From Antedon mediterranea (taxonomy: Eukaryota > Animalia > Echinodermata), in contig NC_092672.1 of NCBI RefSeq assembly GCF_964355755.1, forward strand, positions 37,888,437 to 37,952,436: a stretch of 64,000 bases of DNA, in the 5' to 3' direction. Numbering within the stretch: the first letter of the stretch is position 1; every line of letters begins with the position of its first letter. Under the pieces are notes generated by a model, which was given only the letters and a program-made list of their open reading frames with translations, was not told the origin of the DNA and searched no databases. This document shows, one piece after another, positions 1 to 64,000 of this stretch. Position numbers and translations under genes: made by a program.

Positions 1-58
1 AGTTTAAATATTGGAATTGAAATTTTAAACTATATACATATTACACATTATCAATATT

Positions 59-3000
59 TTACAAAACAAACAATACACTAACGAGACTGGAAACAACCAG
101 GAACAATACGTTGGATATAGACACGGCAGCTGAATTATTGTCGTCATTGTCACCAACTATGGTTTCAGCAGTGCAGCCTAAAAAGTCAACACCAAAAAGA
201 CGTGGATAGCCATAGTCCACGCCCCGGAATCTGTCATCGTAGCGATAATACTGCTTTCCCTTTACAAAGTACATATTAGTACCAGAACCTAGTATAAAAA
301 ATGATATAATAATTCAATATTAACTCATGATTGATGAAATGAAATATAACGTGAAAAAGCATCATGGGGAAAATATCTGAAGATTAGTTCATGCACATTA
401 ACCAATTGATCACTCTTAAAATAATCTCTTGTGATTGGTCAAATCACTTGCGTTGCGTATGATGGACGCACAGCGCAACAATAATATACGCAATACAAGT
501 GAGTTGACCAATCTATTGATAAAATAGGGGATAGGGGATGATCAATCGCGTCCTGTTTAGTAAACTTGCGGCGCGCTTACGTCATTGCGTTGACTCTTCC
601 ACTAGGTGATTTCTTTTCGCTCGAATCGAAAGAGTCAGCTTAAGCCGATTTTCCACTAGGCGAATTTGTTCGCGCGAATCGAAAGCGTCATGCTATGCAC
701 ATGCGTATTCGCGTTTCTGTCTGTCATACTGCCTTCTTCGACGAATTCTAGTTCCTTTGATTTTTCGCTTTAGCGAAATTTACTAGTTCGAATTGTTTCT
801 ACTTTTTGCGAAGCGAAATATTGCGCAACCAATCAGAGCTCAGGAAATGAGCACTCATGCGAATCGAAATGCTCAGCAACCACGCGAGGAACATGAACGT
901 CGCAGCTTTTCGCTCATGTAGTGAAAAGAGAGTAGGCGATTTTTTTCTCTTCGAAACGTTGGATTCGCGTGAACAAATTCGCCTAGTGGAAAATCAGCTT
1001 TATACGCATGAAAAATAGGCTTAAAGCATAGTCTTATGCGCAAACAAGTGTGTTTTGCGTCTAGTGCGATTTGGCGTCGATAAATAAATGTTAAGTCCGT
1101 CTTCTTTCCCGCCTATTACTTACCGTCTCCATAACGGAATGCTGCTGTCACGAAATCTGGAACCCCTGGAAACACAAGACTTATGCTTATTGGATAACCT
1201 GGGTCTATCGCTTTTCTTTCCTCGTTGTACCGCCAAACTAGATCATCCTTGAAAAAGTAGGTTGTTTGAAATTCGTAGTAAGTAAGAACTGCGTCAATAC
1301 CGTTAGGGAGTGAAGGTTTACCAGGCTCTGTTAAACTGCTAATGTCCAACGGACCTTCTTCTTGTACATTTCCATTAAATATGTAGTAACTGTCATCTGT
1401 GAGTGGAGAAGTGAATAAAATATTAAGAAAGGAGATTTTGTTGGAAGAGCTGCCTCTTCTCTAGAATGCTTATGAGTGCGATGGTACAAATAATTTCAAG
1501 AGGTGAGAGATGATAGATGATAATCTAGGTACCGGACGGAGTTTTGACTTAATATTAGTAAAAAGATAAATTATTGTGGCAGATATGGCGTTTCATACGT
1601 ATACTACTTGAGCTTGTAAATCGAAACGTCGATTGGTGAACTAACATTTAAAAGACAATAAATAGGCTACAGACTTGAGGCAAGTAGTAGTCTCTTCTCT
1701 CTTATTGTATGTGGGAGGTTAAAATCTACATTATAATTTATTATGACGCTCATGATGAACGATGAAACTACGGCATTTATAATATGCTATTTGTAATCGT
1801 GGTGTTATATTAAAAACAAAATTTAAGTTAATTAACACTTTACCTTTGAAGAAAATGATTTTACCATCCACTGGTCGTTCGTACACAGCGTCAACGTTGC
1901 TAGGTAGATCGTAATACCAGAAGTATTTGTTGTCTTCTCCTTCAGGATTGTTCGCAACATAATTGAGATATGGTATCCTCCAATATTTGTCATTCTATAA
2001 TACAAACAAAAGCGCAGGTTAGTATAATAGTAACGATATCCAGGTAAAAGTGATATTTAATTACTTTTTTAAACGAAACCTAACGAAATCTACAGCCTGG
2101 TCATAATTAGGATTCGAGCAAGGAGGTACGTGCACACAGCGCAAGTGATTTGACCAATCACGGTCTAATGAATTATATTTCATCGCCTCGTGATTGGTCA
2201 AATTATTTACAGCACTGTTACATTCTTCTCCATATTGTGAATATCTTGCATGTGACATTATTGGACATTTTGAATTGATGAAGGTTTACTAATATGATCA
2301 GTTGGTAGGCATATAATTATAATTTCTAATTCGTGAACTGTTCCATATTTGAAACTGTAGAAAGCAAATTTAATTTTTACCTGGAATGCAAAGATCTCAT
2401 ATCTAAGGAAACCGATAGCTGAATACGCCTTGTTACATCCTTCAACGTCACCAGACGTGTACGTAGGTTTTGGTCCTTCTCCTGATTTACCTACAAAGAA
2501 ACTTACTATAAAAAACATTGTTTCTAACATTGTTTCTAACATTGTTTCTAACATTGTTTCTAACATTGTTTCTAACATTGTTTCTAACATTGTTTCCAAC
2601 ATTGTTTCTAACATTATTTCTAACACTGTTTCTAACATTGTTTCTAACATTGTTTCTAACATTGTTTCTGACATTGTTTCTAACATTGTTTCTGATTGTT
2701 TCTAACATTGTTTCTAACACTGTTTCTAATATTGTTTCTAACATTGTTTCTGATTGTTTCTAACATTGTTTCTAGCATTGTTTCTAACATTGTTTCCAAC
2801 ATTGTTTCTAACACTGTTTCTAACATTGTTTCTAACATTTTTTCTAACATTGTTTCTAACATTGTTTCTAGCATTGTTTCTAACACTGTTTCTAACATTG
2901 TTTCTAACATTGTTTCTAGCATTGTTTCTAACATTGTTTCCAACATTGTTTCTAACACTGTTTCTAACATTGTTTCTAACATTGTTTCTAGCATTGTTTC

Positions 3001-6000
3001 TAACATTGTTTCTAACACTGTTTCTAACATTGTTTCTAACACTGTTTCTAACACTGTTTCTAACATTGTTTCTAACACTGTTTCTAACATTGTTTCTAAC
3101 ACTGTTTCTAACATTGTTTCTAACACTGTTTCTAACATTGTTTCTAACATTGTTTCTAGCATTGTTTCTAACATTGTTTCTGACATTGTTTCTAACACTG
3201 TTTCTAACATTGTTTCTAGCATTGTTTCTAACATTGTTTCTAATATTGTTTCTAACATTGTTTCTGATTGTTTCTAACATTGTTTCTAACACTGTTTCTA
3301 ACATTGTTTCTAACATTGTTTCTAACACTGTTTCTAACATTGTTTCTAACATTGTTTCTAGCATTGTTTCTAACATTGTTTCTGACACTGTTTCTAACAC
3401 TGTTTCTAACATTGTTTCTAGCATTGTTTCTAACATTGTTTCTAACACTGTTTCTAACATTGTTTCTGATTGTTTCTAACATTGTTTCTAACACTGTTTC
3501 TAGCATTGTTTCATTGTTTCTAACATTGTTTCTAACATTGTTTCTAACATTGTTTCTGATTGTTTCTAACATTGTTTCTAACATTTTTTCTAACATTGTT
3601 TCTAGCATTGTTTCTAACATTGTTTCTAACATTGTTTCTAACACTGTTTCTAATATTGTTTCTAACATTGTTTCTAACACTGTTTCTAACATTGTTTCTA
3701 ACATTGTTTCTAACATTGTTTCTAACATTGTTTCTAACATTTTATCAATAGGTTATTGATTGATTGATTGATTTACTTCCTTTTTCCTAATTTTGTTTTG
3801 ATATATTGATTCTTACACGTTTGCAGCGACCTAAATATTATGTCCGTGGTCGTCGCCATAGGCCTAACTGTAGAAAAACAAATATTAGGTCTAAGAATAA
3901 CATACGTTACTTACCATATAATGCTTGGATACCTCTTGTATCATCCTCTGGTAAGCTGAACGATGGTTGATAGCCTTGATATGAAGGATACATGAGTGCT
4001 CCCGCTACGCTAGAGTGTCCTAAACCTAGGGAGTGTCCAATCTCATGAGCCGCTACTTGAAGAAGATTGTAGCCTACAAATAAACAGGACCATTATACTT
4101 ATTTCAATATATTGTATAATACTTATATCATCTGTCTTGAACAAAATTGTTATTAAAACCATCTTTAAAGAAGGTAAACCATCCAGTTTAGCCCAGTGGG
4201 TTAACTGATATTCAGGGGCCCTCTTTAATAAAATCAAAATACATTGCAACAATAAACAATAACAGGTAATCATCATAAACATTAAATGTTTTAAGGTATG
4301 AATTATCCTTTAACGAATCATCTATACCCCTTTTTTGGTTTATAAGCATTTTTGTATGTAGTAAAATGAAAACCGTTTTCCGTTCACCAACAGCGGCAAA
4401 GCCCTTACTATAAAACTTGGTTCCCACTAGGACGCAGCGCAAGGACGTAAGCGCAACGCAAGCGAGTTGACCAATCACAAGCGAAAATTCGGATAATCCA
4501 TCGTTTGTGATTGGTTAACTTGCTTACATCGTTACGTTAGGTCCTAGTGGGAACCAAGCTTTATATAACTATTCGGTCAATAGGCCAAATATTTCTATAA
4601 TAATGAATACTACTTACCATAATAAGATTTCTGAGTAAAGCGTTCTGAGTCATCGAAATGAACGTCACCAGCTAGATCTTCAAAAGTGCCCGGTGAATAT
4701 GCATGAGCCAATACACCGTTTGGCCCATCAAATGGGTAATAATCTCCATGCGAGTAGGAACCAAAACTCAGATATATGTCCGCGTAACTGCCTAATTGAA
4801 CTTCTTGGAATACTAAAGGTGTCACATCACTCCATATTTTGAACGCTACTGCAATTATAGCATCAACATCAGACTTAGTTAACTCGGAAGTACTGCCTGG
4901 GTAACTTACAATGCTGAAACAAATAAAGGATTGGTTGCTATTACAGATTACGAACAGTATTTGGGAGAATTCGATTTAACGACCGATGACGTAGTATCTA
5001 TACATTAACCTTGGTTCCCACTATGACGCAACGCTAGGACGTAAACGCAACGCAAGCGTGTTGACCAATGACAAGCGACAGTCGAATAAATCCATCGCTT
5101 GTGATTGGTCAAATCCCTTACGTTGCGTTACGTCCTTGCGTTGCGTCTCTAGTGGGAACCAAGCATTACGTTGGAACGACCAAAATTGCGTCAAGGAATA
5201 ACGTGCACGTCACAAACTCCACCGCATGCGCACAATTAATGAAGGAATCAGCATTTAACTGGTTCCTAAAGTCGTCGCAAATCTCCACTTTGATAAATTG
5301 TTATAACCTGTTTACCGATTCTTTCCTAACAAACTTTGTTCATATTTAAACCAGGGAAAGCAATTGCCTTTCAGTAATCTAACTCCTTGGGATGATTCAG
5401 TAATTTCTCACTCCTGAGGACGATCAAAGCATATCGAAACGTCGGGAAACTCCGCAAACTTTATATCAACATTTGAAAATCTAAAAATCTGTATAAATGA
5501 ATAGATATAGATGTAGAAAAGACGATGTAAAAAAAAAACGTGGTTTACCTGTAAGTAAGGGGATTTGTTCTCCACGTATCTCCGGTGAACGCATACCGTT
5601 TGATTAACTTGCCGCCAAGCGTCTTACCGTCCTCGTTCGGCATCGTCGGGTCTGGCACACCACATCGGGGTTTGTCCATTTGTTCAAGTGTTTCCGCGTC
5701 AATTTCTCCTGTCACGCGCATACCGTAAAATTTCTGAAAATTCGTAATTGCTTGTTTGACGGTATCACTTTCTTTGATCTCATTTGGACCCATCATGTTT
5801 TTTTTTGGAGAGTATCCAAAGTTTTGTAGAAAAGTCTGGAAAGAAAATTATTTCATATATAATAAATCGTATATAATATAAATACTGCTAACATTTCAAA
5901 CTATGTTTCTTAACCCCCAAAACATAGTTTGGTATAAATACCTGAGTAACCTTTCTTATTATTTAACATAGTCTTAAATCGAAATAGCTGTATCATTTCT

Positions 6001-6365
6001 TCCAAAAAAGTTCCCAGAAAAAATGGGATGTACTCTGGACACGATAATGTCATATCACTACCATATTTAGGCACATCGCACTTGTTTTGTCAAACTATAG
6101 TTTAATAGTGTAGACAGAGCTTAAAATGAATTAAATTAAAAATGGGCATAATATACGCACTTATTCCACTGTTAAATTATTGTTAGTATAGATAGAAATA
6201 AATACACGATTTCAACTGATAAATTTATGCACATTAATTGTAGGTATAAGGTACACTTACCTGAGCTCTGATAGCTTCATCATCAGTAGGAACAGCATGC
6301 GCAGCAGGAAAACAGGCCCATGCCATGCCAAAAGTAAATAACACTAAACACTTCAAAATCGCCAT
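59..6365 (-). CDS. Membrane-type matrix metalloproteinase, paralog A (8 exons, probable GPI anchor; MMP17/25-like architecture)
   Basis: GT-AG exons 6261-6365, 5549-5835, 4618-4913, 3915-4073, 2381-2490, 1844-1994, 1124-1396 and 59-288 join in frame. Signal peptide [13 protein letters not shown], cysteine switch PRCGVPD, zinc motif [14 protein letters not shown], Met-turn ALMYP, hemopexin repeats ([24 protein letters not shown]), hydrophobic C-terminus ending at the stop. Confidence 0.95.
641..1000. mobile_element. Harbinger-like MITE with long TIRs
   Basis: AAGCCGATTTTCCACTAGGCGAATTTGTTCGCGCGAATC at the left end is the near reverse complement of GATTCGCGTGAACAAATTCGCCTAGTGGAAAATCAGCTT at the right end; TTA/TAA context. 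Confidence 0.7.
2514..3740. repeat. 12-bp minisatellite (AACATTGTTTCT)n, about 100 units, in MMP-A intron 4
   Basis: Directly visible tandem array with variant units AACACTGTTTCT, AGCATTGTTTCT and a shortened GATTGTTTCT. Confidence 0.98.
4412..4562. mobile_element. MITE family B (TIR AAGCTTGGTTCCCACTAG), Harbinger-like
   Basis: TIRs CTTGGTTCCCACTAGGAC...GTCCTAGTGGGAACCAAGCTT with internal GACCAATCAC/GTGATTGGTC palindromes. Other copies at about 5007-5165, 12707-13117, 21183-21390, 30802-31082, 33746-33868 and 35771-35890. Confidence 0.8.
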
Positions 6366-9248
6366 AGTAAATCTAGAAAGTCCTTCTTGTTCTCTCTCTC
6401 TCTTCGTTTTCCAGTTCAAGATAGCAAATAATAAATAATTTCGCTTCAGCTCTCTTCATTTATACAATTTTACAAGGACTCAACTTCTACCACAGGAAGG
6501 ATGTCATTATTATCCTACGACCCATCATCAGCAATCAAAATAATATCGATTACGTATCCTGGATAGGAAACTAGGAGACTCGGTGGTGCGTCAGATATAC
6601 GTTGTATTTAATAACGGTTTTAATAACCTTTATACGATTATTATAACATTTGTGGGTGTATTTGAACCGGTACTAAAAAAAATTATGACTTTCTACCTTT
6701 CCATGAGGCACTGATATTATTATATTATCAGTTGACCTATTATTGATAGATATCAAATACTTCTAAAGCTCTGTCTACACTATCAAACTAGTTTGACAAA
6801 AAAATGTGACGTGCTCAAATATGGTATAGTGATATGCCCTAATATGGTAGTGATATGACATAATCTTATCCATATACAGAGCTTTATTTGTTTCCATAAA
6901 GAGCATAACTGTACATACACCGTCGGCTGTTCAAGCCTGTTTTCTACATAAGCGAATTTATTCGCGCGAATCGAAATCCTGAGTTCTGAAGATTTTGTTA
7001 AAGCCAAATTGATTATACTAAAAAAAACATGTTTTTATAAAATGCTCTACCTAAAAACATTCTCAATTATTTGTGCATTTGTCTACGGTTAGTTAGAATT
7101 CATCGTAAGCCTTAAACTTTATAGGTCTGCATAGTTGTATATTGTTATATGCATCATATTATGATTTAACTTGTAGATATAAAGTTTAAATTCATAGCCT
7201 AAAGACCTAATATTCCCAACAATGTTTGCCTGTTAAACAATGCAATATTTGTGTGCACAAAGTATATGTTATTGTATAGGTGTGTACTAGTAAAGAGGGA
7301 AATAATACTGGCTGTATTGGTCCTTTCTATGGGTGACGTTAATAATAGTCACTTAATTCATCATTTCCATATATACGGTAAAGGGCCAACGAAATGAATG
7401 ATTATTCGTTAATATTCAAAAGCTTATTGCTTCCAGTGACTTTTACACCTTTCGCCTTTTCGCCCCAAATTGCCTTTCATTTACGAATCTGAATCTAAGA
7501 TAAGTTTACTTTACTTACTTCGCCCATAGCCGCTTGGGGTCTGTTGGGGCACTGTAGATGATTTAACAACTCTCCTCCATGTGGCCCTGTCCTACTCCAT
7601 TCTCAGTGTCGATATGAGTCAGATTGATCCATTCTTTGATGTAGATAAGTTTAATATATGACATTTTTAAATGTTCAAATTTGCTAAAGTTTATATGTTG
7701 GGGTGTGTCGAACTTAACGTCTTTCCGATATAACTCTTGATCCCAACACATGACTGAACAACTTTTCATTGTATATGCAATGTTATTTATTAACAAACTA
7801 TCATTATGTTATTATTTATTTATTATATGTCTGTTATATTATGGAAATAAATTGAATTTGAAATAGTGCTGCTTTTTTTAAAATTTCAAGATAAAGACGA
7901 TGATTAATAAGATTGCTCTTGCAATAAGGATGATGATTAATAGTCGAACCCTCGAATTATTTTAACTGTGTATAAAAGAAAAAGGAAATTACCATGAATA
8001 ATGATGACTTAATTTTTAGTATGTGACTTATTTTAAATAAACTGACTCAGTTTCATTGTTATTATCGGACAATGAATCACCTCCTTGTCATTATATCATG
8101 ACAATGTAATAGTTACGACGACGTATTATGCCCTATATTCATGTCCTTATAACATTAAAGTGGGTTCGACCTACAAACGCCCCACTTTGATATAATTCCT
8201 TATTCTTCGATAATAAACAAGAACTTTTAAATGTTGTTTGATACGACCAGACACCACTGTGGGCGTAACATTTATTTTGTTTTATTTATTTCTTCTTTAT
8301 AATGGGGGGGGGGGGGGGGTGTCTTTTTCAGTCAAAGAGTCTTCTCCCAAAGGGGGCACAGTATGCAGAAAAACAAACCAGTTACAAAGTTAAACAATCA
8401 AAACACACACAACCGACCCCTCCCCCAATTAAAATCATTTATTTGACCAAGGTGTGTTTTTTCCGTCGTGCCGAGCTTCGTATGTAAACTAACAATGTAA
8501 TTGCAAAGTTGATAAATTAAAAAAAAAAACACCGCTACAGGTGTCGGACGGTGTTGCAAAAAACGTGTAGGTTTTGCATACTGTAATAGTGTATGCGTTC
8601 AAAGTGTGCAAAGTATAAAGTTTGAAGCAAACGTGCCATAACCGTCAAACAGGACATACAATGCGTTAACGTGTAACCACAACATCAAGACGAGACATGT
8701 TTCTTATCCGCAATATTTAGTCATACGGAAATTACTATTAATTATTAATAATTTTAATAATAAAGTGTTGTTTGAGAACAAGTGCGATTTCCGAGGTTAA
8801 ACAAAATACCAATGTACTATGTATTGTTATTCATACACACATTGTCGTTATACTTTTAAAGCGTAAGCGTAACGCAAGCGAATTGACCAGACAAGCGGCA
8901 GATAATCCATCGCTTGTGATTTGTCAAATTACTTACGCGCACACGAATTTAATTACGAAATCGCTTTGTACAATAAGGGCGAATAGATCTCAAAACTCGT
9001 AAGTAGGCCTAGTCCAACAATATTATTGTTAAACAGATTTTTTTCTTTTTTTAATGTACCGGTATGTTTTAATTAAATGTTATTCTAGATGACCTCACAC
9101 GCGGATGTTAAGCCACGTAAGAAGGAAGAACAGGTAGGCCTAGTTAGCTTCCTGTAACACCCGGAAACAAGTTAATTCTCTCCAAATAAGGTATAACTGT
9201 GCCATTAGGTAGTGGTTACTGTGTGTCATTGGTAGTGGCTGTGGCCTA

Positions 9249-9480
9249 CTGATAGATGCACGCGAAGGGGCAAGGGTTGATCAAGGTTTGATTAGTACGG
9301 TGGTTCGTTGGGCTAACATTCGGGTGAATGTGTGTAGCACAAGTTGAGAGAGTCCCTCATCCCTTCACATTCTCTTGTGCCATCTTTTGGGTGTACTTAA
9401 AATGTAAAATGTAATGATACAAATGTGCAAGTTTGTGTTGATTGATTCAATTGTAAACTATGTTGTATTATTTATATATA
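9249..9480 (-). pseudogene. Degenerate duplicated fragment of a DEPDC5 exon plus its adjacent intron
   Basis: Colinear with 40959-41220, e.g. CGAAGGGGCAA..GGGTTGATCAAGGTT, GTTCGTTGGGCTAACATTCGGGTG, TGTGCCATCTTTTGGGTG, GTTTGTGTTGAT.GATTCAATTGT; contains indels. Confidence 0.9.
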
Positions 9481-9765
9481 CAAATAATGAATGTCTATGA
9501 GTGCGATGGTACAAATAATGAATGTATATGAGTGAGATGGTTAAAATAATGAATGTATATAAGTGCGATGGTACAAATAATGAATGTATATGAGTGCGAT
9601 GGTACAAATAATGAATGTATATGAGTGCGATGGTACAAATAATGAATGTTTATAAGTGCGATGTTACAAATAATAAATGTTTATGAGTGCGATGGTACAA
9701 ATAATGAATGTTTATGAGTGCGATAGTTTAAATAATGAATGTTTATAAGTGCGATGGTACAAATT
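9480..9765. repeat. 31-bp minisatellite (ACAAATAATGAATGTNTATGAGTGCGATGGT)n, about 9 units
   Basis: Visible tandem array. The same unit occurs about 3.5 times at 41221-41336 and once at about 1465-1493. Confidence 0.95.
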
Positions 9766-10821
9766 ATTTCATGAGGGGAAAGATGAAAGCTTGAACACAA
9801 TATTATATTCCAAAATTGAAGTAATTCACCAAAAACATATCTGGTGGCCCACAATTCGTCGTCGATTATTTCATTCATCATGAGCATCATTAATTTCACC
9901 ATTAGACAAACAAATTATTTTGAAAGAAAGACAATGAACAGTTATGAAAAATTAACTTACTTTTGTTTTAATTTACAAATATTGGTAGACATAGTATTGA
10001 CAACAATGTGTCCTTCTTTAGTCAGAATTAAGAATGGTCGACCGGTGTATTCAGCCGGTTCCCAGTAACTGTATCTATTTCCGAAGTATCATAGGGATAT
10101 TTGGTGTTTTACATGTACAGTATCTAGTAGTAATTCCCAACTCTTAATCTAACCTTACATGATACAGGCACCACATGCGATATAAATGAGATGTTGTATT
10201 CGGAAAAACATCGGAAATAGATAGTATGTAGAGATAATGCAACTAATTTCAAATAGTTTGGTCTTAAATAAATGGTGTAGTATACTTACAACTTGTTTTA
10301 ACAATGGTGTGGAAAATAAAAGTTCTATTTTATTTTAATAATTTGGAATTTTTGCAATCTAATCTATATATTTTATTACAGGAAAAATACAAAATTAATG
10401 TAATATTTTATAAACTAACTTAACTTAGCCTAACTATACTACATTTACACAAAATTTATTGCAGCAACATATTCCGTTATTATATTTATTTTATATTATA
10501 ATTAGGCCTACATTTATCCCTTTATTACAGCAGCTGTTCGGATCACACGTACTGTAGTTTACGAGATGGCATAATAAGTTCCATATTATGTTGATAATGC
10601 GTGATGGGAAGGAACGCCGGACGCACCAAAGGAACGCCGGACGCACAAAAGCGAAAACTACGGCGACCAGCACCAGACGACTGGATCCAGGATTTGGTAT
10701 CGTTTATAGCTTAAATTTTTCTGCATTAAATACTACCTTCTAAACTTAATTACCGATTTAAATATTGTAATGGATCACTGAAATTTAACTATTTATACAT
10801 ATTACACATAATATATATTTT

Positions 10822-13800
10822 TTATATAACAAACAATACGCTAACGAGACTGGAAACAGTTAGGAACAATACGCTGGATATAGACACGGCAGCTGAAGTT
10901 CCATCATTGTCTTCACTAACTAAGTCTTGAGCCCTGCAGCCTAAGAAGTCAATACCGTATAGACGTGGGAAGCCTTTCTCAACGGTTCGGACTCTTTCAT
11001 TGTAGCGGTAGTACACCTTTCCTTTTAAAAAGTACACATTACCTGGTTTATAAAAAAAACATCAATATTAATCAAACAATAAATGTATAATATTAATTAT
11101 TATTAATGTAACTTTGTATCATTACTGCTGGCTGGGAAGTCTCGAAAATGTGAAAGGTCGCTGTTGAGCATGGTGTGCAACATTTATATTTATGTGAGCG
11201 AAATCAGCATTAAATTGAATAGAACTGGTAACGGAATGAATATAATGAGTAGGCCTAATGTTGATTCCGTCAAAAACCTGAGAAGCTAGAATTGTTCACA
11301 CACGCAAGCAATATATAATTATTAATTCGACAGACCACTCACATCATGGACAAAATGATGAACATGTAGTGAGATTGTCATTGTAGTGTTCACTGTATGA
11401 TAGAGGCGCTCTATCATTCAGAAACAATGAATGAATCTAACACACAAGAGTCGTGGCTTGGTGGTTATGATGCGTAACTACCAATCTAAGGGTCATGGGT
11501 TCCAGTCCTGTCATATGTCAGCATTTTTTCTATTTTTTACAACTCCACTCCCAAAGACTTGTAATAAGACTTCGTTTATGTAGAGCATCTTGTGTACGTA
11601 TATGTTTGTCTTGTGAACGACATTGTCACCTTTGAGAAGGATAGTGAATGAATTTCGCTTGTGGTTATCCTTACATTATATCCTAAAAATGAGAAAATCA
11701 AATAAATAAATAATAATAGACCACTACACTTACCATCGTTATATCGGTATGCTGCAGTTAAATGATTGGGAACACCTTTAAATCTATCACCTATGATTGT
11801 TGGAAAGCCTGGAGCTATCGCTTTTCTTTCCTCGTCGTACTGCCAAACTAGATCACCCTTGAAAAAGTAGGTTGTGCGAAATTCGTAGTAAGTAAGAACT
11901 GCGTCGATGTTATTAGGGAGTGAAGGTTCATCAGGCCTAGTTAAGCTTGAAATTGATAATGGACCTCCTATATAATTATTTGCATCGTAGATGTAGTAAT
12001 TTTCACCTGTATTCGGAAATAAATGAATAGATTATTAGTAAAGATAGAGTATAATCTTACTTACTTAGGTTTACTTATGTGATATACTGGACGCAGGACT
12101 AAAGTCCTCTATATCCAGATCCAAATTGGTCCAATCCTGGTATTGTGAATCCTTAACTTGTGATCGTATATTACTGGTTGATTCCGCCAGAATTTGTCCA
12201 GACTATTTTTTAAACTGTTTAAGTGAGGTTGCTGTCACAACATGTTCCGGTAATGCATTTCAATTATCGGATATACGGTTACTAAAGGAAAATTTCCTTT
12301 TATCCAAATGGGAAACTCTCTTAAATCTTGTCTACACTATCAAATTTTATTTGTCAAAAAAGTTTGAGATTTACCCATATGGTAGTGCTATGCTTAAATA
12401 TGGTAGTGATATGACATCATCATGTCCATATATGGACACATCACATTTTTTTGACACATAGCTTAATAGTCTTAGTGATGCTTACCTAGCTATTTCTTTT
12501 AGTACAGTGATCCTAGTATGAGTTATTGTAAATTTTGATGAAGCTAAGGTTTATGAGATTAACAATTTAAAGATAAAAATAAACAAACATGATGTTCTGA
12601 TATAAGGATGAGCAATTAATTAACAAGTTCCAACAAGCCGTCCAATTATTGATGAATCAATCAATAAAAATAACGGTGCGTTACGTTCTATGTGAACCAT
12701 GCTTTAAGCTTGGTTCCCACTAGAACGTAACGCAAGGACGTAAACGCAACGCAAGCGTTTTAACCAATGACAAGCGAAGTTATAGACAGTTAGCAATCAC
12801 AAGCGAATAAGCCATCGCTTGTGATTGGTCAATTTACTTGCGTTGCGTTACGCCTTTGTGTTGCGTCGCTAGTTGGAACCACGCTTTAAGCTTGGTTCCC
12901 ACTAGAACGTAATGCAAGGACGTAAACGCAACGCAAGCGTTTTAACCAATGACAAGCGAAGTTATAGACAGTTAGCAATCACAAGCGAATAAGCTATCGC
13001 TTGTGATTGGTCAATTCACTTGCGTTGCGTTACGTCCTTGCGTTGCGTCACTAGTGGGAACCACGCTTTACGTTGCATCTACGTCCCTTGCGTTGCGTCC
13101 TAGTGGGAACCAAGCTTAAATGAAACTTTAGCGATGGATAGTTTAATTTACCTTTGAAGAAAATGAGACTCGCATCTGGTCGCTCATACACAGCGTCTAC
13201 ATCGTCAGGCAATACAGAACCCCACAAGGCTTTATTTTTTACTCCATTAATATTCGTAGGAAAACCTTGACTTGGTATTCTCCAATACCTATCATTCTAC
13301 AGTGAATTCAACAATAAAGAAAGTTATTAAATGTTATCGGGGTAGGCGTGGTATTACTGTTTAAAGCAGCTGGTTAATGAAAGCTTCAGTCCTACTGTAT
13401 CACCACAGAAGCCTCTTCAAGAGCAAAATATGGCGTATCAAAACATCAGTTAAAACTAAACGGTGCGCATTACATTACTCGATGTGTCAATCTCTAATAC
13501 TTTACGATACATTTACACTGGCAATTTTGGCTGTTATATTTTAGAATTAAGGTTTATTAATTATTATTTCGACTCAAGATCTGCAAAGCGCTTCGTGAAA
13601 AAGGTGGATACAGTATGTATAAACACAGTTGATATTTTACCTTGAATGCAAATATCTCAGTTCTGAGGTATCCAACAGCTGTAAACGCCTGATTACATCC
13701 TTCAGGTTTACCAGATGTGTACGTAGGTCGTGGTCCTCCTCCTCCAGATGACCCTATACACAAAGAAACCTCATGTAAATATGATTTCGCAAAGCATATA

Positions 13801-16800
13801 CATTTTAACAGTTAGTTTGGGTTCCAGACGGAGTTTTGTCTGAATTTTAATAAAAAAGCTAAATATTTTTGCACATATGGCGCTTCATACGTATACTACT
13901 TGAGTTTTAATAAAAGAAATTAAATAAAAAAGACATTGAATACAGACTTGGGGCAAAGTCTATGTAACAGTCTAGACTCGTTTGAAGAAATTGTAGAACG
14001 TAGAAATAGCACGTAGAAATTGTAGCACGTAGAAATTGTAGCACGTAGAAATTGTAGCACGTCACAAGTTATGGTAAGTAAGTAGGTAATAATATTGATT
14101 GCTTTCCAAGAACAGTACAATTTATAAAACAGCATAATATTTAAATGAAAATAAATCACTACAAAACTAGTTTGCAAACAAAAATATTTAGTAAAGTAAT
14201 AATATTAAATGTAAATAAAGCTTTATTATAATCAATTACTTGTAGGCCTATATGAACCAATGTGCTGCAGCCATAAAAGTCTGAAAAACCAACTGATAAA
14301 AAGTGTAAGCTCTAAAGTAAGTCTATATACACGACGAAAACTGTGAGACAAATCTGGCAGTAAACATGCTTTTTATTTTTCTGATTATGAAACACATATA
14401 ACACTCTTGAGTTGAGTTGCCCTAAACATCTGTAGTTATTTCGAGACTTTTCGATGTTTGTCTGAAATAAAAGTTCAAGTAGTACACGTATGAAACGCCA
14501 TATGTGACTAAATATTTATCTTTTAAATAATATTAAGACTAATAACACTCTCCTGAACTTTTTGTTTGTTTTATCTTTATACTGGGTGACCTCTTCAGTC
14601 AAAGACTGATCTCCCAGAGGGCCCAGTTGGTGATCAGTGGCTGTGATGTACTAATACACCGGGGTAACCCCCTACTCGTCTCGAAAGATGTACTAGGTTC
14701 TTTAAAGTGCACACGAGCAAGTTGTGTACACTGGACCTACGGTTTATAGTCCTTATCCGAGAAGACTCGTTCTACCACCAGAACCATGGAGCGAGTGAGT
14801 CTCGAACCCCTGCCGATGTTATGGCTACGTGATTACGGTTCCACTGTCTTAACCGCTCGGCCACTCACTCACTAACTAAGATAGGCCTACTGTCTGGAAC
14901 CATGGATGAAGTATACTTATTGACTTTAGATGTCACTAGACGTTGAAAATAAAGAAAACTTATCATATGCATACATTAAAACAAATTGTTGAATGAATAT
15001 TATTTAAAGAATAATTTATGTTCTTACCATATAAATATTGGATACCAATTCTATCATCATCTGGTAAAGTGAACGATGCCTGATAGCCTTGATATGCAGG
15101 ATACATGAGTGATTTGTCTACGTTAGAGTGTTTCAAACCGAGGGAGTGTCCAATCTCGTGAGCGGCAACTTGAAAAAGGTTAAAGTCTACAAAAAAGCAT
15201 AATTGTAAATGGTCTTACTTATACTAAGATAGGCCTACTGTCTGGAACCATGGATGAAGTATACTTATTGACTTGAGGAACTGGCACAGTGCCAGATCTT
15301 TTATTGTAGGACGCAACGCGCGAAATGACACAAGCGCTCTGCAAGTAATTTGACCAATCACGGTCTAATACTGTTGTATAACCTAGATTGAATAATATAC
15401 TAACCAGTCGTTGATTTCTGAGTAAATACTTCATCATCATCAAAATGAACGTCACCAGCTAGGTCTCCAAAAGTGCCCGGTAAATATGCATGAGCCAATA
15501 AACCCCTTGGGCCATCAAATGGATACAGATCTCCGTGATAACCGGATCCAAAGCTCAATTCAATATCCGCTTTTTTGGATTCAATTCTAACGAATTGTAA
15601 AGGCGTAACGTCACTCCACACTCTGAATGCTCTAGCTATTATTTCATCGACATCATCATTAGTTAACAATCCTTTGCGATTCTTCGGATAAGTTTTAATC
15701 CTGAAAAAAAGAAGTAATTATTATGTACCGGTATATACAATTATTATTTGGATTGGTTGTTTGCTATAGTGGAGCTGTAGTTTGGTGGTTAATGTGTGCT
15801 TGCCTCCTAATTCCAAGGTCCAGGGTTCAATCCCAACCTAGTGCCGAAGTTATAACTCACGACTCTTTCAACTTCACTCACTAAGCCTCAAATAAGACTT
15901 AGTGTTTATAAGCACGATTAATTAAAATAGTTTCCATCCTGGAATTGGCGAGTTACTCGCTTTCGGATGCAAATGAAATAAAGGAAAAACAAAAAATATA
16001 TTTGTAACTCATACGAAAGATAATTGATTGAGCACGAACATATTAACATATTGGAACATTATATGTTACGGAAGCTGTAAATTGTAATTTAGAGCAAAAC
16101 ATAGCCAAATGGTCTGTCACTGGTCAGACAATAATTATATTTTTGGTTAAATGTAATTGTTTAATAATTATTTCACTTAGGCCTATAGAAATATAAGTGA
16201 AATCATTATTTTTGTTTGTTTTTTCTACGGAAGTGAAAAACTTATTTAAATGCACAATGTCCTATTCAAAGTCAAATTTTATTAATTTTCATTTTTCATG
16301 TTTTTTGGAGGACAATTATACATCTTTAAATATTTAAAATAAAAGGTACATTCATTTTTACCTGTAAGTAAGGTTCTGTTTTTCCCATTTTTCACCTGCA
16401 ATGGCGTATCGTTTGTTTAGCCTGCCGCCAAGACTGTTGCCATCCTCATTTGGTATCGTTGGGTCTGGCACACCACATCGGGGTTTGTCCATTTGTTCAA
16501 GTGTTTCAGCGTCAATTTCTCCTGTCACGCGTATACCGTAAAATGTCTGGAATTGCGTAATTGCTTTTTTCATTCTGTCACTCTCCCTGATCTCCGATGG
16601 ACCCATCGTACCATCATTTGGCAGATATCCAAATTTTTTTAGAAAAGTCTATTTAAAAAAAACATAACATTTTCATTTTTCTGTCACTCTGTCTTATTAA
16701 TCTCAGATGGACCCATCGTACCATCATTTGGCAGATATCCAAATTTTTTTTGAAAAGTCTATTTAAAAAAACATAACATTTTCATTTTTCTGTCACTCTG

Positions 16801-17936
16801 TCTTATTAATCTCAGATGGACCCATCGTACCATCATTTGGCAGATATCCAATTTTTTTTAGAAAAGTCTATTAAAAAAAAAACATAAAATTTTCATTTTT
16901 CTGTCACTCTGTCTTATTAATCTCAGATGGACCCATCGTACCATCATTTGGCAGATATCCAAATTTTTTTAGAAAAGTCTATTTAAAAAAAACAATAACA
17001 TTTTCATTTTTCTGTCACTCTGTCTTATTAATCTCAGATGGACCCATCGTACCATCATTTGGCAGATATCCAAAGTTTTGTAGAAAACTCTATTTAAAAA
17101 ACATAAAATTATTCATGAAAAATATTGCTACATTTTTATTTTTTAACCAACGAAATAGTTATGGTATTGTACAGAGACACATTTATTATTTATTTCAGTC
17201 ACTGTCAAGATTTATCAGCATACGCTGTTTAGGGTCACTCCCTATAAATAAGGTAAAATTAAAAAAAAAATAAATTTCATTAAAGTCATGTTTAGCTTTT
17301 GAAGAACTTTAAAAACTTCGCGTCTTATTGAATCGCAAATAAAAAAAGTAATGTCTGAACAGCGCATGCGCTTCTTAATCCAGCTGAACGCAACGCAGGA
17401 ACGTAACGTAAGTACCTTTTACTAGTCTTGTTCCAGACGGAGTTTGTTTTAATATTAGGTACATATTATTATACGTATACTACTTGAGTTTCAGACAAAA
17501 ATCGAAATAAAAACAAATAAATAAAAAAAGACAATGAATACACAGACTTGGAGCAAGTCTAATCTTTTATCAACACGGTTGATCATCCGAACTGTCACCC
17601 TTTGATTGGTAAACTTTATAACTTACGTTGCGCATACGCCGTTGCGAAACCTAATGATGTAAGCGCAACGTAAGTGATTTGACCAATCACACGCAATGGA
17701 TTATTCACTTGTCATTGGTCAATTCGCTTGAGTTGCGCCACGCCCTTACGTTGCGTCTCTAGGTACAGTTTTATAGAGTTTATGCAAACTGCCTACGGTC
17801 TTATATTACCTACCTGAGTTTGCATAACTTCATCGTCAGTAGCTGACGACTGAGTATGATGATCAGCATGCGTAACAACAAAACAGGCGCATGTTATGCC
17901 AAAGGTGCATAACACTAAATACTTCAAAATCGCCAT
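10822..17936 (-). CDS. Membrane-type matrix metalloproteinase, paralog B (8 exons, probable GPI anchor)
   Basis: Exons 17814-17936, 16362-16648, 15405-15700, 15028-15186, 13641-13753, 13152-13296, 11734-12006 and 10822-11042. Exons 2, 3, 4 and 7 match paralog A in size (287, 296, 159, 273 nt). Motifs [26 protein letters not shown], hemopexin repeats and a hydrophobic C-terminus. Confidence 0.95.
11445..11712 (+). mobile_element. tRNA-derived SINE
   Basis: A-box-like TGGCTTGGTGG, B-box-like GGTTCCAGTCC and an (AATA)n tail. Related pieces at about 15770-15990, 33295-33385 and 38450-38565 (minus). Confidence 0.55.
12707..13117. mobile_element. Two head-to-tail copies of MITE family B (about 180 bp each) inside an older family-B copy
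   Basis: AAGCTTGGTTCCCACTAGAACG starts at about 12706 and again at about 12888; an extra terminal CTAGTGGGAACCAAGCTT lies at about 13100-13117. Confidence 0.8.
14636..14870 (-). mobile_element. tRNA-derived SINE with a Deu/Nin-like central domain
   Basis: Reverse complement matches 39520-39750: TGGCCGAGCGGTTAAG A-box, GGGTTCGAGACTC B-box, then CGGATAAGGACTATAAACCGTAGGTCC...TTTAAAGAACC...GAGTAGGGGGTTACCCCGGTG. Confidence 0.8.
16590..17110. repeat. About 110-bp tandem repeat (x5) of the MMP-B intron 1/exon 2 junction
   Basis: GATGGACCCATCGTACCATCATTTGGCAGATATCCAA recurs with about 110-bp period; minus-strand acceptor AGs at 16649-50, 16759-60, 16868-69, 16979-80 and 17090-91. Confidence 0.95.
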
Positions 17937-18289
17937 AGTAAATCTTCTTGTTCTCTCTTCGTTGTGCAGTTAATTCGGGATAGCAAATAATAAATAATAT
18001 CAGTTCAGCTGTCTTATTTATATAGTTTTATAAGGTGAATGTATACCACATCAGGAAGGATACATATTCATGATTATGGGAATTATTCAACATACAATCG
18101 ATTATAGTATGTTACTATGAAATTTGTGGGTAGGCCTACGTACTATTAGTCGGTATGACGAAAAGACAATGAACTTATTATGATATTATTATTATTATTA
18201 TAAACTTTATGTGACATAACAAATGTGATTTGCACATATAATTATGGACATGATAATTTGAACTTATTGATAGTTTTAATTCTAAACAC

Positions 18290-19465
18290 TGTGAAAACAC
18301 TTCCTCTTTTAGTGTTTTTCAATTAAATGCAAGAAGCCTAGTTAAGCATTTTGACGAAATCAATGATTTTGTAAACATTATGAATCACAAATTTACGGCA
18401 TTATGTTTTTCAGAGACTTTTTTTTAATAATAGTAAAACAATTTGTTCTTTTTACAGTATGGCCGGTTAAAATATTATATATATATTACAGAAATCAAGA
18501 ACTGATAGGCCTGGTGGTGGTGTCGCTATATATCTTGATCGGAGACATCAATACAAATTGCGTAATGATCTTTCTTCTATTATTTCCAACAATTCTGAAT
18601 CCATCTTCATTGAAATTAAAGCCCAACCAAAAAATATAATCCTTTCTGTAATACTGTATACCGAAACCCTGAATTACCTGTAAACTCTTTCAATACAAAT
18701 ATTTCAAAAATTCTCGAAATTATACACAATGAAAACAAAACTGCATACCTTACTGGGGATTTCAATATTAACTTACTAAATTCCCGACTAAATTGCAATT
18801 CACACAAACGTCCGAATTTATCAGTACTTTAATTTTTCAATCTCATACCAAAAGTCTTTTTCATAATTTTCGAATTCTTAATATTTATGATTTGAATAAA
18901 GTCCAAATAGCTGCCTTTATGTACAGAGTAGGCCTACACAAGCAAACACTGCCTTCATATCTAAACAATTTATTCATTTCTACTTCTTCTGTTCACAATT
19001 ATTCAACTAGATTTTCTGCTAACAATTTTTATTCTATATCACCCTGCAATTCCCAACTTAGACTACATTCCATTTTTTATGCTGGCCCCAAATTATGGCA
19101 ATTTATTTCCAAGTTAAACTTAGATAAAACATCAGTTAATACCTTTTTAAGCGTGCGTTTAAACTGTCTCTGATCTCGATATATGTAAATACCACTCTAC
19201 TTATTTATTATTTATTATAGGCCTATATCATACAATATATATATGAAACATGGAATAATTTCTTTTTTGTATACTGCCTTACTTATTTACTTATTTATTT
19301 ATTTACTTATTTATTCAATGCTTTTATATTTATTGTAATTATTATTATTGTCTAAGGTTGCTTATAAGCTTAAAGATCTATGCTCTGCACAGATCTTAAT
19401 ATATGCATCCTCCATGTACTAGGTTGTAGTAGTATGTGGAAAATAAATTAAATTGAATTGAATTG
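18290..19465 (+). mobile_element. Degenerate CR1/L2-group LINE remnant (APE endonuclease start joined to ORF2 C-terminus and 3' tail)
   Basis: FQLNARSLVKHFDEI, YTMK/YLTGDFNINLL-type APE motifs, then HTKSLF..ILNIYDL..FMY..LPSYL..HNYSTR typical of the CR1/L2 ORF2 end, and the tail AAATAAATTAAATTGAATTGAATTG. Confidence 0.75.
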
Positions 19466-20129
19466 GGCATATATCAATACCACACTTTTTATGTCAAACT
19501 AGTTTGATAATGCAGATAGAGCTTTAGTCAAAGATTTCGATAAATTCTCCCAGTGAATCGATCAAAACAGGCTCAAGATCTGATAATTGTGTTTTTATCC
19601 TTAATTATTTGTTCTTTTTTCTTCGATTTATGGTTAAAGTGACCATGAAACGGGATGCAAACACAATGATTGAAAGGGCTTTTTTTTATGTTGCGTCGGC
19701 GTCGCTTTAAGGCCTATTTCCAACACTATTGCCTGTTAAACAAATACATTAATGTGTGTGCACAACATAATTCATGTTACGATTAATACAAACGTTGATT
19801 ATCTTACAGTAGTAAAACAATGTAATGATTGATGATTATGGGGTAGTGGTTGTACGAGGGAAACAATACTGGCGGCGGTATTGGCAATTTCTTGGTAATG
19901 TTAATGATGACGTAACAATTATTATCTACACCATTATGATTTTATTTTCCGTTAGTCGAAAGCTTAATTGCTCAGCATTTTTTTTTCTAAGGCTCTTTAC
20001 GTTTACGCCTTGTGTCTGATCGCTCCAAATTCATTTTAATTTGCGAATCAATCGAAGGTATAGTAAGTTTAATACGACATTACACGTCTTCTTCAACAGT
20101 GTGCTTTTGTATTTCAAGATTAATAAGAT

Positions 20130-20540
20130 GACTCTCTCAATATGGGTGATAAGTAATAGTCCTACCCTCAAATTATGTGACTGTGTATAAAAGAAAACAA
20201 CGAAATACCATGAATAAGTATGACTTAATTTAGTCCCTCACTTATGGCTCTCTCAATATGGGTGATAAGTAATAGTCCTACCCTCGAATTATGTGACTGT
20301 GTATAAAAGAAAACCACGAAATACCATGAATAAGTATGACATAATTTAGTCTCTCACTTATGGCTCTTTCAATATGGGTGATGAGACCCTCGAATTATTT
20401 TACTGTGTATAAAAGAAAAAACAAAGGAAATAATAATAGATATAAATGTCGAATAACTTAATTTAAGTGTATGACTTAATTTAAGTGTATGACTTATTTT
20501 AAGTGTATGACTTATTTTAAGTGTATGACTTATTTTAATT
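20130..20540. repeat. Local tandem duplications (about 120-bp unit x2.5, then 20-bp unit x4)
   Basis: CTCTCTCAATATGGGTGATAAGTAATAGTCCTACCCTC repeats, followed by (ATTTAAGTGTATGACTTA/TT)n. The paralogous region at about 7915-8040 is single-copy. Confidence 0.85.
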
Positions 20541-22478
20541 AAACTGGCAATGAATCACCTCCTTTGCCATATAAATCATGACAATGTGACAATGTCATAA
20601 CATTATGACGATATTATGCCCTATATTCATGTGTCCATAACATAAGTGGGTTATGGCCTACAAACAATCAATTATTCGATATTTGGTCTATTCAACACGT
20701 TTAATGTTGCATGTTGAAAGACTTCAGCGCTGGGCGTACAACCAACCAACCAGTTGTTTGGTTGACTACGTTGTTTTCGTTTGTTATTGTGTTGCTAAAA
20801 GTTTCGTAGTAGTAATTGAATTTAGGGTTTTAATACATTTTTTGAAACAACAAAAGCGTGGTACCGGTTTTGGAGGGTACAAACAACGTGTCGTGGTATA
20901 ATATCTTTATGCGCTCAAACGTGCGAAATGTGTATACAGTTCGACGCAAACGTGCAATAACTCGTTAGCACTGTGTTACGTGTAACCACACCACCAAGCA
21001 CGGTTCTTAATCATGTTGAGACGACGTCAATATTTAGTCATATTAATTATGAATCACATAATTGGGGGATAATAATGGTAGTGTTGTTTTATTTGTGACC
21101 AAGTGAGACTAAACAAAATGCCAATGTGCTTTATCGTTATCACCATATTTTAATTGTTTTTTACTGTCGTCACATATCTTTTAAAGCTTGGTTCTCACTT
21201 GGCAACGCAACGCAAGGACGTATGCGCAACGCAAGGACGTATGCGCAACTCAAGGACGTATGCGCAACGCAAGGACGTATGCGCAACAAAAGCGCGTTGA
21301 TCAATCCAAGCGACAGTAGTAAGATAATTCATCATTTGGTTTGGTCAATACTTACTCTTGCGGTGCGTCTCCTAGTGGGAACCAAGCTTACGAATTCAAG
21401 TGAATAGTATCGCTATTTGTACTCTTAAACTATACAAATGAGGTAACTTAACTGAGCTACAACATTTGACGAGCGCATCTTTGCAATAAGCCTCTCAAAT
21501 AGGCCTGGTCCAACAATACATATTGTAAACAAACATTATTTCTTTTTTTTTCTATTAATGTAGGTCTAATGTGGTATGTTTCAATATGAATACCGCACAT
21601 GCTAACAGAACAAATGTTATTCTAACCTCACACGCGGATGTAGGCCCTGTAAGCTAGAACAGGTAGTTGGCTTCCTGTAACCCTGACACTTACAAGTTAT
21701 ATATTCTCTCCAAATAAGGTATAACTGTGTCATTGGGTAGTGGTTGTGGCCTACTGAAGGAAACCAACAATAAACGGATTGTATATTAAACATCGAATGA
21801 TGTGTATCTATGATATAACAGGATAGGGGTTAGGCAACCTGCCAGTAGAAGAAACAGACGCACAACCTATAACTCAGATGCTCAAAGGGCTACGGGCTTA
21901 CACAGCATTTATTATCAAATATATACAAATATTTAAAATGTGTTGTTGGTACACAGACAAAGTTCTTAAATTTTTTTAAAAAGGTTAAAAAAACATACCG
22001 ACAAAAGAGAAATTCCAATAACAAAAAAAAAAGCAAACAAAGAGAGTGGCAAAAATGAAGGAGTGCCTATAAACTTATATATACTTATACTACAATACAA
22101 ATGGGAAATTGCAGCACGTTTTCCCCCTCCGTGGATATCATGACTCGGCAAGTTTCTAATGTTTGTTCCTCTCTCACAGGTTTAACACCAATTGCTCTTT
22201 CGAAACGATTTAGATATACTACAGTATACAGTACTAAATTTATCTTATCAATATAGGTAGGCGACTTCCATTAGAACTTTACGCCGCCATGACTTAACAT
22301 AGAGGGCGCCGTAAACGAAAGTGATAATGACAAGTTGTCTGTTTCCAAGAAAAAATTCTTGCATTTCATTGGTCAAAAGTATAGCGCGTTGAGGTTGACC
22401 GCTTATTTAATTATGTTGATATTCATATTCCTATAGACTCACCACCACCAAAGGGTGTGTGAGTTCTATGGAACGCCG

Positions 22479-24659
22479 CACAGTGGGCCAGAATCAATTC
22501 AAAGTGTGCCAAAAGTCCAAAATGGTAAATGTGGCATTCCGAACTTTTTAATATTGGATTAGGAAGAAGACATCTTAAATTATATAAATCCACTAATAAT
22601 TTAATTTTTTGTAAATTTTAATAGTGTCTTGTAACCATGGAAACTTGAAGAAACCATGACATTTCACTTAAAATGAGCAAAAACAACAGTTTTGATAAAT
22701 TCGCTGTTATTTTTTCTTGAAAAAAGCAATGGATTTGATACTGCATGAAATTGTCTGTTATTAATAATATTAGGCAGTAAAATAACATTTTCGATTATTG
22801 CTTTATTTTAGGGTTAAAAGTCACAAAATATAGCCCAAAAAATACCCAAAAATCGTATTTTTAAAGTAAAACGACTAAAATAGTTTGGATTCGCGTCGAT
22901 TCGCGCGCTAATTTGGACATTAGTATTTCGAGCAAAGCTTGAGCTTTACGTTAATACCAAATTTGGCTGCGAAAATTTGCGACATTGCATATAGGAAGCT
23001 ATTTAAATGTCCCGTTTTAAAATAAATGTATAATGCATTTTCATTGACACATTGATGTACCGCAAGCGCACGAACTTGACGAAGAGAAAACCTTTCCACG
23101 ACGCGTCTGTATTGGAAAAGAGAATGCTACCAGTGTGAGAATAAGCATTCATAAATGTAGGTACAGGTAACATGGCCTCCATATCAAAATACAACCTTTA
23201 AAGCTGTCCATTCGGCTGGTTTAATTACCAACATTGAACTAGCCTGCAATGTATGTTTACGTAAATTGCGTTTACATTACAATGTAAGGAATGACGAGAA
23301 CATAATACCAAAATAACTTTTGGAGTATAGGCCTACTACTAAAACTATCAAACCATTTCTTTATTATACGAAGAAGATGGTACAAGTATGGCCGTCACAA
23401 GGTTCATTTCATCAGCTATTATTAGTCAGAGAACCAGAAGAACTTCTTCATGCTGCTTCACAAGGCGTCTATTAAGACCAGCTAAAATAATCAAGTTTTA
23501 TCGCTTTTCTGTACTTTTTGAACTGTTTTGATGTACATTACTTTTTGAAAGTTCATTTTTTTATGAGAGCACGCGACTTATGGCTGTTGGCCTTGTATAT
23601 GTGGAGCTACCCCAAAACAGTTGAATGATTTGGATAAACTCCCATCGTCAAGTGAAGAAGCCTACAGCTATGGCTCTCGCCACTACACAAATGGAGTAGG
23701 TGCTTCAAAATGCTAATTCATATTGGTACAGAATGCCAGAAAAAAAGTGGCGTATTTCGTCTGATAGTGAAAAAGCCCCCTGGCGCATATACCCATGTGG
23801 TCCTTCGCCAGTATTCATCCAGATCCAGATCAGAAGCCATCGTTGCCGATATGAAGAAAAGAAATACACGATCGGTTTAAAGAAGATATAGGAATGAAAG
23901 TAGATGAACCTAAACAAGGTTCAGGAAAACAATCGCTGAAATTTGCGGGTTGGATGTAAATCTAGTACGTGTTTAGACCCTTTACAATTTGGGGACTACT
24001 GCCGAAAAACAGCAGAGTTATATATACAACTCTATCCATGGTATAAAATGCCAGTGAGTGTACATGTTCTCCTAGTTCATGGTTCATCTATTATTTCGAG
24101 TTCTGTATTACTGATAGGTATGATGAGCGAAGAGTCTATCGATGAAAACATACAATGAAAACAAACGACAACATAAGTGATGTATTTCAGTCATTCAGTC
24201 AGTCAACCTATTTTCAATATTAATATTATGACATCATACTGTACATTAAAAGGATGGTTTCATTGAACTCTGTGGATCTTTAAATAATTTAAGTAGGCCT
24301 ACGTTGCAATCATGGATGCAATTTAATCACACATGATATTGCAATGAGAATTAAAGTCATCTAATCATTTTATGGCGTCTAATATATTAAGAAAATGTTC
24401 CAGTTGGATTTATTGGGTGTAATAGAAACCCTTACACTTTCAATAACGAATGTAATATCAATCGACATAAGAATTACAAGCACATTCGCCTCAACCAATC
24501 AGAAAACACCATTTGTATTACGTCATACCTATTTAAAAATACTCCCATTAAATTCTACGAGTCTGAAAACCCCTTAGATCCTTTAAAAATTAAGGTAATC
24601 AGTATTTATTTATGCGTATAGACTTTTGGCACACTTTGAACCAATTCTGGCCCACTGTG
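22479..24659 (+). mobile_element. Non-autonomous Transib (RAG1-related) DNA transposon with transposase remnants
   Basis: About 39-bp TIRs: CACAGTGGGCCAGAAT..TTCAAAGTGTGCCAAAAGTC and its reverse complement at 24621-24659. Perfect 5-bp TSD CGCCG (22474-78 and 24660-64). Remnant peptides YGLSPLH, GMKVDEPKQGSG and LYPWYKMPVSVHVLLVHGSSII..IGMMSEES. Confidence 0.93.
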
Positions 24660-25203
24660 CGCCGGGTGTGCCACTCACTTTCAAAGACCTAACAGTCCGG
24701 CCATAGGAACTGACCATGCTTATCATATTTAAGGTTTTAGTTAATCGCGATTGTGAGTGAGAAAGCACATACCACGCTTAATGGTTAATGACTGCATGAC
24801 CAAAATCAAGTGTTTCGGCTGAGAAGTTAGTTCTCCGAAAACAACATTAAATTTATACCTTGTGGTCACATAATTCGTATACAGGCCGAGTTCAGTAGTA
24901 CCTATGCATGGACTGTACCATTTTTTCCGAACATAGGCTAAATAAATTCTAGATTTAGGCAGGCGATTATGCAAGCCTTGAATATAATATTTTATTTCTA
25001 TTGTTTTAAATATGTGTGTATCCTACTGATACAAAAGTGATTCAAAGATTCAAATAAAGATAATTTTAGAATAGCCAATTCTCATTCCTTCCGGTCGAAA
25101 GTGTACGCTTCATTAACCACGAACGTATGACGTCACGTAATAACATTTTTTCGCTCAAAGCTTCCACTACAATTAAAGTTTTTACGGTGGCCACGAGGTA
25201 AAC

Positions 25204-28200
25204 ATGTTTTCGTTGACTGTGTGTTTATTTTTTAGTTTCTTTCTTGGAGTTTATTACTACTTTGTCAAAGTTGCCGACAGATGTACCTGCCAAACGAATT
25301 TGAGCGGGAAAACGGTGATCATTACAGGTAGAAACAGTGTTGTTGTTGTTGTTTTGATATTTTAAGTTCTTCTTGCTGGCTTATGATTCCCTTACGAGAC
25401 TGGCAGCAGAAATACAGAAATAGTTAGTTTGATTGGTTGAAATGTTAGTCATTCAAACACCTGTTGATGTAAAAACTAGATTTACATACTATTGTTTTAA
25501 ACAATTTATACATTTTCTTGTCTGGCCCATCCATCATGGGTCGTTTTCATTATAGTTAGGTTTATTATCAATCTATAATTATAGTAGGCAAAACCAGCTT
25601 TCTAAGAACATTGAAGTCACCATGACCTTAGTTTAGCACACCATCAGATATGTATCGTTCTTGGCGGTTGCCATAGTGATTAGATAGGAATCTAAGTATT
25701 AAGTACTACAGTATACCATAACATGGAGGAAAAAATAATTAATTTTTCCTCCATGAGTATAACCTAAAAACCAACATGCCATCATTGTGTGGTTTTACGT
25801 TTTTACTCGCTAGACGCTCCTAATCTGTAAAATGATATAGGCCTACTGATCGGAGTCACATTTCTCACCATCTTCTTCAGAAAAAAGAAAAGAAAAATGT
25901 TAAATTGTTAAGTTTATTTGGTGTTGAATCCTTGAGTGAGGCATGTTCATTCAAGAGTCACGGTTTGTTTAACATTTTAGCTTAAATTACAAATAAACCG
26001 AGCACAATGTGGTTTAAATAAATAAACAATTACACTGAAGGATAGACTGTGTACAGTATTATTAAATGCATCCGTAGAATCGATGAATTTTCTACACTAA
26101 TGACATTTAAGCTATTTTTGAAAACAGGAAAAATATTGTTTTTGTAATAAGTTTCCTCTAACGATGCCGTTTGTCAATGTTATTCTACTCATCTAACAAA
26201 ATAGGCCTATTATACAACAAAAAGCCAATAGTCAGAATGTTTTTTATAGTTTGCATATTAAACTTGTTTTAAACAGAAATGTTTTCGGATATTATTACGG
26301 TACGACTTCAAAAAGGTCAACGTTTAAGGAATTGTAACTAGGCAATAAATAACGTGGCCATGTGTTTGTAGGCGTGCAGGAATGCAATTCCCTCGATGAC
26401 AACCACGACGTTCAAAATGAGATGGATAAGAAACCTGATTACGGATTTGCCTACAGGCCTGGAAAAGCTTGCGGCTCCCACGAGACGAAACGCAAGGACA
26501 CACACATGCAACGCACAGAAACACAAAACGCAAGTGACGCACGGACTCGGTTTTGGTAGTCCTAATATGGCGATAATAATATCATATTTAGAGACTTTTA
26601 CTTATTAATATTAATTAAACTGAACTGGATCGCTTTTGATGGAATAGTGCGTTATCGTGTGCACGTCTTATATTACGTTTTAGTTGGAACAAAGTTCGTA
26701 GACACCGGCGCCGGATGTACTCAATTGCGTAAACGGTATCTGTTTACTACCCACAGTTCCATGAAAGATGATAAAATATTCCCTCATAAAACTGTTTTTA
26801 TGTTAGATGATATATGTAATGACTGGTCTATTCCACGATACTGTATCTTACAACAAACTAACCTAGTACTAACTGTATTAATAGTTGTGCACTTGAACAG
26901 CATTTGACCACCAGGGGCATATATACGGTCCGGCCGGGAGTCAGCATTTGACCACCAGGGGCATATATACGGTCCGGCCGGGAGTCAGCATTTGACCACC
27001 AGGGGCATATATACGGTCCGTCCGGGAGTCAGCATTTGACCACCAGGGGAATATATACGGTCCCGCCGGGAGTCAACGTTTGTAAACGTGCAAGGTGGCT
27101 GCAAAATTTGTATTTGTAATAACAATCGGATTTATTTGGATATTCTAAGTACTAAAGTAGGCCTACATCACATCGCCTACGCATGTTGTTCAAATAATTA
27201 GGTGATACGGACGATAACGAAACCATTTAACGGGAAAGGTGCGTAATTAGGTTTGTGTAATGAATTGTGATGAGATTAATAATTATAGGCCTCGCATATT
27301 AGTATAAGTTGATAAGCATATGCTGGTACACATTCATTCTTACATACATTTACAGCGAGAAGTTCTATTTAATGTTTATCGTTAGTATACACGAATGATT
27401 GATGATCAGATGAAATTGTATTATATTTATATAATCTGTCGTATTGGGCTATAATAATTGAGAAATTAATTATCTTATTTAAGCCTATTATTATATTTTA
27501 AGTAGAGCGACTGTAACTAAATACGTAAATCGCATAGGCGGATTAAAGGGGCCCAGTTGCCCCCGGGCCCATCCTAAATTTTGCTATTGTTGTAATGCAA
27601 AATACAGGACACTAATTTCCGTTCGGCACTTAAAATTTGCAATTTTTGGCCCTGAACCCCACCCCAACCTATTTTAAAATCTTGGATCCGCCACTGAATA
27701 TAATCGAAACAAACTCCAGTTGTTAAATACCAAATTTACGTTTAATTATAATATCCGTCGTTCAAATATATAAGACATACTGGTATTGGAGAATAATAAC
27801 TCTTGACTTACAGCTTAAGGATATTATTGTATGGTAATAAAACCTGTTTATTTCTTTTTAGGTGCTAATACCGGAATAGGCAAAGAAACTGCTTTTGAAT
27901 TAGCAAAACGTGGAGCAAAGGTCATATTAGCATGTCGCAATAAAGAAAAGGCAGAAAGCGCTGCTAATGACATTCGTGTTGCCACGGACAACCCAAATGT
28001 CACGTGTTGTGTTATGGATCTAGCGAGCTTTAAATCGGTGCGCATGTTTGCTGAACGAATGCTGAAACAAGAAGATAGGATTGACATACTTGTAAATAAC
28101 GCCGGTAAGATATTTTATCATGAGCATATAGTACTTTTGTTTTCACGAATAGGTAGCTATCGAGTGGAAAAGTCATTCTGCAAACGCAGAAGATTCTCCT

Positions 28201-29293
28201 CTTTATGACACGTCTTTCACTAATGCTCTGTCTACACTATCAAACTAGTTTGACAACAAAAGTGTCATGTGCCCAATTATGGTAGTTATGTTGTAACGTC
28301 ATCGTGGACACTTCACTTTTTTCACATAAAGTTTGATAGTGTAGACAATGCATAAGGATCTGGGTCACTAAAAATGTGCTTTAATTCTCCAGGTGTGGTG
28401 GATGACGGTTCTAAACAGACTGAAGACGGCCATGACTTAGTGTTTGGCGTAAACCATCTCGGCCATTTCCTTCTCACAAATCTACTTGTACCAAAACTGA
28501 AAGAAAGTTCCCCCAGTCGGATAATAAACGTATCGTCTGATGCCTATCAGATGGCACAGCTTAATTTCGACAACTTGAATGAAAACAAGGGACGTATAGC
28601 ATCGTATTCGCAAAGTAAACTTGCAAATGTTGTGTTCACAAAGGAACTTAGTCGACGTTTGAAAAACACAGAATTAGCTGTGTTCTCTCTTCACCCAGGT
28701 TTGTATAGTTTTTATTGGGAAATGAACAAACTTAGGTAGGCCTATTAGGTTGGTTCAACTCTGTAAAATGACCACACTGTAAATCCCGGCTCTGATAGCT
28801 GAAAAGTTATGTTGGTATCTTTGATAAGTACGGTACTTAACAATAGTTTGGGCTCAGCTATAAACATTTTATTTGGGGAAAGGTAAATCAAAGGCACAAG
28901 ACGGTCAAATGGAGAAGATCCCGCTAACTTGAAATGTATGTTATAAATCCAAAGTATACATAAATGAGGGTGCAAAGACACAACATTACGTAACATAACA
29001 GTGGATATTTTTTTTTAGGAAGCATTGATACAGAGATAAAAAGAAACTGGTCTCCATTTCTCAAAGTTTTGGCACCAATCATCAAATTCTGGATGCTAAA
29101 AAGCGCAAATGATGGAGCGCAGACGTCTGTTCATTGCGCTATTGCAGACGACATATCGCATTTATCAGGCGCGTATTTTAAGGGTTGCAAGGTACAGAAG
29201 ATGGCAACACACGCAGCAGACGAAACCAATGGCAGGCGACTATGGGAGATCAGTGAAGAAATGACAGGTTTAAAAGAAACTGAGAAAAATTGA
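25204..29293 (+). CDS. Retinol dehydrogenase 11/12/13/14-like short-chain dehydrogenase/reductase (4 exons)
   Basis: Exons 25204-25327, 27862-28104, 28393-28698 and 29019-29293 join in frame. N-terminal hydrophobic anchor, GKTVIITGANTGIG cofactor motif, DILVNNAG, NHLGHFLLTNLL, RIINVSS, catalytic YSQSK, LHPG, GAQTSVHCA. Confidence 0.95.
26898..27075. repeat. 44-bp GC-rich tandem repeat x4
   Basis: CAGCATTTGACCACCAGGGGCATATATACGGTCCGGCCGGGAGT repeated four times in RDH intron 1. Confidence 0.95.
27533..27696. mobile_element. hAT-like MITE
   Basis: CATAGGCGGAT... / ...ATCCGCCACTG imperfect TIRs with GC-rich subterminal runs. Confidence 0.5.
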
Positions 29294-29389
29294 AGAATAC
29301 GGATTACAGGATTGAACTTTAACCTCAAATGTTAAAAATGCCAAACCCCTTGAAAGTCTTTCTACCTTACAGCTGATGTTAGGCGCTTC

Positions 29390-29586
29390 TAAGGCCAACT
29401 TGGATAGCGTCGTACGACGAGGCCCGAATGGCAGGAAATTAAACAACAAGTTCTCCCGACGACCTAAAAACTACGCTAGACGCTATCTCAAGAGGACTCG
29501 TCTCGTCGGGATTCAACTCGGACAGCACCGACGAGCCAAGACGCTTCGTCCGGCCTCGTCGTACGATGCTGTCTGAGTTAGCCTTA
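29390..29586. mobile_element. Palindromic Harbinger-like MITE downstream of the RDH stop
   Basis: TAAGGCCAACTTGGATAGCGTCGTACGACGAGGCC / GGCCTCGTCGTACGATGCTGTCTGAGTTAGCCTTA inverted ends. Confidence 0.7.
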
Positions 29587-31190
29587 CGTTGTTATACAAT
29601 GTTCTTATTTATAAGTCAAACGATTGATTACCCTGTAACAATGACGATATCATATATTTATACTCTTCGCGATTGATTGCGCCGCGCGTACCGCGTCGTG
29701 AAGCAAAAGGCCGCTAATATCAGGAACCGAACAATGAATGTATTTCGCGAACCATGATTCCAGTTATTCTGGTATAGTAATATTTTCAAACAGTCAATAA
29801 CAAGAAAGAGTGCTATATGTAATTATATTTATTCATTTTGTATATAAAATATGTATAGAATTACGGTTAATTTCTTTTGTAACGCTGTCAGTAAGTGACA
29901 ATTCGTGCAGCAAAACTTACTAAATAGAATCTAATACTGACAATAAACGGTAACGTTGAAATGTTACGAAATAATAAAATACGTGTTTGTATTATATACT
30001 GTACATTATTATTGTCATTAATAATTCCATGTGAAAAAAACTGAGTTGTTTAGCTTATATAGAACCATTGTTTTTATACACTAACTTTAAATTGGTTTTC
30101 GCCAAGACACGCGGAAAGGACATACACGCAACGCCCATGATTCCACCAATCACAATCACTGATTCATCTAACTGTAGCTTGTGATTGGTCAAATTACTTG
30201 CGTTGCGCGTACGTCGTTAAGATGCGTCCTACTGAGATACAAACATAACTGTTTATCTTAAGCTGCATATAAATTATATTTTGTGTTCATCATTCATTTT
30301 GTATTGATTGTCCATATATTCTTTCAATGTCCTGTTATTGCACAGACAGCGATAGCACAGATTGGTTTCTAATAAACATTCATTTTGCAGCTTGTAGTTG
30401 CTCATAAAAAATATATAATAAAGATCTTATTTGAATTCATGCTGTTTTAAAAATAGTTGATACAAAAGTTACAAATTGCACATGATTTTACAATTTCAGA
30501 TGTGTACAATAATTGTGGAACTACAAATTACAACGGTTGACCTTCAACGTGTAGGACTCTTATAAAACAAAAGAATCCTCAAGCAGTAACTTACAAAAGC
30601 TAGCGTTTTGATTTTGTTTTCGGAACTAGTATAGTTATGACACGCCACGTGTGCCAGAATTCTGTTTTCGAAGTTAAATCGCCATCTATACTATCGCCAT
30701 ATATTGCTTGTTAGTAAACTTTGCGCCACGTTTGCTTGGATACAGTCATGCTCTTTCCAAAGATAACTGACTCAAGACAAGAAACGGTAGAAACGTTTGT
30801 TAAGCTTGGTTCCCACTAGGACGCAACGCAAGGATGTAAGCTCAATGAAAGCAAGTTGACCAATGACAAACAACAGTTTGAATAATCCACCGATTATGAT
30901 TGGTCAGATTACTTGTGTTGCTCTGTCTAAACTATCAAAGTTTATGTGACAAAAAAATGTGATATGGACATGATGATGACATATCACACTCATATTTGGG
31001 CATATCACACTTTTTGTGTCAAACTAGTTTGATAGTGAACATTTTACGTCATTGCGCTGCGTCCTAGTGGGAACCAAGCTTTACACTATTGTATCTTTCT
31101 ACTCATCATTCACACATCTTGGGCATCTTTAAGCTGCTTGCGATTTCATTCCACATTTAGATAAGATTAGACCGAGATTTAACATCAAAA

Positions 31191-34100
31191 TCAAGTCGCA
31201 TGTTCCTGCCAAAAAGACTCGAGTCTCCCATCCTCATCTGAACAAAATTTGCTAAAATCATTGAGTAATCGAGTCGGAAACTTCTCACAACCGGTGCCAA
31301 GAGAGCGCCATCGCTTTGTCAAAAGGTGGTTCGTTGCCCAAAAGAAACCCACCTTGCCCTCATCGCCTCTCTTAAACTGTTCTCGCTTTTGCTCAATATT
31401 GATTGCGTCAATGCTATAAACATGATGCGACATGCTTTTGTTCTGCATTTTTTCAATTAAACTTCGACTGCGACGAAACGGTGAGAAATTTGATTTGTTA
31501 GTGGTTGATTTACCTGTGTTTACTGCAGATCTTATTGCAGCGAATGCTCCGCCAGACACGTGAACGAACTGATTGTAATCAACACGATATAGAGATGATT
31601 CATACTGATTTTGAGACAATTGAGTTACTGGTATAAACCCAAATCTAGACAAATATAAATAAAAGGTTACTCGATCGCTAAAATCTTTTCCTCATAATTT
31701 TTTAGTTATAATTTTATCAATAATATTTATTTTGACACAAATAATAATCAGAAGTGAGAATAGGCCTACTAAGATTCTCTACTCACTCCATATTACAGAA
31801 ACAAAAGATTCCTATATCAATCATATTTTTATATTTATATATTTATTTTGTTATCCTCATTATTGTTTTTTTTTTCCTTTTTAAAATTATTTTTCTTGTT
31901 TTAATGTCTGTATCGTTCTCGTTTTGAGGGTCTCATGCATGTCATGTCCTTGGCTGCCTTGGCTGTTTTGAGTCACCCTCATTAAACAAAGTGTGTAATC
32001 AAAATAATAACATGAATACTGTATAACCATTTATTTTTAAATGAAACTACTAATTGTTCTATATACCTTTGTAGTATAGCCTCCTGCACTGTTGTCACTC
32101 CTGTCTCTTCACCTTTAAATAATTCTGGAACATGAAGATCAATAAACAAAGGGCTGCTAATGGGATCAGAGGCATCCCTACGGAAGTGAAATGGATCGCA
32201 AGGAGCAGGAACAAGATGGAATCCACATTGTTGAGCTTTACGTGACCATCCTTGCAGCTAGAAGAAACACAGTAAAACTAGTGTAAATGTACTGTAGGTA
32301 TAATGTGAATTGGGGCTATATTAAGCTCTGTCTACACTATCAAACTAGTGTGATGTGCCTAAATATGGTAGTGATATGACATCATGTCTATTAAGCTCTG
32401 TCTACACTATCAAACTAGTTTGACAAAAACAAAAGTGTGATGTGCCTAAATATGGTAGTGATATGACATCATGTCTATTAAGCTCTGTCTACACTATCAA
32501 ACTAGTTTGACAAAAACAAAAGTGTGATGTGCCTAAATATGGTAGTGATATGACATCATCTCTATTAAGCTCTGTCTACACTATCAAACTAGTTTGACAA
32601 AAACAAAAGTGTGGTGTGCCTAAATATGGTAGTGATATGACATCATGTCTATTAAGCTCTGTCTACACTATCAAACTAGTTTGACAAAAACAAAAGTGTG
32701 ATGTGCCTAAATATGGTAGTGATATGACCAAATGTGGTAGTGATATGACATCATATGTCCACATCACATATTTTTGTGTCACATAATGTTGATAGTGTAG
32801 ACAGAGCCTTAGAAAAGAATATGTGTAAAACACCCAAAATCTGATTTTTCCTATTTAATGAATATAGTTTGACATTAACAGAGGAAGAAATTCAAAAGTA
32901 ACATTTATTTCTCTCGTCATAATAAATTTGGTTAATTATGAGGGGCAAAATAAAAAGAAGGAAATTCTGAAAAAAGGACAACTAATGTTGATGAACTATA
33001 ACAACTAACATATTATTCATTTACTCACTATTACTACTACCCTTACCAGTTCACTTAGAAGACTGGATGAAGAGACTAGCCATTGAACTTTCAACTCAAA
33101 TGCCTGACTAGGGTCAAATATCTGTTGGTAGGCAACGTGACACCATTCAGGGCTGTCTGTCTTGGTGTTACTTAGATCAATCACAACATTCTTAAATAAA
33201 TTGGAAGCAGGATCTGCAAGATAATAACATGCTGTAATATCAATATGATAACATCATTTGAATATATAAAGTGGTCACTATGGTAACTACTTTTCAACAT
33301 CTAGTGTATATGTTTTGTCTTGTGAACAGGATTGCAACCTTTAAGAAGGATAGGAATGAATTCGCTTATGGTTATCTTTGGAAATTTGCCTAAATATATA
33401 AAAACAAAACACATATCTCTCCGTCGTTCGGTCTGAACAGACTCTAAGGTATTACTTCATACCAACCAGTCCATTTTACCTTCGTTTACTAGTTGGCCAT
33501 AGTTTCCCAATCTATCATTTGATGCGTTATAATCGTCCTGTTGACTCCATGGCTCCACATCATCTTCATTACTATTACAAGATACTTTTACTTCAAACAG
33601 ATATCGTTGAAGCAATGGATCTATAGATACGTTAGGGATGTTATCTGAAAAACAAATAGATGTAGTAAAAAGTCTTTACACACAAAGAGTAAACTGCAAG
33701 CCAGTTTGTAATGAATGTTGTCTGGTATGTGTGTACTGTACATGTAAAGCTTGGTTCCCACTAGGACGCAGACGCAACAAGCGATGGATTATTCAAACAG
33801 TGGCTTTGTCAACATGCTTGCATTGCGTTTACATCATTTCATTGTGTCCTAGTGAGAACGAAGCTTAAATGGTATCCAAACTGACAAACACCCACTTCTT
33901 ATGGTACTATTAGTAATAAACATTGTAATTGTGAATAAATAAAAGTAATCATGAAGGGCAATTATTAATCAAGTTATCAAATTGTAAAATAAAAACTTAC
34001 TTTCTGTTTGTTCACTCGTTGGAAAATAGAAAAAATAGTATCCATTGCAGTGTGAAGGTGAGAACTTTCCACATACAGGACGAATTAAATTCATTTTCTC

Positions 34101-37100
34101 CATTGTCTATGATAAACATAATATTTATAACACTTTAATAGCTTCAACCATTTTTACAATATTGTGAATTATTCCTAAGAAGTTTATTCGACAAATATCT
34201 TTATAAATGGCTTTATTATTAAAATCAAGGTCAAACAAAAATCAAAGTTAAATATTTTTAGCAAAATTTAGCATATTTGTTTAGGCAGATTAGTTATTTT
34301 TGTCTGTAAGCGGTAAATCTGAAGTTGGGTCAGGGCATATTCAGGATTTTTTTTAAAAGGACAGCGCTAACATGAATGTAAATAGTCTGCCAAATATAGA
34401 TATTACACGGTATTTTATAATGTCATTTTAGCTGTCAAAACTCTTCACGATCAAGAATCTGAAAGAATTTATGATTAAATGATGTCGGACACATTTATGG
34501 TAAACAAACTCAACAGTTCTTTTCAGAACTAATATCCGTGGTGTACCGCAAACTTTATACCAACATTTGATTTCGCCATGCAAACCTTCAAACAATCTAC
34601 CTGTAAGAGTTCCAAGGCTTCATATTCTTTTGTGTCATCTTCTAGATTGTTCCTTATCCACTGTACAGCATCAAAACCAAGGAAGGAATGATTAGGTAAA
34701 CCTTTACTGTCTGGAAGCAGGAAGTTTAAACCACTTCTACAAAAACAAGAGAGTCAAGAAAAATATATTTTATTTAGTGACCAGTTTCAATACTTGTATG
34801 TATGTTTCATTTTTCTGTCTGTGTAATGAATTATATTGTTTATCTTAAGTAGTTTTTTTATAGTTTTTTATTCAGATTTCAACCAGCCTGTTTGTGGTGA
34901 TGATTTGCTGTTGGTTTGGAGTGAAAAAATTTATAAATAAAATGTACAATTAGGATTTATATTCATAGACTTTCTGTTTCATCTGTGAAAACAAAAGCAT
35001 AATATGCTACTGATCATGACTGGGCACTCTGGGATTTATATTCATAGACTTTCTGTTTCATCTGTGAAAACAAAAGCATAATATGCTACTGATCATGACT
35101 GGGCACTCTGGGAGACCAGTCTTTGACTGAAGAGGTATAAATAAATAACAAATAACAAACAAACATATGAATTTAAAACAAAGTGGTAGTTAAAAACTTA
35201 TTGACATTTATTTCTCTATGTGTTTTAATGTATTTAGAGTCTTTATTCATTCGTTCACAACTACAATGTTCAATAGCACTAAAAAGAGGCAAGTAGTTAT
35301 TTTTGAAACATTTTTTACTGTTTTTTTTTATGTTAAAGGGTTCCATTTAACAGTGATTTTATTCATATTTTTTCTGATATTGTTACACTTATGTAGTTTT
35401 TGTTCATTTAAATAAAATAAATAACTAAAATAAAAAATTAAACAAACATGTTTCTTACTCGGATTTCTTCATTGCATTTACAATATACTGCAAAGGTGAC
35501 TTGAGACTTAGTTGAGGTAGCTCAGTTATGTTATTGTTGGTGGGTGTGGCACTGGGTGATGTCGCATTGATCTGCTTAAAATCAATTGTCTATAAATAAT
35601 GTGATTTTAAATACAAACTTATTAGGTTAAAGTAATTACATTTATGTATGTGTATTGTGATATTTTAACTTTAAGTGGGTAGAAAATCATTTTAAAATTA
35701 CAAATTGAGATGCATAATAGAGGAGAGTTGCTCAGTAGCCAGTCTAAAGCTCTGTCTACACTATCAAACTTAAGCTTGGTTTCCACTAGGATGTAAACGC
35801 AAATGTGTTGACCAATGACAACCAACCGTTTGAATAATTCATCGCTTGTGATTGGTCAACTAACTTACGTTGCGTTACGAACCAAGCATTATTGACAAAA
35901 AAAGTATGATGTGCCCAAATATGGTAGTGATATGACATCATCATGTCCATATATGGGCACTTCACATTTTTTTGTCACATAAACTTTGATAGTGTAGACA
36001 GAGCTTTAATTGGTGTAATACTAATCAGTCTTTATCATTAGTAGCTTTTAAATAATAAAGTGTTTATTAAGGCATTGAAAACACAAAAAGCAATTTTAAG
36101 AATTCTTTGTATAACTCGATTTAGCAGCAGTAACAAATTGCAGCAATAAAGTATTAGTAAGCGCAGAATATTGTAATAATCTTTATTTTATCAAGAAACT
36201 TTTCAAACACATTTACTTTTCAACTCTGTTTATGAAGCCCACTATAACAACCTGTATGTACAGTGGTATCTAAATCCCTCTTACATAATCTATGGACCCT
36301 GTACGCTGACAATCAAGTTTGTCCACAACCCTACCGACAGGACTGCAGGGCCGTTTATGAAGATGAGGAATTCTCGGTTTGATGTCCAACAAAGTGGTAG
36401 TACTGGCGCGTCTTAAAGGTTTTGTATTTCCGCTTAATGTCTACAAGCACAAGAAAAGACAAGGTCGAACATGCACAAAACACAAACAACATTGTAACGC
36501 TTACAAAATCTCAATAGCATATCAAATACAATTGTGTAATTATTTTTAATACATCAAATATTTTTCAATTAAAATACTGTTTGTTCAAATTTATATAGAA
36601 AATTTCAGTAAATGAATGATTAAAATCTCTCAAGTACTAGGCTCTGACTATAGCATTTTAATGGTACTAAAAAAATAGTAATATTTTATAAAATGCCAGA
36701 GAATTGTGTAAGCTTTTGTGGATATCATAACAGATTGATGACAACTAAATGATTTTTTCAGAATCATTGGTAAAAAAAAACCAACAAATATAATGATGGG
36801 TGGTTTAGCATTTCAGATTACAACAAGCATGTCAGAAGTACAAGCATGAAGAATGGAGAGCATTTTAGGATGATAGGGTTAGGAACATGTGATGATGGGA
36901 TTAGGAGCATGTGATGATGGGATTAGGAACATGTGATAATGGGGATTAGGAACATGTAATGATGGGGATTACGAACATGTGATGATGGGATTAGGAACAT
37001 GTCATGATGGGATTAGGAACATGTGATGATGGGATTAGGCGCATTTCAAAATAGGATCATTTTAAAGTTATTAACACTGTTAGTATTCTAATCTAAATAA

Positions 37101-40100
37101 CGCTTGTCACTTTCAAAACAAAATAACATTAAAATTATGTTTCATTTGGTATTAAAAAATTAAAAACACAACTTCAAAAACATCATCAACAACAATATTA
37201 CCTTTTTGCTAGATTGGTCCTTTTTATTTGAGTTGCTATGACGACGTGTCTTGTTTAAGATGTTCATAAATTTGATAAAGCCTTCGATTAGTTGCTGGTT
37301 TTCGCTCTGACAATATTGAGTGAATACGTCACATGGTTTGCCTGGTGATTCGCAAAGTTTGCGAACAGTCTGCGATGAAGAGGGCAGCAAGAGAAAACGG
37401 GTACGCCAAAATTTCAGTGACTGAAAAACAAAAAAGTTTATTTCAAATTGCCAGCTTTTGATCAATTACACTTTGCAATGTGTCAGTTGTCATTCATCGA
37501 GGTGGATACGCATCACCAATTACATAAGTCTTATTACATAAGATTTATCTTAAATTCTATATCAATGACATTGTTACCTCCATAAGGTCATAATCCATTG
37601 CACCTTTACAACAGATGTGATTGTCCATGTAGTTCCAATTGAAATGCTCTACTTGTTCATGTCGGAATAATACTGCTGCTTCCTCGTACATGCTGTTTTT
37701 GGCGGGCCAAAGTTTGTAGCTGTACAAAAACTCTTGAGGAACAAATGGGTGTCTGAAGATAAGATACAACCAATACAACTCAGTGAATACACTACTAACT
37801 ATGTCATTATTCAAACATTTTCTTTCCTTCTTTTCCAAAAAATTCTGTGTTTTAATGGTAAGATATAATTTGGGAACTTTTGGTTTTGTGAGAGTTTCCA
37901 GTTTTCAAAGAGTCCGGGGTAGAGTTGTACAACTCTACCGGTTTCTGCACTATGTTGTGCATGATTATCAAGAGAGATACCTAGGATTTGGCAATTACAT
38001 TACATTTCATTACAGAACTCAAAATGATCACCTATAATTTATTTTGATAGTGCGCAACCTTATCTGTATTAAGTTAACTCCGCTGTTTTTTTTTCAAAAA
38101 CGTTATTTATCAATAAAGTCTGACCTAGGTTTGTACATAGTAACTGTGATGACCCTGTCCATCTCATGAAGTGATATCCGATGGAAGATCCTTCCAATGC
38201 TCAGCACATACTCATTACGATGGACATTTGTTACTAGTTGATGGCTTGTACGGTACGTTTTCTGCTGAAGGTCTGGTTGAAAACTTTGAGGTGAGATCAC
38301 CATTTGAAAACCCTGATAATGGATAAGTTAATATTTATTAAATAATTAGACAACATTTTTTATTTCATACGCATCCGACAGCGAGCAACTGGCCAATTAA
38401 AGGAAGGATAAACTATTTAATAATTTATCATGCTTATAAACTAACTCTAATTTGAGGGAGTGGAGTTGAAAAAGTTGTGAGTTACAACCCTGGCACTTGC
38501 TCAGGATTGAACCCTTTACCTTGGCATTGGAAGGCAAGCATGAGTGTACTTACTTAATGACTGCCATACTTACATGCATAAGTCTCTGTGAAACCAACTC
38601 CATAAAGGCGTTTTCTATTGAGTAGACATTAGCCCCTACCAGCTCGTCTGGCGAGACATCATACTGGTTCTCCATATAATCTCTCTGTAGAATGAAGTTG
38701 TCTGGAAAGTAGTCTGTTGTTACTGGTAGACAAGCAGTTGCTGTTATTGACTTCCAATCAACCCCTTAAAGAAACAATACTAAGTACTGTACCATGCTTG
38801 TTTATATAGACTAAACTCTCCCAATACCGGACTTTCTAAACCGGAAACTCTCCCAAAAACTTTTCTTGAGGTCCCAAAAGTCCAGTCTACAAAAGGTCCC
38901 AAATTCACTTTTACCATTAAAAACACATTCTCAATACCCAGACTTTGCAGAAAACCAGACATATTAGGCCAGTCCAAAGGTGTCTGGTATTGAGAGAAAA
39001 AATCAAGTTAAATAATAATAATGAAACTTTTGTTGAATAAGCTAGCAACATCAAGAATTGTTGAATAAGCTAGCAACATCAAGTATTGTTGAATAAGCTA
39101 GCAACATCAAGTATTGTTGAATAAGCTAGCAACATCAAGTATTGTTGAATAAGCTAGCAACATCAAGTATTGTTGAATAAGCTAGCAACATCAAGTATTG
39201 TTGAATAAGCTAGCAACATCAAGTATTGTTGAATAAGCTAGCAACATCAAGTATTGTTGTAACAATTGACGTTTAAAATATAAATAGTTTACATTTATTG
39301 AACTGGGAAAACGGTTTGATTATAGACTTTTTGGAAAAAATTGTTATAAAATAAATATAAGTACCTGTTTGAATAAAAGGGGTCCATTCTTGCTCCCCCG
39401 TTACACTCCAATTCCATGCCATTCTACTTGAGAAGGGGATTTTAGGCGCACTAGGAGACAACTGAGATAGTAAGGAAGCTCTATGACCTGAAATGAACAA
39501 AATCATTTAAGCATGTTGGCTGAGTCATATGGCCGAGCGGTTAAGGCAGGGGCGCCGTTTATCGTACCTAAAGAGCCAACAACAACATCGGCAAGGGTTC
39601 GAGGCCGACTCGCTCCTAGTTCTGGTGGTGGAACAAGTCTTCTCGGATAAGGACTATAAACCGTAGGTCCAGTGTACACAGTTATAACATGTGTGTACTT
39701 TAAAGAACCCAGTTCATTATTCGAAAAAGAGTAGGGGGTTACCCCGGTGAACTGGTTCACACAATAGCCCCTGTATCAGGGGGATTACCACCTATCTGAT
39801 AGGACAGTGATTAATTCACTATTGGTAATCCTTGGCCACAGTGCCTAAAGACATAAAATAAATAAATAAATAAATAAAACATAATTTGGGAAATAGAGAT
39901 TTAAAAATCTCTATTTACCAAATTACGTTATCTCAGCCACCTTGTACGTTTGTTTTTTCAATGCATCCATCTTCTATTTGTTTAGAATCAAACACGGAAT
40001 TTGTGTACATTTGTACTCATTATAATGTTTGTTCTTACAGTATTTGAACTGAATTTTAGATATTTATAGATTTTACATTTGAATGTAAATTGTCGCAATT

Positions 40101-43100
40101 GTGTTAGTTTCACAATGCCATTTTATTCTAAATAAACGAGAACTGAACACTAAGCTTACCAGGACCAGTTGGTGGCCCTCTGTACTGTACAGTTTCCACA
40201 CTTGCATTACTTGATACAGATAGTTGACTAGAGAGGCTTATACCACTTGCGGAGTGCGGTATCCTATCTTGAGATGGCCCAGAGTCATTCATATCTAATA
40301 CAAAATTGTGATCTTCGTCTGAACAATCTGTCTGGATGCGTTTCTGATGGTGAAGCTGGATAGCCTCACCAGAGGGGCCTAAAATATTTATAAACGCAGA
40401 AAAAAAATTATTTTGTTTGTGTAGATATTAGCTCCTTACTTTGCTTTGTTGTGTTTATTTATTTGGATTATTAATACAATAATTATAATAATAATAATAA
40501 TAATACTGTATAAACAAAATTTAAAATGCTGGAAATAAGAAGATTAAGCAAAGTACATAGATTTTTTTTTTTGCATATGGCACAGGGTGTTGGACGTTGG
40601 ACTACTGATCGTGAGACCGAGGTTTGAATCCAAGTCTCGCCGCATTGCTTGTATCCTTAGGCAAGATACTTTACTTACGTTTGCCTTTCTCCACCCAGGT
40701 GTATAAATGGGTACCCGGTTAGATCAAGACACAACTTTGCGCTGATTACTAGCTGCATTATGGGAGTATGTTTCCATACGTGTTTGATCCAACAAATGAC
40801 TGGGGTAATATTGTTCAGCGCTTATATAAGAATGAACTATTATTATTATTAATGAGCCACCTAATAATATAAAATAGATGACATAAAAATGTAAAATAAC
40901 ATTGTGTAACATACCTTGTGGAAATGTATGTACCCATCTTCTCCTATTAGACGTCAGTCTGATAGTTGCACACGAAGGGGCAAACGGGTTGATCAAGGTT
41001 CGTTTAATGCGGTTGTTCGTTGGGCTAACATTCGGGTGGGTGTGTATAGCACTAGCGCTACCAACGATCACACGTTGAGGGAGTCCTTCATGATATTCAT
41101 TCTCCTCTTCTTCACTATGTGCCATCTTTTGGGTGAACTTAAAAAGATCTGTAAATGATGATGAGTTTGTGTTGATAGATTCAATTGTTAACCATGTTGT
41201 ATTATTTATATATACAATATACAAATAATGAATGTCTATGAGTGCGATGGTACAAATAATGAATGTCTATGAGTGCGATGGTAAAAATAATGAATGTTTA
41301 TGAGTGCGATGGTACAAATATTGAATGTTTATGAGCGTTCTTATATTTATGAAATAGAGCTACATAAATGCAGCATTATATGCAATGTGCAACTGTAATG
41401 TATATAATTCTTTATTCACCAAAGGCAAAACGGTATAAACAAATAGCTTTCGCTAGTCAATAGTTTACACCTGATTAACAAATATAACAGATGTCAACAG
41501 ATACTGAAAAGATAGATAGCCAAAACAGCACACAAACATACTTACCATCATCATTTCGATGGATTTGAAGATTTTTCCTCTGTCCAGGGATTGGAATAGC
41601 ACCCGACGAAGACTGGTCAACATTTGAAGTTACGACATCAGGCATTGATACCTGTTTTTGTAAATCATTGCTGCGTTGAAGTCTCAGCTTCAATAAAAAC
41701 ACAACCATTCATTAATAATGAGAAACAATCAAACAATAAACTTACAAAATTATTAAATTTTAAGCATTGTTTATAAACATACCTTCAATTTATCTTTGAA
41801 TGAGGTGTCTCGCAAACCAAATTGACTACGTACACTTTTTATGCTATGTGAGTAATAAATTAATAAATGTTAATGTTTTATACCTAATAAAACCAGAGAA
41901 ACAACCATACAAAAAAATGTTAATGGTGATAAACCAATATGCATTAATCAACATTTAAATAAAACAGACTGTAATTGTGATTCTCGGTACTGTACCTATT
42001 TGAACAGTATCATAGGCTATTATGTAATACAGTATCACATATGCATCACATGTATCATATGCAGTAAAACTAACATAATACAGGCATAACATGTGATACA
42101 TGTGTGACACTTTATCACAGAATTGTCCCATAATACTGGATAGATAGTGTCATATGTGGAGATACAGTACAGAAGAATAGGTTAATTAATCAGTTAAGAA
42201 TGAGTTAACATGCCAACTATTTCCACATTGTACTTTATATAATACTTACTCTGATTTTGAAGTGCGCCTACTTGGCATCTTGAACACGTTCTCATCATGT
42301 TCATCATAGTAATGGTCAGCCATGTATGTGCTACCTAACGTTAACTGTGATTTGCCCGTAGACGGCTGAAGCGCTGGTAACTCATCTACACTGCATGGCT
42401 ATAATAAATTATTAACAGGTGATAATAAGAGGATACCATATTCAAAACTCTTAGGCAGGTTCAAGGGGCGGGGAGGGGGTTCAGACTTTTAACATCACAG
42501 TGGTAGCATCCATATTTTCCAAGTCTTAATGGCCTAAATAACCCAGTTGCTGTACCAAGCGAATAAAAATATAGCTTTAAGCATTAACATACCAGTCTTT
42601 CTGCTAATTTGATTCTTGGTGTGAACTTTGATATGTTTGTAAAGTTATTGCTTGCTGGTTGGTTCTTAGATCGATAGAAGCTGTGGTTCATCCAGTGAGG
42701 TATGTTGTAATCATCTATTATAAGGTTATCTCCACATTTATTATGAAACTACAATTATAAAAGAATTATTTAATACTTTTATTTCAGATTCTTTCAGATA
42801 ATGAGAAATGTATTCCAATTTCTGTAATCGATAATAATTCTACAATTTCTAGATTGTGATTCAATGTATTCTTTCAACTAATTGCTAATGTACACAAGAG
42901 TACAGATTGTTTACTTACTCTGAACAAAGGTGTTACATGGAGAGGCTGTTCTGCCATACAAATAAGGTCTGTATTAATACCTATATGAAATAAAATATGA
43001 ATAATATAATAATATGTATGGCTGGCTTCTGATATTCTGGTAACAGGAAGCTTTTGACGACCTAGGTCATGTTAATTATTGAGAAGCTTTCAGCTTTTTG

Positions 43101-46100
43101 ACCTAGGAAGCCTAGGTCATGTTAATTCATGAGCATGCTGGGAAGTTGGGACATGCTTCCTCATTCATTCAAACACAGTTTTGTGGTTTCTAGGTCCAGG
43201 TGACAGATGGCTGTCTCTAAAGTTCTCTCTACGCTATCAAACTAGTTTGACAAAAAGTGTTATGTGCCTAAATATAATAGTGATATATACCCAAATATGG
43301 TAGTGATATGACATCATCATGTCCATATATGGGCACATCACATTTTTTGATAGTGTAGACAGAACTTTACTTGTTGAAAATCAAAAGATCCTAACAAAGT
43401 GACGACAAGAATGGATTACCATAATCTATCATACGCTGCTTGGTGAGATTACAAAGCTCTCTATCAACTTCAAACACACCAGCTCCAGATGTTATCATGA
43501 TCACTAGTTGACCAGTTCGATCAAAGTTACGGTCTATATAATGCTTGTCAAATACTGTAACGACAAACAAACAAAAGACCATTGCATGATTAAAGGGTCT
43601 TTCACATCTGTTCCGGCACGGTTCCGGTCCGGCGAATCGAACATCAATGTTTCGTTTTCACACGGCTATGCGCCAATCGATATGCGCGTAGCCGCGTGAA
43701 AACGAAACATTGACGTTCGATTGGATTTTCCGGCGTCGGACTGGAACCGTGCCGGAACAGGTGTGAAAGACCGTTAATATATGGCTATTAGATTTTTTGA
43801 AAAGTTGTATATAAAAATTGAATGTTGTCATATTTATATTGTGCTTTAAAACATTGATTAAAGATTGTTATAAATGAATATGATTTAATTAAAAATAAAC
43901 TTACAGTTGAGCGAAATGTTAAGAACTTCTAGGAAATTGCCTTCAGCTGCAGATGAAATGTAACTTGACGGAATGACAACACCTGCAATGAGAGAACATA
44001 ATAACAGCAATACTTTATTGACGCTTGATTCACACTGAGCTTTTCATAAAGGCCAAGCAACAGTTGTGCATTCAGGATTTTGAAATGGGGGGGGGGGGGG
44101 GGGATGGGTGGGGTTTTGTGGGGAGTTGGAGGACCTAAAAATGGTCATTGAAGTGCTGAATCTTAATCTGATCCTATATTTTGCAATATAATTAATAATA
44201 ATATGAAAAACAGAAAATAGAATATTAAAATAGATAGAGTAATACAATACAGATAATTTAGTTAATAACCTCATCTGATCTGAAGCATATATAATAACAT
44301 AAGTAAAACTATTAATTGAAATGTAAGCTATAAAAAGAAATTCTAGCTAAAAACCTGAATAAATATGAAATAAATATACAAAATACCTTCTGAATTTGGT
44401 ACTATTAAATTCAAGTACTGGATAAAGTGTTGTTTGAGTGTAATCAGCATTGGTAGCCAATCATCTCGACGCTCATGTAGTACAATTACTCTAAAATGTA
44501 ACAATTTTAAATTAGCTTAATATTCATTTCATTCATTCAATCTTTTATTTTGGAATGTCTGGTAAAATTACATATAAATTAATCAAAAATAAACAAGACT
44601 GTACTAATTACTACTACTCATCTCGGGATGGCATTCCACCTGGAGAGCATCTTTGACTTATATAAGATGTTGCCTATAATTGTTGAGACTAAACAAACTA
44701 AACAAATTAGTCAACTGCTACTTTAGCAAAAACTTACTTATAAAAATCTTCATATAGTCTGCCTTTATAATCTGTATGTAAGCAAGATCTCATAGATCCA
44801 GGAAAATCATCTAAGACAACAACAAAATTAAATTGTCTAATTTAATCAAAACAAAAATCTTTTTTAATTTTAAATTTAATTACTGTAATGTTATAGGGAG
44901 CCACCAAACTTCAATAAGTTTTTCAATATTCAACCAATCAGATCACAGATATTTGGTCAAACTTGAGTTGTTGCATTGCAGACAATCAATTCAAAATTAT
45001 AAAAAATGATCAAGACATGGAGTTTGACATAGTTTGGATTCACTAAATATTATTAACATCACTTAATTGTTTATTTTAGGAAAAGCATAGTTTATGGAAT
45101 GTACAATGACCAGAATAAAGCCTACCACAAAGCCAGACAGGAGGTTAAAGGTATGTTTATGGAGCTAGGCCTATATCACATTGATTTGTACTGGGGGCCT
45201 AGCTACATTGATGAAGGGGACTTGGAGGCCATGCACCTACCTGAATGTATGACAGTGTATAGTGATATATTAAATGGTACTGTAATCCTGTCTAATTATA
45301 CCCCCACCTCTTAAAATATTTAATAAAATAGATAACAAGCATTTACCCAGTGATTGAGCATTGTAAATCCGTCTGGAAAAAAACACAATTGTAAGTTCGT
45401 TGTTGACGTTTTGTTGTTTCCATTGTGTAAACAGATCCTTTAAAAATCCATTCACTGCTTTTTCCCAGTATAAGTCACCTGCAATACAAATATCAAGTCA
45501 TTCCCTCTCATCATGATTATTGACAATTTTAATGCATAAAGCTCTGTCTACACAAAAAGTGTAATGTGCCCAAATATGGTAGTGATATGCCCAAATATGT
45601 TTAGTGATATGACATCATAATGTCCATATATGGGCACATCACATGTTTATTGACACATACATTTTGATAGTGTAGACAGAGCTTAATGCCATTTGAATTA
45701 AGACATTGGCATAAATCGATTGGGAATTTTCTAATGAGTTTTCTTTTTACAGATTTTCTGTTCAGTACAAACTGAATACTAGTATATAATTATTATTAAT
45801 GGCTAATGGTTTTAAATTTGTATTGTGCAAAATACAAATAGTCTCACAAGTGTATAAAGAAAGTGTTATTGTTAAATAAACCAGGAAAAAACCTTACAAG
45901 TATATTCTTCTATTATTTATTTTATTATTCATTCTCATATTCAGTCTAACACACATTACAAAAATTGTAGGTGTTTGCGAAAATACCGATAAAATACAAA
46001 ATTCACCAATTACCATTAGAATCAAATTCCCACATCTCACTGCTCATCTGCACAAACAAATAGCACATTGATTTGGAAGACCTGAATGCAATCTTTGTGT

Positions 46101-48348
46101 TCTCACTGATTGCTCCACACGTGACCTTATCACCTTTGGCCCAGAGTTCATTGACCTGTGCTCGAATTCCACAGATCTCAACTTTCTGACTGATGTAAGC
46201 ACATGTTGACATCTTGAAACAAACAGAAAATATCTTAAGTATACTTCTAACCTCACTCACTGTTTTTTTCTTTGAGATTTATTGTTGGGAGTGGCACACC
46301 TAATCGGCGACAGAAGCTGTTGGCCTCTTTTGCCACTCCTTGTTTTTTGTCTTCTTTGCCGAATTTAAAAAAATAAAAATTAAAAAAAATATAAACTTTC
46401 CTTTACAGAATAAGACTGATGTCCTCATCTCTTTTATTCTCGTCTTCCACTTTGGGTATCTTAGACCCCATTTACACTTACGTTTGGGTCCAGGGCCGGT
46501 TGCAAATATTTACCTTTTAGGCCGGCCCCACAGCGTTTACACTAGCGACGCAGATTACTGGTCGTAAATAATTTTATCGGAAGTACCATTGCATGCTGGG
46601 ATACGAAGTACAGTTTGTTTAAATTTTTCTCTCTCGATCGTCAATTCAACTCTCCGCGCGAACCGACCGTTTTATATTATACTGTATTGTTGTTTTTTGT
46701 CCCATTAAAAACAAAATGAACCCCACTGTTTTATATATAATATGGCTGTATTTTATGTATATGCAAAACAAGCGGAGGAATACTTTATTGAAAGAAGATG
46801 TCTGAAAATAAATTTAACTATATAAATGATGAAGAAAACAAATTGTCGCCCGAAAAGGAGGAAGGCATGTACTGAGAATGTCGGATCGTCATAACAACAA
46901 CCTCATAAAAAGGTCAAACGTTGTTCACGGTTCACTGTGTAAGCCGGCCCAAACGTAAAAGCCGCTCCTGAACCTACCTGGAGAGGTGGCCTAGATCTGC
47001 GTCCGGCCCAGGGCCGGCCTAACTTTTTGGAGTATTTACACTTATCAATTGCCGACCCAGGGCCGACCCAGGGCCGGCCTAAATCGTAAGTGTAAATGGG
47101 GTCTTAGAATACTCGGCTGTTTTCACTAATTCCCTACTATCTCAATCTCTCTGTTACTTACCATACGTTTCTTTAACCTCCACATATCACGTCTACTGAC
47201 ATACTGGTCTTTAAATAAGAGCTCCACAAGGTCAAGTTCAACATCAGCCTCCTTCACTTTGTTAACTATGACCTCTTTGTACTGACGTAGCTTGAAGATA
47301 CTTGCTACACTTTGATCAATTGATACGATTTCTGTTGATACAGTAAAATCATATAGTAATACATTTATACAATTATACAACACCAGACTCTCTGAAAACC
47401 AGAAACTTTACCAAACCATACTTCTTTTAGGTCCCAAATTTTTTTTTACCATTAGAAATACATTCAAAACATCAGACTTTCCAGAAAAACAGACATATTA
47501 GCCCAGCTCAAGGGTGTTTGGTATTGGGAGAGTTTGTTGTATACAATGTTAATGTACAATCCTAGAAAGAAGTTTTATCTGTGATGTGTAAGTTGTCTTG
47601 GAACAAATAAAGAAGTATTTTATTGACTGTGAAAGAGAAAAACTTAAAACAGGTCAGCGATAATTTAGATAATGAATCTGAATGAACTAGTAATTGTTTT
47701 ACCTTTCTGTTGTGATTCTGTTTTTAGAGACTTCACTTGAAGTAACAACCTGTATGCAAAAAAAAAAAAACGTTTGTCAAGTTTTAAAAATAATATTATA
47801 TAGGCCTATTATATTAACAAATCAATATTATTATTAAAATTAAAAAAACCCGACCTATTTGTTTCTTCAGCATGATATATTTCCAGTATATCTCCAATGG
47901 ACACGTCAGGGAAATCATTAGGGTGGATTATCAACTCGTCTTCTGCAAATACAAATATCATAATTTATAATAATTAATATGAAATATAAAATAATAAATT
48001 AATGTGATTTATATTTATTTAATTTTAATATTAATTAGAAAAAAAAGACAATTAAATTACAGTGAGTATAATCACGCGTAGTAGGAGAATAAATAATGTC
48101 ACTTCCTACTTAGTACTAGGCCTAGCCTACTACACCTTTTAAAGTGACAGTCATATTATTATAGAGATCAGGCCTCGGAGAGCAGGCCTAAATTTACTAA
48201 CATTCTAGGCTAGCCTGGGCCTAGGCTTTATATTATAATAGCCTTCTAGCTTACAACAAAGATTACAATTATAGCAATGATTAATAAATGACATGTTGAA
48301 ATTACCGTTTGCACCTCGTTGGTGCACCCATAGTTTGATATTTTTCAT
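31191..48348 (-). CDS. DEPDC5: GATOR1 complex protein DEPDC5 (about 30 exons)
   Basis: Starts [12 protein letters not shown] (48306-48348). Exon peptides match recalled human DEPDC5: [148 protein letters not shown]. Stop at 31191. Internal exon boundaries were not all resolved to the base. Confidence 0.97.
32321..32810. repeat. MITE family A (TIR AAGCTCTGTCTACACTATCAAA) with its left arm amplified x5 (about 84-bp unit)
   Basis: Five left TIRs and a single right TIR (GATAGTGTAGACAGAGC, about 32790-32807). Other family-A copies at about 6010-6122, 6766-6885, 12325-12465, 28224-28350, 35746-36006, 43220-43367 and 45538-45684. Confidence 0.9.
36870..37038. repeat. About 21-bp tandem repeat (GATGATGGGATTAGGAACATGT)n
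   Basis: About 8 visible units in a DEPDC5 intron. Confidence 0.9.
39031..39259. repeat. 27-bp tandem repeat (TGTTGAATAAGCTAGCAACATCAAGTAT-like) x8
   Basis: Near-perfect visible tandem array. Confidence 0.95.
39518..39880 (+). mobile_element. tRNA-derived SINE with a Deu/Nin-like domain, near full length
   Basis: A-box TGGCCGAGCGG, B-box GGTTCGAGGCC, central domain shared with 14636-14870, and an (AAAT)n tail. Confidence 0.8.
40575..40850 (+). mobile_element. tRNA-derived CORE-like SINE
   Basis: B-box GGTTTGAATCC, CORE-like TATCCTTAGGCAAGATACTTTAC...CCACCCAGGTGTATAAATGGGTAC, and a (TAT)n tail. Confidence 0.65.
43591..43776. mobile_element. Near-perfect hairpin MITE (Harbinger-like)
   Basis: GGTCTTTCACATCTGTTCCGGCACGGTTCC...AATGTTTCGTTTTCACACGGCTA pairs with its inverted copy across about 85 bp per arm. 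Confidence 0.8.
46461..47107. mobile_element. Harbinger-like non-autonomous element
   Basis: TIR AGACCCCATTTACACTTACG / CGTAAGTGTAAATGGGGTCT with GGCCGGCC-rich subterminal repeats. Confidence 0.8.
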
Positions 48349-48466
48349 TTCAGCTAGTTTTTGCTTCAAAATAAAGACATTTTCGTTCTTTCAAATCACC
48401 CGATCCTTCGGCGGGGGTATCCTTTGGAGGCCGGAGGAGGTATATTGGTATATTCAGTCAAAGATA

Positions 48467-49318
48467 TCACAAGAATGAGTATTCCGCGATTTTTGCATGA
48501 GAAATTTGTAACAGAGAGCTCCAGTGAGTGATGCCCGCCCTCATAAGGGCGGATGTTCACATACTAAATAAAACTTGATTTAATAGATATTATACATGTC
48601 ACATTAAATAGAATTATGATAATATAGTTTTTGCAATTGTAAACTATTTTATAATACATATTTATTAACAAACTAGTGTACATTCACTTTTACAGGCAAT
48701 TATTTACTAACATGCTAAGTTAGTTCACAAAAAAGGCCTAACACAGCAACACCAAAATCAACGAATCGTTACTCAGCACGGCCTATTCTTTTACCATTGC
48801 CGTGTACTACTCTACGCCCGGTAAATTAAGTATTGTTTTTATGATATAAATTAGTATAAAATACATGTTATTAATAGGACAAAATGTTAAATATCATTAA
48901 CATTTATTTGTTTTACCAGAAACAAGTTAAATATAGGAATATTATTAAACTATCGTTCGTGAAAACGCGTAAACACCAACACGCCCGGTCACGCTATCGT
49001 AGCGCCCGGTTGATAAAGCAAACTGTTTATACGGCAGTTTTTACTAAATAAATTGCATAAAACGAACACTGAAATATCCAAATAGTATTTAACATGATGT
49101 TAGCATGTAGTTTATAACATTTTCTATCATGAAAATACTACCGGTGGTCCAGTCTTTGATTAGTGAAACCGTCACAAAAAGTTGTATATGTTTATGCGCG
49201 ATTTGAACGATTTGCGCATAACATATACATCCCAGATACATCCACACTTATGGCGGCGCCCTACCACATGGACAATATTACTGTTACAGGGAAAATCGCG
49301 GATTACTCATTCTTGTGA
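48467..49318. mobile_element. Non-autonomous TIR element about 120 bp upstream of the DEPDC5 ATG
   Basis: TCACAAGAATGAGTATTCCGCGATTTT / AAAATCGCGGATTACTCATTCTTGTGA inverted repeats flanked by TA on both sides; superfamily not assignable. Confidence 0.8.
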
Positions 49319-50833
49319 TATATAATATTCTTTGATTCAGTTCAGCGTCACATTCTCTACTTCTCTACGGAGCGCCATTTATGCCTTTATTTACTTCAGA
49401 AATAGTACTACGGTAACCAGTGGATCACATTTTGGGATACGTACGGGTTGGGTAGGTTTGGCAAGTATGCGTACCTTTTTATGGCCAGCGGGCGTCCCGG
49501 ATATTGCGCAATATGGCCAGCGGGCGTCCAATTATTGCGCAATATTTTTTCAATGGCAGCTCCACTCCGTGCGTGTGAAATACGTACAATGCGACACTAA
49601 TACACTGTGCTCAAGTGGACCAAATTTGGTACCAGGGAAGCACATTGATATAAAATAGAAATAAGTCATTGAATGTTAATATCTTTTCGTATTTTAATAC
49701 ACTGTACTTAAGTGGACCCAATTTGGCACCAGGCGAGCACAGTGATATAAAATAGAAATAATTCACGGAATTTTAATATCTTTTCGTATGTTAATACACT
49801 ATGCTCAAGTGGACCCAACTTGGAGTCACTGAATTTTAATATCTTTTCGTATTAAGCATATTTGAATACCTACCGGTATGGTACCATACATGTTCGACAA
49901 AACAGTGTCACATATCTCTATTAAAAAAGAAAAACAATATTAAAAAATATTTGTCGAGGTTCGAACCCCAGCTGATAGCACTCAAAACTGATCATTACCC
50001 GTTGCACCAGAAACTGAAACATGACTGAACAGCTGGTAATAGTCTATTTATACGTGTATTACGTAATTGATCATTACGTCATAAATATCCTATTAACATT
50101 GCTAAAACCAAAATGATCAGTTAGCTCAGTCGTCTGTCGTGGGTTCGATTCCCACGCTGGTCGGTGGAATAGAGTTAAGGCTATGCGAGCCACTGTGTTT
50201 AGGGTTCACAGATCATACGTCTCCCTTTCCACTACACATCATGAGGCGACAACATCAATGCATCTGGTGATGTGGTGGAAACGACCCCAAAAGGCTGTGG
50301 CAGGGCCTTAGTGCTGAGGCAGGGACAGCACATTTACCATCTTTTTTTTTTTGGCTCTCGCCAACTGCTTTGATGGTTTAAATTTTATGTTTAGCGCCCT
50401 CAATTTATTTTAATGTAAAAAAAGGGAATTAATTCTCTTCGTTACGTGTTTAGAAGAGAATTAATTTTATCTCATCATAGTTTGGTATGCCGTGCGTTTT
50501 TTATGCAAATGAGTGTGCACATGTGCTGTAAGTCATTCGCGATCAACACACAACACTGTTCAATTTTTACTCGGGGTACCCGAGTCTAGGACTTACTCAT
50601 TTTCTCCTCTTCCTCCATCTGGACACTATTGAGTAAAAAGTGCGATTTTTAAAGTACTACTCCTCCCTTATTCGTTGTAGTATTGAGCTGGGATTTGGCA
50701 TGAACATACTACAGGGACATGTCCTCAAAGCTATAGAGCCGGGTTTTTAATTTTTTGTTAATTAATTTGTTTAATTAAGAAGCCACAATGTGTGACACAC
50801 ACCACAGCGTTATGTAGTTATATGGTTATATGC

Positions 50834-50905
50834 GGATTCTTGGCGTAGTGGTTATCACGTTTGCTTAACACGCAGAAGGTACCTGGTTCGAGCCCGGACG
50901 AAACC
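50834..50905 (+). pseudogene. tRNA-Val(AAC)-like copy A1, degenerate
   Basis: TGGCGTAGTGGTTATCACG, anticodon arm TTTGC-TTAACAC-GCAGA, GGTTCGAGCCC, followed by a T-run; two acceptor-stem mismatches. Confidence 0.8.
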
Positions 50906-51121
50906 TTTTTTTAAACTTTATGGTGAAAAGTACTGTATACGCAATAATATGATAATTATACACAGTATATCTTATTTTTATTATTTTTTTAAATACTTAT
51001 TTTGTGTAATCGGTAATTATCACTTTTACACATGTTTATTTTTCTTTGTGCTTATTACCATATTTATTTGTAATTTAAATGGATTAAAAAACTTTCTGTA
51101 ACCCACATTTTTAGTGTAAGT

Positions 51122-51193
51122 GGTTTTCGTAGTGTAGTGGTTGTCAAGTCTGCTTAACACGCAGAAGGTCCCGGTTCGAGCCCTGGCGAAACC
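51122..51193 (+). pseudogene. tRNA-Val(AAC)-like copy B1, degenerate
   Basis: GGTTTTCGTAGTGTAGTGG, TCTGC-TTAACAC-GCAGA, GGTTCGAGCCC, CGAAACC, T-run; D-stem and T-stem lesions. Confidence 0.8.
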
Positions 51194-51354
51194 TATTTTT
51201 CTTTAACTTTATTGTGAAATAACTGTATACGTCTGTATACAGCTTCTTTCGCTGTACTCCGAGTATTGCACATTCGTGCTTTTTGGTTAATTAATTTGTT
51301 TAATTAAGAAGCCACAATGTGTGACACACACCACAGAGTTATGTAGTTATATGC

Positions 51355-51425
51355 GGCTTCTTGGCGTAGTGGTTATCACGTTTGCTCAACACGCAGAAGG
51401 TACCTGGTTCGAGCCCGGGCGAACC
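51355..51425 (+). pseudogene. tRNA-Val(AAC)-like copy A2, degenerate
   Basis: Tandem duplicate of A1 about 520 bp downstream; loop TCAACAC. Confidence 0.75.
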
Positions 51426-51637
51426 TTTTTTTTTAACTTTATGGTGAAAAGTACTGTATACGCAATATGATAATTATACAGAGTATATCTTATTTTTATT
51501 ATTTTTTAAAATACTTATTTTGTGTAATCGGTAATTATCACTTTTACACATGTTTATTTTGCTTTGTGCTTATTACCATTTATTTGTAATTTAAATGGAT
51601 TAAAAAACTTTCTGTAACCCACATTTTTAATGTAAGA

Positions 51638-51708
51638 GGTTTCGTAGTGTAGTGGTTGTCAAGTCTGCTTAACACGCAGAAGGTCCCGGTTCGAGCCCTG
51701 GCGAAACC
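51638..51708 (+). pseudogene. tRNA-Val(AAC)-like copy B2, best preserved
   Basis: Perfect acceptor stem GGTTTCG/CGAAACC and anticodon stem TCTGC/GCAGA; T-stem has a 1-nt deletion and a mismatch; D-stem mismatch. Confidence 0.8.
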
Positions 51709-53920
51709 TATTTTTCTTTAACTTGCTAACTGTATACGTCTGTATACAGCTTCTTTCGCTGTACCCCGAGTATTGCACATTCGTGCTTGTTATTTGTTAA
51801 TCTTTTACATTATAATTATAATTCTACCGTTACACATTATAGTTATTCATAAAAAAAAATATCCGTAGAGGTTCGAACCCCAGCTGATACTACTCAAAAC
51901 TGAGCATTACCCGTTGCACCACAAACTGAAACATGACTGAACAGCTGATAATTGTCTATTTATACGTGTATTACGTAATTCATCATTACAACATAAATAT
52001 CCTATTAACCTTGATAAAACCAAAATGATCAGTTAGCTCAGTCGTGTGAGCGTCGTGTTTTTGACAACACGTATGTCGTGCGTTCAATTCCCACGCTGGT
52101 CGGTGGAATAGAGTTAAAGGTATGCGACCACTGTGTTTGAGGTTCATAGAATAATTGTACGTCCCCTTTTCCACCACACATCTTGAGAAGGCACTAGCAA
52201 TGCATCTGGTAATGATGTGGTGGAAACGAACCCAAGGCTGCTGCAGGGCCTTAGTGCTGAGGCAAGGAGAGCACAATTGTTACTCTTTTTGTTGGCTTTC
52301 ACTACATGTATTTGATCTCATAAATTTTATGTTAGCGGCCTAAATTTTAATGTAAAAAAGGGATTAATTATCTTCGTTACGCGTTACGTGTTGAGAATAG
52401 AATTTATCTCTCATCATAGTTTGGTATGCCTTTCGTTGTTATACAAATGAGTTTGTGCAGGTGTAGTGGGAAAGATGGTATTGTTAGTCATTCGCGGTCA
52501 ACGCGCCCCACTGTTAAATTTTGATTTTATTAATCAATGTTGCAACATTGGTAGCGAAATGTCCGATTCTTCATAGTAGTTGGTGTGTATGGCGGCACCG
52601 TCCCAGAATAAACATGTTTTAAACAGATAGTCTCCGATGGTTTTTGTATGAGGTTAATGGAGAGTGAAATAAGATCAAATATAGAAAATTTGCAAAGATG
52701 CCGATTTCCAGACCAATTTCGAAGCTTAGACTAATTCCGCCGCCGGGCTAGGCCATAGGCATATACGAAGTCGAGTTTTTAAAGTAGAAAACCCCACCTA
52801 GTCGCATTTGGATAGTTGAAATTTTAACATTATCATAATTATCATAGGTGACTATGTATAGTAATAAGTATAAGTAAGTGCATTTCTGGGCTCTATTTTC
52901 ATTGCTCTGCCTCAACAACCATGGATGGGCTAGTACTGGAGACTTAATATTTAATTTTATATTTCAATTAATAGGTGCACTTTTCGGGGACTAGCTCATA
53001 TTATTGTCCTGGTGAGTCTTATATAGTTTGTTTCATTCAAATCACGTAACGCCATTTTTTTCGGGCGGGAACATACTGTTATAGCCTACAGCTCTTTTTT
53101 TTTTGCTCAGCCCCAAGCATGGTGGGGTACTGAAGATTCTTATATGCATGTTGTTTGAAAACATAATAGATGTCATTTTCGGGTACCTTTGTGGCTCTAT
53201 TTTAAACAGTTTGGTATGTGCATGCGTTGTTATTCAAATGAGTCTGTGCAGGTGTATTATGGTAAAGATGGTATGTTCGTCATTTGCTGTCAACACGCCA
53301 CGCTGTTAAATTTTGATGCTGTTAATTATTTACATTAGAAGATTTTTCAAATCATGTAAATAAAATATTTTCCGGGCGGGAAGCTAGCAGTTCCCCTCGT
53401 TTAGTTTACAAAAGTAATCTCGAAAAAAACTCCATGTGAAAAAAAGCCCACCCAAGAATACTAAAAATAAAGGAGCACATGGGCTACTTTTCGAGGTTTT
53501 ATGGCAGTCTATTTAATGGAAAATAATGCCATACAACTTTGTTTCTGATTTATAAAAAGTTCCACTTGACATTTACAATCCTCAAAATATCTCTTTCAAA
53601 ATAAATAGAAAAACAATATTCATTATTTTCCATTAAAAAAAAATCCACTGGCGCTAAATTGGGTCCACTTGAGCACAGTGTATTAAAATACGAAAAGATT
53701 GAAACTTGAGTGACTTTATTTCTATTTTATATCAGCTCCCCTGGTGCTAAATTGGGTCTACTTGAGCAGTTACCGTAGTACTATTTCTATTATTGAAGTT
53801 AATAAAGGCATAAATGGCGCTCCTTAGAGAAATAGAATGCTCCAGTCCGTCAGAATGACGCTCTGAATACTCATGTAGCGTGTTATAATAATAATAATTT
53901 TGTTCCAATTTTCCGTTATA

Positions 53921-55266
53921 ATGTTACGAACTCTACAAAACATTAGTATTTCTTTAGTTAAAAATCCACGACTGTTGTACTTTAGTTTTGGTAAGGCAAT
54001 ATGATAAACATAATTAATTGAAATATCTAGGCCTAGTAGGCTGGGTCCTTGTTTTTGACTAGCCGCGACGACAGACCTGACCGAGTCAATATTAGTAGCG
54101 CCTGATATATAGGTAGGCCTAGGCCTAGACGGGAGTAGGCTAGGTAGGGTAGAGTCACCTCTAATTTTGTTAAGGGAAGCCACAAATGGTACAGCATGCA
54201 AGAAACATTTAAATTGATACTTTTTTAAACTTTTAATTTTTTTAAATATTTTATTAATTTAGGCCTAGGCCTAACTAATTAATATTATTAGGGCCTACTA
54301 GGCCTATTCTCTAGGCTAATTACTAGGCCTAATAGAATAGTAGCCTGTCAGGCTGTGGATTAAGCATTAATAAGTAAGCATTTTTTAAGCCAACATCTCA
54401 CTAAAAATAGTGTAACCGATTCCATTGGTGGTGTTCAAAAAGAGGATTAATAATAATATACAAATTTGTTTCAGTTACAGTAATTAAAGAATTGTTTTAC
54501 ACAACATAGTTAACTGTATTTGAGATAATATATATATAGTTTAAATACTGTATGTAGAAATATCAGCAATAATCAAGATTTTAATTTAGAAATGGCTTGC
54601 CACCGTCATTATTATTTATAACATCAGGCATTGACTAGTTTCAGTGGACATGTGTGAGTGAGAGAGAGACCAGCGATTTCCTTGCCTGCCTCATATATAT
54701 TTGATATATGTTGTTTTTATTTATGTTTAGATTGTTGTCCAACGTCATTATACAATAGTCAATCAGTACCAGTTATTCAAGTTGCTTCTTTAAAGAATCT
54801 CAGACCATTGGATTCATACGATGGTTAGTCTTTATCCACTTTAAAATTAATTAATTAATTACATATACAAACAACAAGTACCTTGAATTTATTATTTTTA
54901 AAGATCAGAACTTGAGAACTGCAAGTTCTTTAGATACTAAAAAACTTATCCTATTCATCATTGTTTTTGAATTTCATAAGCGCCATGGTTGAACTTTATA
55001 ATTAATTTGTTTTATAATGGTAATTAATAAGATAATCGGTTTTTTTATGTTATTGTTCATACATAAAATATTCAACATGTCATAATCTTAACTTTTATTG
55101 CATAATGTTCAATATAGACATAGTGATGCCAGAGAAGCCTAGACTTCCTCTGTTACTCAAAGTTCCCAATGTCATGAAGCCACTGAAAGAACCTAGAAAA
55201 CTTATTGATTTACGCGGCCCTGCTACGGAAGGAACAGAGCTGGAGCTTGATCAGTTTGGTTTGCAG
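53921..55266 (+). CDS. MRPL16: Mitochondrial ribosomal protein L16 (uL16m), first three coding exons; gene continues beyond the window
   Basis: Exons 53921-53990, 54731-54823 and 55118-55266 with phases 1, 1, 0 give MLRTLQNISISLVKNPRLLYFSF-DCCPTSLYNSQSVPVIQVASLKNLRPLDSYD-DIVMPEKPRLPLLLKVPNVMKPLKEPRKLIDLRGPATEGTELELDQFGLQ, matching recalled human MRPL16 (DVSIPEKPKL..REPKNLSDIRGPSTEATE). The next expected exon (ALGGG..GHFEM) was not found before 64000. Confidence 0.9.
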
Positions 55267-55540
55267 GTACAGTAGAACTCACTTCATTTGAATAAAAATA
55301 CTGTAGAGAAACTCTTATTTTGCGCATATTATACTGAAAGCTCTCAATACTGAAAGCTGTAAACATTAGTACCCCACTCATTTCAGGGGCAGATCTAGGA
55401 TTTTGATAAAGAGGGGGACGATATGGGAAAAATAATCGTCTAGGGGGGTCCGGGGCACCCGGCGATAGCATCTGAGGCGTTTTGGCCAGTCGATTCTTGT
55501 CATATAATTATCTGAATATAGTGGGTTTTATAGACCATAT

Positions 55541-56540
55541 CAGGGGCGGTCGCAGGATTATTTTAAGGGGGTTGTCCGAGAGTCCAGGGCCATAATAGAA
55601 ACCAAGTATTTGCGCCATAGGCCCCCCACGGTGTGTGGTGAAGCGAATTTTGTTAAATAACACCTCTAGGTGGCCGGAAATGACACTATATCTATCGGGC
55701 TACAGTAGTAAACAGCAGTATTTATCCCATATATTTTTTTCTGCTGGCAAAACACACGCTACTAAGGATTTTTGCGTTTAAAATGCGAACGTCAGAGAAA
55801 GTCCCAGACGAAGGTACTTCCGGTAAGGTAATCAATTAATACAAATTAATTACTAGGCCTATTATCAATTAATAATTTTTAGTAGTAGTACAGACAAAAA
55901 ATGTGAAGCTGCTGCTATAAATATTGAGCTGAATTGTAAAATTATGCTAAATAAGTCAGTAAAACAACACTTCCCAAAATTCATTTTCATTTATCCACTA
56001 TACTGTACAACAGTGTTGCTTAATCCACACTCTAGAAGAGAAAATATGATCGAAATTTGCAGAAAGAAAGAAATTAAACACTGTTATTTCAAAGTTCGGA
56101 ACGTCCGTAATTACTACAGAAATTCGGCCCAATATTACGGACGTTAGGGAAATGAAGATAAAAAAGGGTACTACGGAAATACTTAAATGATGGAGAATCC
56201 CTGGTAAAATGCAATAATTACGGACAAATCAACGACCCATATGACGGGCTTTTCCACGTACTCTATATTCTCATGACACACACAAGCAATCCAAACAGTC
56301 AGAAATTCATTCTGAGCATGTTCAGAAACATATCTAAAAAAAAATTGTGCACGGTTAATTTTACGCTACAGTCAGTCAATTTACATAGACTCTTCCAACC
56401 CTGGACTTCTATAACGTTAATGGTTAATATATCATAATGAAATGGATCTAAATTTTAACTTAGTGGCAGAAAAAAACATTTAGTATGAAATTAAGGGTGT
56501 TGCCTGGGCAACTGGGGCAACACCCCTGCGTCCGCCCCTG
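55541..56540. mobile_element. hAT-like non-autonomous element (1 kb)
   Basis: TIR CAGGGGCGG(T/A)CGCAGG / CCTGCGTCCGCCCCTG, flanked by CATAT on both sides; nested in another GC-ended element that starts CAGGGGCAGATCTAGG at about 55384. Confidence 0.7.
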
Positions 56541-59309
56541 CATATTTAATAGCCTTTACGGAACTGGTTTTTTTTTGCGCCTATAGCCTGTTTTCCCGTC
56601 GTGAATTTTTACACATTTTTTACGCGATCGTTTTTTTGGTTCTTTCGACGTTGCTGGGACACATGGACGTGAAGTTTTGCAAAGTTACGGGTTTTGATGC
56701 TTCAGCAAAGCCGGCCCAGGACATGTTTTCGCTGATATCTTAATCTAGTTTTTACACTAAAGACAAACATTAAATTAAATTGTTTTTATATTAAAATTTA
56801 GTTTTGCACTTGTTATTTTGAAATATCAGACCCCAAAAACATTGTCACGTTGTAAAAAATCAAGAATTGTCAGCGCGTACGTATTTTTTCGCAAACAATG
56901 ATGACGTAATTTATGAACTATTTGATTGGTCAGTCTGTTTTACCGATCGTTGTAAAACGTTGAAGTTGAACTTGTTTAAAAAAAAAAAATTGAAGATTTC
57001 AACTATTTTTAATGTTAATTTGTACCTCCTTTTCCGGTAAAATCGTTGATAAAATCGTATGTAAATGGGTGCATAATATATATTTAAAAAAAGGTGGGGG
57101 GGGGGGAGGCCGGGGGCGGCCCGGCAAGACACCTACTGTACAATATATTATTAGTTTCATATGCTAAAAATAATACTAGACTATAAAAAATAGTCTAGTT
57201 AGTAGTATAAATTCAAATATTTTTCTGTACTAGTTAAACTTGATACTATAAAGTAAGGAGAAATTACTGAATGATATAGTGAGAATTCAGGGTGACCGAA
57301 CTTTGTAATTATGTTTCTCATTCATCATCAATTCTCAAATTACATTGCAATTATTTACCAATTTACTGTTAACATTTAAAACATATCATGTGACAAGTCA
57401 ATGGTCGCTATTGAACTTATTACATTTAGTAGATGTAATAATTCAACATTTACATTAACAAACTGGAATGAATTACTTTATTCTTGTGATTGTAATCACA
57501 TTCATGCTATTCTCACCTGATTCCTAATCCTAGTGCTGTACCTCCACATACTATCTAGTTCCGAAGTATCATAGGAGTATTTAGTAATACAGCAGCATCA
57601 CATGTGGTGCCTGTATCGTGTAAGGTTACTGTAGGTTAAAGGTTACTGTAGATACATGTGAAACACATGTGATGGTGTATTAACAATTATTCCTATGATA
57701 CTTCGAAATCGGCTGCTATTCTTTTCACAGGATCTAGAAATTAGCATTTACTGTTTGGAAGTCCTTATATTACTTTGCAATTACTTAACCCAGCCCTATC
57801 AAGCATTTCCTTTCAAAATTTATTGTTTTGCTTCTATTGAGGTGTGTAGTTAAACCGTGGACCTATAAATTAGTTAGGTCCATGGTTTAACTAACGTGCA
57901 ATCAAGTTTAAAAGGCATAACAAAAACTCACAAGTACTGGTATTCAGAGGTTTATACATAAATGCAGTGTTGAAATAAGTTGGCCTTATAATAAACATTT
58001 TGACTTAAAGTAGGTATCCCAATGAAGCGGATTTTCGTTACCGTGATTTTAACACGTTCGTGAAATTTCAAAAAGTGACGTGTCTTTGAAGTTAAAAATA
58101 TACTATTTCTGATATACACATGTGAATAAAAATTATATGTCTGGAAAGATCTTGTTTAAGGGATTATTTTCATATATTTTTAATCTATGTTTATTAAATA
58201 TTTTAATAGAAAACGCGAGTTAAAAATGAGGTACAAAAGCCGGCGAGCCGAAATCCGCGCGCTAAAAATAACTTTGGAAAACACCTACCCATTTTCAAAA
58301 CACGATCGCACGAGGTCCATAATAGGTGGTGGAGTAATTTTTGTTGCATGTTATCAGGCTTTAAATACTCTTTATTTTGATATGTAAATCGGTTATTATT
58401 ATTATGTACATCCGCCTCAAATGTCAATTTTAACGATAACAATTGAATTTTTTAGTCTTTCTCATTATCAAAATCTGGCTAATTTAGTATTGAATTGAAG
58501 CTAATTTAATTTATATTTCTGTTTGATAAACCACATCGTTTTATTTGACTTTGCGTGGACCTCGTGCAAAGAGGCCAACAAGACCAACCACTGAAAAAAA
58601 TAATCCCTACCATAAATATCAGTGTTTACCATTTTCCTTACGGGGGGGATTCAGTTCTCCGCTTATTACTAAATTATCGTCGCCCAGACAATGTGCATGG
58701 TATGCATGTATTAGCGCGTTAATTAATGATTGGATAACCCCTGCAGTGGACTGTTCCATTTTCTGAACTAGTCTTCGCTGCACACGAGGCATGTCGAAAA
58801 ATGTCGCCTCTCATGGAATATTTGCTTCGAAACGTCAATTTTACCGATTTATTAAATTATTTAATTGGAATATTTATAAATCTACTATATAAAGCAAGTA
58901 CGTTAGGAAGAAATGTACCGAAGAAATTTAAGAAGCTTTGATTTTGCTATGCAGCGGCCGTAAGCCATTCTATGTAGGCGGCCGAAACGCGCTTTGGCCT
59001 GTGTTGCCGTTGTATGTCTACGCTGTTTCTAGGCCTAAATTTTATTCCGTATATTTCAATTCAAAGTGCAACTTTCGGTTAGAATAATCGAAAGGGAAAT
59101 AAAATTAAACATGTTAACATTATACCATTGAGGTAATTACTTTGTTAAATAAAAAATTTCTTCCCGATATTTCTTAGGCAGAATTTAGCGTCAGGCTTTT
59201 ATTTAGACCTTAGTTAGCTAGCTCTGAGACAACAATCAAAGAGATTGGAAACGCTAGCGATTTCCCTTTGTGTGGCACTTGCCGCCAGGTTCAGTGTAGT
59301 ATACCTCTT

Positions 59310-59391
59310 TGTTATGCAAATTAGCTAAGTCACCGGCCAATCAGCGAATTCGCGCAAGCGCAGATTAACTGTTTATCAAAATCAGTGATCC
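59310..59391 (+). promoter_or_regulatory. Candidate Pol II promoter of the transposon partner gene
   Basis: Octamer ATGCAAAT (about 59315), CCAAT box GGCCAATCAGC (about 59335) and a CpG-rich patch directly upstream of the spliced exon 59392-59455. Confidence 0.45.
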
Positions 59392-60912
59392 ATGAAAAAA
59401 GTTTTTGGAGGGGTTTTTAAATCTCGCGAGCAGGAGATAAACAACGAAATATACGGTAAGACTATAGGTGTTTATAAACATTATTTATGTTGTTTAAAAA
59501 TGTTAAATTAGGTATTAATTTTTTCTGTAAAAATGATTATTAACACCAGAGTACAACACTACAAGAATTAATTGAAAAAAAAAGATTTCTTTGGGATAAT
59601 TATCAAATATTAGCCTACATATAATAGGCCTACAGCAGCAGTAGGCCTATTCATTTAGCCAGGCCAGCATATTTATTATTAATTATTTATTAGGCCCCTA
59701 TATAGGCCTAGGCTAATTATTAATAAATACTAGGCCAAGGCCCTAGCCTATAGGTGTAGTAGTATAGTAGGCCTAGAGGTTAGGTTCAATAAGGCATTCA
59801 TTCATTCTTAAGTGTATGCCTATAAATAATTATTAGGCTATGTCACATAATGTTAATAATTTTAAATCAGGGTAAATTAAAGAGCAATATACGATATAAA
59901 TAAATAAGAAAGCTCGTCAATTAGGTTTTTTTTTTCAGTTATGGCAACAAAATCAACAGCCTGTAGGCCTAGTCCTTTACCACTTACCACTGCCAAGGAA
60001 ATTAATGAAGATTTGCCACACATGGTGACAGATGCACTGAACATATTAGTAACCGATGACATTCACCATGCATCATGGTCCAAGTGTGGTTTAGGTGTGA
60101 TCTCAATTGCAAAATCAATATTAGAGAATCAATCTGAAATAAATATGTTTTTATCGGAAGAGATTATGGATAGTCTGCTGCAGCCCACAGCTGCAGATAT
60201 CCTAAAAGCTGTTTTCCAGCTGAGGATAAACAGAAAGTTTATTCATGATTTTTTGAATAAGATAATTACTAATATTAATAATACAGAAACTGAAAAGGAG
60301 GCTTTTGTTCAAAGATTTTTGACCTGCATAACTACATCATTTTTTAAACGACAAAATGAAAAAATTGAAGTAAGATATAATATGGAAATAGAGTTAGTAA
60401 CTACAGCAGACAAGCAAATCATCCATCATATTACAGGTTCTATTATAAGAAAATTGAAAAAAAGGTACATGAACAAGCCAGTTGAAAGAGAGATGCTTAG
60501 CAATCTGACCACTGATAATGGTGTAGACAGTAGATGTTCATGGACACAAAGTTTGGACAGAGGCGGTTTGATTTACCCCTCAACAAAATTTCTTAATTTA
60601 ATTATTTTAATTGAGCGTTGGATTAGGGAGTTAATAAACAGTGAAAGTTTACAACATGATTCTTTAATTAACATAAAGTCTACAATACTAAAGTATAAAC
60701 TGGTAACACATATATGGTGTAACCTTATAACCTCACCAAATACACAGAAATGGATAGTGTTGGACAATGTTGTTGAGTTATTTTTAAAAATTAGAGGGTT
60801 TGCTTTAACTGAACAACTTAAAAGCAAAATGCAAAAAAAACGAAAGCAACAAAAACTTGCTGCCGGAACTAAAAAAGCATTAAGAAAAGAACTAAAAGAA
60901 TTAAACAAGTAA
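59392..60912 (+). CDS. Transposon partner protein resembling the P-element/THAP9 transposase C-terminal domain (2 exons, about 345 aa)
   Basis: Exon 59392-59455 (GTAAG donor) splices in frame to 59939-60912 (poly-T CAG acceptor). Motifs IIHHITGSIIRKL and WTQSLDRGGLIYPSTKF resemble recalled Drosophila P transposase YIAGYVIKKL and YVDEVSHGGLIKPSEKF. Basic C-terminal tail. Confidence 0.75.
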
Positions 60913-61011
60913 AATGAAAAATAAGCTATACGCTGTAATTTATTAACTGGAGTACTGTAAATGTTTTGTGCAAAATAAAAAAAAAGTCAAATTTACTATT
61001 ATAAAATGCTA

Positions 61012-63375
61012 TTAAGACTTTTTTACTCTGCGTTTAAGTGGAATGTTTAAATTTTCTTTGTCCAATTCAGACATAATTCGCTTAGTGTTGCCTCTTATGG
61101 GTGCAACTGCTGCTGACCCAACAACCCTAAGTGTATTTAATGTATGTCGAACATTATCAATTGTTGGATTGTCACCTGCTCCCTGTTTGTGTCTATAATG
61201 TCCAAAGTGCTGTTCGAGTACATCTTGATTAAACACACACGTATTTACAAATTTGGCTCCTTTTCCCAACAAATAACGAACACATGCTACAATAGAATTA
61301 ATGGTGATATGAAAGCCATGTATGGTTTGCTGACTTAGTAACATACGCTTTCTTTCTGCATCAGCAAATTTTCCTACTCGTTCTTTTACATCATTTTCCC
61401 ATTGCTCAAGGTATCCTAAAAACTCTGTCTCTAAATATGAAAGTCTTGGATCATGGATGTCTTTGTATGGATTTAAGTCTGTGTTTCTGGATAACTTACC
61501 AGCGTTATTGTTTCTTGTATTTAAGCAGTCAAAAAAGCGATTCATGTGAGTTATGAAGGTGATTGTTTCTCTTGCACTGTCACCATATACTTCTTTCATG
61601 TGCTGTGCAACTCTGTTACTGAAAACTTGAGCAGCTAAATTGACTTTCATCACACTGAAAGGGGTGAGGTCAATATGTGCTCTTGTTAGTTTTGTTTTTT
61701 TATACAATTTTCCTTCTGTGTGTTCTTCAAACAGTTGAACTAAACTCATCCATGAAATGTTCTGTCCACCTTTCCACAGATTTCTTGATTTTTTGTGACT
61801 ACCAGAATTTGAAAAACAATTTCTAGCTGTTTTTAGCAGATGAGGGACATCTGAAATAAAATATAGATTCCGATTTGGAGCAAAAGGATTTGTACAACTA
61901 AACTTGTTTTTAAGCCCATGAGAATCAAAAAATGATCTATTCTGGCTAGCACCATCACATGTAAGATACAAAACTTTCAGTCCAACATCTATTTCAAGTA
62001 GTTCAATGGCTCTCCATAAAATTGTGTGGAGATCTTCAGAACGTAGTCCATTTGTTGCAAAAACTGCCAATGGAAATTTTAAGTTACTTGTTGCCCCTCG
62101 TACCATAATAACTAATGCACTTTTTGCCATCTCATTGGTGATTTCATTTTTCTTATTTTCAATTTTGTGAATCTCATTGCTAATGTTATCTAAATTTGTA
62201 AATCCAATCAATTCATTAGTGGAGGCAGAATATACCAAGTCTTCTTTTATTTTAATTTCATCCTGTAAAATTCCAACATATGATCGCCATTCTTCAGTAA
62301 AGAGTCCTTTTCTTTTAGCCTCCTCGTGTAGCATTTCTAAAACTTCTTTCTGGTAACCTAATTTACTATCAATGACGTGGCTATAATCATATAATGTTCT
62401 TTCACTTGGTAAACTTATAAAACCAGTTTCTCTCAGTGCTTGATATGCAGTTGAAGATTTAGATTTCAAGTACAAAGCCCATTTCACAATAATAGGATGC
62501 CACCTCATCTGTCTTTTCTCTTTTAACTTGTTGAATTTTAATTGTTCTTCCCAAAATATTCTTTGAAATGAATCAGGATCTCGAAACAAATTGTTGAAAG
62601 CATTTTCTCCTTCTTGAATAATAGTTTCTAGGTCACCATTAGAATCATCTGTCAGTTCATTGTTCTTATATTTTTGATTAATTTCCTGATTAATTAATAT
62701 TTGCTTTTTTTTTCTTTCAACACTTTGACATTGTTTTTTTAGCATCTTACTTTTAATTAATAAATCATTTTTAGTCAAACTGGAATTAGGCCTTTTAGAT
62801 GACAATAATACTTCAAATGACTGATTGTGTTTCATAGATTTTCGCAATGATCGTCTGTATGTTGCACAATGGGGGCACCTGTTTGTTAAAGTAGTTAAAA
62901 GGAAGCAGCGATCAGTTCGGATTGTTTGTGTGTATTCTGCTCCACAATCATGTTCCACATACTTGTTTTCCTGCAATGCAGTTAAGTCAGGATTTCCTAT
63001 GCACACAGTATATTTATCAAACAAGAATTTTAAAAACATGAATAAATGATTAAACACATGCACCTTCCGTATACTTTCAAATATTGTATGATTATCAGGT
63101 AAGCGCTTGTTATGAACGATTACGGTTATATTAAAGTTTTTGTCAATGGTAACTGCCATCTTAACAGAAAAAAAACGTTTCTCATAGAACTGAATGAGTG
63201 TCAGATCACTAGTTGCCTTAATGACTTCAAAACCAATGTTATTCAGCTTTTCTTGTTTCCTTGTGCAATCAAATCGCAACTGCTGGTATGTCACATAATT
63301 GATGTTATCTTCTGTCTCAAGTTTTGTCAATGAAGATCCAAGTACTAAATAACTCTCAATTGGTTCCTTATGTTC
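61012..63375 (-). CDS. P-element/THAP9-superfamily DDE transposase, main exon (intact); 5' exon(s) upstream
   Basis: About 790 uninterrupted codons. WHPIIVKWAL, AYQALRETGFISLPSERTL, catalytic D in LQDEIKIKEDL, D in TCDGASQNR, SDVPHLLKTARNCF, MKVNLAAQVFS, NRFFDCLN, catalytic E in NQDVLEQHFG. Acceptor AG at 63376-77; candidate upstream exon about 63464-63653. Confidence 0.93.
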   Translation of the reverse strand, partial: EHKEPIESYLVLGSSLTKLETEDNINYVTYQQLRFDCTRKQEKLNNIGFEVIKATSDLTLIQFYEKRFFSVKMAVTIDKNFNITVIVHNKRLPDNHTIFESIRKVHVFNHLFMFLKFLFDKYTVCIGNPDLTALQENKYVEHDCGAEYTQTIRTDRCFLLTTLTNRCPHCATYRRSLRKSMKHNQSFEVLLSSKRPNSSLTKNDLLIKSKMLKKQCQSVERKKKQILINQEINQKYKNNELTDDSNGDLETIIQEGENAFNNLFRDPDSFQRIFWEEQLKFNKLKEKRQMRWHPIIVKWALYLKSKSSTAYQALRETGFISLPSERTLYDYSHVIDSKLGYQKEVLEMLHEEAKRKGLFTEEWRSYVGILQDEIKIKEDLVYSASTNELIGFTNLDNISNEIHKIENKKNEITNEMAKSALVIMVRGATSNLKFPLAVFATNGLRSEDLHTILWRAIELLEIDVGLKVLYLTCDGASQNRSFFDSHGLKNKFSCTNPFAPNRNLYFISDVPHLLKTARNCFSNSGSHKKSRNLWKGGQNISWMSLVQLFEEHTEGKLYKKTKLTRAHIDLTPFSVMKVNLAAQVFSNRVAQHMKEVYGDSARETITFITHMNRFFDCLNTRNNNAGKLSRNTDLNPYKDIHDPRLSYLETEFLGYLEQWENDVKERVGKFADAERKRMLLSQQTIHGFHITINSIVACVRYLLGKGAKFVNTCVFNQDVLEQHFGHYRHKQGAGDNPTIDNVRHTLNTLRVVGSAAVAPIRGNTKRIMSELDKENLNIPLKRRVKKS

Positions 63376-64000
63376 CTGCAATACACACAGAAACACTCAT
63401 TTATAACCACACTATAATGATTAAATACTTTATACAATCTTTTTACACAACCTATGTACTTACTTCAAGCAGTGGTTCATTGTGTACACTATGAACAACA
63501 CAATCACAATTTGCAAAATTTCCAGTGAAAGTCACAATGCTTAACTTGCTCAATTGGCTGACGAGTGAGTGGTTTTCGTTGAGATGGAAGACCATTAACA
63601 CAATATTTGTATCGTCTACCAATTAATGCTTTTCTTTTTTTTCTTGTCATGATCTGTTATAAATAAAAGAAAACATTGATCATTGGTTTGCACTGGTTTC
63701 TGTACATGCATTTCAGGCACTTACTTCTAGGCAAGAAACACTAAAGCCCCACTAAGCAATATAATAATCCCCCTCACCCTCACCCCCTCCCCCTCACCCC
63801 TCCCCCCTCACCCTCACTTCCCCAACCAATTTTGTTTGACCCCACCCAACTACCATTCCATACTACTGCACACCAAATAGAGCAGTAAAAACAAGTTTGG
63901 AAATAGGATCAATTTGATTTGACAAGGTAAAAGCTAGCCTAGCCTAGACTTAATTTAGGCGAAATTACGCTAATGAATGCATTATGAATCCCTGTGACTA

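Follow-up and report, generated by a model that had tools for sequence, protein, structure and literature searches.

A domain homologous to the P transposase C-terminal domain encoded by its own opposite-strand gene in a two-gene offshoot of the P superfamily

In existing descriptions, the P transposase is a single chain of six domains, and a locus at which the catalytic core of such an enzyme ends early, next to a convergent gene that carries C-terminal motifs, raises the question of whether the C-terminal domain (CTD) can become a gene of its own. The locus considered here lies in a stretch of 64,000 nucleotides from the echinoderm Antedon mediterranea (contig NC_092672.1, positions 37,888,437 to 37,952,436), referred to below as the window. 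A first-pass annotation of the sequence proposed a two-component P-superfamily system, consisting of a transposase core (ORF1) and a second gene (ORF2) that ends tail to tail with it 99 bp away, with AATAAA in the gap. The two frames, the gap and the signal were all found, and the features of the locus are collected in Table 1.

Table 1. Features of the two-gene element and of its surroundings in the window
Feature	Position	Strand	Basis or remark
Host MRPL16 exon, upstream of the insertion and outside the element	about 55117..55260	+	E 3e-7 to human uL16m 41-88
Left terminal inverted repeat, ORF2 side	59224..59252	+	Starts CTGAGAC, ends in family motif GATTGGAAAC
Candidate ORF2 first exon, 21 codons plus one base	59392..59455	+	GT donor at 59456; sequence only; may be 5' untranslated
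ORF2 open frame	59908-60912	+	ATG at 59941
ORF2 main exon, 323 aa, predicted all-helical	59941..60912	+	N-terminal domain of about 150 aa, CTD-like domain, basic tail
ORF2 residues 151-300, homologous to P transposase CTD (6p5a_B 617-734)	60391..60840	+	hmmsearch, VIA
Spacer between stop codons, 99 bp	60913..61011	.	AATAAA on + at 60974 and on - at 60939-60944
ORF1 open frame	61012-63396	-	794 codons
ORF1 main exon, P-type transposase core without CTD	61012..63375	-	Pfam, 6p5a_A match, conservation
ORF1 upstream coding exon	63464..63650	-	Basic N-terminus and Cys/His motif common to relatives

ORF1 was assigned to the P-type DDE transposases through several lines of evidence. Pfam searches identify the N-terminal part of the RNase H domain (PF21787, 3e-26) and the GTP-binding insertion within it (PF21788, 6.5e-18), the latter also being recovered in the match to the Drosophila transposase chain 6p5a_A (E 1.5e-14), while the C-terminal part of RNase H (PF21789) scores 0.0038, below the cut-off. 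The catalytic residues D372, D474 and E721 (P0002 numbering) are conserved in 120, 120 and 109 of 121 aligned rows, respectively, and D509 and H512 of the DxxH motif in 120 each. As regards a helix-turn-helix ahead of the core, there is a weak stretch against residues 133-215 of 6p5a_A, and PF12017 scores E 0.1, below the cut-off. The protein then ends, in ...PLKRRVKKS*, 66 aa past the Glu of QDVLE, in agreement with the approximately 65 aa reported in the first-pass annotation.

This short tail is a trait of the clade. Among the best 120 of 218 relatives at E <= 1e-20, whose names include echinoderms, a hemichordate, molluscs and thrips, the catalytic Glu is kept in 108, and all 108 stop 43-85 aa later (median 65); eleven of the remaining sequences are cut ahead of this residue and one carries a Lys in its place. 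A search for the CTD motifs in the 120 gave no match, nor did the ORF2 profile (best E 0.26). A THAP domain was not found in the ORF1 main exon by Pfam, nor in exon 1 by eye, though a further exon may lie beyond the window; PF05485 is present on one of the 120 relatives, many of which are gene calls without upstream exons. The upstream exon of ORF1 resembles the N-termini of the close relatives P0007, P0009 and P0011. At position 63528 the window has one extra A with respect to the contigs of runs X1, X3 and X8 that cover the site. This is likely an assembly error, since the peptide encoded on either side is similar to the N-termini of these three relatives.

ORF2 lies on the opposite strand, which rules out a single spliced protein. 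Its candidate first exon joins position 59939 in frame under GT..AG rules, and, with AATAAA present on both strands of the 99-bp gap, a candidate poly(A) signal is available to each gene. As a single sequence, the ORF2 of the window gave no CTD match in the PDB or Pfam, and its single-sequence fold (pLDDT 40.5) was unusable. Relatives number 209 among 50%-identity representatives; for the 150 listed, the median length is 313 aa, and the transposase profile matches none of them. A profile of 129 rows was built, from which P0149 (1486 aa, with eight short repeated matches) was excluded as likely spurious. The top hit of this profile in hmmsearch against 177,635 sequences is 6p5a_B, the chain under which the C-terminal part of the Drosophila enzyme was deposited separately (E 1.2e-5, the next at 0.95). 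Both CTD motifs, which appear in ORF2 as IHHITGSIIRKL and LDRGGLIYPS and, as previously noted from the sequence, are absent from ORF1, are aligned to this chain by the profile. In addition, 22 of the 129 aligned rows weakly match Pfam Tnp_P_element_C. A search for longer fused forms, which is weak evidence on their absence, returned one protein, the full-length THAP-P transposase P0274, whose tail is matched by ORF2 at residues 758-829 (hhalign probability 95%).

The predicted structure points in the same direction. A model of ORF2 built from the alignment (pLDDT 91.7) retrieved 6p5a_B with Foldseek at rank 7 and E 0.83, yet with a probability of 0.99 and a target TM of 0.75, and VIA-align placed the same chain first both among the Foldseek candidates and among 48,161 representative chains. 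The modelled residues 151-300 superpose on 6p5a_B 617-734 with Z 12.1 and rmsd 2.4 over 116 of 118 residues, the next match being at Z 7.6; helical bundles can give Z values under about 13 in VIA, a caution that is offset by the agreement of sequence and fold. The whole of ORF2 gave nothing above 0.80 in the ESM Atlas, and its N-terminal part, about 150 aa rather than the 170 or so first estimated, yielded weak helical matches (Z up to 6) in whole-model searches. The presence in ORF2 of a domain homologous to the P transposase CTD, and predicted to fold as such, is thus confirmed by profile and model. Furthermore, dN/dS values of 0.18 (L010-L016) and 0.33 (L059-L081), from the two of eight pairs in which dS is finite and unsaturated, indicate that ORF2 is under purifying selection.

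Co-occurrence of the two genes was examined at 80 metagenome loci, those that scored best among 138 in a search with the transposase alignment, and the ORF2 profile was built without these loci. ORF2 is present at 23 of them and always on the opposite strand, downstream and convergent in 22 cases, and upstream and divergent at L004, one arrangement beyond the convergent layout; at most other loci the contig stops too early to judge its presence. Where the transposase 3' end is intact and at least 2 kb follow downstream, ORF2 accompanies it at 11 of 14 loci (9 of 12 after duplicates are merged), so that ORF1 homologs without ORF2 are not the rule. The profile had no match at the other three informative loci, L001, L020 and L071, of which L001 carries ISL2EU-type genes downstream and L071 an ORF2 candidate scoring 7%. 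More ORF1/ORF2 pairs occur on long contigs of G001 and G002, which are filed as prokaryote bins, contain genes split by introns and probably represent animal contamination. In addition, for P0009/P0127, P0007/P0131 and P0093/P0137, a close transposase relative and an ORF2 relative have longest source contigs of equal length, a circumstantial sign of the same pairing.

Paired trees were built for 21 elements, namely the window, 17 of the 23 loci, and L081, L084 and L104, the duplicates L008 and L017 and the short L042, L043, L060 and L068 having been dropped. Core identity among these 21 pairs is 30-81%, and ORF2 identity 9-64%. The two trees have five starred clades in common, with a Mantel rho of 0.64 (p 1e-4), while the ORF2 of the window sits on a long branch with no starred placement. 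Such agreement reflects shared inheritance, and speaks neither for binding nor for shared function. It could be argued that the layout stems from a one-off inversion or an assembly artefact in an ordinary single-gene P element, or that ORF2 is a functionless passenger, and small indels between the window and the reads, at 59822 and 63528, might be taken in this sense. However, a 2,715-bp contig of run X1 covers both genes with zero differences, the layout recurs in the 22 metagenome loci and on the long contigs of G001 and G002, and a passenger gene does not agree with purifying selection on ORF2. A one-off inversion is ruled out by recurrence across elements as diverged as these, and we consider this group of explanations hardly credible. 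The pair represents a lineage, not a one-off. The proposed two-component system is therefore supported, as three refutation tests (lack of likeness between ORF2 and the CTD, ORF1 homologs generally without ORF2, and a one-off inversion) did not go against it; the role of ORF2 as subunit or regulator is what we infer beyond these results.

The two genes are carried by a mobile element whose left end lies at 59224, and not at 59392 as first annotated; three contigs of run X3 depart from the window at exactly this position into differing flanks. The partner repeat on the right lies beyond the window, and a repeat search within 50000-64000 found no pair of terminal inverted repeats (TIRs), as expected with one element end outside the window. 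In complete relatives the family terminal motif is present at both ends, and their terminal repeats, which start CATAGA or CTGGGA, contain GGGATTGGAA. Among 23 element ends, 17 start with CAT and 6, including that of the window, with CTG; all start with C, the pattern having been anchored on this letter and the ends confirmed by target-site duplications (TSDs) or differing flanks. Perfect 7-bp TSDs are found at four of the seven relatives with both ends (L081, L084, L105 and L106). None was found at the short-contig loci L009, L059 and L066, possibly because multi-copy ends were joined there to the wrong flank. The flanks of the 23 ends are biased, with G at -7 in 15, T at -6 in 13 and A at -2 in 14, counts that are not independent, since both ends of one insertion are included.

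Run X1 covers the element at a depth of about 75 and two flanking contigs at 18-20; read depth is not equal to copy number, and X1 and X3 represent one sample, from which the window itself may derive. Taken together, the raised depth, the differing flanks and the difference-free contig suggest that a few near-identical, very recent copies of the window element exist, and that the window copy belongs to a sub-lineage with CTG ends, of which it is a recent, multi-copy member. The earlier description of the element as young or active thus gains from the identical multi-copy sequence in the reads as regards its youth, while activity itself is putative: the window copy may still be active. The reads that hold this copy also contain deletion derivatives of the element, and run X8, from a second organism, contains close copies with frame-breaking indels. 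Viral contigs searched for relatives of the core or of P0274 contained none.

The manner in which ORF2 could act is suggested by the Drosophila strand-transfer complex. There, the CTD is carried on a disordered linker and lies between the RNase H domain of one subunit and the GTP-binding domain of the other; it contacts both transposon and target DNA, with a basic helix aimed at the target, and also holds a looped transposon strand, as described in PMC7776569. Since the domain hangs on a disordered linker, a split should be tolerable, and its placement implies that it could be supplied in trans. We consider that the element is probably a two-gene, P-type cut-and-paste transposon in which ORF2 is a second subunit that the core requires. 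This is the simplest reading because every complete core lacks the CTD and ORF2 keeps the whole fold and a basic tail under selection. ORF1 would then provide the DDE/GTP-binding core, and ORF2, from the opposite strand, would supply the CTD in trans. The extra N-terminal domain of ORF2, with its C2H2 finger in some relatives, would take over the tethering otherwise provided by the linker, now lost, and perhaps by the absent THAP domain, and separate promoters would allow the ratio of the two proteins to control transposition.

Some observations would also fit ORF2 as a regulator only, that is, a repressor or modulator derived from the CTD, next to a short transposase sufficient alone. ORF2 has a separate promoter side and carries an additional N-terminal domain, a C2H2 finger family is matched by 17 of 129 aligned relatives, ORF2 was undetected at 3 of 14 informative loci, and the internally deleted L105 and L106 have lost most of the transposase while keeping ORF2 sequence. 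A stop, however, interrupts the ORF2 of L106, and a role restricted to regulation explains neither the retention of the whole CTD fold and basic tail nor how 108 of 108 complete cores manage without a domain that touches transposon and target DNA in Drosophila; we regard it as rather unlikely. A role for ORF2 confined to a single step, target capture or site choice for example, with ORF1 alone able to excise, appears improbable: the basic helix of the CTD that aims at target DNA and the biased flanks at the 23 element ends, with ends of one insertion both counted, are in line with it, but the CTD also holds the looped transposon strand, which argues for a role throughout (PMC7776569).

Two genes enclosed by a single pair of terminal repeats, in many cases with opposite orientations, are found in PIF/Harbinger, ProtoRAG and ISL2EU, and also in Kolobok Kol0 (transposase and KolX). 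In Harbinger, and in the case of RAG2, the second protein is an unrelated accessory, whereas ORF2 shares homology with a domain of the P superfamily's own single-chain transposase. The ORF2 model finds its best match in the P CTD; KolX is described as a zinc-binding P2X7 ballast fold (PMC9587614). Kol0 termini read 5'-RR..YY-3' (PMC9587614), while all 23 ends listed here start with C. Drosophila P (PDB 6P5A/6PE2), THAP9 and zebrafish Pdre2 share with the present element a DDE core split by a GTP-binding insertion, the D(2)H motif, a helical CTD fold and short TIRs (PMC7776569, PMC10983969). They are, however, single polypeptides with an N-terminal THAP, a linked CTD and 8-bp TSDs, in contrast to an opposite-strand CTD gene with an extra 150-aa domain, a THAP that was not detected, 7-bp TSDs in relatives, and a window end that starts CT and not CA. 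According to PMC10824691, no alignment was obtained between the tail of human THAP9 and the Drosophila protein. Galileo has the DDE and D(2)H residues and a 7-bp TSD consensus, GTANTAC, to which the flank bias here is similar, but differs in its long foldback TIRs and one THAP-bearing transposase (PMC4168063); the terms 'second ORF' and 'ORF2' are absent from that paper. The element is filed as a two-gene offshoot of the P superfamily because it has the core features of the latter (DDE and D(2)H, the GTP-binding insertion and, in relatives, 7-bp TSDs), yet lacks a detected N-terminal THAP and a CTD within the core polypeptide, as seen in canonical P, Galileo and THAP9.

No description of a two-gene split P transposase was found in the literature searched; Repbase, Dfam and subscription papers lie outside this search and may hold such families. 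We lean, by a little more than an even chance, towards an old, widespread and apparently undescribed P-type lineage whose transposase would be an obligate two-protein machine, made up of a THAP-less core together with a CTD subunit from its own gene, the latter capturing target DNA. That the CTD keeps a gene of its own in elements with 30-81% identity between cores indicates that the domain is likely able to act in trans, and its role in excision, strand transfer or target choice could be tested by omitting one plasmid. A likely function is also provided for the ORF2 family, which comprises about 200 animal proteins without a name, and the implication for the short 'THAP9-like' gene models of marine invertebrates is that many of them are halves of such pairs. 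If the two-protein reading is true, the element would represent a naturally split transposase that is switched on by two keys, and would independently parallel the tail-to-tail layout of RAG1/RAG2; it could also yield a transposon tool with two components under separate control.

Lastly, the element had been placed in an intron of MRPL16. A search with three short motifs found no later MRPL16 exons in the window; the upstream exon was found, approximately 4 kb from the element, and a location within this intron is likely.

The pairing of ORF2, the separate protein that carries a predicted P transposase C-terminal domain, with a P-type transposase takes a convergent form at all but one of 23 pairs. 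The sole exception, L004:4371-8617, places ORF2 head to head with the transposase, on its upstream side, and suggests that the pair is retained while its orientation can switch. At L071:2230-3843 (-), frames convergent with a short-tailed transposase have a C-terminus like that of ORF2 and score just 7% against the ORF2 profile; these may represent a strongly diverged ORF2. At L111-L113, where the P-type transposase lies in pieces and is rich in introns, no ORF2 match was found within 13 kb of those pieces, and these transposases are a possible outgroup.

Certain ORF2 proteins may be able to bind DNA unaided, because 17 of the 129 relatives in alignment A2 match a C2H2 zinc-finger family.

Two copies bounded by perfect TIRs and 7-bp duplications, L105:5330-8444 and L106:6862-10125, carry internal deletions; both have lost most of the transposase and retain ORF2 sequence, which in L105 is open over 324 codons. 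Joints within read contigs, at window positions 59331-59552, 59583-60506 and 60537-61028, suggest that the same genomes contain a non-autonomous derivative of the window's own element, formed by deletion.

Contigs in G001 and G002 (L081-L115), two bins filed as prokaryotes, carry animal-type transposons split by introns, and are likely host contamination. Two genes at L001:2531-4129, one for a YqaJ nuclease and one of the DDE_Tnp_4 family, immediately follow a P-type transposase and are likely an inserted element of the ISL2EU type. Further features of the window are tabulated below; the host exons listed there presumably resemble matrix metalloproteinase, short-chain dehydrogenase and DEPDC5.

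Other features of the window, with strand in brackets where assigned
Feature	Window position	Remark
Long tandem array, 12-bp type	2258-3759	several frames stay open across the array
Host exons	4610-4975 and 11576-12031 (-), 27819-28739 (+), 40724-41266 (-)	
Four tRNA-Val(AAC) genes	50834-51710	duplicated unit of ~520 bp
High-copy repeat nest, between MRPL16 exon and element	55336-59158	very high read depth
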